Shown here piece by piece: positions 1 through 64,000 of a stretch of DNA of 64,000 bases; within the stretch, counting starts at the first letter, position 1; every line of letters begins with the position of its first letter. The notes under the pieces were generated by a model. The model was not told the DNA's origin. It did no database searches and saw only the letters and a program-made list of their open reading frames with translations. Source of the stretch: Paraspadella gotoi (lineage: Eukaryota > Animalia > Chaetognatha); the NCBI GenBank assembly GCA_051294375.1, contig CM119271.1:4969579-5033578 (forward strand), in the 5' to 3' direction. The position numbers and the translations under genes are program-made.

Positions 1-3889
<3,889 letters not shown>

Positions 3890-4632
3890 CGTTGATTCGC
3901 TGTTTTCTTCAACCTCAGTTTTTCAAAGAGCTGGATGTCGGATATGCACTAGAAAGCTTGCAATTTCAAGTCAACCTCGGTGTCGTTCATGACGCCTGCC
4001 TGTTAGTTCGCCAGATCATATATCTGAAATAAAGATATTGAATCGAGTGCAAAAAGAAAAGAATTAGAAGCTAAATTTAGCAACTATCCAGCGAGTAAAA
4101 AAATTGATTTGAAATAATAATATTAATAGAAACGCGTGCGGCGGACTAAAAAAGTTGTGAAGAGCAACTTTGATATTCGCCGATTGTACAAACTACGAAG
4201 AGTAATATAAATCTTGCTTTCAACGTAGTACCTAGCAATTATTGCGCTACAAAACAAATAATTAATAATTTTTATTCTGACTAGGTTTGTTAGTGCGTGA
4301 GAAATTAGAACAAAAGCGAGAAAAGGTGGGAAAGAGGATGAAATTCATAACTCCTATTAATTCATTCTACGTCAAGTCATTTGTGTGTCTTGATTTCTGG
4401 AAAAAAGTGTTTTCTGGTAGATATTTTTTTTTCTTTTGTTTTTTTTTTGTTTCTTTTTTTTGCACATCTTTGATTTGCATTTAAGCTTTTCTTTGTTTTT
4501 GTCTAAGTTCGTTAAACCGACTGGATATTTTTTACCGGGGTGATCCGACACATCAAGCAAAATACAGTGTGGGTCGAAAAAGTGGAATCAAATAAAATTC
4601 TCTCAGAGTTTTTATTTATTTTAATCTAAAAA

Positions 4633-7600
4633 TCAGCTGGTGCTTGAACCACTGTTGCTGTTGCTGTCGTTTTGTGGATCAGGTTTGACGATCTGAAAAC
4701 AAAACCAATCATCAATTAAATATATCTAGTTTTATCTACCCCCTGAAATCCGGATAAAATGTAAACCTGGTAAGTGATGAGATACTCGGGGTAAGCCTGC
4801 TCTCCTCGATAGACGACATACTCGGCGAAGGCGAGGCCTCCGACCGAGGGTCTCCCAACGACGGAGTGGTGGCCTGGCGGCGCGTGCGCCATCTTCATGG
4901 CCGAGTACTGGAGGAACGACTTGCCCAGCGTCACGCGACACAGAATTAGCTGACGTTGACAGACGTAGCAAGATTTGTCTTTGTGCAGCGGACAGCCTGT
5001 GCCGCCGCCGATGCCGTACACGTACTGATTGGACTTGGACGAGTTTTCGGCAAAGTAGATTCCTGCGTGGGGGCAAGGAAGATTTTAGACTTTTCCGCGA
5101 TCTTCATCGAGAACCGATTTCTGATTGTGGGGGGAGTGCCGACAAAGGCAAAATAATACTTCCTCCACTCTCACGATAGTAAATCACACTGACCGGCGCC
5201 AAACATGCCACCAATATAGGCATGGCGTTCGTCGAATCCCTTGTGGATGATGGCGTTGATAAAGGGACTGCCGTGAAAGAGCATCCGCTCGTTGGGCGTG
5301 CCGCTTGAACTTTCTTCCCCGACCTCCTTCTTGCGGTGATTGTATCGCTCCCAGAGCCGCCGATTTCGAATCTTTTGCACTTTGACGATGTGGTAGCGGT
5401 TGAAGAGGCCGCCTGAGTTAATGCGGGGGAGGAATTAAGGAGTCAAAAATTCTCTCCCCCCCCCCGTGTTTCAACGCTCAACCGAAAAAAAAAAAAAACC
5501 TGCGTTATCTCGGTGCTCTCTTATCGTGCTTTGCATTTCGTCTTCAACCATCTGAAATTCTCTGTCCATAGGATCCAGCTCGATGACCATAGTGCCGGAG
5601 GGCGGTTGGCCTGGCAGTCCCGGAGCAGGCGCCCAAAATGTACCGGGAATGGCGCCGGGGATGCCGGGAGCCACGCCTCCACCGGGGGCGGTTCCACTCA
5701 TTAGTTTTTCCATTCCTTCGAATTAAAGATGAATGAATTAATTAATGTGTTACAAAAAAAATCTTGACCGATTCATTTCCGAGGACCTTTAATAAGCTTA
5801 TGTCGGTGTCCGTAGGCGGCGATTCCGATGTCTTTCAGCTCTTCGTGTCTCATTTCCGCCAAAATGTCCAAGGATATCTAAAAAATACATAACATTTCGA
5901 TCAATTTATTAATATTTGAGAATCATAACTTAACATTGTGCCATCGACATCACCTGTTCTCTCTCAAACAATTCATAAAGGTGATCCAATCCTAGACTAT
6001 GCAAGAACGATGCCATGGTGAGCTCACCCTCTCCATTCGAAGTTCCTGGAAATACGATGCTCGACGTCAGCAAATAGAACTAACCGTAACACAGTCAATT
6101 ATCGCTAACGATTTTTAAACAACCGTACCCGCGGGAACGAGCGGCATGTCCGGATAAATGTTGCCGGAAGGAAGTATGACGCCGGACGGCATGGACATGG
6201 ACATGGAAGTTAAGGCGCCAGTAGGAGCGGAAGCTGAGGCAGTGGGTAACGACGCCGTCGACGAAGCGGGAGCTACAGTCGCTAATAATGGAAAGAAGTT
6301 ATAAAATTATAAATAATTAATTATAAATACGTCATATCGATTATCCAACACCAAAGAAAATTGATAATTAGAGTTTATTACTTTATAAATTTAACTCAGT
6401 TTTTCAACAGCAACGTCATGTTTGTTTAGGGAACCATTACTCTGAGCAGTGGTGAGGGAAGTGGGCGAAGGGAGACCAGAACCAGTGCCAGAGGAAACGA
6501 TCGCCGAGGACGACGTGGGAATTTGCAGATTCAAACTCTGAAATAATTAGAAAATGATTATTTTCAGAGAAATGAATAAACATGTCCAACAAAGAAAGAC
6601 CAACCTGTTGCGAAGAGGGTTGGGGCTGAATTGCATTACTGATGACAACTAATGATGAGGGCGGCGCCGAGACGGGCAGCAGGGGGCCCTGCATGGGAGC
6701 GCCGGCTGGAGGTTGCGTTGGGGGCGGTCCTGTTTGGTTGGATACGAGAACGCTCGAAGTGGGGGTGGCAACGGCGAGCGGCATCGCGTCCATTAGCAAG
6801 GCTTTTACGTCGTCGGCAGTTGCCAGATCTAAAAATATAATAACATAGTTGCATATATTAAGAAATATATATATCTCTCTCTCTCTCTCTCTCCGTCTAA
6901 GACAGACCCAAAGGCGTTTGGTTCTCCTGGTTTTTCATTGTAGGATCGGCGCCGTGAGCCAACAGCAAGGAACACAACTGAGTTCGACCTTTTTGCGCCG
7001 CTTCATGCAAAGGCGTAAACAGCCACCTGTGAACATGGTAAGTCCATCACAGAATTGTTGTTGGAGCGCAATTCGCGTCATCGGACATTCAATGTCTCAT
7101 GATTTTTAAAATCATTATTTCGCGCTAATATTTAATTCTACACTAAATTCAGCAATTAACAGTGAATTCCCTTTACCTATCGGTGGCGTTAACGCAAGTG
7201 TTAAACTTTATCAGGAGGGCGGCAATGTCGACGTGACCGTAAGACGCGGCGTTGTGAAGGGGAATTAGTCCGCCTAAAATAGCAAATGAAATGATTGAAA
7301 AAAATTTTTAAAAATCACTTTCGGAAAAAAACCCAAACTCACCCTTGTCCTGAGCGTTGACGTCGGCTCCATTCTCCAACAGGAACTCGGCGACCTCTAC
7401 GTTGTTGTATCCGGCGGCGAGGTGAAGCGGCGTGGAGTTACGCCCTTGGGTGTCGCGGCAATTTACGTTGTCCAAGGTCACTAGCTTTTGTACTTTGGCC
7501 AGATTGCCTGTCGCAATTGAAAGACAACAAGGTTTGACAATACATAATATTTCAAAAAGAAAATTGTGCAAACTCCGAAGTTGTAAAAACTACTCACCCT

Positions 7601-10600
7601 TTTTCGCGGCCTCCAACAGGGCGGCGTCGCCCCGAAGCAAATCGGCGACGTCCTCGTCCCCCTCTTTGACCAAATCGAGAGGGGTGTGTCCGTCCCGATT
7701 TTTCTTATTTGGGTCCGCCCCATGTTTGAGCAGCAGTTTACATATGTCGAATTTCCCTTTGGCAGCCGCCTCGTGGAGCGGTGTGAATTTCCTATTTGCG
7801 TCAGAAAGAAGACAAAACAGAATGTAGAGTACAGTATAAAACCTCAAACATAAGCAAAAGATGACATAATTAATATAAATTTTAACCATAAGTCGGCCAC
7901 GTTGACGCATGCGCCGTGTTTGACGAGCAATTCCGTGACTTCGTAATGTCCGTATGAACAAGCGTTGTGAAGAGGCACGAGGCCACCCTTGTCTTTGGCG
8001 TGGACGTCGGCCCCGTTCTGCGCGATGCGAGTTAAAAATAGTTTATCAAAAGGCAGAATTGGCATAAATTTCAACGTCAATTCGATACCTGCAGCAGATA
8101 CTCGACGACGGCGACACGATTGTAGCCAGCGGCGAAATGAAGGGGAGTGGAGTGGCGACCGTCCATATCGCGACAATTCACTGCCGACGGATTTCCTTTT
8201 TGTGAATAGATAATTTATTGCATTACATTCACAAATATTTTTTTCGAAATGAAGTTCGTGAGGAAATTTACCGGAGCAAATCTTCTTAACAAGATCCATG
8301 TCGCCGGCTTTGGCACCCTCAAGCAACTGATATTCTGTGTCGGCCCCTTGCGACGAAGACATGGTTCCGTCCTGAAATAACTTTTGCACCGGTTCTGCCG
8401 CAACCTGAGCGGAACAATAAAATGATTATGACTGGATTCGGCTCTTTGTAAAAAGGTCACTATCAAATGTCTGCTTTTTATATAATACAATCCTGTTAGT
8501 TCTCTGACCAAAAGCGAAACATAACCTCTCTTCTCTTCTTCCACTGATTGTAATTCCTGCATCAAGCACCTGTGCTGCGTTGGTCCCATCGATTGCCGCG
8601 ATCGACGGATCCGCTCCGTACGACAGGAGTAGGTGGCAGCACTGCACCTGTCCCACTTGCGATGCGCGATGCAACGCCGTCCGACCTAGCCCGTCCAGCA
8701 CGTTAACCTTGCAACCGTGCTTCAACAAGATATCCATTATGTCCCAGTTGGCTTTGTCCGTAGCAATGTGGAGCGCGGTCAGGAAGGATTTATTTTTCTC
8801 GTTTAAGGTGGAGCCTTTCCGGATTAGCGTCTCGGCGACTTGCTTTCTGCTAGGCATAAAATAACATAAATTTTAAGGATTCGTGATGATAAAGTGTCGA
8901 TCATATTTTACCGTTTTGGATAGGGCGATGCAGCGATGCAGTGCAAGGCAGAATCGCCGGTGTAAGGATCTTTGAAATTGACAGTCTCGGAACATAAAAA
9001 CTTTTTCAATTTAGCCAAGTCGGCCTGGCGGGCTGTCTCTAGAAGAGAATGACCTCTGAATTCGTACAGAAGCTTCTCCCTGAGGTCAGAAGAAGGCGCG
9101 AGGTCAAGGGCGCTTTTGTTGTGACAATTAACAAGCGTAGGATCGGCGCCGTGGGACAAAAGAAGCGAGCAAACCTTATCAAAATAAAATCAATTTCACA
9201 TATTACAGACAAAAATAATGAACAAGTATTGTGTAGTATTGTGAAATGAGCTAAGTTGTACCTCAATTCTGGATTTGGATGCAGCCTCATGTAGTGGAGT
9301 GAACTGCCACAGGTCCATAGCGTTCACAGATGCCCCGCACTTAATTAACATCTCTGTCACCTGAAAAGCGATAGTTTTGAATTATTACATATACTCAAAA
9401 AACATCAATTCAATCTCCAAACTTGCCTCGTAATGTCCGTATGAACATGCGTTGTGAAGCGGCACCAGACCTCCTTTGTCTTTGGCGTGAACGTCGGCAC
9501 CGTGCTGGAGCAAAATCTCAACGATCCGCGTGCGATTGTAGCCTGCCGCAAGGTGGAGTGGGGTCGACTTCCGGCCGTCGGAGGCGTGACTGTTGACGTT
9601 CATCGGTGTGAGCAGCGCCTGCATTTTCTCCTCGTTGCCGGATCTCGACGCCTCAAGCAACTCGTCCTTTTTGTATTCTCCCATGAGAACCGCCTTGGCC
9701 GAAGGGTCGGCCAGATCCAGAGCAGTTTTACCGTCTGAAAAAGATAAATTGGCGATACATGACAACTTCATCATTTCTAATCCTATGAATACTATTCAAC
9801 TTTGAGCATATAATATTTCAAACAATTTAAACTAATTTGGTCATTAATCTACGGATGTATTTATGTCTAATAACCGGTATTTCTGATAGTAGGATCAGCG
9901 CCGTGTTGAAGCAAGACTATGCAGACGTCAATCTTTCCCTTGATTGCAGCCTCGTGCAACGGGGTGTAGTTCCAGTTATCACGGGCGTTGGGGTCGGCCC
10001 CATGCTGCAGCAGAAGCTTGACAACCTTTAAATTTTAATACAGAAAATATTTACGGAAACTCGTAATAGGACGAGTGTTAAGCTCAGGTAATATTTAAAA
10101 TCCTAAAGTCCAAATCAAACTTTTGACCCACCTCAGCGTGTCCAAATGAACAGGCGTTGTGCAAAGGTATGAGTCCACCGTCGTCTCGCGCGTGAACGGA
10201 GGCGCCGCAGACGAGAAGATGGTCAACGACGTCGCGACGACCAAATCCCGCAGCGAAGTGCAATGGGGAAGATTTCCGTCCGGCCGTGTCTGGAAAAAAG
10301 GCGTGGCAGAGAGAGATTTAGAACTTAAAAACGTTAATGGAATGAGGCAACCGTCGGACCTTTGGCGTTAACGTTAGACGTATTGATCAGCTTTTTGACT
10401 CTGGAAACGTCTCCGTTGCGACACGCTTCGAACAACTCTCTTCCGGAGTCAAAGCCGGACATGGATGACGGCGGGCAGATCGAGCCGTGACTGTCGCTGT
10501 GCAAACCAACGGGTTTATATATAGGTAATTGTATAATTTACTATTGGATGACAATTTTTAAAGTGCAAACAACGTTAAAACTAACCTTTGACCAGGCGCT

Positions 10601-10662
10601 CCAGGCGCAGTTAGGTTCCTCGCGGAACGCCCGCCTGATGAACCGGCGGCCGACGACGCCAT
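4633..10662 (-). CDS. TNKS: Tankyrase (ankyrin repeat clusters - SAM - PARP catalytic domain), complete multi-exon gene
   Basis: Probable ATG at 10662 ([11 protein letters not shown]...[18 protein letters not shown]). Repeated ankyrin exons ([43 protein letters not shown]). SAM exons at ~6050-5790 ([21 protein letters not shown]...GHRHKLIK). PARP domain with [19 protein letters not shown], the Zn motif [12 protein letters not shown] and [20 protein letters not shown] (H-Y-E triad). Stop TGA at 4635-4633, followed by AATAAA. Confidence 0.96.
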
Positions 10663-12399
10663 TCCGCGCGTTTTCGCTTACGTTGCACACGAGAATCGTT
10701 TATCGTTTACGCATAGTCTATAACGTGTCACGCTACTTCAACTGAAATACATCTGTGAACAACAAAATATTTTAGCCCCCCAAAATATTTGGCGGAAGTT
10801 TTGGTTTCTCAACGGCTGCGATTAAACTTTAAAGTAAAAAAAAAAGTGATAGTGTCTCTAAAGCGTAAACCATGTAATCAAGACTTATTATACAATGAAT
10901 TTCTGAGAATTTACTCAACTATGATGATGATTTCCCGACTGTCATCACGGTAAACAACGCCATTTTGGAAAAGGGAATCTGAGTCCGCTGCCAATCTGAG
11001 GCGTCGTCTGCTAGAATTAAAAAAGCAGACGTCAAGACGAAGAAGACGACGGAGATGATGACGACGACGAAGACGATGATAACGACGGAGAAAAGGAAAA
11101 ACGAACAAAAAAACAACTGGCGCCGGAGATGAAAGTGAAGTGAGGAAGTCCCACTTTTTCTCTCGCACAAGACCAGATAGACATCTTGTAAGAGTTATGT
11201 AGGCCTTAATCAACCATAACTTATTTATTGAAGGAAAAAATACTTTTTATATTGGCTTTACTAATTCAATCTAACTTAGTAACGTTAGTAACGTCGTTCT
11301 TTATTTTAATACCCTTTTTATGCAATACAGAACATTATATTATAGTAATGCTGCCATTATTAACTATCACTTATCTACTTCGTTTCCTTTTCAAATTGTT
11401 TTCCCTAAAACTTACATAGCGTTTTTCTGCCTCTTGTTTTTTACTGAGCTAAAGCCTAAACAAGCACGACCTCTGACGAATGAACTTTACGTTACTGAGG
11501 ACGATTTAAAACAATTATTTATCATATACATATATATATTTATTATATTGGTTGTACCAATTTCATACTATCATATATTATAAATAGTTTAACAATTTTT
11601 TGGAGGTCATTGATCGATTGATTTGAAATTGATTTGAAACTACAATTATTGCGGTTTGCCGATTATCAGTTAAAGTTAAGATCTTAGGCACAGGAGTGCT
11701 CAATGCTGCTCATTGCTCTAGGGAAAAATTTTCTCAAACGCCTTTAAGTTTAACGCCTATCCAGGTTGTACGCCAAGTCTCTTTCCCTCGTAAAACGTCG
11801 TTCAATTACGAAGGAAAAGAAAAAGAGTCAAACAACTCTAGTCACGTCACGACGTCGTCACGTGTAGAGACGAATCGCCACCTTGCGACCCTCAAATTGT
11901 GATTAACTGACGTCATGAAAGTCTAAGCAGGGAAAGAAGAGGGAGACCATGAACGGGGGTGGGGAAGAAAAACCTTGGAAAAAAAAAACATTTGAGTGCC
12001 CGCGCGGGTTTGAACCTTTTTTTACCCTTTCGACCTCTGGCGACTCTCGCCGCGAATCGCGTCGCATGGCTGATGAATCATGGGAGTCACCCTAGCGTCA
12101 TAAATCGTAGAGGGCGCGGGTTTTGGGGAAACGAAAAATGAGGGTAGGGGGAATTTGGAAGGAAAAGTCGACTTAATCAGTTCATGTTGCAGTTGATCCA
12201 TTCAGCAGTCTTCACTTCTTCATTATGTTATTTGTTATGTTTTATCACTTTAAGTGCCATAGCCGATGAAATTTAAATGCTAATGTATACAGCGTTAAAA
12301 TAATCTATCATGACCATAGATTATGGTATTAAAATATTTTTTTGTCAAAAATGCTTTCTTCTGAGGGTACTCGCCTAATTAAAAATATTATATTACTAT

Positions 12400-12710
12400 A
12401 TAGAGCAAAAAATATTTTTTTAAAATTCTAAAATTTTTTGATGGATTCTGATAGAGCATAAAAAGTTAAACAAGAAATATAATTACAGCTTTTAAAAATT
12501 CTTACGTTTTCTATGTGAAAATATAAAAAAACTGATAAAATCATCGAAAGATGACGATGATGATGATTTTTTATGGTTTTTCTTATTTTTGACACACTTA
12601 ACGTAAAAATATTTAAAAAAGAATCATACTTTGTGTAGACAACTTTTTATGAGCTATCTGAATCTGGTCTTAAAATTTAAAAATTCAAAAAAAAATTTTT
12701 GGCCTTTCCT
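12400..12710. mobile_element. Degenerate AT-rich foldback / MITE-like palindrome
   Basis: The arm at ~12422-12466 (aaattctaaaattttttgatggattctgatagagcataaaaagtt) is a degenerate inverted copy of ~12641-12686 (aactttttatgagctatctgaatctggtcttaaaatttaaaaattc). Inner arms cttacgtt...aaaatcatc and gatgatttt...aacgtaa centre near 12550. Termini and TSD were not resolved. Confidence 0.5.
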
Positions 12711-14185
12711 ATCTATAAATAAATATTAAAAAATTAATTACTAGGGTATAGAGCCATATTAGAAATTTTTTGTCCATTGAAAGTATTCTTAAAAATGTCT
12801 AAATATTCGTTTGAGCATGTACTCGCTCTAAATTTTTGACTCACCCCATTGAGTGCGGCTACCCCTGAACGATTTTATGGAAATATTTTCACTGGTTATT
12901 TTTTTCAGTTGCAAGAGAGAAAAAAAGAGAGAAGAAAAATTATAATACTTACTTTACGGTCCTACCTTGTACATAAAACTTTTAAAAGTTCAAAATTAAA
13001 AATTTATTTTTGATGAATGTTGTAGATTTGAAAAGAAGCTTATAAAGAAATATATATAATAAAATACTACATTGTGGATAAAATGGTACGAGTGAGAAGA
13101 GACACCGAGAGAACGAGAGGATATTCTGAGACTCTTCCTCTCGTTTTTTTTGCACTGGGTTGAGATGAGTTAGTTCCTCCCGGGCGTCAACTGCGAGGAT
13201 CCATTATCATGCTAAAAGCTTTGAATTTGATAAAGCCCCCCTCCCTTCCCGCCCCCCTTCTCCCCCGAAACCCGCGAGGAATGAAATCTCCTTCGGTTTA
13301 GCGCGATTCGCCCCGAGGTCCGCCTTAAATGGTTCCCTGAGACCCGGCGAAGGGTTTAAATGGATCCCGGCCCGACCGAAGATCCTTCCTCGAATGGACG
13401 GTCCGGTATACCGACCCAGTTTCAGGCCCGAAAATATGAGATGGAACAGAGGAACGCCTTGTGAAAGTGGCGAGGAATTTTTAACTGCGATTTTTTAAAA
13501 ATTTCATTTAAGTTTTAACTGTAAGCCTCTAAGAAAGAAGTCCTAAGTTTGATTCGCCAATCGGCTGCTGGAGACCATTGGCAATGCTTGACGGATAAGA
13601 TTTGAATAAAATTTCGTCTGTCTATTATTTCAAAACCACACATCTCGAAGATCCCTTCGCGTCTTGAAGCTTAATATTTGCTTCTAAGAATCTAACAGTA
13701 TTTTTATTGACCATCCCCTTAAAAGAAAACGTTCGCAAAAACTATTATCAGTAAAACCCTTCGAACTCGAATCCGAAATAAATTTATTTTTAGCCTTCCT
13801 ATTTTTTTTTTTCTGAATCTCACTCAATCCTCTTCGATTCAAATGGAGATTTAATCTCGCGTAGAGCGTCCGAACGAAAAGCAATCATTCCATAGTCGTC
13901 TGCTTTTTTTTTTTTCGTCACTCGCTTCATCCCTGGAGAGCGAGGGTCTTTAAAATTGAAGGGGGCAGCTCCCTCGGGAGTGACGGGGTCCATCTCGCGG
14001 AAGTCAAGAGAGGTTAAATTTTTAGGGGGAGCAAAAATTCTATTTTTATTATCCTGTTTCCTTGCGGTTTCTATCGAGAGACTGTATTTACTATTCAATA
14101 AACTAAGGGGGCTTGAGTTCCTTGACTCGTTTAAAAACCTGCTGCTAAACCCAAACGTAGGTTTGTGCCATTTTTCTTCTGCGAA

Positions 14186-14187
<2 letters not shown>

Positions 14188-14275
<88 letters not shown>
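14188..14275. repeat. (TC)n microsatellite
   Basis: Perfect dinucleotide run. Confidence 0.97.
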
Positions 14276-14277
<2 letters not shown>

Positions 14278-14620
14278 AGCTGCGTTCCGTTTTTCACTTT
14301 GCGCTTATTTTCTTTCAATCAGCCGACGCTTGATTTGCATAAGTTTCCAATTAGTCTCATTCACTTATATCCATCGACCGATTCGCTTGCTAATTTATTT
14401 GCTCATCTTTTTAGAGAGTTTCCCTGAAAAAAAAGAGAGAGAGGGCCCGAAAAAAAAAGGTTGAAAAAAGGCTGAAGTCGTTTTTTTTTTCACTTTTAAT
14501 AGCAAAATTAATTGAAGTTGAAACTGTCAAAAACCCTACGAGACCATCCACAAACGACTAACGGCGATAAAATTCATTAAATTCTCGTCAGTTGTTTTCG
14601 ACTGAAAACCACATTTTTAT

Positions 14621-17277
14621 TCAACACAGTTGGCAAGCCTTGTTGCAATGCGGCAGCATGTACCACGGATTATTTTCGCATTCACCCCTGTCGGCCCACT
14701 CTTGACATCTCTCGTGCTGGTCGCCGCAATTTTCGCAGTAGCCGCAAGCTTTGGGACAATTCGGGATCATGTAGTGACCGTTTTTCTTACATTCGCCGCG
14801 TTTGGCCCATTCGTCGCAACGATCCTTGTGATTCTGACAATTTTTCCCGGCGCCGTCTCCACCATCACCGCCGTCTCCACCATCACCACCGTCTCCTCCA
14901 TCACCACCGTCTCCACCATCACCGCCATCTCCTCCATCACCACCATCCCCGCCATCTCCTCCGTTGCCGCATCCTTTGGGTCCGCATCCGTTGCCGAAGT
15001 CGCCCGTGATCAACAGGTTGCCCAATGCCCTTCTGTTGCTGCTGCAGGTCGAAGATCGCATAGAGCTGCAAAGCAGTTGGATGGGTTAAGATTAATTTTC
15101 TGCTATTCCCTTTCTTTTATTTATTTTTTTAATTTTTCTATTTATTCATTTTAAAATTGAGTGAATTATTAATATTTTTTTTTCAATGATGAAAGCAACA
15201 ATGTGAAGGTTTATTTTGCGAAACTTGGAAATCGTTTACCTAGTGCAAGGCTTCTTGGGACAAGCAGTCGGACAAGTGCATTTACACTTGTGGTTCACGT
15301 AGCAAGGATCTTTGCACTTATCGTTCTTCTCGCAATGCGAGTTACAGTTGTACATAATGTTGACGATTTTCGCGTCCGTGAAATGGAGGGCGGGATTAGA
15401 CCGATGACCGATGCTGCCTTGGTAGTCCTTGTTGATAATACGGTAATAGATAAATAATTATTTGTAAACGATAAGCGTGTAATGGAATCGACATAGATTG
15501 AATATTTGACAATATAATATGACAATGAATATAAGCTACTACGGTGGACTAAAATCCACCAACCATTCATCAGTGGCCATTGGTGCAGGAGGCAAGTCAT
15601 TCGCTTCCCAACCCAAAGGTCCGGGGTTTTAGCCAGGTGGTCGCCTAGCAGTTAAGAGGGATGGGGCTCTTAACCCGCCTGTAACATGGTGTTACACTGT
15701 TACAGCCTTATCCGAAGCTCAGGGACTGCTTATATTGATCGGTTCTGTCACTAACACATAACAATAATTACTGTCTCTTCACTACTTATTTTTGCTTATT
15801 TAGGAATTCACTAATTTACAGTACAGCATTTTTGTTGCTCGTCCATTTAACAGATTTTAAAACTAAATCACACTAGCAACGACCTCACCCATTTACCTTT
15901 CTTAACTTAAGGTCTTTTCCTGACAACAACAACGACAACGTCACTCTTGCCTGATTTCTCGTGATGATTGTGAGGCGACCGTTTGACGAAAACGAGGAGC
16001 CTCCGTAGTGCATGACGGAGCAGTAGTCGTACGGAACGCCGAAGTTGTGCGTGCGGCTCTCGATGCGGAAGTTGTGCCGGTTGCTCCAGCTCACGTTGTC
16101 GAGAAGCACCTTGATGGCGGAGTCGCGGTCCGTGCGGCATTGCTCGTGGTGGAGACCTGGTTGAAATTTCTATCTGACGGAGAGAGTTCTTTAGTTAAAA
16201 AAAACTTAAATCAATATTGCAAAGAAACCGATAGACAGAAGAAAATTAAGAAAAAACAGTTAGATTTCGACGGAATGTCATTAAAATAAAATTTGAGGAG
16301 GTCGTAAAGAAGTAGAGAGCACTAATAGAGAATTGTCTTTAAAATTTTTTAATAAATTTTCAAATTATACATTAAATACGCCTTCTAATAATTTTGTAAT
16401 TGGTCCGAATGCAGTTAACGACTCTACCTATGGTGTGCCCCAATTCATGGGCGGCGATCCCGTGCCAAGTGCAGCCTCCAATCCGCAGCGACACCTCGTG
16501 GTTGCGATGCAGCCAACCGACCATCGAGTAGCAACCACCCTTGTTGACCACGGTGATGTAGTTGCTGTGACCGGTGGAGTGGGCCAAAGGGCTTCCGGCC
16601 GGCGTGAACCGGATGCACGTCTTTTCTTGCCACTCCTTGGGTTTAGGAATTGTTGATAATACTACATTTGAAATTAAAATTTAAATACTGCAAATTATTA
16701 ATAGTATTAATGAGCATTGAACAATACAAATTTACAGCTGCTAATTAATAATTATAAAAACGAGGTTAAAAATTTAATATATACCCCAATTTATTAATAA
16801 AAAAAGCCAATTTCTGTGGTGGATACGTAGTACATACTAAGGTAATATCTTGTAAGAGAGATAGTCTCCCTTATCAAAAAGTTAAGAGGCAGGATAGCTG
16901 GTTCATTAAATAAATTAATATGCTTTTAATAGGTTTGCATGGATCTCAAAACTTTAAACAATTCCGCTTGGATTAATAACAAAGAAGAGAATTTGCTAAA
17001 TTTTCACACCCCATCTGCCGAACCTTCATAGCGCTGTAGATGACCCCAGAGTATCGAGACCCGAAAGCGCTGGAGATCTTGTAGGGAATGATGGCCTTGG
17101 GCCAGCGCCAGTAGGGATCCTTCATTCCGGCGCCGGCGAAAGTAGAGAGGCTGACGTTGCTGTAGGCGACGGCGTATTGCAATGGATCAAGATTCATGTC
17201 CATCTGGAGGTTGATCAGGTTGTTCGAGGACGCAGAGGCGGCCGCACCTTTTTTTTTTTGAAGGGTCGGTTGGGGGA

Positions 17278-17359
<82 letters not shown>

Positions 17360-17603
17360 CGAATTGTATTGAGAAGCTTCGCACTGATTTGTGCCCCCCC
17401 CACTCCCCACTCCCCTCCATCCTCACCCTCCTCGTCCCCGCGTCTCGAATGATCTCGTCGATCGTCCGGTCGTCGTCCTCGTCGTCGACGACCGTTTCCA
17501 CGGCGTCGATGTCTTCGCTTTCGACGCCGGGCAGGAAGTCCTCGTCCGCGAACGACGTCGCGACGAAGACTCCTTCGAATTTGGAAAGAGGAAACTTGGT
17601 TCA

Positions 17604-17702
<99 letters not shown>

Positions 17703-17936
17703 TTCCTAATCCCTCGCACAAATCTCTAATTTAATTCCCAAACCATTAAATTTAAAAACTTACTTAATTAACTTACTAAAAAAAAGCTGAAGCGGGGCCC
17801 TTTTTATAAAATATGGCTAATTTATAATACATAATGAATATACACGTTTCGTCTTTGTCTTCCTCCTTGTTTTCAGTCGTCGTTCTTTTCCAACGCAGCG
17901 GAAAAACGTCTCGTTTCTTTGTTATCGTTTTTGAAG

Positions 17937-17969
<33 letters not shown>

Positions 17970-18018
17970 TTTCCTTACCTGCCAAGGCTCCCAACAGAAT
18001 TAACGATACGAGTCTCAT
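14621..18018 (-). CDS. Secreted astacin-family (M12A) zinc metalloprotease with Cys-rich region, (GGD)n linker and two C-terminal ShK domains
   Basis: Signal peptide MRLVSLILLGALA|GVFVATSFA and acidic propeptide. Mature N-terminus has YWRWPKAIIPY...AMK|EWQEKTCIRF and GCYSMVG. Zinc motif HELGHTIG|LHHEQCRTDRD and Met-turn SVMHYG. Cys-rich exon CNSHCEKNDKCKDPCYVNHKCKCTC. Two ShK domains: CQNHKDRCDEWAKRGECKKNGHYMIPNCPKACGYC and CGDQHERCQEWADRGECENNPWYMLPHCNKACQLC*. Confidence 0.92.
14851..14963 (-). repeat. Coding 9-bp tandem repeat encoding the (GGD)n linker of the astacin
   Basis: About 12 units of ggNggaga(t/c), translated GGDGGDGGD... between the Cys-rich region and the ShK domains. Confidence 0.9.
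15543..15783 (+). mobile_element. Dispersed repeat copy 1: 5' hairpin + tRNA-Gly-like head + twister-like module (in an astacin intron, antisense to the gene)
   Basis: Colinear with the copies at 54473-54690 (-) and 58062-58291 (+). Hairpin GGTGGA-ctaaaa-TCCACC. tRNA-like segment 15573-15644 with acceptor stem GTGGCCA/TGGTCGC and A-box-like TGGTGCAGGAGG. Possible short flanking direct repeat ACTAC (15538-15542 and 15781-15785). Confidence 0.8.
15648..15729 (+). ncRNA. Candidate twister ribozyme (P5-type permutation), copy 1; carries a P3 duplication and a P4 mismatch
   Basis: GCAG-UUAA-GAGG-GA-UGGG-GCUCU-UAA-CCC-GC-CUGUAAC...GUUACAG-CCUUA-UCCGAAGC-UCAGG-G-A-CUGC. Predicted scissile U/A at 15671/15672. 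Confidence 0.55.
17282..17356. repeat. (GA)n microsatellite in an astacin intron
   Basis: Perfect dinucleotide run. Confidence 0.97.
17608..17702. repeat. (TAA)n microsatellite in an astacin intron
   Basis: Perfect trinucleotide run; source of the poly-I/poly-L ORFs. Confidence 0.97.
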
Positions 18019-18363
18019 TTCCACCAAATTTGTGTCACGTCTCGAAAACATTTCCCCCTTTTTATACGAATCCATTGACAAAGGCTCCGTTGTTATTAAG
18101 GCTTTTTTTTTATAAGAGGCTCGAATTGCCTCGATTGCCTTTGGTATCTCGACCGCGTTGGAAAAACAAAAAGACTCGATTCTTCGTTGAATTTAATCTT
18201 GGAGAGACTGACGCTACAGATCGGTGAATGTGATAATGTGATTATGTTAAACCTTGGTCGTGATTGGTTAATTTTTAAAGAGAGGTACAAGATAATAAGC
18301 GTAATTTTTGTTATTATTCGTTACGCACTGTGCTACGTTTCTATGTTTTTTTGTTTATTTGTT

Positions 18364-18365
18364 TT

Positions 18366-18445
<80 letters not shown>

Positions 18446-18937
18446 TATTTAATTATTTATTTTATTTATTTTTTTTTATCATTTATTTCTTTCTTTCTTC
18501 CCTTTTCCTTTCCTTGCCCTATTACCCTTCCTCCCTTCCTTCTTCCCTTCCCTCACTACTTCCCTTTTCCCTTCCTTGTCCTATTGCCCTTCCTCCCTTC
18601 CCCCTTCCTTCTTCCCTTCTTTCCTTCCCTCCATATTTCCCTTCTCCTTTCCTTGCCCTTCCTCCCTTCCTTCTTTCCTTCCCCCCTTTATTTCCCTTTT
18701 CCCTTCCTTGCCCTCTTGCCCTTCCTCCTTTCCCTCTTCCCTACTTTCCTTCCCCCTCTTATTTCCCTTTTCCTTTCCTTGCCCTCTCGCCCTTCTTCTC
18801 TTCCTCTCCCCTCGGAGTTGATCTTTGCCGTTGACGTTAATGCATCCTCATTTGGATGAAGGAGACAAGAACCGCGAACGCGAATGGATGGCGCCAGGCG
18901 AGCGCGAGTCCGACTCGCGTCGATGACTCTCTCTCTA

Positions 18938-18997
<60 letters not shown>

Positions 18998-19155
18998 TTT
19001 TCTCTCTCTCTCTCTCTCTCTTCTTATTTTGCTTGTTTCTTTCTTCTTTCTTTCTTTCTGTCTGTCTTTCTTCTTTCTTTTTTCTTTTCTTTCTTCTTTT
19101 TCTTTCTTTTTCTTTCTTTTTTCTTTCTTTCTTTTTCTCTTACGTTCTTTTTTCC
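18364..19155. repeat. Polypyrimidine block: (TTTC)n, degenerate CCCTT/CCTT repeats and (TC)n
   Basis: Visible simple-repeat tracts with strong pyrimidine strand bias. Confidence 0.9.
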
Positions 19156-19456
19156 CTGGTGATCTAAGATCAGTCGACTAGTAAATTTGTAGCAGTTATA
19201 GTCAAGCCAAGCGGTGAGTCAAATTATTTATTTTAAAAATCCTGTCCCCTCTAACGGTATTTCGTACAATTTATTTACCTTTTCAATTATTTGTCACTTT
19301 ATCTTTATTACTTTATATTTTTGTCTTCACATATTCACGTGTTCACTTGTTTTCGAGCAATAAGCTCAACGTTCCAGACGAGCGGCTCTCGAGATGGCCT
19401 TTCTTTTCGGATTTAACAAAAGGTCGCCGCCATGTTTTGTTCTTTTGTTGTTGTCC

Positions 19457-19569
<113 letters not shown>

Positions 19570-21364
19570 AAACATTTCGTCTTCTTTTTCGCTTTTCCCC
19601 GTCCACGCAATGACAGCTGCGAGTCCTCGCTTTAGATTAAAAAGTGGTTGGAAACGGAGCACTTAACCACCTGCAGCGAAGGCCCTGCCTGATCATTTCT
19701 TTGTGAATGACTGCCTCTTTTCCAGCGTTCGCTCTCCCCAGTCTGTCGTCACGCTGTTTTTTTTTTCCAAGCGGCTGAGTACAGAACGTATTTAAATCGA
19801 GTCGTGGCGGCTCATCCTTTTTCCCTTCCGGGGACATCCTGCAGGAACGAACCCGGAGGTCAGAGGTTGGAGCCCATAAACCGTAGCCGTTAGAAAGGAC
19901 GATCCTGTTTCCATAGCGAATAATAAAAAAAAAAATCCGTTAGATTTTAAGCCTCCTGGCCTCATATATTGTATTAAATTATTAGAAAATTAGGGCAGAA
20001 ACTAATTTGTAACCTTGTCCTGATAGATGCTCCCTCTATTTTCAGAAGAAAACACTAACATCCTCTAAATAATTAAATCTATTACTTCTAATTCGTTTCA
20101 AAATTTAGTCTAATTTAGTCTAACATAATAAAAAAATAATAAAACATTATTTTTTAAAGAAAAAAAAATGTCATGATAAATTGTTTTTTTCTTCCTCCAA
20201 GAATCAGCGTCTGTCGATTCAGCAAAAAATCCTGACCGCTCATTCTCCCGCCCTTTTAAATCTTTTCTTGACGTCGCCGATCATTACTCCCGTCTCTATT
20301 TTTGCTCCAACTAATGCAATACAGCATCACTCCATCACTCAATTACAAATACAGCATCACTCCATCGCTCAATTCCTACATCACGAGATCTCGTAGCGCC
20401 GAAGCGCGCGGGACCCAAAACAACCGCCGCCAAGCCGCCCCCCCCGATCCAAAATTTCGAAGAGCTCGCGTTTCCCTTCGCGCCCCCGGATATTCGTCGC
20501 CTTTTAAATTTTTATTCCCGTCATATTGGGGATCTATTAGCTGGGAGATGACGACGAAAACGACGACGAAAACGAAGACGGCTAAGAAAATAATGATGAC
20601 GGACAAGACGGCGACAGAGACGATGACGATGACAAAGAAGACAATGTCGATAGTAATGATTAACGCGATGATGACAGATAAATTTTCAACCGACGATGAG
20701 GTCGACTACATCCTTAATGACAAAGGAAGAAAAATCGACGAGTTGACAAAGATGACGACAACAAATACAAGGAGAAACAATACGAATAAACTGACCATAT
20801 AGTCATTAGCTGAGATCTTTATGATGACAGTGACATAGAATACGACGACGTCGACGACGACGACGACGACAATGATGGCGAAGGATATGAAAATGTCTTA
20901 ATGATGACACTGACGAAGATCACAATAATGACGACAACGTCTAAGGAAAAGGAAGGGAAAAACGACGATAAAGACGACGACAACGACGACTGCAAGAGCC
21001 TCTCGTAAAAAAATAATCCGTCCGGGGTTTGGGTCGTCATGGCGACCCGTACGAGATGGAGAGGGAGACGTGAGAGAGAGAGAGAGGGAGAAGAGGAGGA
21101 GGAAAGAGGAAGAGAAGACGAATGAGTTTTGAATAAAGGGAAAGAGTGGAGGAAAAAGATGGAGAGAGAGAGAGAGAGGGGAAAAAAGAAAAAGAGGGAG
21201 GCAGAAAGAAAAAAGCGCCCAAGTTTGCGAGAGTCAAGGAGAAGACGGAGCAAACTTCGAAATTTCGCGCGCTCTCCTTTTCAAATCGGGGAGCCATCTA
21301 TTTTAAGATGTTTGCCGAGCGTCGATAAATAAAAGAGCATCGGACTCTCGAGTAACGCGCAACC

Positions 21365-21403
<39 letters not shown>

Positions 21404-21734
21404 GAGAGAAGGAGAGGGGAACGAGGCGGGCAGCTGTCAAGAGTCAATATTGCTTCCTCCTGTTCATTCCCTGCCTCATATGAATACAGTAACCACATTG
21501 CCTGGAAGGCGATGGCACAGGCGCCAACAAGATTCCAATAGATCTCTCTCTCTCTCCTTTGCTCAGATATCCATCTCCTCTCATCTCCCGCTCTGAGATT
21601 GCTCATCATCTCGTCATCTCACTCTCCGGGTCTCTATCCAGCCTCCTCTCTTCTACCTCTATCACCCCCTCCCTCTACTTCTCCACCTTCATCTCTCTCC
21701 CGTCTCCGCTGTTCTCATCTCTCTCTCTCATCAT

Positions 21735-23822
21735 CGCCCGCGGTGGTGCGTCGGAACGCGTATATAATCAAGGCCAAATAAAAATCAGGTCTCTGACGGG
21801 CCTGCAGCTTGGCAGACGATCAAGTTGATGAGGAGAAAAAGGGGGTTGAGAGCACGGGTGGAGCGAACGTTTAAGTTTTTAATCGCAGTTCGAGAATCGA
21901 AAAAAAGAGAGAAAACTGAAATTGAAGTTAAGAAGCTGGGAGTAGTTATCAAGCCAGCTTGGTTCTCATCCCGTGATCATAATTAATATCAGGGGCCAGA
22001 CTTAATTATAAAAGAAGTCAAGACTGGCGCATTGTTGGACTCTAAAGATTTAAAAAAAAAATGCCAAATTAAATTCAATTGAATAATTAGAATTGCTGTG
22101 TTTTTTATCTTACTTTCCTTAATGATCTCATCTTTTTTTCTCGGAGAGGAACACTGGGTTTTAGGCCATGATTTTACAAAAAAAAATTGGAAAAACAAGC
22201 GAAAAAAAGTAAATTTTTCTTAAAATTTTTCTTTTTTTACGCCGCTGACAAGTATTTTTTTACTTATATATATAATTATATATAAATTTAAAAATAAAAT
22301 AATTCTCTCCTACGCTTCTAGTAATGTTCTTAATATTGCTTTTAGTAATCTAAAATAAAAACTATTCTCTGAACGATTACTTACGATACATACTTATAAT
22401 GTGCCATAAAATCACTCACAAACGCACAAGACGACAACAAACAAACTATTGTCCCGGATCCGTGGAGGTCATTTTGTCATTTGCGAGACTGACAGGCGGA
22501 CGACCAGCTGGACACCCGTGGACACCCAGCTCCTATTGAAGTCACGAGCATATACGAACATCAGTTCATTAGACATCGCGGAGCGCAAATGCTTTTTGGG
22601 ACAAACGAAGTTGTGACTGATGGAGGAAAAGAAGGAAGGGAGAATGTAAGGAAAAAGAGAAAAGCAGATAGACGTATATATATTATATATTAATATATGA
22701 ATATATAAACGCCGTCGAGCAGAAGTTGACGTTCGAAAGCAACTGGGGGGCTGAAGCCCAAAAGCCACGATACGAATTTCAATAAGAATGCAAATACTAA
22801 TGTATGATTTGATTCTGCGTGTTCATCTCTCNNNNNNNNNNNNNNNNNNNNNNNNNTCTCTCTCTCTCGCCCCGGTGGTCGGACCGATAATCAGGCAAAT
22901 AAAAATCAGGTCTCTGAACGGGCCTGCAGCTTTGGCAGACGATCAAGTTGATGAGAGAAAAAGGGGTTGAGAGCAGCGGGTGGACGAATTTTTGAACGAG
23001 GAACTTTAATTTTAATCCAGTCGAGAATCGAAAAGAGAAAAACTGAACTGAAGTTAAGAAGCTGGGGTAGTTATCAAGCAGCTTGGTTCTCTCCCATGAT
23101 CATAATTATTAATTAATCAGGCCAATTAAATTATAAAAGAAGTCAACTGGCCATCGTTGGACTCTAGATTTAGGAAAAAAAATGACAAAATTAAATTAAA
23201 TAATTCGAGAGGAACACTGGTTTTAGGCCATGATTTTCAAATAAAAATTGAAACAAAGCGAAATATTAATTTTTTTTCTTACAATTTTTCTTTTTTTACG
23301 CCGCTACGATTTACTTATATAATTAATTAATTATAATCCCTTCCTCTCTTCTTTTCTCTTCCTCGCTTCTAGAATGTTCTTAATATTGCTTTTAGTAAAC
23401 TATTATCTGAACGATTACTTACATACATCCTTATATGTGCCATAACATCACTCACAACCACAACGACAACAACAACTTTGTCCCGCCGTGAGGTCATTTG
23501 TCATTGCGAGACTGGACAGCGGACGCTGGACACCCGCTCTATGAGTCACGACATACGGAACATCAGTTCCATTAGACATCCGGGCCCAAATGTTTTGGGA
23601 CAAACGAGTTGTGACTGATGGAGAGAAAGAATGAAGGAGAGAATGTAAGGAAAAAAAGAGGAAAGAGATAGACGTATATATATATATATATATTATATAT
23701 GAATATATAAACCGTCAGACAGAAGTTGACGTTCGAGGGGCTGAAGCCCAAAAGCCGCAATACGAAATTTCGAATGAGAGGCAAATACTAATGTATGATT
23801 TGATTCTGCGTGTTCATCTCTC
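21735..23822. repeat. ~1.1-kb tandem duplication across a 25-N gap (probable assembly artefact)
   Basis: ~21735-22831 recurs at ~22866-23822 with many 1-3 nt deletions. Both copies end in gattctgcgtgttcatctctc next to N runs. Confidence 0.85.
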
Positions 23823-24474
23823 NNNNNNNNNNNNNNNNNNNNNNNNNNNNNNNNNNNNNNNNNNNNNNNNNNNNNNNNNNNNNNNNNNNNNNNNNNNNNN
23901 NNNNNNNNNNNNNNNNNNNNNNNNNNNNNNNNNNNNNNNNNNNNNNNNNNNNNNNNNNNNNNNNNNNNNNNNNNNNNNNNNNNNNNNNNNNNNNNNNNNN
24001 NNNNNNNNNNNNNNNNNNNNNNNNNNNNNNNNNNNNNNNNNNNNNNNNNNNNNNNNNNNNNNNNNNNNNNNCCGCCAGAGGCGACACTCGCGGCTTCTGA
24101 TTGGTCAATTTCCGCCACGTGATTACTCCTCATGATTTTTCTTTCCCGCTCCTCCGCGCATTAACTTTCCTTTTATGGACATGAAAGTGCCACGCCAGGG
24201 AATTGCTTTTATGCAAATGAGAGACCCCCTCTTTATTTTTTCCCCCTTTCTTTGGGAAAGAGAAATAGAGAGAGAGAGACTGAGAGGGAGAGACGGAGGA
24301 AAGGAGAGAGAAAAAGAGACAGAAAGAAAACGAGGGAGAGAGAGACAGAAAACGGAAGAGAACGAAAGAGAGAGAGAGAGAGAGAAAGTGTAAGTCTCAG
24401 AGAGGAAGAGACAGGGAAAAAAAAAAGAACGAGAGCAAGATAGAAATATACATATATATATATATGTATGTATG

Positions 24475-24514
<40 letters not shown>

Positions 24515-24607
24515 TGCTTATAATGGGCGGAGATAAGGAGCCGCGAAGCCCCTGGAGGGAAGGGAAAGAAAGAAGGAAGAATGGCATAGAGCGAATGGAA
24601 AGAATTG

Positions 24608-24662
24608 GACCGGAAGTGACGTCATGCGACCGGAAGTTCACAAGACCGTAAGTGACGTTACA
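24608..24662 (+). promoter_or_regulatory. Cluster of ETS / ETS-CRE composite motifs
   Basis: CCGGAAGTGACGTCA (24610-24624), GACCGGAAGT (24628-24637) and GACCGTAAGTGACGTTAC (24644-24661) in tandem. Confidence 0.45.
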
Positions 24663-27122
24663 CTCGCCCACGCGGCCACGGAATCACAGCGCCGGATTTC
24701 TAATCACCGTTAGCATTCACTTATTTGATGTGCCGTTGATAATGACAATCACGGGCGAAAGGGAATGAATTTTGCAAAGAAATATAATATTTGACTCTCT
24801 TCGCCGTATTTTCGCCTCTCATCGTCGTCGAGCCCAGATTTTCGCTCCTCATCCTCGTTCACAGCCCTCCCCGTCGACGCCCCCCTTCCTTCATCCCCAC
24901 GGCGACCAATTCTCGGAAATCGTCCATAATCTTTTTCATTGTGTCGCCGTCTGGTGTGGATGGACAATTGGACATCGAAGATCGAGCGGAAATGAGACTT
25001 TGTCCTTGACAACGTCGTCCCTTTCTTCCCAACGTCGGGCGATTCGTCCTCAGAGTCTCGCCTTTTTTTTTCCTTTATCAAGTTTTTAAAAGTATATGTC
25101 AGTTCGTTTAATTAATTCTCGCCGCTCCGAATCGCTTCATCGCGTAATTTTTGTATCCCTCGCTCAAACTCTTTTGTCACGATTATCTTTGTCCTCCTTT
25201 TTATCCCTCCACTTGTCCTCTCTTTGTCCCACGTCGCGAGTCATTGAAACTGGAACGGGCCGTGTTTGGCCTTTTGTAAGTCCCTCGGCCGATAATCGAG
25301 TCGTATTATCCCGTTTTATCGTTTTTTTTTCCCTTTTCGAGTTTCGAGGGTTTTTACAGCCGGCTATTCAGTGTAGAACATTCATTACAGGCATTTATAA
25401 TTAAAATTAATACTTCTCAATTCCGAATACAAACACTTTATTCCCATTACGATATTCCGTTAAATACATTACAGCAATCCGCCTTTTACAGCTGTTCCGG
25501 TCGTTTTGCTGTTGTTTACAAATTTTTTACAGTCACGGTTTTCCGCGTTCCGCACAAATACGCGCCCGCTCTGCCGCCTCGTGGCGACGTAAACATTNNN
25601 NNNNNNNNNNNNNNNNNNNNNNNNNNNNNNNNNNNNNNNNNNNNNNNNNNNNNNNNNNNNNNNNNNNNNNNNNNNNNNNNNNNNNNNNNNNNNNNNNNNN
25701 NNNNNNNNNNNNNNNNNNNNNNNNNNNNNNNNNNNNNNNNNNNNNNNNNNNNNNNNNNNNNNNNNNNNNNNNNNNNNNNNNNNNNNNNNNNNNNNNNNNN
25801 NNNNNNNNNNNNNNNNNNNNNNNNNNNNNNNNNNNNNNNNNNNNNNNNNNNNNNNNNNNNNNNNNNNNNNNNNNNNNNNNNNNNNNNNNNNNNNNNNNNN
25901 NNNNNNNNNNNNNNNNNNNNNNNNNNNNNNNNNNNNNNNNNNNNNNNNNNNNNNNNNNNNNNNNTTCCCCATTTTTATTTATCTTTGGGTCTCTCTGTCT
26001 GTCTCTCTCTCTCCCCTGTTTCTTCCCTTTTTCTTTCTCTTTTCCAATCCAAATGATGAAAAAAAAACTTCATAAGAAATTAGAAAAGAAAACTTTCGCT
26101 CTTTTGCAAACGGAAGGGAGGAAGGGGAGGGGAGGAAAGGGAGGAAGAGGGGGAAGGAAAGGAGAAGAGATGGCGCGAAAGAAAAAAAGAGAGAAGGAGA
26201 AAGAGAGACGGAGAAAAAAGAAATCCCATTAAAAGCTAGTATGCAAATGAAATTTTGGTTCTTTTTCTGCTCGTTCGGGCGCTTGCTCTCNNNNNNNNNN
26301 NNNNNNNNNNNNNNNNNNNNNNNNNNNNNNNNNNNNNNNNNNNNNNNNNNNNNNNNNNNNNNNNNNNNNNNNNNNNNNNNNNNNNNNNNNNNNNNNNNNN
26401 NNNNNNNNNNNNNNNNNNNNNNNNNNNNNNNNNNNNNNNNNNNNNNNNNNNNNNNNNNNNNNNNNNNNNCTCTCTCTCTCTCTCCGTGGCTGATTTTCAA
26501 ACGACTATTTTCTGCCTCTTTTTCCGGAGAAGATTGAGAGACTTGTAAGCCGACGGTAATAAATTTCGTTTAAGGGAAGAGAGAAGGGGAAAGAGAGAAA
26601 AGATATAAAAGGTAATGAAGAGAGAGGGAAGGGAGGAAAAGAGGGTAGGAAAGAAAGATGAAAGAGAAAAGAGAATAAGAAAAACTTTCAGAAAGGAGAA
26701 TGTACTNNNNNNNNNNAAAAATTATGGAAAAAGGAGAAATATAAGAAAGAAATAAAGAGAGAAAGAAAGAAAGACAAAAATAAAGAGAGAGAGAAAGAAA
26801 GAGAGAAAGAAAGAAAGAANNNNNNNNNNNNNNNNNNNNNNNNNNNNNNNNNNNNNNNNNNNNNNNNNNNNNNNNNNNNNNNNNNNNNNNNNNNNNNNNN
26901 NNNNNNNNNNNNNNNNNNNNNNNNNNNNNNNNNNNNNNNNNNNNNNNNNNNNNNNNNNNNNNNNNNNNNNNNNNNNNNNNNNNNNNNNNNNNNNNNNNNN
27001 NNNNNNNNNNNNNNNNNNNNNNNNNNNNNNNNNNNNNNNNNNNNNNNNNNNNNNNNNNNNNNNNNNNNNNNNNNNNNNNNNNNNNNNNNNNNNNNNNNNN
27101 NNNNNNNNNNNNNNNNNNNNNN

Positions 27123-27157
<35 letters not shown>

Positions 27158-28134
27158 TGAAGGGACGCGGAGACTATAAAGAGAGATGGGAAGGCCTTTT
27201 AAGGGAGGCCGAACGGGTCAACTCGTCCTGCGAGGAACTGTGCCCGGGATGAAGTCTAAGAGGAGGAGGAGAAAGAGGAGGAGGAAGAGGAGGAAGAGGA
27301 GGAGCAAGCGGAAGGGCTAAAGGGAAATGATCCCCGGGGAAGGGAATGCGGGTTTATTTCGTACGAGGGTAAGGGACTAAGGGTAGGGGAAAGAATGATA
27401 AAAAACGCGCTGAGCAGAGAAAAAAGAATACAACGACCATAATAATCGTCTTTAAAAAGTCGTGTTAAATATTTATCATTAATATAGTTTGAATTAGTTT
27501 TAAATATAAAACAAAATTACATTTAAAGTTTATCAAGTCGTTTTTAATAAATTTCCCAAAACACACTAAAAAGAAATATTATTATTAATATTATTTATAA
27601 ATGATTATAGGTAAAGTTCTAACCGACTCATAAAAATCTCTTCTAAAGATGCGTCGCCGCATTTTAAAAAATGGGGCTGAACAAAAATGCGAATCTTTAA
27701 TGCCGCGAGTCAAACTTCCTTTCGATGCCTTACCCCGTCGAGAGATGCTGCGGCAAAGACTTACCTCGAGGGAGAAGAAGGGAGGATGGATAATGGATAT
27801 GCGAGCAGAGAGCAGTAGAGAGAGAGAGAGAGAGAAGAGAATGAGAGAGAGAAGAGAGAAGATCAATGCTTCACATATATATTCGTGGCGGTGGAAAGGG
27901 GCGCTCTCTTCCCGCGGGATTTGGAGTCCCTCGTCAGACGGCTAGCGGTCGCCCGCAGGGAAGAAGGGGTGACAGAGAGAGAGAGAGAAGAAGACGAGAG
28001 AGAGAGACAGAGAGGAGACGACGAAGAGAAATGAGAGAGAGACGAGAGCCGAGATGCGAGAGCGATGATGCGTTTCAAGCAATGACGTCAAACGCGTCGG
28101 CTTTCACCGACCGGCATTTTGGACAGCGCGTGTT

Positions 28135-31100
28135 TCGTCTCCGCCCCGTGAGGGTCGCGTTCATGTTCCCGGTTTTGGTTCTACGGGGCAAACAGTGTTT
28201 CTTCAAAGAACTCAGGGAGCTGGTTTAACAATGTTAAGTCTTAAAAATGTTTAAGCTTTCAAGCAGAAGTTTATCTTGTTTTTCTCGCAGAGCTGCGACA
28301 ATCGGCAGGAGTGATCGCTACGAGAATCAGAAGGGTTAAGTTATTTTTCGATCCGACCCAACGACATTTCCGTCTTTCCGCGATTACTTAATGCCTTGGG
28401 ATAATTTCTCGGCGCGATCCCTGAGTGTTCGTTGGAGTCACACGCGAACTTTCCATGACTTTTAGGCGAATTTCTTTTTCAAACGAAGGATTTGACGAGT
28501 GGACGGAATCTTGACGCGAATTTTTAATCGCGACTTGAAGGAATAAGTTGCGGGGAATTAGCAGAAGCCTTCAGGCGCTACGAGCCCGTTGCACATCGAG
28601 AGTACCTTTGTGAAAACGTCGAAACGTCTTGTCAATTCATATGGGGGATTTTTGAGAAATGGGAAAGATGTTTTATGCGGTTATGCACGTTCTGTTTTTT
28701 TTTTTTAAGAAAAGCGCAAATGGTGAGACTCTTTATCAATCAAAGGGCGCTTTGCAATATCTCGGTAAAAACTTCATTTTTGAACGTTTAAGTTTTGCCG
28801 TGCCCATTCACCTTGAAAGAGCTTTTTTTGAGGGCCTTCCCTTCTTACCCCCTACCCACGACGCCTTTATAACCCCGCGGACATTTTCGACAAAATCTCG
28901 GAAGCTAAGGCGAGGACTCTGGAGGACTCTCGCTCTTAATTCGGGCGCGCAATGAATGTTGACAAAAAGGCAGAGAGGAAAGCCGGCAGCGAGAGAGACG
29001 GAGAATTTCAGACTCGCGAATTTTAGTGAGATACAGGATAGACGACGTGCCGAGGGGATAGAGAGAGAGGAGAGACGAGAGAGAGAGAGATGAGAGCAGA
29101 GATCGATGTAGGAGAAGAGACGAGAGAGAGAGATAGTTATTCGCGACCGTAATCAGTCTTAATAAGGGTTACCCCATAATCTCCAGGGCTACTCTCCGTC
29201 AATCATCAAGCCGAGCGAGTCTACGCTGAAATCTCGATAAAAGGTACTATTAAATCTTTCTGCTTTTCTCTAATGGTAGCGAAAAACCCGATAAAATGGC
29301 GGGAAAGGGTCGATATGAGGGGTGGCAAAGGGGGTTGGATTTTGAGGTGAACTTAATAGAGAGAGATGGAGAGAGAGACGAGAGAGAGAGAGAGAGAGAG
29401 GGCGACTGGCTCGATATATTCAAATGTAGTTAATAGATAGATTTTTTTTTTCCTCTCGCTCTCTCCTCGGCCTCGACTTTGATTTACCTTGGAATTTTCT
29501 ATTTCTAAGAAAAGAGGATCCGATCGGACTGAATTAGCCAGGGGTGGTCGCGGAAGAATGCGCGACCATGGGGGGGGGGTATACAGCGGCTAATAAGAAA
29601 GGGAAGGGAGAGGACCGAGAAGAGAAAGGAAGAACGAGAGAAACTGAGGAGAGAGGAAGAAAATGTATCACTAGCATTTAGTGGCGTGGGTGAAATAGAA
29701 AGAGGGGGGGGAAAAGGGAGAAAAATAGGATATAAGACAGAAAAGTAAGTATGACCCGAAACCCCAAACCGACCCCCTGCGGCCATCTTTCGGACGACAA
29801 TCGACGGTCAAATTGTTTATGGACGAAGATCGGGGCAGATGATCGTCGACTCCCAAACGACGCAATTTCAACTGAGCACAATCCTTCGACCTGCAATTCT
29901 GCCTATTGCATAATATTCTCATTCAAATTTTCTATATTACAGCTTAATGACCGCCGTGAGGAGACGAGCAGACGATCTCGATAAGAGAGGTTTTATCTGT
30001 TCCGGCGAAACTCTTGCGAAAAGAAAAAATTAGGTTCTATCGTAAACACGCACGAAATTTTACCGCTCGCGCCGGGACAGGAAGAGAAAAAAAGAAGATT
30101 CGATAGAGGGATAAAAAAAAAAGCATCGAGGATTCAAATGGCAGCGTTTAGTTTAACATTTAAGGTATTTAAAGCAAGATTGTGATTTGATTTATAGTAC
30201 ACTAATATAACGATTTAATTTGATCGTTTTTATCCGTACCTTTTACTTCTCAACGAATTACAATAAACGAATCAAAAAGGACAGACCGGAGATTTTATCG
30301 ACGCTAACATATCTAACTAGAGTTCGAGCCGCAGCCATTGGCTAAAACGCTGCGAGATTTACGCGTCTTTGCGAGGCGGCGGCGGTCGGGCTGGCGGCCG
30401 GCGGCAGCGGCGGCGGCGGCGGCGTGCGCAGGGTCGGCGTCGAAGCGCCAATATTTTTCCTCAGACGCTGCGCTTCTCGATGAAGTCGAGACCGAAAAAG
30501 ATCGGACGTCCGCGTGGGGTAGAGTATCTTTTTTTAAAGGTAAGTATGAAGTAGGAAAATGCGGCTGAGGAGGCAGGAGAAGACAGGGGCGACGGAGGTT
30601 GCGGACAAATCAAGAAGAGGAAGCGCGGAGAGACGTGAGTGGAGGCGGGGAATTTAGAGAAAAGAGGAGGGCAGGAAAAAGTGGAGGAAAGGAGCGGAAT
30701 AAGGGAAGAAGAAATAAGAGAAAAGCAAGTAGGAGAAAAGGAGGAACAGAGGAGGAGAGAAGCGCGGGAAAAAAAATAATTGAAGGTAAGAGAGAAAGAA
30801 CCGGAAAATAAAAGGGGCATTTGAAGCTGAAGAAAAGAACATTCTGCGGAAAAAAAATAGTGGATGAAGAAGAAGAGATATTTAACCTTGGGGCGTAGCG
30901 GACTTTGGCGGAGGCAACAGAGAGGCGGGAAATAGAAAGAAAAAAAAAAGAAAAAAAAAAGAATGAGAAAATCACGAGATTTCGTGGAGAAGAAATTTAA
31001 TCTTTGAAGCTAGGATGTTTTTTGCTAAAACTCGAGAGAATCATCTCTTGTTCAGCGGGCGAGGCGAGATTAAAAAAAGAGGAGAGAGACGAGCGAGACG

Positions 31101-33636
31101 AGAAGAGAGAGAGAGAGAGAGAGAGAGTTAAACTTTACTTCTTATCAACACAGTAATGAGTTATGAAGTTTACTTCCACATGTCGTTTGTGACATTTCGT
31201 TACACTGCACGAAACCGTTACCTAAAATCTTTCCCGGAATTAACGACAATGGCGGTCTCCGAAGATGACCGAGGGACCAGTTCGCGCGTGTCGAATTTAA
31301 ACACAAAGACAAACGATCACGACATTTATGGAAATTAGTTGTCTAGGGAACTTTATTTCTCGGATCTTTCAACATAATTTGGCGAATCGTGAAATTATTC
31401 AACTCGGTTGTTCGACGCTAAGCAAGGGATATTTTTGCATTCAATCGACTGCTTCTTAATTAAAGTTATTTTCTTAGTGTACTAGTACTATTAGTTATCG
31501 TACTAATACTTCGAAACGAAAACGAGCGAGAAAGTGACGCGACTCATTTGCATAGAAAAAAAAAAATTAAAGTTAGGAGAAAAAAGTTAAGTATTTCCGG
31601 ATGGGGATGAGTAAAGAGAAGTATAACAAAAAAAAAAAGAAAAGAAAAAAGCAAAAAAAAACAATAAAAGCAGAATTTGTCTCGTTATCGCGCTCGCGTC
31701 TCGGGGTGTTCAGGCTGTCAGCTCTTGCTTCTCCATTTGATCTTTTTTTCTGTCAACTCGCTAGTCTATCTTTCACTAGATCCGTGTTCCGTTAGTCTGT
31801 TCTTCTACAAATGTCTGTCTACCCCATTTTACGTATTATCTTCCCGAATTTATGTTTTCTCGCATTTATCGTTTCCCGTTAGTCTTTCTTTGACTTGTGA
31901 TCTTCGAGGAATGTTCTGTCTTCTCTATTGTTCTAATCTTTTCCGTCTTCTGTTTGTTTGTTTCCCGGTTTGTATTTTTGATCCGCTCATATGTTTTCCG
32001 TTCATGATTCTGTCTTTTTCCGTTATCCTACGTATGCCTTGTTTATTATTCCCTTCTTTTCACGGACTATCTCGATGGAATTCAAATTTCCATCAACGAT
32101 CTAGTATGTCCGTCGTCCGTCATTTACGTTCTTCCCATTTTACTAGCCGACCGCTTGGTTCAATTTCCTATATATGTCCCGCATTTATCTGTCCGTCCGA
32201 AAAGTCCGTCTGGTCGTTTAATATTTTCACATTTTAAAGAAGTAAGTTTGTTTTAAACGTCGGGTCATGAAATGCTTTGTTTGTCTGCCATATTTCTGTC
32301 CGTCTGTATCTCTATTCTGTTGTCTTCCTGTCCGTGTTGTCTTGTTAAGTTTCTGTCACTAGCTCTTCGATGTCAGTCTTTTTGCGAGTCCGTTAAGTTT
32401 TAACTATTCTCACACCCGCGCATGTCGTGCGTCTGTTCGTCATCGTCGACTTCCTCTCCTCAACTTTTGGCGACTTCACTTCCGCAGGCGACGAAAGGCA
32501 TTTAGGTCCGTTAAGAAGCGCAATCAACTCCTCATTCAGCGCAAACGACAGACTTGCCAATTTAGGGGATGCCCGCGCGCGGTACACCGACAAGTTCGGG
32601 AAGATGCGAGTGGAAGATTGGAAGGAGGGAGGTTGGGCTTGTACGGTGGGAGGTGGCAGAGAGTAGTGGGAGAGAAGAGAGAGAGAGGAGAGACAGAGAG
32701 TGAAGAGAGCAGCTGAGAGAGGGCAGGGGAGGGAGAGATGAGATAGATAGGACAGAGATTGAAGGATTGGGGGGGGGGGGGGGTCGTGGGATGAATTAAA
32801 ACATAAATAAAACAGGGAGATGAATAATAATGTAATAATTGGATGGAAAATGAGGCAAAATATAGAAACATGAAAAAGAGCAAGAGATAGAAAATTAAGA
32901 AGGGGAAAAAAGAAATTACAAAAGCAAAAGGCAAAAATGAAAAAGGGGAAAAAAAAAGATCAGAATAAAAGAGAAAATAGGATTAGAGAAGAAAAGAAAA
33001 AAGGAAGCAGGCATCAATGAGAAAAAAAAAGACGTTGGGCGACCGACCGACCGATCGTTGCCCTTTTTTTTCCTCAACGAGGGTCGAGAGGCCAAATCGT
33101 GAACCTCGTTTGCGACCCAACGTGGGTCAGGGTCAGGGGGAGAGAGTAAGTAGGTGAGGTGAGGTGAGGTCATTAGGGGTGAGTGAGAAATAGGTCATCA
33201 TACGGAGGAGGTGGGGAGAGAGAGAAGAGAGAGAAAGAGGAATGGGGGAGAAAAAACAACTAACTAAGAACGGTGATTCCAAGTGTTGCGCCGAACTGGA
33301 CTTTATTTATGCGTAATTTCTCTCTAATCACATGATTATGACATGACATACATGAATGACTTAAAACTTTCTTAGCCGTGTATTTTGACATGCACTGAGT
33401 CGAAATTCCGTTTTATATTCCTTATATATTACATTTTTAATTTAACAGGACAGACCGATGGACAGACATACCGACCGACAGAGAGACCGACCGAAAAGTG
33501 ACTTATAGGTTTCTCCGCGAGCACTCGCGGCGCAACTAAAATGATGAAATTCGAATGGAGAAAAGTAAGTCGGGTAAGGAAGAAAGTGAGGGCCTTAGTT
33601 GTTTAGAAACATATTTTTCAACACTCGCAAAGGAAG

Positions 33637-33698
<62 letters not shown>

Positions 33699-34613
33699 AG
33701 CAAAGCGAAGGAACCTCACTTTTTTTCTTTTCTCAATTTCAGGATAGACGCCTCGTTTTTTTTGCAGGTGAGTCGATGAGAGACTTTTTTTTTCGTGAAA
33801 GGAGTGTGGAGTTAGTGTGGTGAGGGTTGTGGGCGGAATAGTGTAGCCGAGTGGTGAAGATGTGTGTTTTTGAGGAGGGGAAGAGGAGCGGGCCGGATGT
33901 GTGGGCGTCGAAGTCTTTCGACGGATGAGTCTTGATAAATCGAAAAGAAAAAAATAAAAATTCGAGAAAAAGAATAAACAAAGCGTCGACGAGGAAAAGA
34001 TGAAAGAAAAAAAAAGAAAGAAAGAAAGTAGCGTCGAAAAAAAAAAAAAAAAATGGAGCAGCAATAATGCGAGGGTGAACGCCGTAAAAAAGTGATAAAA
34101 AGCATCTATAAAGGGTTTGAAAGATAGACAGACAGAGCAGAATCAATGTTTTTTTGGATTGAAAGAAAATCATTATCATGTCACCTCCATTCGAATCGAA
34201 TATGATATAAATATATTTATATGTATATATGGATATTGTGTAATAAACAATAATATAAATGAATATAAAAAAGTTGTGTAAGTTTTTTANNNNNNNNNNN
34301 NNNNNNNNNNNNNNNNNNNNNNNNNNNNNNNNNNNNNNNNNNNNNNNNNNNNNNNNNNNNNNNNNNNNNNNNNNNNNNNNNNNNNNNNNTTAACATTTAA
34401 GGTATTTAAAGCAAGATTGTGATTTGCATTATATATACATAAATAACGATTTAATTTGATCGTTTTATCACCGGTACCTTTTACTTCTCAAACGAATAAA
34501 TAAACGGATCAAAAAGACAGACCGGCAGATTTATCGACGCTACACTATCTAATAGAGTTCGAGCCGCAGCCTTGGCTAAAAAAGCCTGCGGAGATTTACG
34601 CGTCTTTGCGAGC

Positions 34614-34655
<42 letters not shown>

Positions 34656-37600
34656 TCGAAGCGCCAATTATTTTCCCTCAGACGCTGCGGCTTCTCCGAT
34701 GAAGTCGATGACGCGAAAAAGATGGACGCCGCGTGGAGATGAGTATCTCTTTTTTTTAAAGGTAAGTATGAAGTAGGAAAATGGGTGAGGAGGCAGAGAA
34801 AGACAGGGGCGACGGAGGTTGGGAAAATCAAGAAGAGGAAGGCGGGAGAGTGAGTGGAGGCGGGGAGTTAGAGAAAAGAAGGAAGGGAGGAAAAAAGTGG
34901 AGGAAAGGAGCGGAATAAGGAGAAGAAATAAAAGAGAAAAGCAAAGTAGGAGAAAAGGGAGGAAAGAAGAGGAGAGAAGCCGGGGAAAAAAAAATTGAAG
35001 GAAGAGAGAAAGAACCGGAAAATAAAAGGGGGCGATTTGAAGCTGAAGAAAAGAGACATCTGGCGGGAAAAAAAATGTGGATGAAGAGAAGAGATAAGAG
35101 GGCGGACTTTGGGGAGGCAAAGGAGGCGGGAAAATAAGAAAGAAAAAAAAAAAGAGATCGAGAAAATTGGTTCGTGGAGAAGAAATTTAATCTTTGAAGC
35201 TAATCGGATGTTTTTGCTAAAACTCGAGAGAATCATCTCTTGTCGCGGCGAGGCGAGATTAAAAAGAGAGAGAGAGACCGAACGAGAGAGAGAGAAGAGG
35301 AGAAAAGAAGAGGAGTACAGCTTTACTTCTTATCAAACACAGTAAAATGAGTATGAAAAGTATTCAACACGTTATGACATTTCGTATACACTAGCACTTG
35401 AAAACGGCCGTTCGAAAAAAACGAAAAATGGCGGCCGTAAGATGACCGAAGGGGAGGTTCGCGCGGTGAATTGTAAACAAGAAGACAAACTTCACAGGAC
35501 ATTCATGGAAATAGTGTCTAGTGGAAATTTCTCGTGAACTTTCAAACATAATTGGGCGATCGTGAATATATAATGGATGTTCGACGCTAAGCAAGAATAT
35601 TTTTGCAATCAATCGACTGCTTCTTAATCTAAAAGTTATTGCTTAGTTGTACATTAAGTACATAGTACTCGTACTTAATACTGCGAAACGAAAACCGAAG
35701 CGTAAGAATAGTGGACGCGACTCATTTGCATAGAAAAAAAAGAAAAACGTTAGGAGAAAAAAGTAAGATTTCGTGCCGGATGCAGTAAAAGAGAAGAGTT
35801 AACAAAAAAAAAAGAATAAGAAAAAAGCAAAAAAAAAAAAGCAAAAAAAAAAGCTAGAATTTTGTCTCGTTATCGCGCTCAGCTCTCGGGCGTCGTCAGC
35901 CTGTCAGTCTGTGCTCTCTCCATTGACTTTTTTTCTGTCAACATCGACCTTGTCTATCTTTCACTAAGAAAGTCCGTGTTCCCGTTAGTCATTGTCTTCA
36001 AACAAATGTCTGTCTAACCCCATTTACTTATCTTCCCGATTTTGTTTTCGAATCGATTAGTCCGTTTTCCCCGTTAGTCTTTCTTTGACTTGTGATTCTT
36101 GCGAGGTTGCTCTGTCTTCTCTATTGTCTATCTTTCCGGATCTTACTGTTTGTTTGTTTTCCCGCCGTTGTATTTGATCCCGCTCATATGTTTCCGTATG
36201 TTCTGTCTTTCGCGTTCATCCTCACGTATGCCTTTGTTTATTATTCCCTTCTTTCAACGGACTACCGCATAGGAAACTTCAAATTTTCCAGTCACACGAT
36301 CTGTATGTCCGTCCGTCCGTCCTTTACGTTTCTTTCCGTTTACTACCGACCGCCTTGGTTTCAATTCCTTCTTACTGTCGCCGCAATTTTTTCTGTTCCG
36401 TCCCGAAAAGTCCGTTCTGTTCCGTTTAAATATTTTCACAATTAAAGAAGTAAGTTTGTTTAAACTCGTTTTGTTTGTCTGTTCATATTTCTTGTTCTNN
36501 NNNNNNNNNNNNNNNNNNNNNNNGTCCGTCTGTATCTCTATCTGTTTGTCTTCCTGTCCGTGTATCGGTTGTTTGTATAAGTTTCTGTCACTTGCTCTTC
36601 GATGTCAGTCTTTTTGCGAGTCCGTCAGTTTAACTATTCTCACACCCGCGCCTGTCGTGGTCTGTCCGTCCATCCGTCCGTCCATCCGTCCGCTTTCCTC
36701 TCCTCAACTTTGGCGACTTCATTCCGCGGCGACGAAAGGCATTTAGGTCCCGTTAGAGCGCAATCAATCCTCATTCCAGCGCAACGACAGACTTGCCAAT
36801 TTAGGGATGCCCGCGCGCGGACCCGAACAAGTCGGGAAGATGGGAGGGAAGATTGGAAGGGGGAGAGTTTGGGACTTGCACGTAGGAGGAGGGCAGAGAG
36901 AGAGGGAGAGAGAGAGAGAGAGAGGGAGAGAGAGAGAGAGAGGGAGGGAGGGAGAGAGAGTAGAATAGGAAGAGATTGAAAGTGAGTGGGATGAATTAAA
37001 AATAAATAAAAGGGAGATAAATAAAATGTAATAATGGTGGAAAATGAGGCAAAATATAGAAAACATGAAAAAGAGCAAGAGATAGAAAAAAAGAAGGGGA
37101 AAAAAGAAATGACAAAAAGCAAAAGGACAAAATGAAAAAGGGGGAAAAAAAGATCAGAATAAAAGAGAAAATAAGGATTAAGAGAAGAAAAGAAAAAAAG
37201 GTAAGCGGCATCAATGAGAAAAAAAAAGACGTTGGGCGACCGACAGACCGATCGTTGCCCTTTTTTTTCCTCCAACGAGGGTCGAGAGGCCAAATCGTGG
37301 ATCCTCGTTTGCGACCCAACGTGGGTCAGGGTCAGGGGGAGAGAGGTAAGGTAAGGTGAGGTGAGGTGAGGTCATTAGGGGTGAGTGAGAATAGGTCATC
37401 ATACGGAGGAGGTGGGAGAGAGAGAGAGAGAAAGAGGAATGAGGGAGAAAAAACAACTAACAAGAACGGTGATTCCAAAGTGTTGCGCCGCACTGACTTT
37501 ATTTTTATGCGTAATTCTCTCTAATCANNNNNNNNNNTCGTCTCCGCCCCGCGAGGGGTCGCGTCATGTTCGGTTCGGTCTACGGGGCAAAGTGTTGTCA

Positions 37601-40600
37601 AAAGACTCAGGAGTGGTTTAAAATGTTAAGTTTAAAAATGTTTTAGTCAAGCAGAAGTTCTTCTTGTTTTTTTCTCGCCAGAGCTGCGACAATCGGCAGG
37701 GTGAGTGCTTAGAAGAACAGAAAGGAAGTTATTTCGATCCGACCCAAGACATTCGTCTTCCGCGATTCTTAATGCTTGGCATAATTTCTCGGCGCGATCC
37801 CTGGTTGTTCGTTGGAGTCACACGCGAACTTTCCATGACTTTTAGCGAATTTCTTTTTTCAACGTTTGACGAGTGACGGAATCTTGACGCGAATTTTATC
37901 GCGACTTGAAGGGAATAAGTTGCGGGGATTAGCAGAAGCCTTCGGCGCTGACGAGGCCGTTGCACTCGAGAGGGACCTTTGTGAAACGTCGAAGCTCTTG
38001 TCAATTCTATGGGGGATTTTTGAGAAATGGGAAAGAGGTTTTATGCCGGTTATGCCAGTTTGTTTTTTTTTTTAAAGAAAAGCGCAAATGGTGAGACTCT
38101 ATATCAATCAAAAGGGCGCTTTGAATATCTCGGTAAAACTTATTTTTGAACGTTTAAGTTTGCCCGATGCCCATTCACTTGAAAGAGCTTTTTTTGAGGG
38201 CCTTACCCCTTTCTTACCCCTTACCCACGACGCCTTATTAACCCCCGCGGGACATTTTCGACAAAATCTCGGAAGCCTAAGGCGAGGACTCTGAGGACTC
38301 TCGCTCTTAATGGGCCGCGCATGAATGTGACAAAAGGGAGAGAAAGCCGGCGCGAGAGAGCGGAGATTTCAGANNNNNNNNNNNNNNNNNNNNNNNNNNN
38401 NNNNNNNNNNNNNNNNNNNNNNNNNNNNNNNNNNNNNNNNNNNNNNNNNNNNNNNNNNNNNNNNNNNNNNNNNNNNNNNGGGGTAACCCTTTAACGCGAA
38501 CTCTCTCGCTCTCTCTCTCTCTCTCTCTTTGCTCTCTCTCCTCTCTCGCCAGACTTCGGTTCACTGCTGGCAATCTCTCCGTAAAATTCTTCGCGAAGTC
38601 TGAAGAGTCGCGTTAAAGGGTTACCCCATAATCTCCAGGCTCTCTCCGCAATTCTCAGCGAGCGAGTCTACGCTGAAACTCGTAAAGGTTATTAATCTTN
38701 NNNNNNNNNNNNNNNNNNNNNNNNNNNNNNNNNNNNNNNNNNNNNNNNNNNNNNNNNNNNNNNNNNNNNNNNNNNNNNNNNNNNNNNNNNNNNNNNNNNN
38801 NNNNNNNNNNNNNNNNNNNNNNNNNNNNNNNNNNNNNNNNNNNNNNNNNNNNNNNNNNNNNNNNNNNNNNNNNNNNNNNNNNNNNNNNNNNNNNNNNNNN
38901 NNNNNNNNNNNNNNNNNNNNNNNNNNNNNNNNNNNNNNNNNNNNNNNNNNNNNNNNNNNNNNNNNNNNNNNNNNNNNNNNNNNNNNNNNNNNNNNNNNNN
39001 NNNNNNNNNNNNNNNNNNNAGATAGATTTTTTTTTCCTCTCGCTCTCCCTCGGCCTCGACTTTGATTTGACCTTGGAAATTTTCTATTTCTAAGAAAAGA
39101 GATCCGATCGGACTGAATTAGCCAGGGGTGGTCGGGAAGGGAATGGAGGAATGGGGGGGGGGTAACAGGGGTAATAAGAAGGAAGGGAGAGGACGAGAGA
39201 GAAAGGAAGGAACCGAGAGGGAAAAATGGAGGAAGAGAGGAGAAAATGTATCTAGCTTTAGTGGGGTGGGTGAAATAGAAAGAGGGGGGGAAAAAGGGAG
39301 AAAATAGGATATAAGACAGAAAAAGTAAGTATGACCCGAAACCCCCCAACCGACCCCCTGCGGCCATCTTGGACGAAATCGACGGTCAAATTGTTTATGG
39401 ACGAAGATCGGCGATGATCGTTCGACTCCCAAACGACGCAATTTCAAACTGAGCGACATCTCTCGACCGCAATTATGCTATGATAATATTCTCATTCAAA
39501 TTTTCTAATATTACAGCTTAAGACCGCCGTTGAGGGAGAGAGAGACGATCTCGGAGAAGAGAGGTTTTATCGTTCGGCGAAACTTTGCGGAAAAGAAAAA
39601 TTAGGTTCTATCGTAAACACGCAAAAGAGATGAGAAAATAGTTCGTGAGAGAAGAAATTTAATCTTTGAAAGCTATCGGATGTTTTGCTAAAACTCGCAG
39701 AGAATCATCTCTTGTCGCGGCGAGGCGAGGATTAAAAAGGAGAGAAGAGAGCCGAACGAGAGAGAGAGAAGAGGAAAGAAGAGAACAGACTTTACTCTCT
39801 TATCAAACACAGTAAATGAGTATGAAAAAGTTAATTGANNNNNNNNNNNNNNNNNNNNNNNNNNNNNNNNNNNNNNNNNNNNNNNNNNNNNNNNNNNNNN
39901 NNNNNNNNNNNNNNNNNNNNNNNNNNNNNNNNNNNNNNNNNNNNNNNNNNNNNNNNNNNNNNNNNNNNNNNNNNNNNNNNNNNNNNNNNNNNNNNNNNNN
40001 NNNNNNNNNNNNNNNNNNNNNNNNNNNNNNNNNNNNNNNNNNNNNNNNNNNNNNNNNNNNNNNNNNNNNNNNNNNNNNNNNNNNNNNNNNNNNNNNNNNN
40101 NNNNNNNNNNNNNNNNNNNNNNNNNNNNNNNNNNNNNNNNNNNNNNNNNNNNNNNNNNNNNNNNNNNNNNNNNNNNNNNNNNNNNNNNNNNNNNNNNNNN
40201 NNNNNNNNNNNNNNNNNNNNNNNNNNNNNNNNNNNNNNNNNNNNNNNNNNNNNNNNNNNNNNNNNNNNNNNNNNNNNNNNNNNNNNNNNNNNNNNNNNNN
40301 NNNNNNNNNNNNNNNNNNNNNNNNNNNNNNNNNNNNNNNNNNNNNNNNNNNNNNNNNNNNNNNNNNNNNNNNNNNNNNNNNNNNNNNNNNNNNNNNNNNN
40401 NNNNNNNNNNNNNNNNNNNNNNNNNNNNNNNNNNNNNNNNNNNNNNNNNNNNNNNNNNNNNNNNNNNNNNNNNNNNNNNNNNNNNNNNNNNNNNNNNNNN
40501 NNNNNNNNNNNNNNNNNNNNNNNNNNNNNNNNNNNNNNNNNNNNNNNNNNNNNNNNNNNNNNNNNNNNNNNNNNNNNNNNNNNNNNNNNNNNNNNNNNNN

Positions 40601-43600
40601 NNNNNNNNNNNNNNNNNNNNNNNNNNNNNNNNNNNNNNNNNNNNNNNNNNNNNNNNNNNNNNNNNNNNNNNNNNNNNNNNNNNNNNNNNNNNNNNNNNNN
40701 NNNNNNNNNNNNNNNNNNNNNNNNNNNNNNNNNNNNNNNNNNNNNNNNNNNNNNNNNNNNNNNNNNNNNNNNNNNNNNNNNNNNNNNNNNGACATTTCGT
40801 TACACTGCACTGAAACCCGTCGAAAAACGAAATGGCGGCCGAAGATGACCGAGGGGAGTCGCGCGGTGAATTTAAACAAAAGACAAACGTCACAGACATT
40901 ATGGAAATTAGTTGTCTAGGGAAATTTTCTGACTTTCAAACATAATTTGGCGATCGTGAATATATTGTTCGACGCTAAGCAAGGAATATTTTTGCATCAA
41001 TCGACTGCTTCTTAATTAAAAGTTATTCTTAGTTGTACATTAGTACATAAGTACTCGTACTAATACTCGAAACGAAAACGAAGCGAAGAAAGTGACGCGA
41101 CTCATTTGCATAGAAAAAAAAGAAAAACGTTAGGGAGAAAAAAGTAAGTATTTCCGGATGAGTAAAGAGAAGAGTAACAAAAAAAAGAAAAGAAAAAAGC
41201 AAAAAAAAAAACCCAAAAAAAAGCAGAATTTGTCTCGTTATCGCGCTCGCGTCTCGGGTGTCAGCCTGTCAGTCTGTCTTCTCCATTGACTTTTTTTTCT
41301 GTCAACTCGCTTGTCTATCTTTCACTAGATCCGTGTTCCCGTTAGTCTGTCTTCACAAATGTCTGTCTACCCCATTTTACGTATCTTCCCGATTTTGTTT
41401 TCTCGATTATCCGTTTTCCCGTTAGTCTTTCTTTGACTTGTGATTCTTGGAGGTTGTCTGTCTTCTCTATTGTCTATCTTTCCGATCTTCTGTTTGTTTG
41501 TTTTCCCGGTTGTATTTGATCCCGCTCATATGTTTCCGTATGTCTGTCTTTCCGTTCATCCTACGTATGCCTTTGTTTATTATTCCCATTCTTTCACGGA
41601 CTACGATAGGAATTCAAATTTCCATCAACGATCTGTATGTCCGTCCGTCCGTCTTTACGTTTCTCCTTTACTACCGACCGCCTTGGTTTAATTTCCTTCT
41701 TATGTCCCGCAATTTTCTGTTCGTCCGAAAAGTCCGTCTGTCCGTTAAATATTTTCACATTAAAGAAGTAAGTTTGTTTAAACTCTTTGTTTGTCTGTTC
41801 ATATTTCTGTCCGTCTGTATCTCTATCTGTTTGTCTTCCTGTCCGTGNNNNNNNNNNNNNNNNNNNNNNNNNGGAAAGAGAAGAGATCGCAATTAATTCA
41901 GCTGCTCCATTTTTTTTTTCTTTTTTTCGACGGCTACTTTCTTCTTTTTTTTTTTTTCTTTCAATCTCTATATTCCTTCCGACGCTTTTTGTTTATCTTT
42001 TTCTTCGTATTCTTTATTTTTTTCTTTCGATTTAGTCAAGACTATCTCGCTCCGGAGAAGAACTTTCGAAACGCCCAAATCCGGCCCGCTCCCTCTCCTC
42101 CTCCCTCAACTGCAACACACTCCACTCGGCTACAACTATTCACCGCCCCATCCAACCCTCTCACCACTAAAACTCCCCTTCCTTTCAACGAAAACAAGTC
42201 CTCTTTCATTCGACTCACTGCAAAAAAACACGAGGCGTCCTATCTGCCAAATGAGAAAGCAAAAAAAGTGCCAGGCTCCTCGCTTTGGCTTGTACTCCTT
42301 CTCATCTCTCTCTTCTCTCCTCTCTCTCTTCCTCTCTTCTCTCTCATCTCTCTCTCTCTCTCTCTGCGTCATCTCTTCTGCCTCTCCTCCTACTTCTTTC
42401 TGCGAGTGCGTCGAAATACTGTTTCCTTTTCCGCTCGCAGTAAACAACTAAGCCTCACTTTCTTCTTACCCGACTTCAGCTTTCCCCCATTCGAATTTTC
42501 ATCATTTTTAGTTGCCGTCCGCGAGGACTCGCCGACGAAACTCTATAAGTTCACTTTTCGGTGCGGTCTCTTCTGGTCGGTCCGGTATGTCTGTCTATCG
42601 GTCCTGTCCACTTATATTCAAAATGTAATAGTATCAAAGGTAATAAAAAATGGAATTTTCGACTCAGTGCATGTCATAAATACACGGGCTTAAGAAAGTT
42701 TTTTTAGTCATGGTCATGTTATGTCAATGTCATGATCAATGTGATTAGAGAGAATTACGCTCATAAAAATAAAGTCAGTTGGGCCGGAGCGCAACACTTT
42801 GGAATCCACGTTCTTGTTAGTTGTTTTTTCATCCGCTCATTCCTCTATTCTCTCTCTCTTCTCTCCGCACCGTCCTCCGTATGATTGACCTATTCTCACT
42901 GCACCCCTAATACGACCTCAACCCTCCACCTCAACCTTAACCTTAACCCGTCTCTCCCCGCACATCCCTGACCACTGACCCGACACGTTGGGTCGCACAA
43001 CGAGGATCCACGATTTTGGAGCCTCTCCGGACCGTCTCGTTGGAGGAAAAAAAAGGGCAAAACGAATCGGTCTGTCGTCGCCCAACGTCTTTTTTTTTTC
43101 TCATTGATGGCGCTTACCTTTTTTTCTTTTCTTCTCTTAATCCTTATTTTCTCTTTTATTCTTGATCTTTTTTCCCCCTTTTTTCATTTTGGTCGCTTTG
43201 CTTTTTTTGTCATTTCTTTTTTCCCCCTTCTTTTTTTCTATCTCTTGTCCTTTTCATGTTTTCGTATATTTTGCCTGCATTTTCCACCATTGATTACATT
43301 TTATTTATCTTCCCTTTTTATTTATTTTTAATTGTCATCCCACTCACTTCAATCTTCTTCCTATTCTTACTCTCTCTCCCTCCCTCCCTCTCTCCTCTCT
43401 CGTCCTCTCTCTCTCTCATTCTCTCTCTCCCATTCTCTTGCCTCTCCCTACGTGCAAGTTTCCCAAACCTTCTGCCCCCTTCCAATCTTCACCTCCCATC
43501 TTCGCCGACTTGTTCGGGGTCCCGCGCGCGGGCATCCTAAATTGGCAAGTCTGCTCGTTGGCGCTTGGAAATGAGGATTTGATTGCGCGTTCTAACGGGA

Positions 43601-44790
43601 CCTTAAATGCCTTTCGTGCGCCGCGGAATAGGAAGTCGCCAAAGTTGAGGAGAGGAAAGCGCGGACGCGACGCGGATGGCACGGACAGAACCACGACTAG
43701 GTCGCGGGTAGGTGAGAATAGTTAAACTGACGGACTCGCAAATAAGAAACGTGACAAATCCGAAAGAGCTAAGTGACAGAAACTGTATTACAAACAACCG
43801 ATATTAGCCCGTGTATTTATGACATGCACTGAGTCGAAATTCCATTTTTTATTCCTTATATATACATTTTTAATATAAGTGGGACAGACCGATAGACAGA
43901 CATACCGACCGACAGAGAGACCGACCGAAAAGTGNNNNNNNNNNNNNNNNNNNNNNNNNNNNNNNNNNNNNNNNNNNNNNNNNNNNNNNNNNNNNNNNNN
44001 NNNNNNNNNNNNNNNNNNNNNNNNNNNNNNNNNNNNNNNNNNNNNNNNNNNNNNNNNNNNNNNNNNNNNNNNNNNNNNNNNNNNNNNNNNNNNNNNNNNN
44101 NNNNNNNNNNNNNNNNNNNNNNNNNNNNNNNNNNNNNNNNNNNNNNNNNNNNNNNNNNNNAGAGAGAGAGAGAGAGAGAGAGAGAGTACAAGCAAAGCGA
44201 AGGAACCTCACTTTTTTTCTTTCTCATTTCAGGATAGGACGCCTCGTTTTTTTGCAGGTGAGTCGATGAAGAGACTTTTTTTTTCGTGAAAGGAGTGTGG
44301 AGTTAGTGTGGTGAGGGTTGTGGGCGGGAATAGTGTAGCCGAGTGGAGTGTGTGGAGGAGGGGGAGAGGAGCGGGCCGGATGTGTGGGCGTCGAAGTCTT
44401 TCCGACGAGATGAGTCTTGACTAAATCGAAAAGAAAAAAATAAAAATACGAAGAAAAAGAATAAACAAAAAGCGTCGACGAGGAAAAAGATGAAAAGAAA
44501 AAAAAAAGAAAGAAAGAAAGTAGCGTCGAAAAAAAAGAAAAAAAAATGGAGCAGCTAATAATGCGAGGGTGAACGCCGTAAAAAAGTGATAAAAAGCATC
44601 TATAAAAGAGGTTTGAAAGATAGACAGACAAGAGCAGAATCAATGTTTTTTTTGAATTGAAAGAAAATCATTATCATGTCACCTCCAGTTACGAATCGAA
44701 TAGATATAATATATATTTATATGTATATAATGGATATTGTGTAATAAAACAAATAATATAAATGAATATAAAAAAGTTGTGTAAGTTTTT
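28135..44790. repeat. Multi-copy direct and inverted re-occurrence of the ~28.1-34.3 kb segment (probable haplotype/gap-fill redundancy)
   Basis: Approximate matches: 30155-33330 to 34390-37527; 28135-29010 to 37538-38372; 29430-30050 to 39020-39625; 31190-32335 to 40791-41847; 32350-34065 inverted to 41885-43800; 33375-34289 to 43805-44790. Copies differ mostly by small indels and abut N gaps. Confidence 0.85.
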
Positions 44791-45449
44791 TGCTTCGGCA
44801 GAAAAATTATTATGAATAAAAACACAAGAATAGCTTTGTAGTTTTTGTTTCAACGTCATTTTAAAATGTTGTTTAATGTTAATATTTTCAAAATGAAGTA
44901 ATACAGTGCTGAAGACAAAACATTATGTTTAGTATTTATTATTTAACGTAGCGAAAGAGATGAAGCCGGTTCACAGAGATAATTATCCTAGAGCAGAAGA
45001 GATACAACCACTAAGGCGAATAGGGGGAGAGGAGAAAAAGGGAAAAACCAGAATTACGAACGCTAATCATTCAACCTGGTTTTTTTTTTATCGTTTTACA
45101 GGGGAGTACAACTACCGATAGAGAGAGAGGAAACCCAGAATTACGAAGCTAATCATCAACCTGTATTTCGTGGTGCTTTTCTTAATTAAAAATTAGGAAA
45201 AAATTTTATCGGTTTAACTTCATTAGGTCATGGGCTAGTGGGTGGCTCTCATCTCGTGCTCTCTATATATCTCTCTCTCTCTCTCTCTCTCTCTTCTCTT
45301 TTCTCTCTCTCTCTCTTTCTCTCTCTCTCCGTTCGCTTGTCAGACGGTCAAACGTTTACCGGGAATGGGCACGCAATATATATTAAACATTTTCGTTAAA
45401 TACTTTATATAATGGTGGGGAGAGNNNNNNNNNNNNNNNNNNNNNNNNN

Positions 45450-45486
<37 letters not shown>

Positions 45487-46880
45487 TGGCGTTAAATTTG
45501 TTTTCGGGAGAGAGGAAAGCGATTGGCAACCGATCGAGTCGTTTAAACGTAATCGGTTAACCGAAACTGGCGCGCCGTCACTTTCCAAGTTGCACTCTTT
45601 AACATCAGCCATTTTGTGCGTAAACTGAGTCTAGAAGAATGTAAAAACATTATATAAAGCTAAAGAAAGGTAGACATACAAGGAGAAAACACTTAAAGAA
45701 AATATTTGAAAAAGATATAATTGAGAAAGTTGCAAAATTACTTGTTTCACTTTCTTTATTTTTTATTTTTTAGATTTAAAATAACTATTATTTATGATTT
45801 TATTTATTTGTTAAAATATTTTTGTGTTTAAATATTTAAATATAATATTATAATATTATATATAAAGAAGTTTCTACGCGCCTAATGGTTAATTCGTTTC
45901 ACGTCATCGCATCAGTTGACTTTTCTCACTAATTCTAAGTCAAAATCAATTCTCTTATCCAAAATTTTCTTTTCACATTCGTTGACTTTCGCGACTTCGG
46001 GTCCTCGATTTTGGGTCAGCATCGTCGAGTCTCTCTGTTCCTTCTCTCGAGGTCGACCGACTCTGGGTCGAAATTCTGGGGCTTGAGTAAATATCATGTG
46101 AACGAAGGGACGGGGTCACGTGAACGGAGGGAAAAGAGGTCACGTGTTTTTTTCGGGGGGGGGGTTTGAATGACTTGAAGTCGTTGTGCTTTACGAACAG
46201 TTAAAGAGAAAATAAGAGTTATAGAAAAATTAACTTAAGTACGCACTATTTCGTGTTACTNNNNNNNNNNNNNNNNNNNNNNNNNNNNNNNNNNNNNNNN
46301 NNNNNNNNNNNNNNNNNNNNNNNNNNNNNNNNNNNNNNNNNNNNNNNNNNNNNNNNNNNNNNNNNNNNNNNNNNNNNNNNNNNNNNNNNNNNNNNNNNNN
46401 NNNNNNNNNNNNNNNNNNNNNNNNNNNNNNNNNNNNNNNNNNNNNNNNNNNNNNNNNNNNNNNNNNNNNNNNNNNNNNNNNNNNNNNNNNNNNNNNNNNN
46501 NNNNNNNNNNNNNNNNNNNNNNNNNNNNNNNNNNNNNNNNNNNNNNNNNNNNNNNNNNNNNGTTTTTTTTTTATAGTAAAAATGGATAATATGTGAAAAA
46601 GGACAACGATATCCGAGTTGGAGAGTTTCGCGATTTTGACGTGAATGTCTTCCGGTGCGAACCATCAGACATCGTGTTTCCAAAAGGAAAGAGATACGAT
46701 TTTTTCCCGCCGACCATCGAAACCCGTAAAGGATCGAGGGTATCTTCTAGAAAATGGGGGGGGGGTTGGACGGGATGTGAGAAAATAGGGAGGAGGAAGA
46801 GGAAAGAGCGTTTTCGTCCCGATGGAAATCAATTTTTTTTTTTTCGTATTCGACCATTGACTTAAATCGGAAATTTGTCG

Positions 46881-47617
46881 TGTGGCAGCAAGACTTAAAA
46901 GCTGCCTCACTGCTGTCCGTCCTCAGCCTCGTCTCAATGCTGAGCAGGCTTAAATCATCTCATTCCATCCGTGCGTCCCGGGTTCAATCCTGGGTATCCC
47001 GGTTTCTGCTTAAATGGTACGGATGCCGTATAAAACGCCCAGTGACAGGAGGCGGTCATGAGGTCCGCAGCCCCTACGCCAGTTGGTGAGATACTCGCGC
47101 CCGGTATCAACAGGCTATCTCCGTTGCCATAATGTGGTGAGCCTACACTCTCGAACACGCCAACCGCTGCCGCACCTGTGCGCCCCCACGCCATTACGTC
47201 GTTAGGGTATGCCATATGACGCCTATGCCTACTTCTGGTAACGCCTCCAGACTCGGCTCCTCGCTCGGCCCGCTCGCTCCTCACTATGGCAATGAGATCA
47301 AAACCTTCTCTCAGACATCTCCTCAGGATTGAGCCCCTGTGGGAGAAGTCTGGTGGGGGCATCCTCTGGCAGCAAGACTTAAGCTGCCTCATGCCTGTCC
47401 GGTCCTCAGCCTCGTCTCAATGGCTGAGCAGGCCAAATCATCTCATTCCATCCGGCCGTCCCGGGTCAATCCCGGTATCCCGCGTCTTGGCTAAATGTAC
47501 GGTGCCGGTATAAACATGCAGTGACAGGAGGCGGTCACTGAGGCGCCCCGCAGCCCCTACGCCAGTTGTGAGATACCTCGCGCCCCGGGTTATCACAGGC
47601 CATCCTCCGTTGCCGTA
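46881..47617 (+). mobile_element. Non-autonomous miniature LTR retroelement (TRIM-like), subfamily A
   Basis: Direct repeats 46881-47131 and ~47365-47617 with TGTGGC...GCCATA-type inverted termini. PBS-like TGGTGAGCC at 47135, just after LTR1. Purine-rich gggagaag...ggtggggg just before LTR2. Internal region of ~235 bp with no recognisable coding content. TSD not clean. Confidence 0.75.
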
Positions 47618-47947
47618 CTTGCCGTCTTTTTCCGTTAACGCCATATTTTATTTTTCAAAATTTTGGTCAAGGTTTAAAAAAAAAAAGAAAGGTAATAGTG
47701 ACCACTCTCGCTCTCGAGGCGCTCATTGTACTCGCCCTTCATTTATTATATTCCAAAAATGTAATCATTTTTTCAATATTAGACTATTCAACTAAAATGC
47801 TTTGACAATCAATGATGACCATTTTTTTTTTTGTTTCTTGAAAGCGGCCTTTTAATCGAAAAAAAAAAGTATCATCTCTAACAGAAGAAAATAAGCAAAA
47901 ATATCAATTTATTTGTTTTGTATTTAAATTCAGAAGAAGAAAACAAA

Positions 47948-50900
47948 ATGGATTACAAGAATCTCGGCGAAGAAGATTTAGAGTTGATCGCTGAAGGGAA
48001 AACTAAGAAAATATTCTCCATCAAAAACGGATCGAAAAAAGTAAGTCTTTCCGGGGGTAAGTGCAGTGTTTGTGGAGCGGTGCTAATTTTTGGGACTTTT
48101 TGAAGATTCATGACAAGTCGTGAATGAGGAGATTAATCATAATCTGCTTTTAAGTTAAAATTTGTTAAAGATTTAAAACAAATTTTTGTTTTGTTTTACA
48201 GCTAAAATTTAAAGCAATTTTAAGCGGCTTAGATCCATGACAAACTCGTGGCGATTCTGGAGTTGAATCAGTTCTGGAGGCTTATGAAAAAATGAAGCAG
48301 ATGAAAAAAAAATTTAGTTTTTTTTACGGAAAAGCAAAATTAGGACCGTTACAGTAATGATCTTAAATATGCTGAATTTGTCAGATAAGATTAGTTTTTA
48401 TAATTTTTATTAAATTTTTTTAATATTATTATATTTTATTAAAAATTGTTATTATAATTTTATTATTTTTCTAAATTTTATTTATATTATTGAGTGATTT
48501 CTTTCGTTTTATTGTTTGCTAATAATAATTTATTGAGAAAAACTTGTTTTATTTTCCGATAATCCTCCAGAACGTATTCAACTCCAGGAAAGCTATCTCG
48601 AAGCCATTTTGTTTATCCATTTCAATTTCTTCGTCTGCGCCCCCTTTTCTCTCTCTCTCTCTCTCAGCCCGGCGGCGACGTCTTGGTTCGCTCCAAAGAT
48701 AGAATCACCGCAGGCAATAATCAAAAGAGCGACGTCCTCGAGGGAAAGTCCGCCATTTCGAACGAAACCACCGCCAGGATCTTCGAGTTTTTGAAAGAAT
48801 ACGGAGGTGCGAGGGGAGCAGATTGGGGGGGGGTTGAGACTCGGAGATGGAGGGAGGAGAGAGATGGGGGACTAAGAAAGTTGGGAAGAAGAAATATATA
48901 TTTTATTCGGGGTCAAACGGTTTTTTTAAAAACTTTGGAGGTAAGTTGGAGCAAGAAAAGCTTTACTTGGAGCAAATGGGGAATGTTTAAGAGTGCAATG
49001 GCTAAAGGAGATGAAATAGGAAGCGAATGCAGTTATCAATGCCAGGTGAAAAGTTAAGTTTGTAGGGATTCGTGACTTGGAGAAAAAACTGAAAGAAAGA
49101 ACGAGAGATGTCAGAGGAAAGCTAAAGAATTTGTTAGTATTGGATGAAAAAGTGAGTAGGAGAAAAAGAGAGAACGGGATCGAGAGAGAAAAGTAAACAA
49201 AGGCTAAAGAAAAAAAGAGAAAGTCTCGCCGCGGGAAACTCACGTCCAAATTCCTGGCGGTAAACACCCACGCGAGAGACCAACTACGGCGAGATTGAGA
49301 GCAAGAGAGTAGGATAGCGAGTGGGAGTTATCGAGTTGATAGCAAAATTGCGTTGTGAGATTATTCTTGTATAAAAAAGGAGCTTGACTTTATAATCCGG
49401 TGAAGTAAAAGTCGTGTTATATAAATTGAAATATAATATTCGAAAATAATAATCGTTTGTAATAAAACATTTCAATAATTTAATGTTTCAAAAAAAAAAA
49501 AAAATTGGGAAAAAAACTTTATTTTTAAGTTTTTAAGTTAAAATAAAAACATAATTATAAACATCGACGTTTCCTCTCTCCCCTTATCCGGTTTTCTTCA
49601 ATCGATTGTCAGGCATTTCGACACATTTCATCTCTCGTTATGATTCAACTTCCTTCGTGGCCAAGAAATGTTCCATGATTCCCATCGAATGGGTGACGCG
49701 TCGCTTGGCAACCGGATCTTTCCTCAAGGTAAAGTTGGCTTGGATAAACGTTTTTGCCCTTTTATCGACAGGACGTTGAGAAAATTGAGTAAAATGAAAG
49801 GAAAAATTTTCGGTTTTACTCCCGTTTCAGATTTTTTGAAAGCAATAAATTTAAAAATATAAAATAATTGCACGTATGACAAAAAAAAAAAAAAAACCTT
49901 CCGTCGCCATACCATTTAAATTTCTCACATTACTTACATTGTATTTTTAACAATCCCGTTTCCAGCGCAACCCCGGCGTGCCCGAAGGTTACACGTTCGC
50001 TCCTCCCAAGCTCGAGATATTTTTCAAGGACGACGACAACAACGACCCTCAGTGGTCGCTCGAACAACTCGAGGTATTTCTCTTGACATTTTTAATGGCG
50101 TTATCTTTCTTCTCTTTTCCTCTCCTTGCGTACAAATAAAGCTCAACCGCATTTCTCTCTGTGATACTGTTTTTCCTGAAAAAATTTTGCCGACTTGACG
50201 AACTTAAACGTTTGACTCCGTATATAAGTTACCCCTCTGTCCTGTGCCATCTACCCCTTTCAACTAATTAAAATACCATATTCTCTCATAGGGCTATTCT
50301 AATTATTTCCTCAGTGATCTGTCATTTATTTTACCGATTCGTGGGAAAACTAATCTTAATTTAGGTGTCCGCCTGTCACTTCACGTTTCGCGCCTTCATC
50401 GTCTTCACTTTTAACCTTCCCTTAGCACCACACAAAAATAACAGAAATCACTGAGGCGAGGCTTCATTGAGTTATCTACTCTCATGCTGTCGTTTTTAAG
50501 GAATGAGATGTCTCTTCTCATTATGGAGACACAAAAAAAAATTACAAGCCAAACACGTAGTGGAAAAAGGCATCTCCTTGGGCGAGGAATGCAAACTCAT
50601 TTTACCCTCAATTGCAAAATAATGAAGATATTGGATGACATTCACAGACGACCAATATAAAAATTAATCACATCCAACAGCGTACATGATTAAGAACATT
50701 ACGAGCGATCTTGCGTCCCGTCACCTGTCTGGCACGAGGCTTTGTGGTTTAAGGCCTGCCCATTTCGTACTCTCTCACGAAGATTAATTACATGAGTCAG
50801 GTCCCTCTGTTCGTGCAAGCCTTTCAATCAAGACTACTCTCACAGTCCCGGGTAATTAATTATTTTCAACGTCCGGCGCAGATGGGAGTACGCTCATAGG

Positions 50901-53900
50901 GTGGGGTGGCTTTCCCACTGATCCAGAGTGAAGTAAGTAGAAGATAGTCATCCCATTCAAGATATGTTTCAATTGTATGAAAAAGGACGCACTCCCTTAA
51001 GTATTAGAATCGGGGAATACTTATTGTAACTCCGCACTACGCATCAAAATAACAGAGGAGGTCTGACTATCTTTAAATGAAATTTGGTACAACCATAATT
51101 ATACACATTCATATCTCATTCAATTTCATATGTATAAATAAATATCTTGCCCCTTTGAGCTGTGTGACAGGCTGTTGGTGGATTTAAGACTCCAGATAAA
51201 TATCTCCTTAAACTTTAATTTGTAAATATTAATATAATATTCCCCCCTTGCCCACCCATGCATGGCTTTGCGGGCGTCAGCATAGAGCACGCTTGTCTCC
51301 CATTGGCCGAACATCCAGAAATACGAATCGAAATGATGTCAGCGAGACGATGACGTCATTCTTACGCCGTCGACGAATCCGAATATCATACTTCATGTTC
51401 GACGAGGTGTGACGTCGATCTACGCCCAGCGCCTCTTTCCAGGATCGTATCTGAAGAATGTGCGGACTGTGTCGACAAAAAGCTAGAGTGAACAAATCAA
51501 GGTCGCAACTTGTGGCGCTGTGACCTGAAACGGTAAGTGCGCTAGTCTCCTCGAAATATGTTTGCCACTGCCTTCACTAGGAGTTAGGTGTTAACGAGCA
51601 GGAAATGGAATGGGTAGGATATTCAGGGTAAGGATTAAAAAGGAGGACAATATGAAAACATTAATTTTAACGAAATTTACTAACAATGAACACGCCTACA
51701 GCTCTTGACTAACCGCACTCTACTCCTCCCCTCTATAAGGTCCAAACTTTTTGCCATCAGGCTTTGTTAAAAAGCGTGCGGGAGAATACTCGCAGGATTT
51801 TTCTTCGGTGAGCATTATGGTAGTGGTACCAGGTACAGAAAACCACCAATCAAAGCCTTATCTATCAACCCGGAACATAATGAAGTACTCAAACAATAAA
51901 GCTGCCTCGTCATAAACATTGGGGACTAAAATCCACAACCGTTCATCCAAGCGGACCCCTTAAGGTCTAGCACGGAGGCCTGAATGTGTTTTCATTTACG
52001 CCATTCAATAACACCAAAGGGATCCGCGGGTTCTCATGCCGGAGTGGAACACTGCCGGTTGGGCAGGTTTAATGTTTGGAGTAGGGGAACGCCCAGGTCG
52101 CTCCAGCAACTTCAGACGTTGGTTATCTCTCTTCGGTGTCCCGTTAACATAGCCTGAAATTCCGAGACGGCTCAAGGGACTTGGGACAAATGTATTATTT
52201 GATCTACGTTCTTGCGGTTCCCCTGTCACTCAGAGTCACATACACAATAAAAATCCTCCTTTTCGCCTCAACACCTTACACGTATACATTAAGTGACTGC
52301 ACGGCTTCTTCGGATGTCGGGCGGCGCGGCTCACTTTTCCATCGTGGGCCACTTTCTCTCACTTTCCTATCATGAAGCCCGACCAGCAAACTTCTCTACC
52401 AATTTACGATCACAAAATGTTGCTTCTCGCGTTCCTTTTCCACCACCCCCCCCCCACTATGAAAGCCATAGTAAGGTGGACAGCAGCAAATATTCAAATC
52501 ACCCGCATATGCCCGTCGGGCCCTACCCCTATCTTCCTCGTACCACTACAAGCCATGAAGCCATAGTAAGGTGGAGAACAGACACGCAAAATATGTTCAT
52601 ACTTATGCGCGAACTTACAGCTTAAGGCGGAATTCCCTTGACACACCTCAAGAGACATTTGGTGACCCTGTTAACCACGAGCACACTATGAAGCACTATA
52701 TGTAAGGTGGACAGCACGCACACATATTCTCAATGTACAGCACCTTGTCCAGGCTACCTCGTCACATAGAACAACTGACCGTTGTAACAAATCAATACTT
52801 ACGCTTCGGAGAGCGCGATAGTGTACCGATGCGTGGAGCAGGCAGGACAGATATTCGCTACTGTACTCCCACGTACCTCGCTACGCGCCCCTCTACTGTC
52901 GTGGATTGTAAGGCGTACCACGAGAGCTAAGTAGACAAGGCCGATAAGTAACGGGTGGAACAGCAGGAAAATTTCAGACAGCCCCCTGGCGCGGACCTAG
53001 GGTAGGAAAGGAACACCGTTTTGTCGTTTCCTAGCGAGACCACGTCTGTAGCGATCTTGATGATAGCGTTCGTACTGAGTATAAGGTTGCGACTTGAGAA
53101 ACGCAGAAAATTTATACCAGCCTCGCTCAAAACCTTAACAAGTGGTTGTTTTCTCTTCATCCAAGGCTTTGGTAGAAGTAAGTGCGATTGTATTATACCA
53201 CTACTTTTTTTAGTATTGGGTTTTTCTTGTAAACTAATAAGAAAAAAGCACATAACGTGACCCGTCATGAGTTAGTTGGGTTCGCAAGCTAGTCACAGAA
53301 AATTTCAAAATATCAAGCCTCAGAATCTTATGCGTTTGTATACACTCTTTTGTTTCTCTGTAACCACCTACTATTGTCTAGTTAGAACGCGACATTTAGG
53401 CGTAAGGGTGAAGGGAGCACGCGAGCAAGAATTCCGCGCTATTATTGTTTCTTTCTATATGCTATTTTATAATGGAGCTTAGAGATCCATACTGTCGTAC
53501 TAGCACACATAAGGCGTCTCACGCAACAGAGCGACTCGCACATAATGTTTGTTTTGAATTTTATCGTATTAGCAAAAGCTTTATCCTTGACATTGTGTTT
53601 TGAATGAGAAAGTATGTGCAGTATATCAGGCATCATTTTTGCTTTGAAGTATCATTCAATTCTAATTAAATGGTTTTAATGTTTGACTTGCATATCTAAT
53701 ATAAATATTTCATTCTCTATATGATGTAAGTTTCCAAAATATTTTTTTTATTTTTCATTTCTTAAGTAATATATAATGACACAAGTATGAACTACATAAT
53801 CCTTAGATATATTTATATAAATACTCAAAAAGGTTTTTATAATGGGCAAAATACAGTCAGAAGAATAATTTTTATTTACAAACGTGTAAAATTTATTAAG

Positions 53901-56900
53901 AAGGATAATTACAAAAAAAATATAAGACATGACGAATGAGAAAAGAAAATCAGTAAGCCAGGCGATTTTTATATTAACGTTTAACGAAATCAAAGATGAG
54001 ATGTAATTTCTCGTTACGAACCTAAACTAAGTAATAAATTGGTGTCTCGTACGTTCTGTTTTTTATTGATCATGGTCGATTTTCTAAAAAATGATTAGTA
54101 TTTCAAGGGAAACTGAACGACAGGGATTTATTTATTTAAAACTAGAAAAACGTAACAACATAAGGAGATATGTTTGTCTCTGATGGAAGAGCCCTTCTTT
54201 CAGCGCGAAAAAATATTGTTTTGTTTTAAAAAATAGTTTTTCATCAGAATTGCAAGAGAGAGAAGAGAAGAGAGAGAGAATGAGCAGAAGAGGGAAGTAG
54301 ATAATTTTCAACAAAGAATTTATTTCACTAAAATCTTTACTTATCTATCTCTCTGAATTAAACCTATATTGTCACTAAAATCTTACTTAATCTATCCCTC
54401 TGAATTAAACTTTATATTTCAAATTTCATTCATGTCAATTTTTCAAATTTCAAATATTAATTTATTGCAATGAGAACAGTAATTTATTGATAAGTGTTAG
54501 ACAGAACGTCAATATAAGCAGTCCTGAGCTTCGGATCAGGAGGTAACACCATGTTACAGCGGATTAAGCGCCCCGTCCCTCTTAACTGCAGACGACCACG
54601 GGCTAGAACCCCGGACCTTAGGGTTTGGGAGGCGAATGACTTGCCTCGGCACCAATGGCTGCTGATGAACGTTGGTGGTTTTTAGTCCACTATACAGATT
54701 TTGGTGTATTAGACAGTACAAATCAAGTTGTATTAATTTTTATCTTTTTGTACAATGTCCATAATGTAATTAAGTTTATTCCTCTCTCCTCTCTCTCTCT
54801 CTCTCTTCTCAACCTTCACCAAATTTCATTTTTTTCACGCACTTATTCTATCTAGATCAACTAAATCTTGTCCCTCTAACTGACCACTTATCTCTCTCAA
54901 TTCTTTTGTGGACAACTTTACCTTTTCTATCTCTCTCTCTCTCTCTTTCTTTAACTCACAAATTGTCCATTCATTTCACAACAGTCAAAAAGCGCTGATG
55001 GAACTCGAAAATCTTTGAGTCGAAACATGTCTGCAACCTTATATAATAATAAAATTGTTGTAACATCTCTCTATCGATATTGATATCGATATTGATTTCG
55101 GTGAGCTTCTTGTGAGTTAGTGTCCGACGTCGTCGGCGGCGGCGTCACGCATTTTTATAATAAACTACTACGCTTTATTAGTTTTGGCTGGACTTAACCG
55201 TTTTTTTTAAAATAAAACTATTATAATTACAATGAATGTTTATAGAAACTGTGCTATCATAGTAGCTTAAAATATTAGATATGGCTTCTCATCATGAAAT
55301 AGCTCTGAAATTTCATATTCTTTGGATTCAAGTATGTTTTTTGTTTGAAATTTCCACTTCATTATGATTTACACTGTGCAATATTGCAATTTAGATTATA
55401 GTACTGCATTATATATCCCAAATTAGTAATATAAATTGCATAATCTAATTTAATATTGCAGTAAGTCACATATTGAGATGAAATTCAAAAAATTTTAATC
55501 TATAATAAAAATGGAAATCAATGAAGCCTTATATTAATTTTAATACAATAACACAATAAATTTTTTTACAGCTATGATTGGAAAAAATTGTAAAACAATG
55601 TGTAAGCATTTTTTTTCCTTTACTTTTTATTTCTTTAATTAATATAAATTTTCTTCTTAATTTTTTGTAGATTGCTGCCTTTTTAAACCCTTTAAAAACA
55701 AGTTCAGCGCATCGCATGACTGATTACAGCGCGCTGCTTCCACGCATCTCTGTTCTGTTGTCTTTCTCATTTCTCTCTCTCTCTCTCTCTGTAGTCTCTT
55801 GCGAGATGTTTTTTTACAAATTTTGATTATTTTTTTCCTTTTAAAACTTTTAATTATCGCCATTTTTACCGCGATTTTTTTCTCAATGCAAAATCCCAAA
55901 TTTACATCCGAGATTTTCTTGTTTATGTCACTTTCTTTCTCTCTTCTCTTTCAATCTCTTCTCTTCTAGCTCTCGGTTCTCTCTCTTTCACTCATACACG
56001 CGATTTGGGCTTGTTTATATTTATGTATGATTGATTGGCATTGAGTCAATGAATGACTATCATCGCATTCAATGTAAGTGACTATACATCTTACATAAAA
56101 TGATTATCATCACATCAATGAATGACTATATTGCAATCCCCTTTTGGTTATATCACAATCAATCATTTTGGTACTGCATAAAGGATCGATTATTTGGTTA
56201 TCATCGCATCAATTATTGGTTATCATCGCATCAATATTCCGGCTTATCATCGCTCAATCCTGTTAGGTGTCATGCCGGCACCAATATTTGGTTATCTTGT
56301 GAAGAGGATGACTTCGATGTAAATCGTGCTATTTGATTAAGGTATTCCTTTTGTTCTCGCTCTCTCTCCTCCTCTCTCGTGTCTCTCTTTCTCGCTCTTA
56401 TGGAGAGCAACATTGAGTGCTTTTCTGCTCCAGAGTGCTTGATAGTTATCCGAAATCGGATTCTTACCGTCCGTGGCATGAGCTCTTCTCAATCTCTCGT
56501 TTTTTTTTTTTTTTTTCGAGATCTCTCTGCCTCAGATTCTCTCTCTTCTCGACTTCTCTCTTCTTTTCTCTCATGCTCGTCTTTCTTTTATTTTATTTTG
56601 TTCAAAGGTGTGCGTAGGCTGCTCTCTTATCTTTCTCCTATTGAGGCTGCGTCTCTTTCTGTCTCTCTCTCGGTCATCGCGATTTTCTCTCTCTCTTCTC
56701 TTCGTCTAGTCACGATCATCGCAATCGTATGACTTGATGTCTATTTACTCATTCGTCTTCATTCTCTAAACTGTATTTTTTATCTTTTTGGTTCAAGTGA
56801 TCTCTCTCTCTATTAAACGATCGCCTCCGCAAACTCAGTATATATATATAATCCGGATTACGAAACTAGAGATATTAGCTTGCAGTTCATTTCTAACAAA

Positions 56901-59900
56901 AACGGCAAAAAGAACCCGCACGTGGCTCGACAGCCACGCCTTGAATTGCCTCTTTGAAGTTAAATTTTGACTGATCCGCTAATATCCACACGACAACTTA
57001 AAGCATGAACTTAAGCGAAAAATTCTGGAGGCTCATTTCATTTCTAAATCATACTTTGCCCAACCTTAATGCCACTGGTATTGCAACTTTCATTCTACAA
57101 ATTAATAAAAGAATAATATGTCAACAGAAACTTTAGCGAAAGAGTGTTGATTGATTATTAATATTAGTTTTTTGAATAAAATTGATTATTTTCTTCGATG
57201 GTTATAATTGATTGTGTAACTCCAAACAAGTAAATCAAAAATTCAATTTATGCATCGCAAAGATGCAGTGAGAAATAAATAATTCCGTACTAAGGACAAA
57301 AAACGAAATAACGTTTAAGAATAGAGAATGGCATAGGAGTGTAAAGACAAGATATTTGTCAAAAAATCAATAGAATTGCTAAATCGTGAGTGGACATGTT
57401 TTTCCAACGGTGTGGATTGACTGTGCCCCCCGCCAATCCTTCGCTCGGCCAGCCCAAAAAGAGCGAAAAAGGTTTTCATCCGAGGTTTAAAGCCGAGATT
57501 TTCCGGGCAAGAATCGTTTAACGAGAGACGTAAAAACCCGGAAATCCCCGGCGCGACGCCGATTGCCGCCGGAAACGCCCGGTAAAAAAAAAAATGGCCG
57601 GAAATCGGTGGAGGCGCGGCCGCGAGGAGGATCGATTTCGTGACCGCGAGGGAGGGGGGGCGGGGGTGTAATACCGTGCGGGAAGTCAAATCAGTGGAGC
57701 GCCGAGTCAATTGGGGTTATCGCCGCGTGGCGTTGTGGGCTTTGCGGATATGATTTTTCTGTATCAGTTGGAAAAAAAAAAAACAAAAGAGAAAAAGAAA
57801 CGGGGGCAAAGGAGAAAATCTCGCGATCAAGCGAGGAAGCAATCAAGCAAGCGAGCAAGCAAGCGACCTGACGAGCTGCTTCCCGCACTGAAGACGCGCG
57901 GNNNNNNNNNNNNNNNNNNNNNNNNNCCCCTTCAAGGTAAACTTTTTGCATCAGTTTTTAAAAACGGCGGGAGAAATGAGATTTTTCTTTACATTCTGGA
58001 GGAAGTACGAACCCAATCACCTTCTATAGGACGAATGACTCAACAAAAAAGCGCCTCATATGGTGGACTAAATCCCCAACCGTTCATCAGCGGCCATTGG
58101 TGCAGGAGGCAAGTCATTCGCCTTCCAACCAAAGGTCCGGGTTCTATGCCGGTGGTCGCCTTGCAGTTAAGGAGGGACGGGTCGCTCAACCCGCCTGTAA
58201 CCCGGCGTTACAGCCTGATCCGAAGCTCAGGGACTGCTTATATTGACCGGTTCTGTCACTAACTCATAACAATTAATACCGTCTCTTCACTCACTTCATT
58301 AAGGACCCGCCCCGCCCCTTCTCCCTTTTTCACCCAACTTCCTCTCCCAATGAACGCTTTCGATCAAACCCCCCCGTCTTTCCCCCCCCCCGCCAATCCT
58401 TCGCTCGGCCAGCCCAAAAAGAGCGAAAAAGGTTTTCATCCGAGGTTAAAGCCGAGATTTTCCGGGCAAGAATCGTTTTACGAGAGACGTAAAAACCCGG
58501 AAATCCCCGGCGCGACGCCGATTGCCGCCGGAAACGCCCGGTAAAAAAAAAAATGGCCGGAAATCGGTGGAGGGCGGGCGCGAGGAGGATCGATTTCGTG
58601 ACCGCGAGGGAGGGGGGGCGGGGGGTGTAATACCGTGCGGGAAGTCAAATCAGTGGAGCGCCGAGTCAATTGGGGTTATCGCCGCGTGGCGTTGTGGGCT
58701 TTTGCGGATATGATTTTCTCGTATCAGTTGGAAAAAAAAAAACAAAAGAGAAAAAGAAACGGGGGCAAAGGAGAAAATCTCGCGATCAAGCGAGGAACAA
58801 TCAAGCAAGCGAGCAAGCAAGCGACCTTGACGAGCTGCTTCCCGCACTGAAGACGCGCGGCCTCGAGTTGTTCGAGCGACCACTGAGGGTCGTTGTTGTC
58901 GTCGTCCTTGAAAAATATCTCGAGCTTGGGAGGAGCGAACGTGTAACCTTCGGGCACGCCGGGGTTGCGCTGGAAACGGGATTGTTAAAAATACAATGTA
59001 AGTAATGTGAGAAATTTAAATGGTATGGCGACGGAGGTTTTCTTTTTTTTTTTGTCATACGTGCAATTATTTTATATTTTTAAATTTATTGCTTCAAAAA
59101 ATCTGAAACGGGAGTAAAACCGAAAATTTTCCCTTTCATTTTACTCATTTTCTCAACGTCCTGTCGATAAAAGGGCAAAAACGTTTATCCAAGCCAACTT
59201 TACTTGAGAAAGATCCGGTTGCCAAGCGAGCGTCAGCCCATTCGATGGAATCATGGAACATTTCTGGCCACGAAGGAAGTTGAATCATAACGAGAGATGA
59301 AATGTGTCGAAATGCCTGACAATCTGATTGAAAGAAACCGGATAAGGGGAGAGAGGAAACGTCGATGTTATAATTATGTTTTTTATTTAATTTAAACTTA
59401 AAAATAAAGTTTTTTTCCCAATTTTTTTTTTTTTTGAAAGCATTAAATTATTGAAATGTTTTATTACAAACGATTATTATTTCGAATATTATATTTCAAT
59501 TTATATAACACGACTTTTACTTCACCGGATTACTAAAGTTCAAGTGTGGCGTATATTTCACACCCGCCTCACCTCCACCATCCGTCAAGCCAAATCCATT
59601 GGTCAGAGGGGGAACACACCATCAGGCGTAGTGTTCCATCCACAGTCCTAACGACTTCTCCTCTGCGCTGTTGGCAAAGCGCGAGACCGTCCTAGGGGTA
59701 ACCGCGCCATGACCTGGAGGCTGTCACTGAGTGTCGGAAAGCCCCCAAAGCCAACAGTGAGATCCCCCATCCAATGGGCATCACAGGCAACTCCCCACGG
59801 GCTGTTGCCATAAGTGGTGAGCCCCTACTATCGAACACGCACCTTCTCAGGGTTACGCTCTACGACAAACGCCTATGCCCTGCCGATCTTCGGGTTACGC

Positions 59901-62900
59901 TACGACCAAACGCAAATAATGCCCCTGGGCGTACGCTACCGACCAAACGCCTATGCCCCCACAGACTTCTGCGCTCTCTCTTCTCTCCCACTATGGTAAC
60001 AGTCTTTCAGACACCTCTCAGGATTGAGGAACCTGCACTAGTGATGTCTTGGCCCGGGGATCCTTTTGTGGCGGTAGTATTCACCACCGCCTCACGGTCC
60101 TACCATCCGTCAGCAAATCCATTGGCTCAGAGGGGGCAACACACCATCCAGGCGTAGTGTTTCCATCCACAGTCACTAAACGACTTCCCTCCTCGTTTGG
60201 CAAAGCGAGACCCGTCTTAGGGTAACGCTTGCCAGTTGACTGGAGGCGTCCCACGAGCGGTCCGGAAAGCCCCCCCAAAAGCCAACAGTGAGATGCCCCA
60301 TCCCAATGGGCATCACAGTGCAACCGGCTGTTGCCATACAAGCTCCTTTTTTATACAAGAATAATCTCACAACGCACAATTTTGCTATCAACTCGATAAC
60401 TCCCACTCGCTATCCTACTCTCTTGCTCTCATCATCTCGCCGTAGTATTGGTTCTCTCGCGTGGTGTTTACCGCCAGAATTTGGACGTGAGTTTTCTCCC
60501 GCGGCAGAGACTTTCTCTTTTTTTCTTAGCCTTTGTTTAACTTTTCTCTCTCGATCCGTTCTTCTCTTTTTCTCCTACTCACTTTTTCATCCAATTACTA
60601 ACAAATTCTTTAGTTTCCTCTGACATCTCTCGTTCTTTCTTTCAGTTTTTCTCCAAGTTACGCAATCCCTACCAAACTTAAACTTTCACCTGCATTGATA
60701 ACTGCATTTGCTTCCCTATTTCATCTACTTGTAGCCATTGCATCTTTAAGAACAATTCCCCATTTTGCTCCAAGTAAAGCTTTTCTTCTCCAACCTTTAC
60801 CTCCAAAATTTTTAAAAAAACCGTTTGACCCCGAATAAAATATATATTTCTTTTTCCCAACTTCTGTATCCCCCATTCTCTCCTCCCTTACATCTCCGGA
60901 GTCTTCAACCCCTCCCCCCAATCTGCTCCCCTCGCACCTCCGTAATTCTTTCAAAAACTCGAATCCTGCCCGAGGTTTTCATCTCTCTCGTTTAGAGTCG
61001 GTTGTCGATTAGCGTCATTTAAATTTCATTAGTTTTTTCAGTTTTTCTTACCCTGAATATTACAAGATTCCTGCCAATTCCCCCCCCCTTCTTAACACCT
61101 AACTCCTGTTGGCAACTTACCAAACTAACGCCACTTACCTTCAGCCGCGCCACGTGGACCTTATGTCCCGCGTGACCGTCGCCATCTTCGAAATCCTGGA
61201 AAGAGCGTGGGCGCGATGCGACGTCACCCTCGTCGACATGAAGATCGAATTCGGATTCGTCGACGGCGAAGATGACGTCATCGTCCTCGCTGACGTCATC
61301 GATTCCGATTCGTGGAGAATCTGGCCAATGGGAGACAAGCGTCTCATGAAGGACAAGCAGGTGGGCAAGGGGGGAATATTTATTAAATTACTTTAAGGGA
61401 AATTTCTAGTTAAATACAAATAAAGTTGTTAAGCTTTCCTACGATTTCTTGTAATTTTTTTTGGTGTCTCATGAAGCTAATTTTAAAACGACTGGATAAA
61501 ATATCTGAATCAGTGATTCTTTTTTTTTTTCTAAGTGTGACGATGAATGCCGTGAGACATTTTTGTGTACACCTAAATTAAGATTGTCACGAATCGGTAA
61601 AATAAATGATGCTTGGGTCTTTGAGGTAGGCAACAGTAAATAGTCAACGTTGTCGTCGTCGGCGAAAAAGTATCACAGAGAAATGGCGCGGACCAAGGTC
61701 GAATAAAATGTCGAGAAAAAAAAACTTACTACAATTTCTCTTCATTTCTCTCTCTTTCTCTCTCTGGCTTCTGTCCTCGTGATTTTCTTAGCGAAATGAT
61801 TAATGAGGAACTCGGCTCTTTCGCCGAGATAAGGCAGCGGCGTTTAAGGCTCTCATTTTCCCTTTCAGAAAAAAAAAAGGACGGGGACTTAATTGAACCG
61901 ATCAAACGTTTATTCGAAAAAACCGAGGGGAGGGATGGAGAGGGAGTGGAGAGAGAGAGAGAAAGAGAGTTTGTGTGTGTGTGTGTGTCGGAGCGGAGAG
62001 TGGCAATGAGATGAAAAAGAGATTAATAGAGAGAGGAAGAAAGAATGGAACGAACTGAGATCCGAAGCGAATTAATTCATGAATGATCTCGCTATGATCT
62101 CGCGATTGTTGTGTAATTAAACGCCATCTGGCGATATGAACTCTTTTAAAGCTTGGCCAACTGCAGATTATATTTGAAACGAAATTTAGGAAAGTAAAAA
62201 AAATCATTTGACCTAAAAATCAAAATAAAATAACGTTTAAAATAAAGATCAACTACCGGATTTTGGAAAGGGGGGAAAAAGAATGGGGTTGAGAGCAAGA
62301 AGAAGGGGAGTTAAAAAGTGAGAGTGAGAGAGACAACGCAGTATAGAAAAAAAAAGAGAGAGAGAGAGAGCGAGTGACTCCAGGAATATAAGGGGTAGAA
62401 CCTCACCAGTCTCTCGATGACGCGACTCACCGTCTCGGACCATAAATCTTTTTCTCGCCCGCAGTTTGTCATGAGAAAGTTTACGCCTCGTTGATTTATG
62501 CGCAATTCTGAGAGTAGTACACGCGCGGCGCGCGCAGGCGGGCAAAACATTTGCGCCGGCGCGCGGAACTGCGAATTCGCGTAGCGTGCGTCGTGCGTAG
62601 CGCGCGGTGCACATCGGGGGTTCAAAGTGGTTTGAGAGTCATTGCGGTGAATGACTGACCATAGGTGACTGTTGCGGCAGGTTGTTTCGTATGATCATGA
62701 CTGACTTTGATACCCCGCCTTCTCCCTCTACCCCCCCTCTCCCTCTACCACCCCTACTCCTTTACCCCCCTTCTCCCTCTACCCCCTCTCCTTCTCCCCT
62801 TCCCCCCTCTACCCCCCTTTCTCCCCTACCCCTCTACCCCCCTTTCTCCTCTACCCCCTTTTCCTCCCTCTAAACCCCCGCTCGTTCCAAACGCCAAGGT

Positions 62901-63823
62901 ATACCGCGACCTCAAGGAAGTGACCCCGGCCGACTTGGCCAAGGTCAAGCTCAACTTCGAGTGGATCGTCGACGAGCTCCCCAAGTTTCTCGTCCCCGCC
63001 CGGCCGGGTCGAGTCGTCATCGTCATGGGGTCCAAATCGGATTCGAAGCATTGCGGTCTCATCCAGAGGACGTTGGCGGATATTTGCGTCCAGGTTGAGA
63101 CGAGAGTGGTGTCGGCGCACAAGGCGACGGAGGTAAGGGGTGGGTAGGGGGTTGGGGTGGTTATTGATTAATGGGGATGGAGTGGATTAGAAAGTGATCG
63201 ATTCGAGCTCAAAATATCTTAAAAGACGGTGAACTTGAAAGACGAAGACGACGAATCATTTATACTTTGATAATTAAAGTCAGCGGATTCCACCCATTCC
63301 TTTTTTTAGTTTTTTTTTTTTTTTAGTATCGGTAACGAAATTTTATTTAATATTTGCGCCGTTTTTGCTTCATTATAAATATAAACATATTTTTCTGACT
63401 TCGCTGAGGCGGCTTTTATTTCTTTAATCTTTTAAGTTATAACATCGGTTTATTTTTAATTCTTTTGTCCAGCCGAGGATCCACTGGGATCTAGTATGTA
63501 TTTATTATCTACTAATAAAATTGAGAATTGAAATAAAAAGTTTTCTATTACTTTAAATCGCCTAATTATTAATTAATCCTCCCTCTCTCTTTACACCCCG
63601 ACTGTTCTCACCATCTCTTCCGTCTCTCGCCAGGCTACACTTTCTCTGCTTCAAGCCTACGAATCCGACGCCGTACCGACGGTTCTCGTCGCCGTGGCGG
63701 GACGTAGCAACGGGCTCGGCCCCGTTTTGGCGGGAAACACCTCGCTGCCCGTCGTCAACTGCCCGCCGCTGGAGGGACCCTGGGCTACGAGCGACGTTTG
63801 GTCTTCGCTGCGGCTACCATCGG
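47948..63823 (+). CDS. PAICS: Bifunctional SAICAR synthetase / AIR carboxylase (PAICS, ade2/ade5-type); 3' end lies outside the window; exon 4 truncated in the forward orientation
   Basis: Exons: 47948-48040 ([23 protein letters not shown]), 48668-48806 ([11 protein letters not shown]...[10 protein letters not shown]), 49613-49728 ([18 protein letters not shown]), 49966-50073 (RNPGVPEGY...[13 protein letters not shown]), 61145-61360 ([10 protein letters not shown]...[14 protein letters not shown]...KDKQ), 62899-63132 (VYRDLKEVT...VMGSKSD...VSAHK), 63634-63823 ([16 protein letters not shown]...SSLRLPSG). Confidence 0.95.
51921..51955 (+). mobile_element. 5' fragment of the tRNA/twister repeat in noisy sequence duplicating 57927-58095
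   Basis: ggggactaaaatccacaaccgttcatccaagcgg matches the element's 5' end. The upstream flank 51730-51920 resembles 57927-58060. Confidence 0.55.
54473..54690 (-). mobile_element. Dispersed repeat copy 2: 5' hairpin + tRNA-Gly-like head + twister-like module
   Basis: Reverse complement reads gtggactaaaaaccaccaacgttcatca-gcagccattggtgccgaggcaagtcattcgcctcccaaaccctaaggtccggggttctagcccgtggtcgt-ctgcagttaagagggacggggcgcttaatccgctgtaacatggtgttacctcctgatccgaagctcaggactgc. Twister part at 54589-54518. Confidence 0.8.
56040..56260. repeat. Degenerate ~20-30 bp tandem repeat (ttggttatcatcgcatcaa / aatgaatgactat)
   Basis: Repeated motifs visible by eye. Confidence 0.6.
58062..58291 (+). mobile_element. 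Dispersed repeat copy 3: 5' hairpin + tRNA-Gly-like head + twister-like module
   Basis: tRNA-like segment 58090-58159 with acceptor GCGGCCA/TGGTCGC, A-box-like TGGTGCAGGAGG and B-box-like GGTTCTATGCC. It has the same 5' and 3' boundaries as copy 1. Confidence 0.82.
58163..58237 (+). ncRNA. Candidate twister ribozyme (P5-type permutation), copy 3, best preserved
   Basis: GCAG-UUAAG-GAGG-GA-CGGG-UCGCU-CAA-CCC-GC-CUGUAAC-CCGGC-GUUACAG-CCUGA-UCCG-AA-GC-UCAGG-G-A-CUGC. P3, P4 and P5 pair perfectly; T1 is UCCG/CGGG and T2 is GC/GC. Confidence 0.62.
59545..60338 (+). mobile_element. Non-autonomous miniature LTR retroelement (TRIM-like), subfamily B, with 4-bp TSD
   Basis: LTR1 59545-59812 and LTR2 60067-60338, both TGTGGC...GCCATA. 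PBS-like TGGTGAGCCC at 59815. TSD CAAG at 59541-59544 and 60339-60342. Empty site at 49383-49386 (cttg) in the forward PAICS copy. The internal region has three ~40-bp tandem units (ggttacgctacgaccaaacgcctatgccc). Confidence 0.88.
62712..62880. repeat. C-rich minisatellite (ccctctaccccc-like units) upstream of a PAICS splice acceptor
   Basis: Recurrent cctctacccc units. Confidence 0.85.
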
Positions 63824-64000
63824 GTGAGTTAATGGGTAATGAACGGGCTAAGGATAGTCTAATAGACGTGACATCGTGGATTCGGCTGAATGATTTATGG
63901 TGAGTAGAAATCGGTTGTCACTGACATAGCTTTTCGGAATCAAAGAAATAGCATAACTGTATTATAATTTTTAAAATCTCAAGGAAATTAAACGTATACA

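What the first reader, a model, noticed from the sequence alone, without database searches (positions are those of the whole stretch)
15543..15783. tRNA-Gly-derived Pol III head fused directly to the ribozyme: a candidate twister-bearing SINE or retrozyme family
Seen: about 3 nt upstream of the twister module is a ~70-nt tRNA-like segment. It has a pairing acceptor stem (G(C/T)GGCCA/TGGTCGC), A-box-like TGGTGCAGGAGG, B-box-like GGTTCTA and tcgcctccca, which resembles the tRNA-Gly(CCC) anticodon region. Three ~230-bp copies with shared ends occur within 64 kb, suggesting a high-copy family. Established: hammerhead-containing tRNA-promoter repeats (schistosome Sm-alpha) and retrozymes are non-autonomous retroelements whose RNAs self-cleave and can circularise. 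Inference: this is an analogous system built on a twister, in which Pol III transcription plus self-cleavage defines the RNA that a partner reverse transcriptase mobilises.
Basis: partly seen in the sequence, partly recalled or inferred. Interest (0 to 1): 0.8.

Follow-up and report, generated by a model that had tools for sequence, protein, structure and literature searches.

The report
Twister ribozyme inside tRNA-promoter solo LTR
This animal genome is littered with a young, fixed-ended repeat of about 235 bases that joins a tRNA look-alike to a predicted self-cutting twister RNA, and its ends and 4-base insertion scars suggest it is likely the leftover terminal repeat (solo LTR) of a tiny retrotransposon rather than a SINE, which would be a first animal, twister-based counterpart of plant retrozymes.

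Summary
The element is 15540-15781; three independent copies lie in the window, and its depth in public contigs is about 10^4 times that of its flanks, with sharp ends in 8 of 8 runs laid. It has a tRNA-like segment (acceptor and T arms pair; Gly isotype not established) 3 nt before a P5-permuted twister fold with both pseudoknots and the catalytic G and A (0 hits in 300 shuffled windows), though Rfam misses it and P2 and P1 are imperfect. The SINE reading fits badly: 33 fixed bases precede the tRNA head, there is no simple-repeat tail, the ends are TA...CA, 2 of 3 copies have an exact 4-bp duplication, and flanks favour ATAT. That matches a gypsy-integrated solo LTR like Helenus (tRNA-promoter TRIMs), here with a ribozyme as in plant retrozymes. 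No two-LTR copy, primer site, transcript or cleavage was shown. Six literature searches found no such combination; the scan's index has no look-alike sequence, only ribozyme-free tRNA repeats in other genomes. Verdict: new variant of a known kind.

The parts
15540..15781 (+). Copy 1 of the element (solo-LTR-like, TA...CA ends), in an intron of an astacin-ShK gene on the opposite strand
   Evidence: host exons
15536..15539 (+). Left 4-bp target-site duplication (CTAC)
15782..15785 (+). Right 4-bp target-site duplication (CTAC)
15540..15572 (+). Fixed 33-nt leader upstream of the tRNA-like part (U3-like, inferred), with a 5-bp hairpin at 15543-15560
15561..15569 (+). 5' arm of a 9-bp long-range stem enclosing the tRNA-like part and the twister; pairs with 15736-15744 (9 of 9 in the family majority, 7 of 9 in copy 1)
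15573..15645 (+). tRNA-like segment: acceptor stem 7/7, D arm 4/4 (two G-U), anticodon arm 3/5, T arm 5/5 in the majority; A-box-like 15581-15592, B-box-like 15625-15631
   Evidence: allele shares
15648..15729 (+). Predicted twister ribozyme, P5 permutation: P5 15648-52/15725-29; general-base G15660; T1 15662-64/15712-14; predicted cut 15671/15672; P2 15674-76 with 15656-59 (one bulged A); T2 15677-78/15717-18; P3 15679-15705; P4 15706-10/15719-23; L4 15711-18
   Evidence: layout compared with Table 1 of PMC8501958
15665..15670 (+). 6-nt linker in place of P1: one G-U pair and a palindromic tetraloop in copy 3 and the family majority; cannot form a hairpin alone but pairs with itself as a dimer
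   Evidence: duplex -8.3 kcal/mol, monomer 0
15690..15697 (+). 8-nt duplication private to copy 1 in the P3 loop
15730..15781 (+). 3' tail (U5-like, inferred) holding the 3' arm of the long stem and ending in CA; no poly(A) or tandem repeat
58059..58289 (+). Copy 2, with 4-bp duplication CTCA at 58055-58058 and 58290-58293; intact T1, T2, P3, P4, P5; C at position -1 of the cut
54471..54694 (-). Copy 3, many single-base deletions; flanking 4-mers TCTG and TTGC do not match exactly
51920..52261 (+). Insertion-rich noisy duplicate of the copy 2 locus (likely assembly artefact), not an independent insertion

Best explanation
The repeat is likely the solo long terminal repeat of a miniature non-coding LTR retrotransposon (a Helenus-like TRIM), whose tRNA-like segment likely serves as an internal Pol III promoter and whose predicted twister ribozyme would cut the transcript once in each LTR. 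Shown: fixed TA...CA ends, 4-bp duplications, an AT-rich palindromic target bias, very high copy number, tRNA-like stems and a twister core kept intact across the family. Inferred: a two-LTR parent with primer site and polypurine tract exists; Pol III starts at the tRNA-like segment of the 5' LTR (the family majority has no T4 stop); cuts at the position matching 15671/15672 in both LTRs release a unit-length RNA whose ends are held together by P5, P2 and the 9-bp long stem and are joined by a tRNA ligase; a gypsy-type reverse transcriptase copies the circle, rebuilding leader and promoter; a gypsy integrase inserts the cDNA; LTR-LTR recombination or short cDNAs leave the solo LTRs seen here. 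The palindromic linker would let the two LTR ribozymes complete P1 for each other, which would restrain cutting in solo copies that sit in host transcripts.
For: Ends sharp at 15540-43 and 15781 with mixed flanks in 8 of 8 runs laid. Exact 4-bp duplications in 2 of 3 copies, chance 0.0056 each. The 4 letters outside the ends read A-x-x-T on the left in 8 of 8 run consensuses (ATAT in 3) and ATAT on the right in 5 of 8; ATAT is the target motif of several gypsy clades (PMC3276498 passages) and of an ant TRIM (PMC3532108 passages). Animal Helenus makes 4-bp duplications, carries a tRNA-like sequence inside the LTR and can survive mostly as solo LTRs (PMC10886601); 3 LTRs in supplement part 8 of 11 begin with TA instead of TG. 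The 33-nt leader cannot be copied from a Pol III start at the tRNA head without LTR-type strand transfer or a circle (established mechanism). Twister core: L4, T1 (3/3), T2 (2/2), P3, P4, P5, G and A-A all present; the T1 pair that is C-G in the schistosome table is G-C here, a two-sided change; null 0 of 300 windows; 0 of 11 motif-only viral matches form P4. P1 is dispensable and P2 flaws are tolerated (PMC11662667 sections 32-33; PMC5408937 passages). 7 of 7 common non-CpG variants leave pairs and core intact (P 0.02 against all changes, 0.13 against transitions). Plant LTR retrozymes give the circle model and solo-LTR cDNAs (PMC4918200 passages).
Against: No two-LTR copy, primer-binding site or polypurine tract was seen: all 3 window copies are single, and a TGG after the right end appears in 1 of 8 run consensuses. 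No back-joint among the 30 joints shown (76 more not shown). Copy 3 lacks an exact duplication. The 8 runs share one species and 3 studies, so they are not 8 independent tests, and an AT-rich genome favours A/T consensus letters. Rfam twister models do not hit. P2 has 3 pairs around a bulge, not 4; a slipped P2 register that traps the catalytic G is 2.3 kcal/mol more stable, and the pseudoknot-free minimum-energy fold of copy 2 (-28.5) beats the twister scaffold (-17.3). PMC5408937 cites a suggestion that changing P2 length may disturb the active site. No reverse transcriptase or integrase domain in 115 window ORFs. No motif match to published Helenus consensuses.
Confidence: 0.5

Rival explanations
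1. It is a solo LTR of a tRNA-promoter TRIM, but the twister is an inactive relic, for example from a captured SINE or RTE 5' end; replication follows the ordinary linear LTR route.
For: Weak P2, missing P1, a competing fold and a slipped register; no Rfam hit; the family is young, so intact motifs need not mean selection; Kojima proposes that such TRIMs arise by SINE insertion into an LTR; twisters sit at the 5' ends of schistosome RTE elements.
Against: Every catalytic and pseudoknot base is present with a two-sided T1 change; about 94% of natural twisters tested were active despite flaws (PMC11662667 abstract); common variants avoid the core.
Confidence: 0.15
2. It is a SINE or tandem non-LTR retrozyme (Sm-alpha-like or Penelope-dependent) inserted by target-primed reverse transcription; this is the first reader's model.
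For: Size, copy number, tRNA-like promoter and single dispersed copies; the one-pair-plus-palindrome linker resembles dimer-cleaving minimal hammerheads of Penelope elements and amphibian retrozymes (PMC6765202 section 11; PMC7229834 passages); monomers can dominate some retrozyme families (bioRxiv 10.64898/2026.07.22.740005 passages).
Against: Ends match neither the tRNA 5' end nor the cut site; they are fixed on both sides; duplications are 4 bp, whereas animal retrozymes have larger ones; no tandem copies in the window; no tail repeat.
Confidence: 0.13
3. There is no internal region: the 234-nt unit is itself the replicon, made as an RNA circle from rare head-to-tail arrays and inserted one unit at a time by a borrowed integrase that reads the CA-TA-TG junction.
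For: Only single units are seen; no primer site in the flank consensus in 7 of 8 runs; joining the two ends would give a palindromic 6-mer like an LTR-LTR circle junction (sequence); the long stem and P5 close the unit into a compact RNA.
Against: No back-joint among the 30 joints shown; no priming site is known for such a unit; keeping TA at one end only is unexplained; two contigs run on for more than 1.1 kb past the right end at 6 to 20 times single-copy depth, as an internal region would.
Confidence: 0.12
4. It is a non-autonomous DNA transposon (MITE-like with a 4-bp duplication, or Helentron/HINE-like) and the RNA motifs are passengers.
For: Fixed ends, single copies, subterminal inverted repeats (15561-69/15736-44) and a terminal hairpin.
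Against: No terminal inverted repeat (5-6 of 20 identical); Helentrons are recalled to make no duplication and to insert in T runs, unlike copies 1 and 2; tRNA and ribozyme stems would have no reason to be kept.
Confidence: 0.1

Closest known systems
Helenus (tRNA-promoter TRIMs, 'TRIMp3'; Kojima 2024, PMC10886601; read parts 1-4 of 6, figure and table section, supplement part 8 of 11, two motif searches)
   Same: tRNA-like sequence inside a short LTR after a fixed leader; 4-bp duplications in animals; TG or TA...CA ends; solo LTRs; unclear tRNA isotype.
   Different: Here a twister follows the tRNA-like part, where the Helenus LTRs in supplement part 8 mostly show a T run; the paper mentions no twister; no motif match; no two-LTR copy, primer site or polypurine tract shown here.
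Plant LTR retrozymes (Cervera et al. 2016, PMC4918200; passages)
   Same: Non-coding LTR element with a self-cleaving ribozyme inside the LTR, 4-bp duplications, solo LTRs, proposed circular RNA and gypsy helper.
   Different: Plant; type III hammerhead; 300-400-bp LTRs; no tRNA-like promoter in the passages read; circular RNA shown there, not here.
Schistosome Sm-alpha and animal non-LTR retrozymes (PMC6765202 section 11 part 2; PMC7229834 passages; bioRxiv 10.64898/2026.07.22.740005 abstract and passages)
   Same: Short animal repeat with ribozyme and, in Sm-alpha, a tRNA-type Pol III promoter; short palindromic helix that may need a dimer.
   Different: Those are tandem, hammerhead-based, with larger duplications and no LTR marks.
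Twister variants at the 5' end of Perere-3 RTE elements (Liu et al. 2021, PMC8501958; passages and section 17)
   Same: Twister in an animal retroelement; similar P3 start and L4.
   Different: P1-type permutation with the cut at the element's end, on an autonomous non-LTR element; here P5-type, internal, with a swapped T1 pair.
Theta ribozymes beside phage tRNAs (PMC10879173; search listing only)
   Same: Small ribozyme next to a tRNA.
   Different: HDV-like, in phages, next to real tRNA genes; not a mobile repeat.

Membership tests
Twister ribozyme | L4 of the form U-N-N-N-A-A-G-C closed by P4 | tested here: met
   P4 5/5 in the majority and copy 2, 4/5 in copy 1
Twister ribozyme | Pseudoknots T1 (3 pairs plus A-A) and T2 (GC/GC) | tested here: met
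   two-sided change against Table 1 of PMC8501958
Twister ribozyme | General-base G and A at +1 and +2 of the cut | tested here: met
   G15660, A15672, A15673; no variant listed at these places at 1% (3 rows not shown)
Twister ribozyme | P2 of four Watson-Crick pairs | tested here: not met
   3 pairs around a bulged A; P2 flaws reported as tolerated
Twister ribozyme | P1 helix next to the cut | tested here: not met
   no monomer hairpin, 6-bp dimer possible; P1 reported dispensable
Twister ribozyme | Match to an Rfam twister model | tested here: not met
Twister ribozyme | Site-specific self-cleavage | not testable with these tools
   needs in vitro transcription
Helenus / TRIMp3 | tRNA-like sequence with A and B boxes inside the LTR | tested here: met
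   boxes degenerate
Helenus / TRIMp3 | 4-bp target-site duplication (animal families) | tested here: met
   2 of 3 copies exact; ATAT-like flank consensus
Helenus / TRIMp3 | LTR-type termini (TG or TA ... CA) | tested here: met
   TA starts seen
Helenus / TRIMp3 | Two LTRs around an internal region with primer-binding site and polypurine tract | tested here: inconclusive
   none in the window; no genome held; TGG after the end in 1 of 8 run consensuses; two multi-copy contigs run on past the end
LTR retrozyme | Hammerhead ribozyme in the LTR | tested here: not met
   twister fold instead; no hammerhead hit
LTR retrozyme | Circular RNA from cleavage in both LTRs | not testable with these tools
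   only contigs were available
tRNA-derived SINE (SINE2) | Element begins at the tRNA-derived head | tested here: not met
   33 fixed nt upstream
tRNA-derived SINE (SINE2) | Poly(A) or simple-repeat tail of variable length | tested here: not met
   sharp end at 15781; no tandem repeat in the element
tRNA-derived SINE (SINE2) | 3' tail shared with a LINE partner | not testable with these tools
   no genome held
Non-LTR retrozyme / Sm-alpha | Tandem head-to-tail units | tested here: inconclusive
   none in the window; no back-joint in 30 joints shown, 76 not shown
tRNA-Gly-derived head | Identifiable Gly isotype | tested here: inconclusive
   CCC by position, anticodon stem 3/5; Gly(TCC) only in copy 2 at relaxed score, copy 3 called Val at a lower score

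The most novel reading that the evidence does not exclude
An animal, Pol III-driven LTR retrozyme: a twister that cleaves only when two LTR copies pair through a palindromic P1 linker turns the transcript into a circular RNA that a gypsy element copies and integrates, possibly with the single 234-nt unit as the whole replicon. It would be the first twister in an LTR element, the first ribozyme in a TRIMp3, and the first natural dimer-gated twister.
Probability: 0.25. Interest if true: 0.85.

Novelty: new variant of a known kind. Interest (0 to 1): 0.68.

Why it matters
Twister ribozymes are common in eukaryote genomes but have almost no assigned role; the one link found in these searches is to a non-LTR element. 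LTR retrozymes are described mainly from plants and with hammerheads, and tRNA-promoter TRIMs without ribozymes. An element joining all three would show that the cut-and-circularise shortcut arose again with another ribozyme, another promoter and an animal host. It is short and abundant, so cleavage, dimer dependence and circular RNA can each be tested cheaply. It also warns that tRNA-headed repeats filed as SINEs may be solo LTRs, and that Rfam models miss permuted twisters with a minimal P1.

Tried and rejected
No genome is held, so copy number, duplications and partners could not be counted genome-wide. Rfam on the window and on three sub-regions: no twister, hammerhead or tRNA hit. Whole-element folding gives no unusual stability (z -0.40 and -1.03). 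Pattern scans: 0 in metagenome contigs twice, 0 in viral contigs with the strict pattern, 11 with a looser one, none forming P4, so no relatives elsewhere. No RNA holder listed; run X9, guessed to be RNA, covers the astacin exons and the element but not the intron flanks, which cannot show a start, a cut or a circle and is not used as evidence. Summed contig depth is not a copy number; overlapping short contigs inflate it. A primer-like TGG after the right end in run X5 was not repeated in 7 other runs. HDV-like, pistol, twister-sister and P1-type twister parses were tried by eye from recalled layouts and dropped (no room for the required strands). An IS200/IS605-like reading, with the TAT as target, was dropped because it leaves both 4-bp matches to chance. 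Pfam on 115 ORFs found no transposable-element domain. Host lineage stayed unresolved: one exon is 57-73% identical across arthropods, molluscs and vertebrates; the protein atlas did not answer. The first long-stem scoring was one base out of register and was redone. The supplement of PMC11662667 could not be read and may list a twister like this one; supplements of the bioRxiv preprint are closed. Literature searches that found no twister-plus-tRNA LTR element.

Full report
What was checked. The window is from an animal genome: intron-containing tankyrase, JmjC, astacin-ShK and PAICS genes are present, but the lineage is unresolved. No whole genome is held. BLAST of 15400-15900 against the window finds copies at 58059-58289 (+, 85%) and 54471-54694 (-, 84%), and a seed at 51923. 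The last is an insertion-rich duplicate of the copy 2 locus: its left flank aligns to copy 2's (score 88.5, null 95th percentile 42), its right flank only weakly (46 against 42.5). That leaves three independent copies in 64 kb. Copy 1 lies in an intron of the astacin-ShK gene, on the opposite strand.

Copy number and ends. Public contigs of 8 of the 9 listed runs were laid on copy 1. Summed depth over the element is 0.4-2.1 million in X1 against about 90-100 in the flanks, and 0.06-0.68 million in X5 against about 20. The tool warns that this is no copy number; with the window density it points to thousands to about 10^4 copies (inference). Loose ends pile up before 15543 and after 15781 in all 8 runs, with 16-196 contigs per pile and agreement of only 0.41-0.48, so the flanks are diverse. 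All 8 left consensuses end in TAT, which copies 2 and 3 also have and copy 1 has as TAC, so the left end is 15540. With these ends copy 1 is flanked by CTAC on both sides and copy 2 by CTCA; copy 3, full of single-base deletions, has TCTG and TTGC. A chance 4-mer match has probability 0.0056. The four letters outside the ends read A-x-x-T on the left in 8 of 8 consensuses (ATAT in 3) and ATAT on the right in 5 of 8. The runs share loci and the genome is AT-rich, so this is modest support, but a weak ATAT motif spanning a 4-bp duplication is what gypsy clades and an ant TRIM show (PMC3276498 and PMC3532108, passages). There is no terminal inverted repeat (5-6 of 20) and no tail repeat.

The tRNA-like part. 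It starts 33 nt inside the element. The acceptor stem pairs 7 of 7, the D arm 4 of 4 with two G-U, the T arm 5 of 5 in the family majority with the loop shifted by one base, and the anticodon arm 3 of 5. ARAGORN finds nothing at default and one copy at a relaxed score; Rfam finds no tRNA. The A and B boxes are recognisable but degenerate, and the Gly label is not established. Two subfamily variants in the acceptor stem (15641, 15644; about 18-46% of depth) both keep pairing, a hint that the stem matters as RNA and not only as promoter. Copy 1 has a private T4 run in the B box; copy 2 has no T4.

The ribozyme. Against the twister layout in Table 1 of PMC8501958, 15648-15729 reads as a P5 permutation: P5, the strand with the general-base G15660 and the T1 triplet, a 6-nt linker, U-A-A with the cut at 15671/15672, P2, the GC of T2, P3, P4 and L4. 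All five pseudoknot pairs form, and the T1 pair next to the A-A contact is G-C where the schistosome examples have C-G. A relaxed descriptor hits copies 1 and 2 only, 0 of 300 shuffled windows and 0 of 20,000 shuffles of each copy; it was written with the element in view. Eleven viral contigs that match the motifs alone form no P4. Copy 1 departs from the family majority at ten places, four of which break pairs (15565, 15635, 15709, 15739), so it is a decayed copy of an intact family. Seven common non-CpG variants all spare pairs and core (P 0.02 against all changes, 0.13 against transitions); a CpG-type change at 15714 in T1 reaches 2-13% of depth and was left out of that count. Against activity: Rfam does not hit even on the 83-nt ribozyme alone; P2 has three pairs around a bulge; a slipped register that pairs the catalytic G is 2.3 kcal/mol more stable; and without pseudoknot energy a rod-like fold wins, -28.5 against -17.3. 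Large-scale tests report that P1, P2 and P4 flaws are tolerated while pseudoknot and catalytic changes are not (PMC11662667 sections 32-33). I put the fold's twister origin near 0.9 and activity of intact copies near 0.65.

The linker. P1 is reduced to one G-U pair over a palindromic tetraloop in copy 3 and the majority; it forms no hairpin alone but a 6-bp duplex with itself (-8.3 kcal/mol). Minimal hammerheads of Penelope elements and amphibian retrozymes have the same design and cleave as dimers. Because P1 is dispensable in twisters, dimer gating here is a hypothesis.

Mechanism. The DNA ends coincide with neither a Pol III start at the tRNA head nor the ribozyme cut, so a cleaved monomer copied by target-primed reverse transcription does not explain them. 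Fixed ends, a terminal CA and a 4-bp duplication are integrase marks. Helenus TRIMs carry a tRNA-like sequence inside the LTR, make 4-bp duplications in animals, can be left mostly as solo LTRs, and sometimes start with TA. Plant retrozymes put a ribozyme in each LTR, circularise the cleaved RNA and use a gypsy helper. The simplest joint reading is a solo LTR of a Helenus-like TRIM that replicates like a retrozyme, with a twister. The 9-bp stem between 15561-69 and 15736-44 joins a part upstream of the promoter to a part downstream of the cut; the two meet in one molecule only in a read-through or two-LTR transcript, where the stem would hold the cut ends together (inference). The main gap is that no two-LTR copy, primer site or purine tract was seen. 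Two contigs run on more than 1.1 kb past the right end at about 6 and 20 times single-copy depth (records 16 and 30), but their sequence is not visible, and no back-joint is among the 30 joints shown of 106.

Novelty. Searches returned no paper whose listing or passages read describe a twister in an LTR, TRIM or tRNA-promoter repeat; the Helenus paper has no 'twister' and the 2026 animal-retrozyme preprint has neither 'twister' nor 'tRNA'. The library lacks most subscription journals, and one supplement with about 2,600 twisters was unreadable. The scan's index has no look-alike sequence and no note on this genome; it holds ribozyme-free tRNA-bearing repeats with 13-14-bp duplications in other genomes, which differ in both respects. 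Each part is known; the combination appears new. I score it a new variant of a known kind, interest 0.68.

Noticed in passing
window 15733-15781 (table 7): In 5 of 8 runs one contig joins the element's tail to a different upstream sequence holding a B-box-like motif and a T4 run and no twister: possibly a sister family or a helper sharing the right end. Not present in the window.
   Followed up: partly
window 15637-15781 (table 8, records 16 and 30): Contigs of 1362 and 1262 nt continue past the right end at depth 83 and 296 against roughly 12-25 for single-copy contigs: an internal region or an insertion in another repeat.
   Followed up: no
window 51920-52261; 57426-57901 and 58386-58860; N gap 57902-57926: Noisy duplicate of the copy 2 locus and a 97.5% direct repeat around a gap; with inverted duplicates at 48765-50074 and 58861-60978 over PAICS exons, this region looks mis-assembled or patched with raw long reads.
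   Followed up: partly
window 28135-44800: Several diverged copies (77-93%) of a non-coding unit of about 4.2 kb, direct and inverted, with no Pfam domain in the ORFs scanned.
   Followed up: no
window 14621-17422 (-): Astacin metalloprotease gene with a cysteine-rich exon, ShK-like domains and a Gly-Asp-Gly repeat linker; it hosts copy 1 in an intron.
   Followed up: partly
window 15679-15705: The P3 arms read TGTAAC and GTTACA, the same words that start and end many Helenus LTRs in the supplement part read; schistosome twisters have a similar P3 start, so this may be chance.
   Followed up: no

What the first reader, a model, noticed from the sequence alone, without database searches (positions are those of the whole stretch)
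58163..58237. Twister-like self-cleaving ribozyme inside a dispersed animal repeat (also 15648-15729 + and 54518-54589 -)
Seen: all three copies share, in order, GCAG (P5) - UUAA - GAGG (P2') - GA - (C/U)GGG - 5-nt linker - (U/C)AA - (C/U)CC (P2) - GC - hairpin CUGUAAC/GUUACAG (P3) - CCUGA [UCCG-AA-GC] UCAGG (P4/L4) - A - CUGC (P5'). Copies 1 and 2 carry some mutations in P3/P4. Established: twister ribozymes have a UAA cleavage loop, a GC that pairs with the GC of the L4 loop U-NNN-AAGC (pseudoknot T2), and GA-NNN whose NNN pairs with L4 (pseudoknot T1). Characterised examples pair CCC/GGG or CCU/AGG here. In this repeat L4 reads CCG and its partner reads CGG (UGG in copy 1), an apparent compensatory change. 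P3 loops differ between copies while the stem is kept. Inference: a P5-type circularly permuted twister. Deviations: P1 is reduced to a 5-6 nt loop, P2 is 3 bp with a bulge, and the P4 closing pair is A-U rather than G-C. Copy 1 can also form a competing hairpin GUUAAGAG/CUCUUAAC. It may therefore be a novel minimal variant or a decayed one.
Basis: partly seen in the sequence, partly recalled or inferred. Interest (0 to 1): 0.9.

Follow-up and report, generated by a model that had tools for sequence, protein, structure and literature searches.

The report
Twister ribozyme in tRNA-headed retrotransposon LTR
An abundant 231-base repeat in an animal genome joins a tRNA-like head to a sequence with the layout of a twister ribozyme; it is likely the lone terminal repeat of a small retrotransposon that would cut its own RNA out by self-cleavage, which has not been tested.

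Summary
The three motifs are real and have the layout of a P5-permuted twister with every catalytic-core base present. A twister descriptor matched 1 of 40,000 shuffles, and two Rfam-grade phage twisters share the unusual T1 pair. Rfam's own models miss the motif, the P4 closing pair is atypical, and a rod that hides the core is predicted 6-10 kcal/mol more stable, so activity is open (about 60%).

The ribozyme lies in a 231-bp repeat (58059-58289) with a tRNA-like A/B-box head, sharp ends in hundreds of contigs, no tail and an exact 4-bp target duplication in 2 of 3 copies. Two related two-LTR elements in the same window (59545-60338, 46881-47617) share a primer-site-like motif and show the same helix order behind their tRNA-like heads with different stem sequences, though with core deviations and only by a post hoc test.

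Best reading: solo LTRs of a Helenus-like, Pol III miniature retrotransposon that carries a twister, an animal counterpart of plant hammerhead LTR retrozymes. No two-LTR copy of this family, no RNA and no cleavage were seen.

The parts
58059..58289 (+). Repeat copy E58 (231 bp), read as a solo LTR; ends TA...CA, no tail, no terminal inverted repeat
   Evidence: contig loose ends pile up at 58059 and 58289
58055..58058 (+). Left copy of the 4-bp target-site duplication; right copy at 58290-58293, identical
   Evidence: chance rate of 4-mer identity 0.0062
58059..58089 (+). 31-nt leader 5' of the tRNA-like head, kept in all copies (U3-like; inferred)
58090..58159 (+). tRNA-like head: 7-bp acceptor-like stem, A-box-like 58098-58109, B-box-like 58140-58150; not called a tRNA by ARAGORN or Rfam
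   Evidence: negative; box patterns recalled, core letters agree with PMC10886601
58163..58237 (+). P5-permuted twister-like motif; predicted cut 58187/58188
58238..58289 (+). 52-nt 3' part without a T run or simple-repeat tail (U5-like; inferred)
15540..15781 (+). Repeat copy E15 (242 bp); twister-like motif 15648-15729; exact 4-bp duplication at 15536-39 and 15782-85
54471..54694 (-). Repeat copy E54 (224 bp, many single-base gaps); twister-like motif 54518-54589; target duplication not recognisable
59545..60338 (+). Two-LTR element T1 (794 bp; LTRs 59545-59812 and 60067-60338), exact 4-bp duplication, empty site in the duplicated block near 49386
59668..59757 (+). Twister-like helix order in the 5' LTR of T1: 8-bp P5, T1 pair reversed relative to E58, same-length P3; one extra A before the GA and one in L4, in both LTRs
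   Evidence: not found by models R1, R2
59815..59824 (+). Primer-binding-site-like TGG motif 2 nt after the 5' LTR of T1, shared with T2 (47135-47143); primer tRNA not identified
46881..47617 (+). Two-LTR element T2 (LTRs 46881-47131 and about 47365-47617) with B-box-like motif at 46981 and A-box-like motif at 47421; flanking 4-mers do not match
47487..47564 (+). Twister-like helix order in the 3' LTR of T2: 4-bp P2, 6-bp P3, T1 pair as in E58; the catalytic G is absent and L4 has C for the first A, in both LTRs
   Evidence: model R2 gives only E=8.2

Best explanation
The three motifs have the layout and core bases of a P5-permuted twister ribozyme and sit behind a tRNA-like head in a 231-bp repeat with sharp ends, which is likely the solo LTR of a non-autonomous, Pol III-transcribed miniature LTR retrotransposon whose RNA would be cut to unit length by the ribozyme. 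Shown: the repeat's anatomy, its ends, the 4-bp duplications, and two related two-LTR elements in the window. Inferred steps: (1) Pol III starts at the tRNA-like head of the 5' LTR and reads on, as the LTR has no T run; (2) the twister in each LTR cuts at N^A (58187/58188), releasing one LTR plus the internal part with 5'-OH and cyclic-phosphate ends; (3) this RNA, linear or ligated into a circle as in plant LTR retrozymes, is primed at the PBS and copied and integrated by a Gypsy-type helper, giving 4-bp duplications; (4) LTR-LTR recombination leaves the solo copies. The predicted rod that pairs sequence on both sides of the cut may be the switched-off state of the cut or circular RNA (speculation). 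A solo copy, if transcribed, would give a tRNA-like fragment of about 98 nt. Odds: twister-derived 0.92; cleaves in vitro 0.6; solo LTR 0.7; circular intermediate 0.35.
For: Ribozyme: core bases match the Rfam Twister-P5/P1 consensus lines. Descriptor: 1 of 40,000 shuffles. The CGG/CCG T1 pair occurs in 2 of 41 distinct viral matches, the only two with full stems, both above Rfam's Twister-P5 cut-off at 52.9 and 50.1 bits. A model from 20 unrelated phage motifs ranks the 58k copy first in the window (E=0.012) and the 54k copy second (E=2.6). P1 is dispensable (PMC5408937), and P1, P2, P4 imperfections, G-U wobbles and any base at -1 are tolerated (PMC11662667). Element: both ends are sharp with mixed flanks (agreement 0.41-0.52) in all runs that list them, e.g. 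196, 82, 122 and 39 contigs at the 3' end. Exact 4-bp duplication in 2 of 3 copies, at ends fixed independently by the contigs (about 1e-4 by chance). No tail, no terminal inverted repeat. T1 has two LTRs, a 4-bp duplication and an empty site; T1 and T2 are homologous (z 5.8-6.9; internal parts 0 of 500 shuffles). A profile of their four LTRs has E58's head as its only other hit in the window (E=0.02). A relaxed descriptor finds exactly three sites in the window, one in each family, and none in 5 shuffled windows. P3 of T1 differs from P3 of E58 by double changes at 2 of 7 pairs (read). Animal Helenus TRIMs have tRNA-like LTRs, 4-bp duplications and solo LTRs (PMC10886601).
Against: No Rfam twister hit at E<=10 in the window, the 281-nt region or T2, whereas 12 of 20 control loci passed the P5 cut-off. 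The R1 match to the 58k copy is in the wrong register, and the 15k copy, T1 and T2 are missed. Model R2 from the three copies misses T1 and gives T2 only E=8.2. No A-U closing pair among Rfam-grade viral P5 twisters (0 of 13 pattern hits). The fold that leaves the core free costs 9.5, 9.6 and 5.8 kcal/mol against 1.6-10.7 (median 3.1) in 14 controls, and the rod is compatible with P3, so it could form first. The relaxed descriptor is post hoc and misses 4 of 7 LTR-like copies, E58 among them. T1 and T2 each have two core deviations in both LTRs, so cutting may not be needed in this group. Sequence kinship of E to T is weak: 3 of 12 pairs at z>=2.7, none with T1, and the E profile does not find T1 or T2; it may reflect only tRNA origin. 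No two-LTR copy of the E family was seen. The purine run before the 3' LTRs of T1 and T2 stands 6-7 nt off, unlike a typical PPT, and T2's flanks do not match.
Confidence: 0.5

Rival explanations
1. Solo LTR of a Helenus-like TRIM whose twister is a relic: the fold is inherited, perhaps kept as an RNA structure for packaging or stability, but no longer cuts, and transposition uses ordinary terminal repeats of the RNA.
For: Competing rod in all three copies; atypical closing pair; core deviations in both LTRs of T1 and of T2; Helenus and Cassandra move without any reported ribozyme (PMC10886601).
Against: Every core base is present in all three E copies, and none of the 21 variant rows at >=8% falls on the GA, the AA, the T2 bases or the P3/P5 stems, although a young family would look like this anyway. 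Plant retrozymes also have predicted folds that block the ribozyme yet self-cleave (PMC4918200).
Confidence: 0.25
2. A tRNA-derived SINE with a twister in its body, like the hammerhead-bearing SINE of Schistosoma, moved by a LINE.
For: tRNA-like head followed by a ribozyme, 231 bp, abundant single copies; hammerhead precedent (PMC6765202); no two-LTR copy of this family seen.
Against: 31 fixed bases 5' of the tRNA-like head, a base-sharp 3' end without tail, 4-bp duplications in 2 of 3 copies, no tandem copies in the window, and related two-LTR neighbours.
Confidence: 0.15
3. A non-autonomous DNA transposon derivative that happens to carry a tRNA-like and a twister-like passenger.
For: Sharp ends, short duplication, many internally deleted copies (28 joints, 52).
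Against: No terminal inverted repeats; likeness to two-LTR elements.
Confidence: 0.05
4. The twister likeness is chance; the real structure is a long hairpin.
For: No Rfam hit; the rod is the predicted minimum.
Against: 1 of 40,000 shuffles; the same helix order with other letters in T1 and T2; the rod is only modestly more stable than shuffles (z -0.3 to -2.7).
Confidence: 0.05

Closest known systems
Type-P5 twister ribozyme (Rfam RF02684; RF03160 for type P1)
   Same: Order P2-GA-T1-linker-NAA-P2-GC-P3-P4-L4; general base G, general acid A, both pseudoknots; P3 and the linker before P2 resemble the twister-P1 consensus line.
   Different: P1 cut down to at most one wobble pair and a 4-nt loop, P2 of 2-3 bp with a bulge, A-U closing pair of P4, a closed P5 stem; scores below any Rfam report threshold.
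Helenus TRIMs / TRIMp3 (Kojima 2024, PMC10886601)
   Same: tRNA-like A/B boxes inside a short LTR, 4-bp duplications in animals, solo LTRs, total length of T1/T2 (737-794 bp) in the reported range.
   Different: No ribozyme reported (the word occurs once, in a reference title); term searches of its consensus file showed no twister core or shared PBS (line breaks can hide matches); ends TA...CA or TG...TA rather than TG...CA in the passages seen.
Plant LTR retrozymes (Cervera 2016, PMC4918200)
   Same: Self-cleaving ribozyme in each LTR, non-coding middle, PBS, 4-bp duplication, solo LTRs, predicted fold that blocks the ribozyme.
   Different: Plants, type III hammerhead, no tRNA-like promoter described in the passages read; metazoan retrozymes are described as lacking LTR, PBS and PPT (PMC7761336). 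Circular RNA is shown there, not here.
Schistosoma hammerhead SINE and Perere-3 twister variants (PMC6765202, PMC8501958)
   Same: tRNA/Pol III plus ribozyme in the first; twister with a reduced P1 in an animal retroelement in the second.
   Different: Both are non-LTR; the SINE uses a hammerhead in tandem arrays; Perere-3 twisters are type P1 at the 5' end with the duplication next to the cut site, whereas here the cut site is 129 nt inside the element.

Membership tests
Twister ribozyme | Core bases: general base G and A, NAA at the cut, GC, U-NNN-AAGC loop | tested here: met
   3 of 3 copies against Rfam consensus
Twister ribozyme | Pseudoknots T1 and T2 complementary | tested here: met
   T1 Watson-Crick in 2 of 3, one wobble in the third; same pair in L051, L067
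Twister ribozyme | Stems P2 and P4 | tested here: inconclusive
   P4 5 bp in E58 but A-U closed; P2 2-3 bp with a bulge; rival rod predicted
Twister ribozyme | Stem P1 | tested here: not met
   6-nt linker, at most one wobble pair; P1 is dispensable for cleavage (PMC5408937)
Twister ribozyme | Rfam RF02684 / RF03160 score above cut-off | tested here: not met
   controls pass
Twister ribozyme | Covariation of stems and pseudoknots | tested here: inconclusive
   family too uniform; cross-family changes in T1/T2 read by eye and by a post hoc descriptor on indel-rich sequence
Twister ribozyme | Site-specific self-cleavage | not testable with these tools
   no raw RNA reads listed; needs an assay
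Helenus / TRIMp3 | tRNA-derived A and B boxes within the terminal repeat | tested here: met
Helenus / TRIMp3 | 4-bp target duplication (animals) | tested here: met
   2 of 3 E copies and T1; E54 and T2 do not match
Helenus / TRIMp3 | Two LTRs around a short internal part with PBS and PPT | tested here: inconclusive
   not seen for the E family; met for two LTRs and a PBS-like motif in T1 and T2, PPT atypical
Helenus / TRIMp3 | TG...CA termini | tested here: not met
   E: TA...CA; T1: TG...TA
LTR retrozyme | Hammerhead ribozyme in the LTRs | tested here: not met
   no hammerhead core on either strand; works-like claim rests on a twister instead
LTR retrozyme | Unit-length linear and circular RNA | not testable with these tools
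   only contigs available
tRNA-derived SINE | Starts at the tRNA head, ends in an A-rich or simple-repeat tail, variable duplications | tested here: not met
   31-nt leader, sharp tailless end, 4-bp duplications

The most novel reading that the evidence does not exclude
A group of animal LTR retrozymes, at least three families in this one window, that pair a Pol III tRNA-type promoter with a circularly permuted twister in each LTR, replicate through ribozyme-cut, probably circular RNAs, and have scattered solo LTRs that each act as a Pol III unit making a self-trimmed tRNA-like RNA. The twisters include a P1-less minimal form and core variants that current models miss.
Probability: 0.35. Interest if true: 0.85.

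Novelty: new variant of a known kind. Interest (0 to 1): 0.72.

Why it matters
Twister has few assigned biological roles, and ribozyme-bearing LTR elements are described from plants with hammerheads. A twister in the LTRs of an animal Pol III TRIM would join Helenus and retrozymes, give the P5 permutation a job in a eukaryote, and show that Rfam-type searches miss a whole class of P1-less twisters. Three families with different core states in one genome offer a natural series for asking whether cleavage is needed for LTR-type mobility and how a ribozyme is switched off in its product. No paper on this combination turned up in searches; the library lacks most subscription journals and Repbase was not searched.

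Tried and rejected
No genome is held for the window, so no census of copies was possible. Rfam on the window, the 58k region and T2: no twister, no tRNA; ARAGORN: none. The element's motif pattern found nothing in viral or metagenome contigs and two stemless chance matches in prokaryote genomes. A scan for the T1/T2 LTR-PBS junction gave 120 metagenome loci, none alike by BLAST. No RNA holder listed; run X8 is only guessed to be RNA and says nothing on expression. Summed contig depth was not used as copy number. MAFFT alignment of ribozyme regions across families did not keep the helices in register, so no pair counts were made. Minority alleles at the two T1 partners (11% and 13% of depth in X1; 0.3-1.5% and 1.6-3.2% in X6, X7, X9) could be a compensatory subfamily, but both are CpG-type transitions, they cannot be phased, and the 15k copy has only one of them: not used as evidence. 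The 57.4-58.9 kb direct repeat around the 58k copy was considered as a tandem array and rejected: it flanks an assembly gap. The tankyrase search confirms an animal host but not its lineage. The mini-twister paper was not held and the CHiTA supplement could not be read; it may hold tested twisters with an A-U closing pair. Three look-ups of earlier scan notes were empty.

Full report
1. Observation. The host is an animal: a tankyrase exon at 9424-9735 matches animal tankyrases; the lineage was not resolved. A structural descriptor drawn from the Rfam twister consensus (stem thresholds set with the element in view) hit 2 of 3 copies, 11 of 12 Rfam-positive controls, 1 of 40,000 shuffles of the element, and once in 5 of 100 shuffled windows.

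2. Is it a twister? The Rfam consensus lines came from 20 of 36 viral loci fetched with a canonical pattern; 12 of the 20 passed the Twister-P5 cut-off, 3 hit twister-P1 below its cut-off, 5 hit nothing. Against these lines all three copies keep the general base G (58176), the next A, the AA at the cut (58188-89), the GC, and the U-NNN-AAGC loop. The T1 pair CGG/CCG is natural: of 41 distinct viral matches to such a pattern only two had full stems, and both are Rfam Twister-P5 at 52.9 and 50.1 bits. Loss of P1 is tolerated (PMC5408937, parts 1-2 of 7 and passages read). In 1948 natural type-P1 twisters tested, imperfections in P1, P2 and P4, wobbles in the pseudoknots and any base at -1 were tolerated (PMC11662667; abstract, passages, section 35 and the second part of section 32 read; supplement not readable). 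Short paired regions such as T1 are rescued by other Watson-Crick pairs (PMC9901934, passages).

3. Against. Rfam reports no twister at E<=10. Model R1, from 20 viral motifs, ranks the 58k copy first in the window (16.9 bits, E=0.012) but in a wrong register, gives the 54k copy E=2.6 and misses the 15k copy. Model R2, from the three copies, hits 11 of 34 canonical-pattern or confirmed twister loci and 0 of 30 stemless loci, but the alignments shown rest on P4/L4. None of 13 viral loci with an A-U closing pair is an Rfam twister. The predicted minimum of all three copies is a rod that pairs the GA/T1 strand with the 5' arm of P4. Leaving the core free costs 9.5, 9.6 and 5.8 kcal/mol, against 1.6-10.7 (median 3.1; 13 of 14 at or below 6.5) in controls; pseudoknot energy is not counted in either. 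I put twister ancestry at 0.92 and activity at 0.6.

4. The host element. Homology runs well beyond the ribozyme. Contigs of seven public runs laid on two copies (6817, 4755, 98, 514; 10144, 1660, 2331, 768) stop matching at 58059 and 58289. At the 3' end 107, 97, 9, 28 and 196, 82, 122, 39 contigs run on into mixed AT-rich flanks (agreement 0.41-0.50); the 5' end behaves alike (in one search at 15543, behind a private change of that copy). So there are at least about 200 distinct junctions in one run. The unit is a 31-nt leader, a 70-nt tRNA-like head with A- and B-box-like motifs (not a tRNA to ARAGORN), the twister, and 52 nt without T run or tail. Exact 4-bp duplications flank E58 and E15; E54 is gapped and shows none. 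The chance of a 4-mer match is 0.0062, about 1e-4 for 2 of 3. There is no terminal inverted repeat. Of 21 variant rows at >=8% on E15, 7 lie in the ribozyme: 3 in or beside loop L3, 2 at the T1 partners, and 2 where E15 alone differs. The family is too uniform for covariation.

5. Two-LTR neighbours. T1 (59545-60338) has 268/272-bp direct terminal repeats, an exact 4-bp duplication, and an empty site in an inverted duplicate of the region. T2 (46881-47617) has about 250-bp repeats; its flanks do not match. Both have the same TGG motif 2-3 nt behind the 5' LTR, and they are homologous (LTR z 5.8-6.9; internal score 337 against 178+-18, 0 of 500 shuffles). Their LTR pairs differ mostly by indels (8 substitutions and 33 gaps; 13 and 23), which suggests sequencing error. 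Behind a tRNA-like head both show, read by eye, the helix order P5-P2-A-T1-linker-UAA-P2-GC-P3-L4-P5 with other letters. In T1 the T1 pair is reversed, P5 is 8 bp, and P3 differs from E58 by double changes at 2 of 7 pairs; the free fold of its 5' LTR region recovers P5 (z -3.0). A relaxed, post hoc descriptor finds three sites in the whole window (T1 5' LTR, T2 3' LTR, E54), none in 5 shuffled windows, and 0-3 of 3000 shuffles per LTR; it misses E58, E15 and the other two LTRs. Models R1 and R2 do not confirm this. Both LTRs of T1 carry two extra A in the core; both LTRs of T2 lack the catalytic G and have C at the A-A contact. In the CHiTA data the A-to-C change was tolerated and a changed general base lowered cleavage. 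Kinship of E with T is weak: 3 of 12 pairs at z>=2.7, all with T2; a T profile finds E58's head at E=0.02 as its only other hit, the E profile finds no T.

6. Mechanism. Most likely E is the solo LTR of a Helenus-like TRIM and the twister cuts the Pol III transcript once per LTR to give a unit-length RNA, as the hammerhead does in plant LTR retrozymes (PMC4918200, passages), for copying by a Gypsy-type helper. Anatomy, ends, duplications and neighbours are shown; transcription, cleavage, circles, helper and recombination to solo LTRs are inferred. The rod pairs sequence on both sides of the cut and could be the off state; plant retrozymes have such predicted blocked folds. Rivals: relic ribozyme in a TRIM (0.25), SINE (0.15), DNA transposon (0.05), chance (0.05). 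A lead not resolved: three long contigs with several times the depth of other listed pieces run on from the ends (1262 nt at depth 296 in X6, 2226 nt at 46 in X9, 1890 nt at 71 in X3); they may be internal parts or host repeats.

7. Known systems and novelty. Helenus (PMC10886601; parts 1-4 of 6 read, supplement searched by 11 terms) matches in head, duplication and solo LTRs but reports no ribozyme. Metazoan retrozymes are described without LTR, PBS or PPT (PMC7761336, passages). Schistosoma has a hammerhead SINE (PMC6765202, passages) and P1-type twisters at the 5' end of Perere-3 (PMC8501958, parts 1 and 3 of 9). Searches listed no paper whose title or abstract start describes a twister in an LTR; the last, with four terms, returned none. 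Subscription journals, Repbase and unread supplements may hold one. It works like a retrozyme and is built like Helenus, but meets the full definition of neither on present evidence: new variant of a known kind, interest 0.72.

Noticed in passing
window 57426-57901 and 58386-58860: 97.5% direct duplicate on either side of a 25-N gap; probably an assembly overlap, not a tandem array.
   Followed up: partly
window about 48765-52300 (-) versus about 58.0-61.4 kb: Inverted, lower-quality duplicate of the region; holds the empty T1 site near 49386 and a degraded 5' fragment of the E element with its flank at 51887-51954.
   Followed up: partly
window 28135-44791 and 21720-23822: Large blocks repeated at 76-93% identity between N gaps; repeat family or uncollapsed haplotypes.
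   Followed up: no
runs X1, X2, X6, X7, X9 on 58059-58289 and 15540-15781: Many internally deleted copies, some with filler letters (28 and 52 joints), and one contig with an element start inside another copy (58121 to 58078).
   Followed up: no
run X6 record 14, X9 record 28, X3 record 19: Long contigs of raised depth that continue 1.1-2.1 kb beyond an end of the element; letters not shown; possible internal part of a larger LTR element.
   Followed up: no
L051:58-115, L067:58-115: Viral type-P5 twisters with a CGG/CCG T1 pair, above the Rfam cut-off.
   Followed up: yes
L028, L035: Viral loci with twister motifs in close tandem that can be read in more than one permutation.
   Followed up: no
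window about 7.4-9.8 kb (-): Tankyrase exons; the closest listed match for one exon (96%) is an unnamed protein, P0045.
   Followed up: partly
window 1.4-2.4 kb (-), 14.6-17.4 kb (-), 61.1-63.1 kb (+): Exons that look like a JmjC demethylase, an astacin with ShK-type repeats, and PAICS; labels from recall of motifs, not tested.
   Followed up: no
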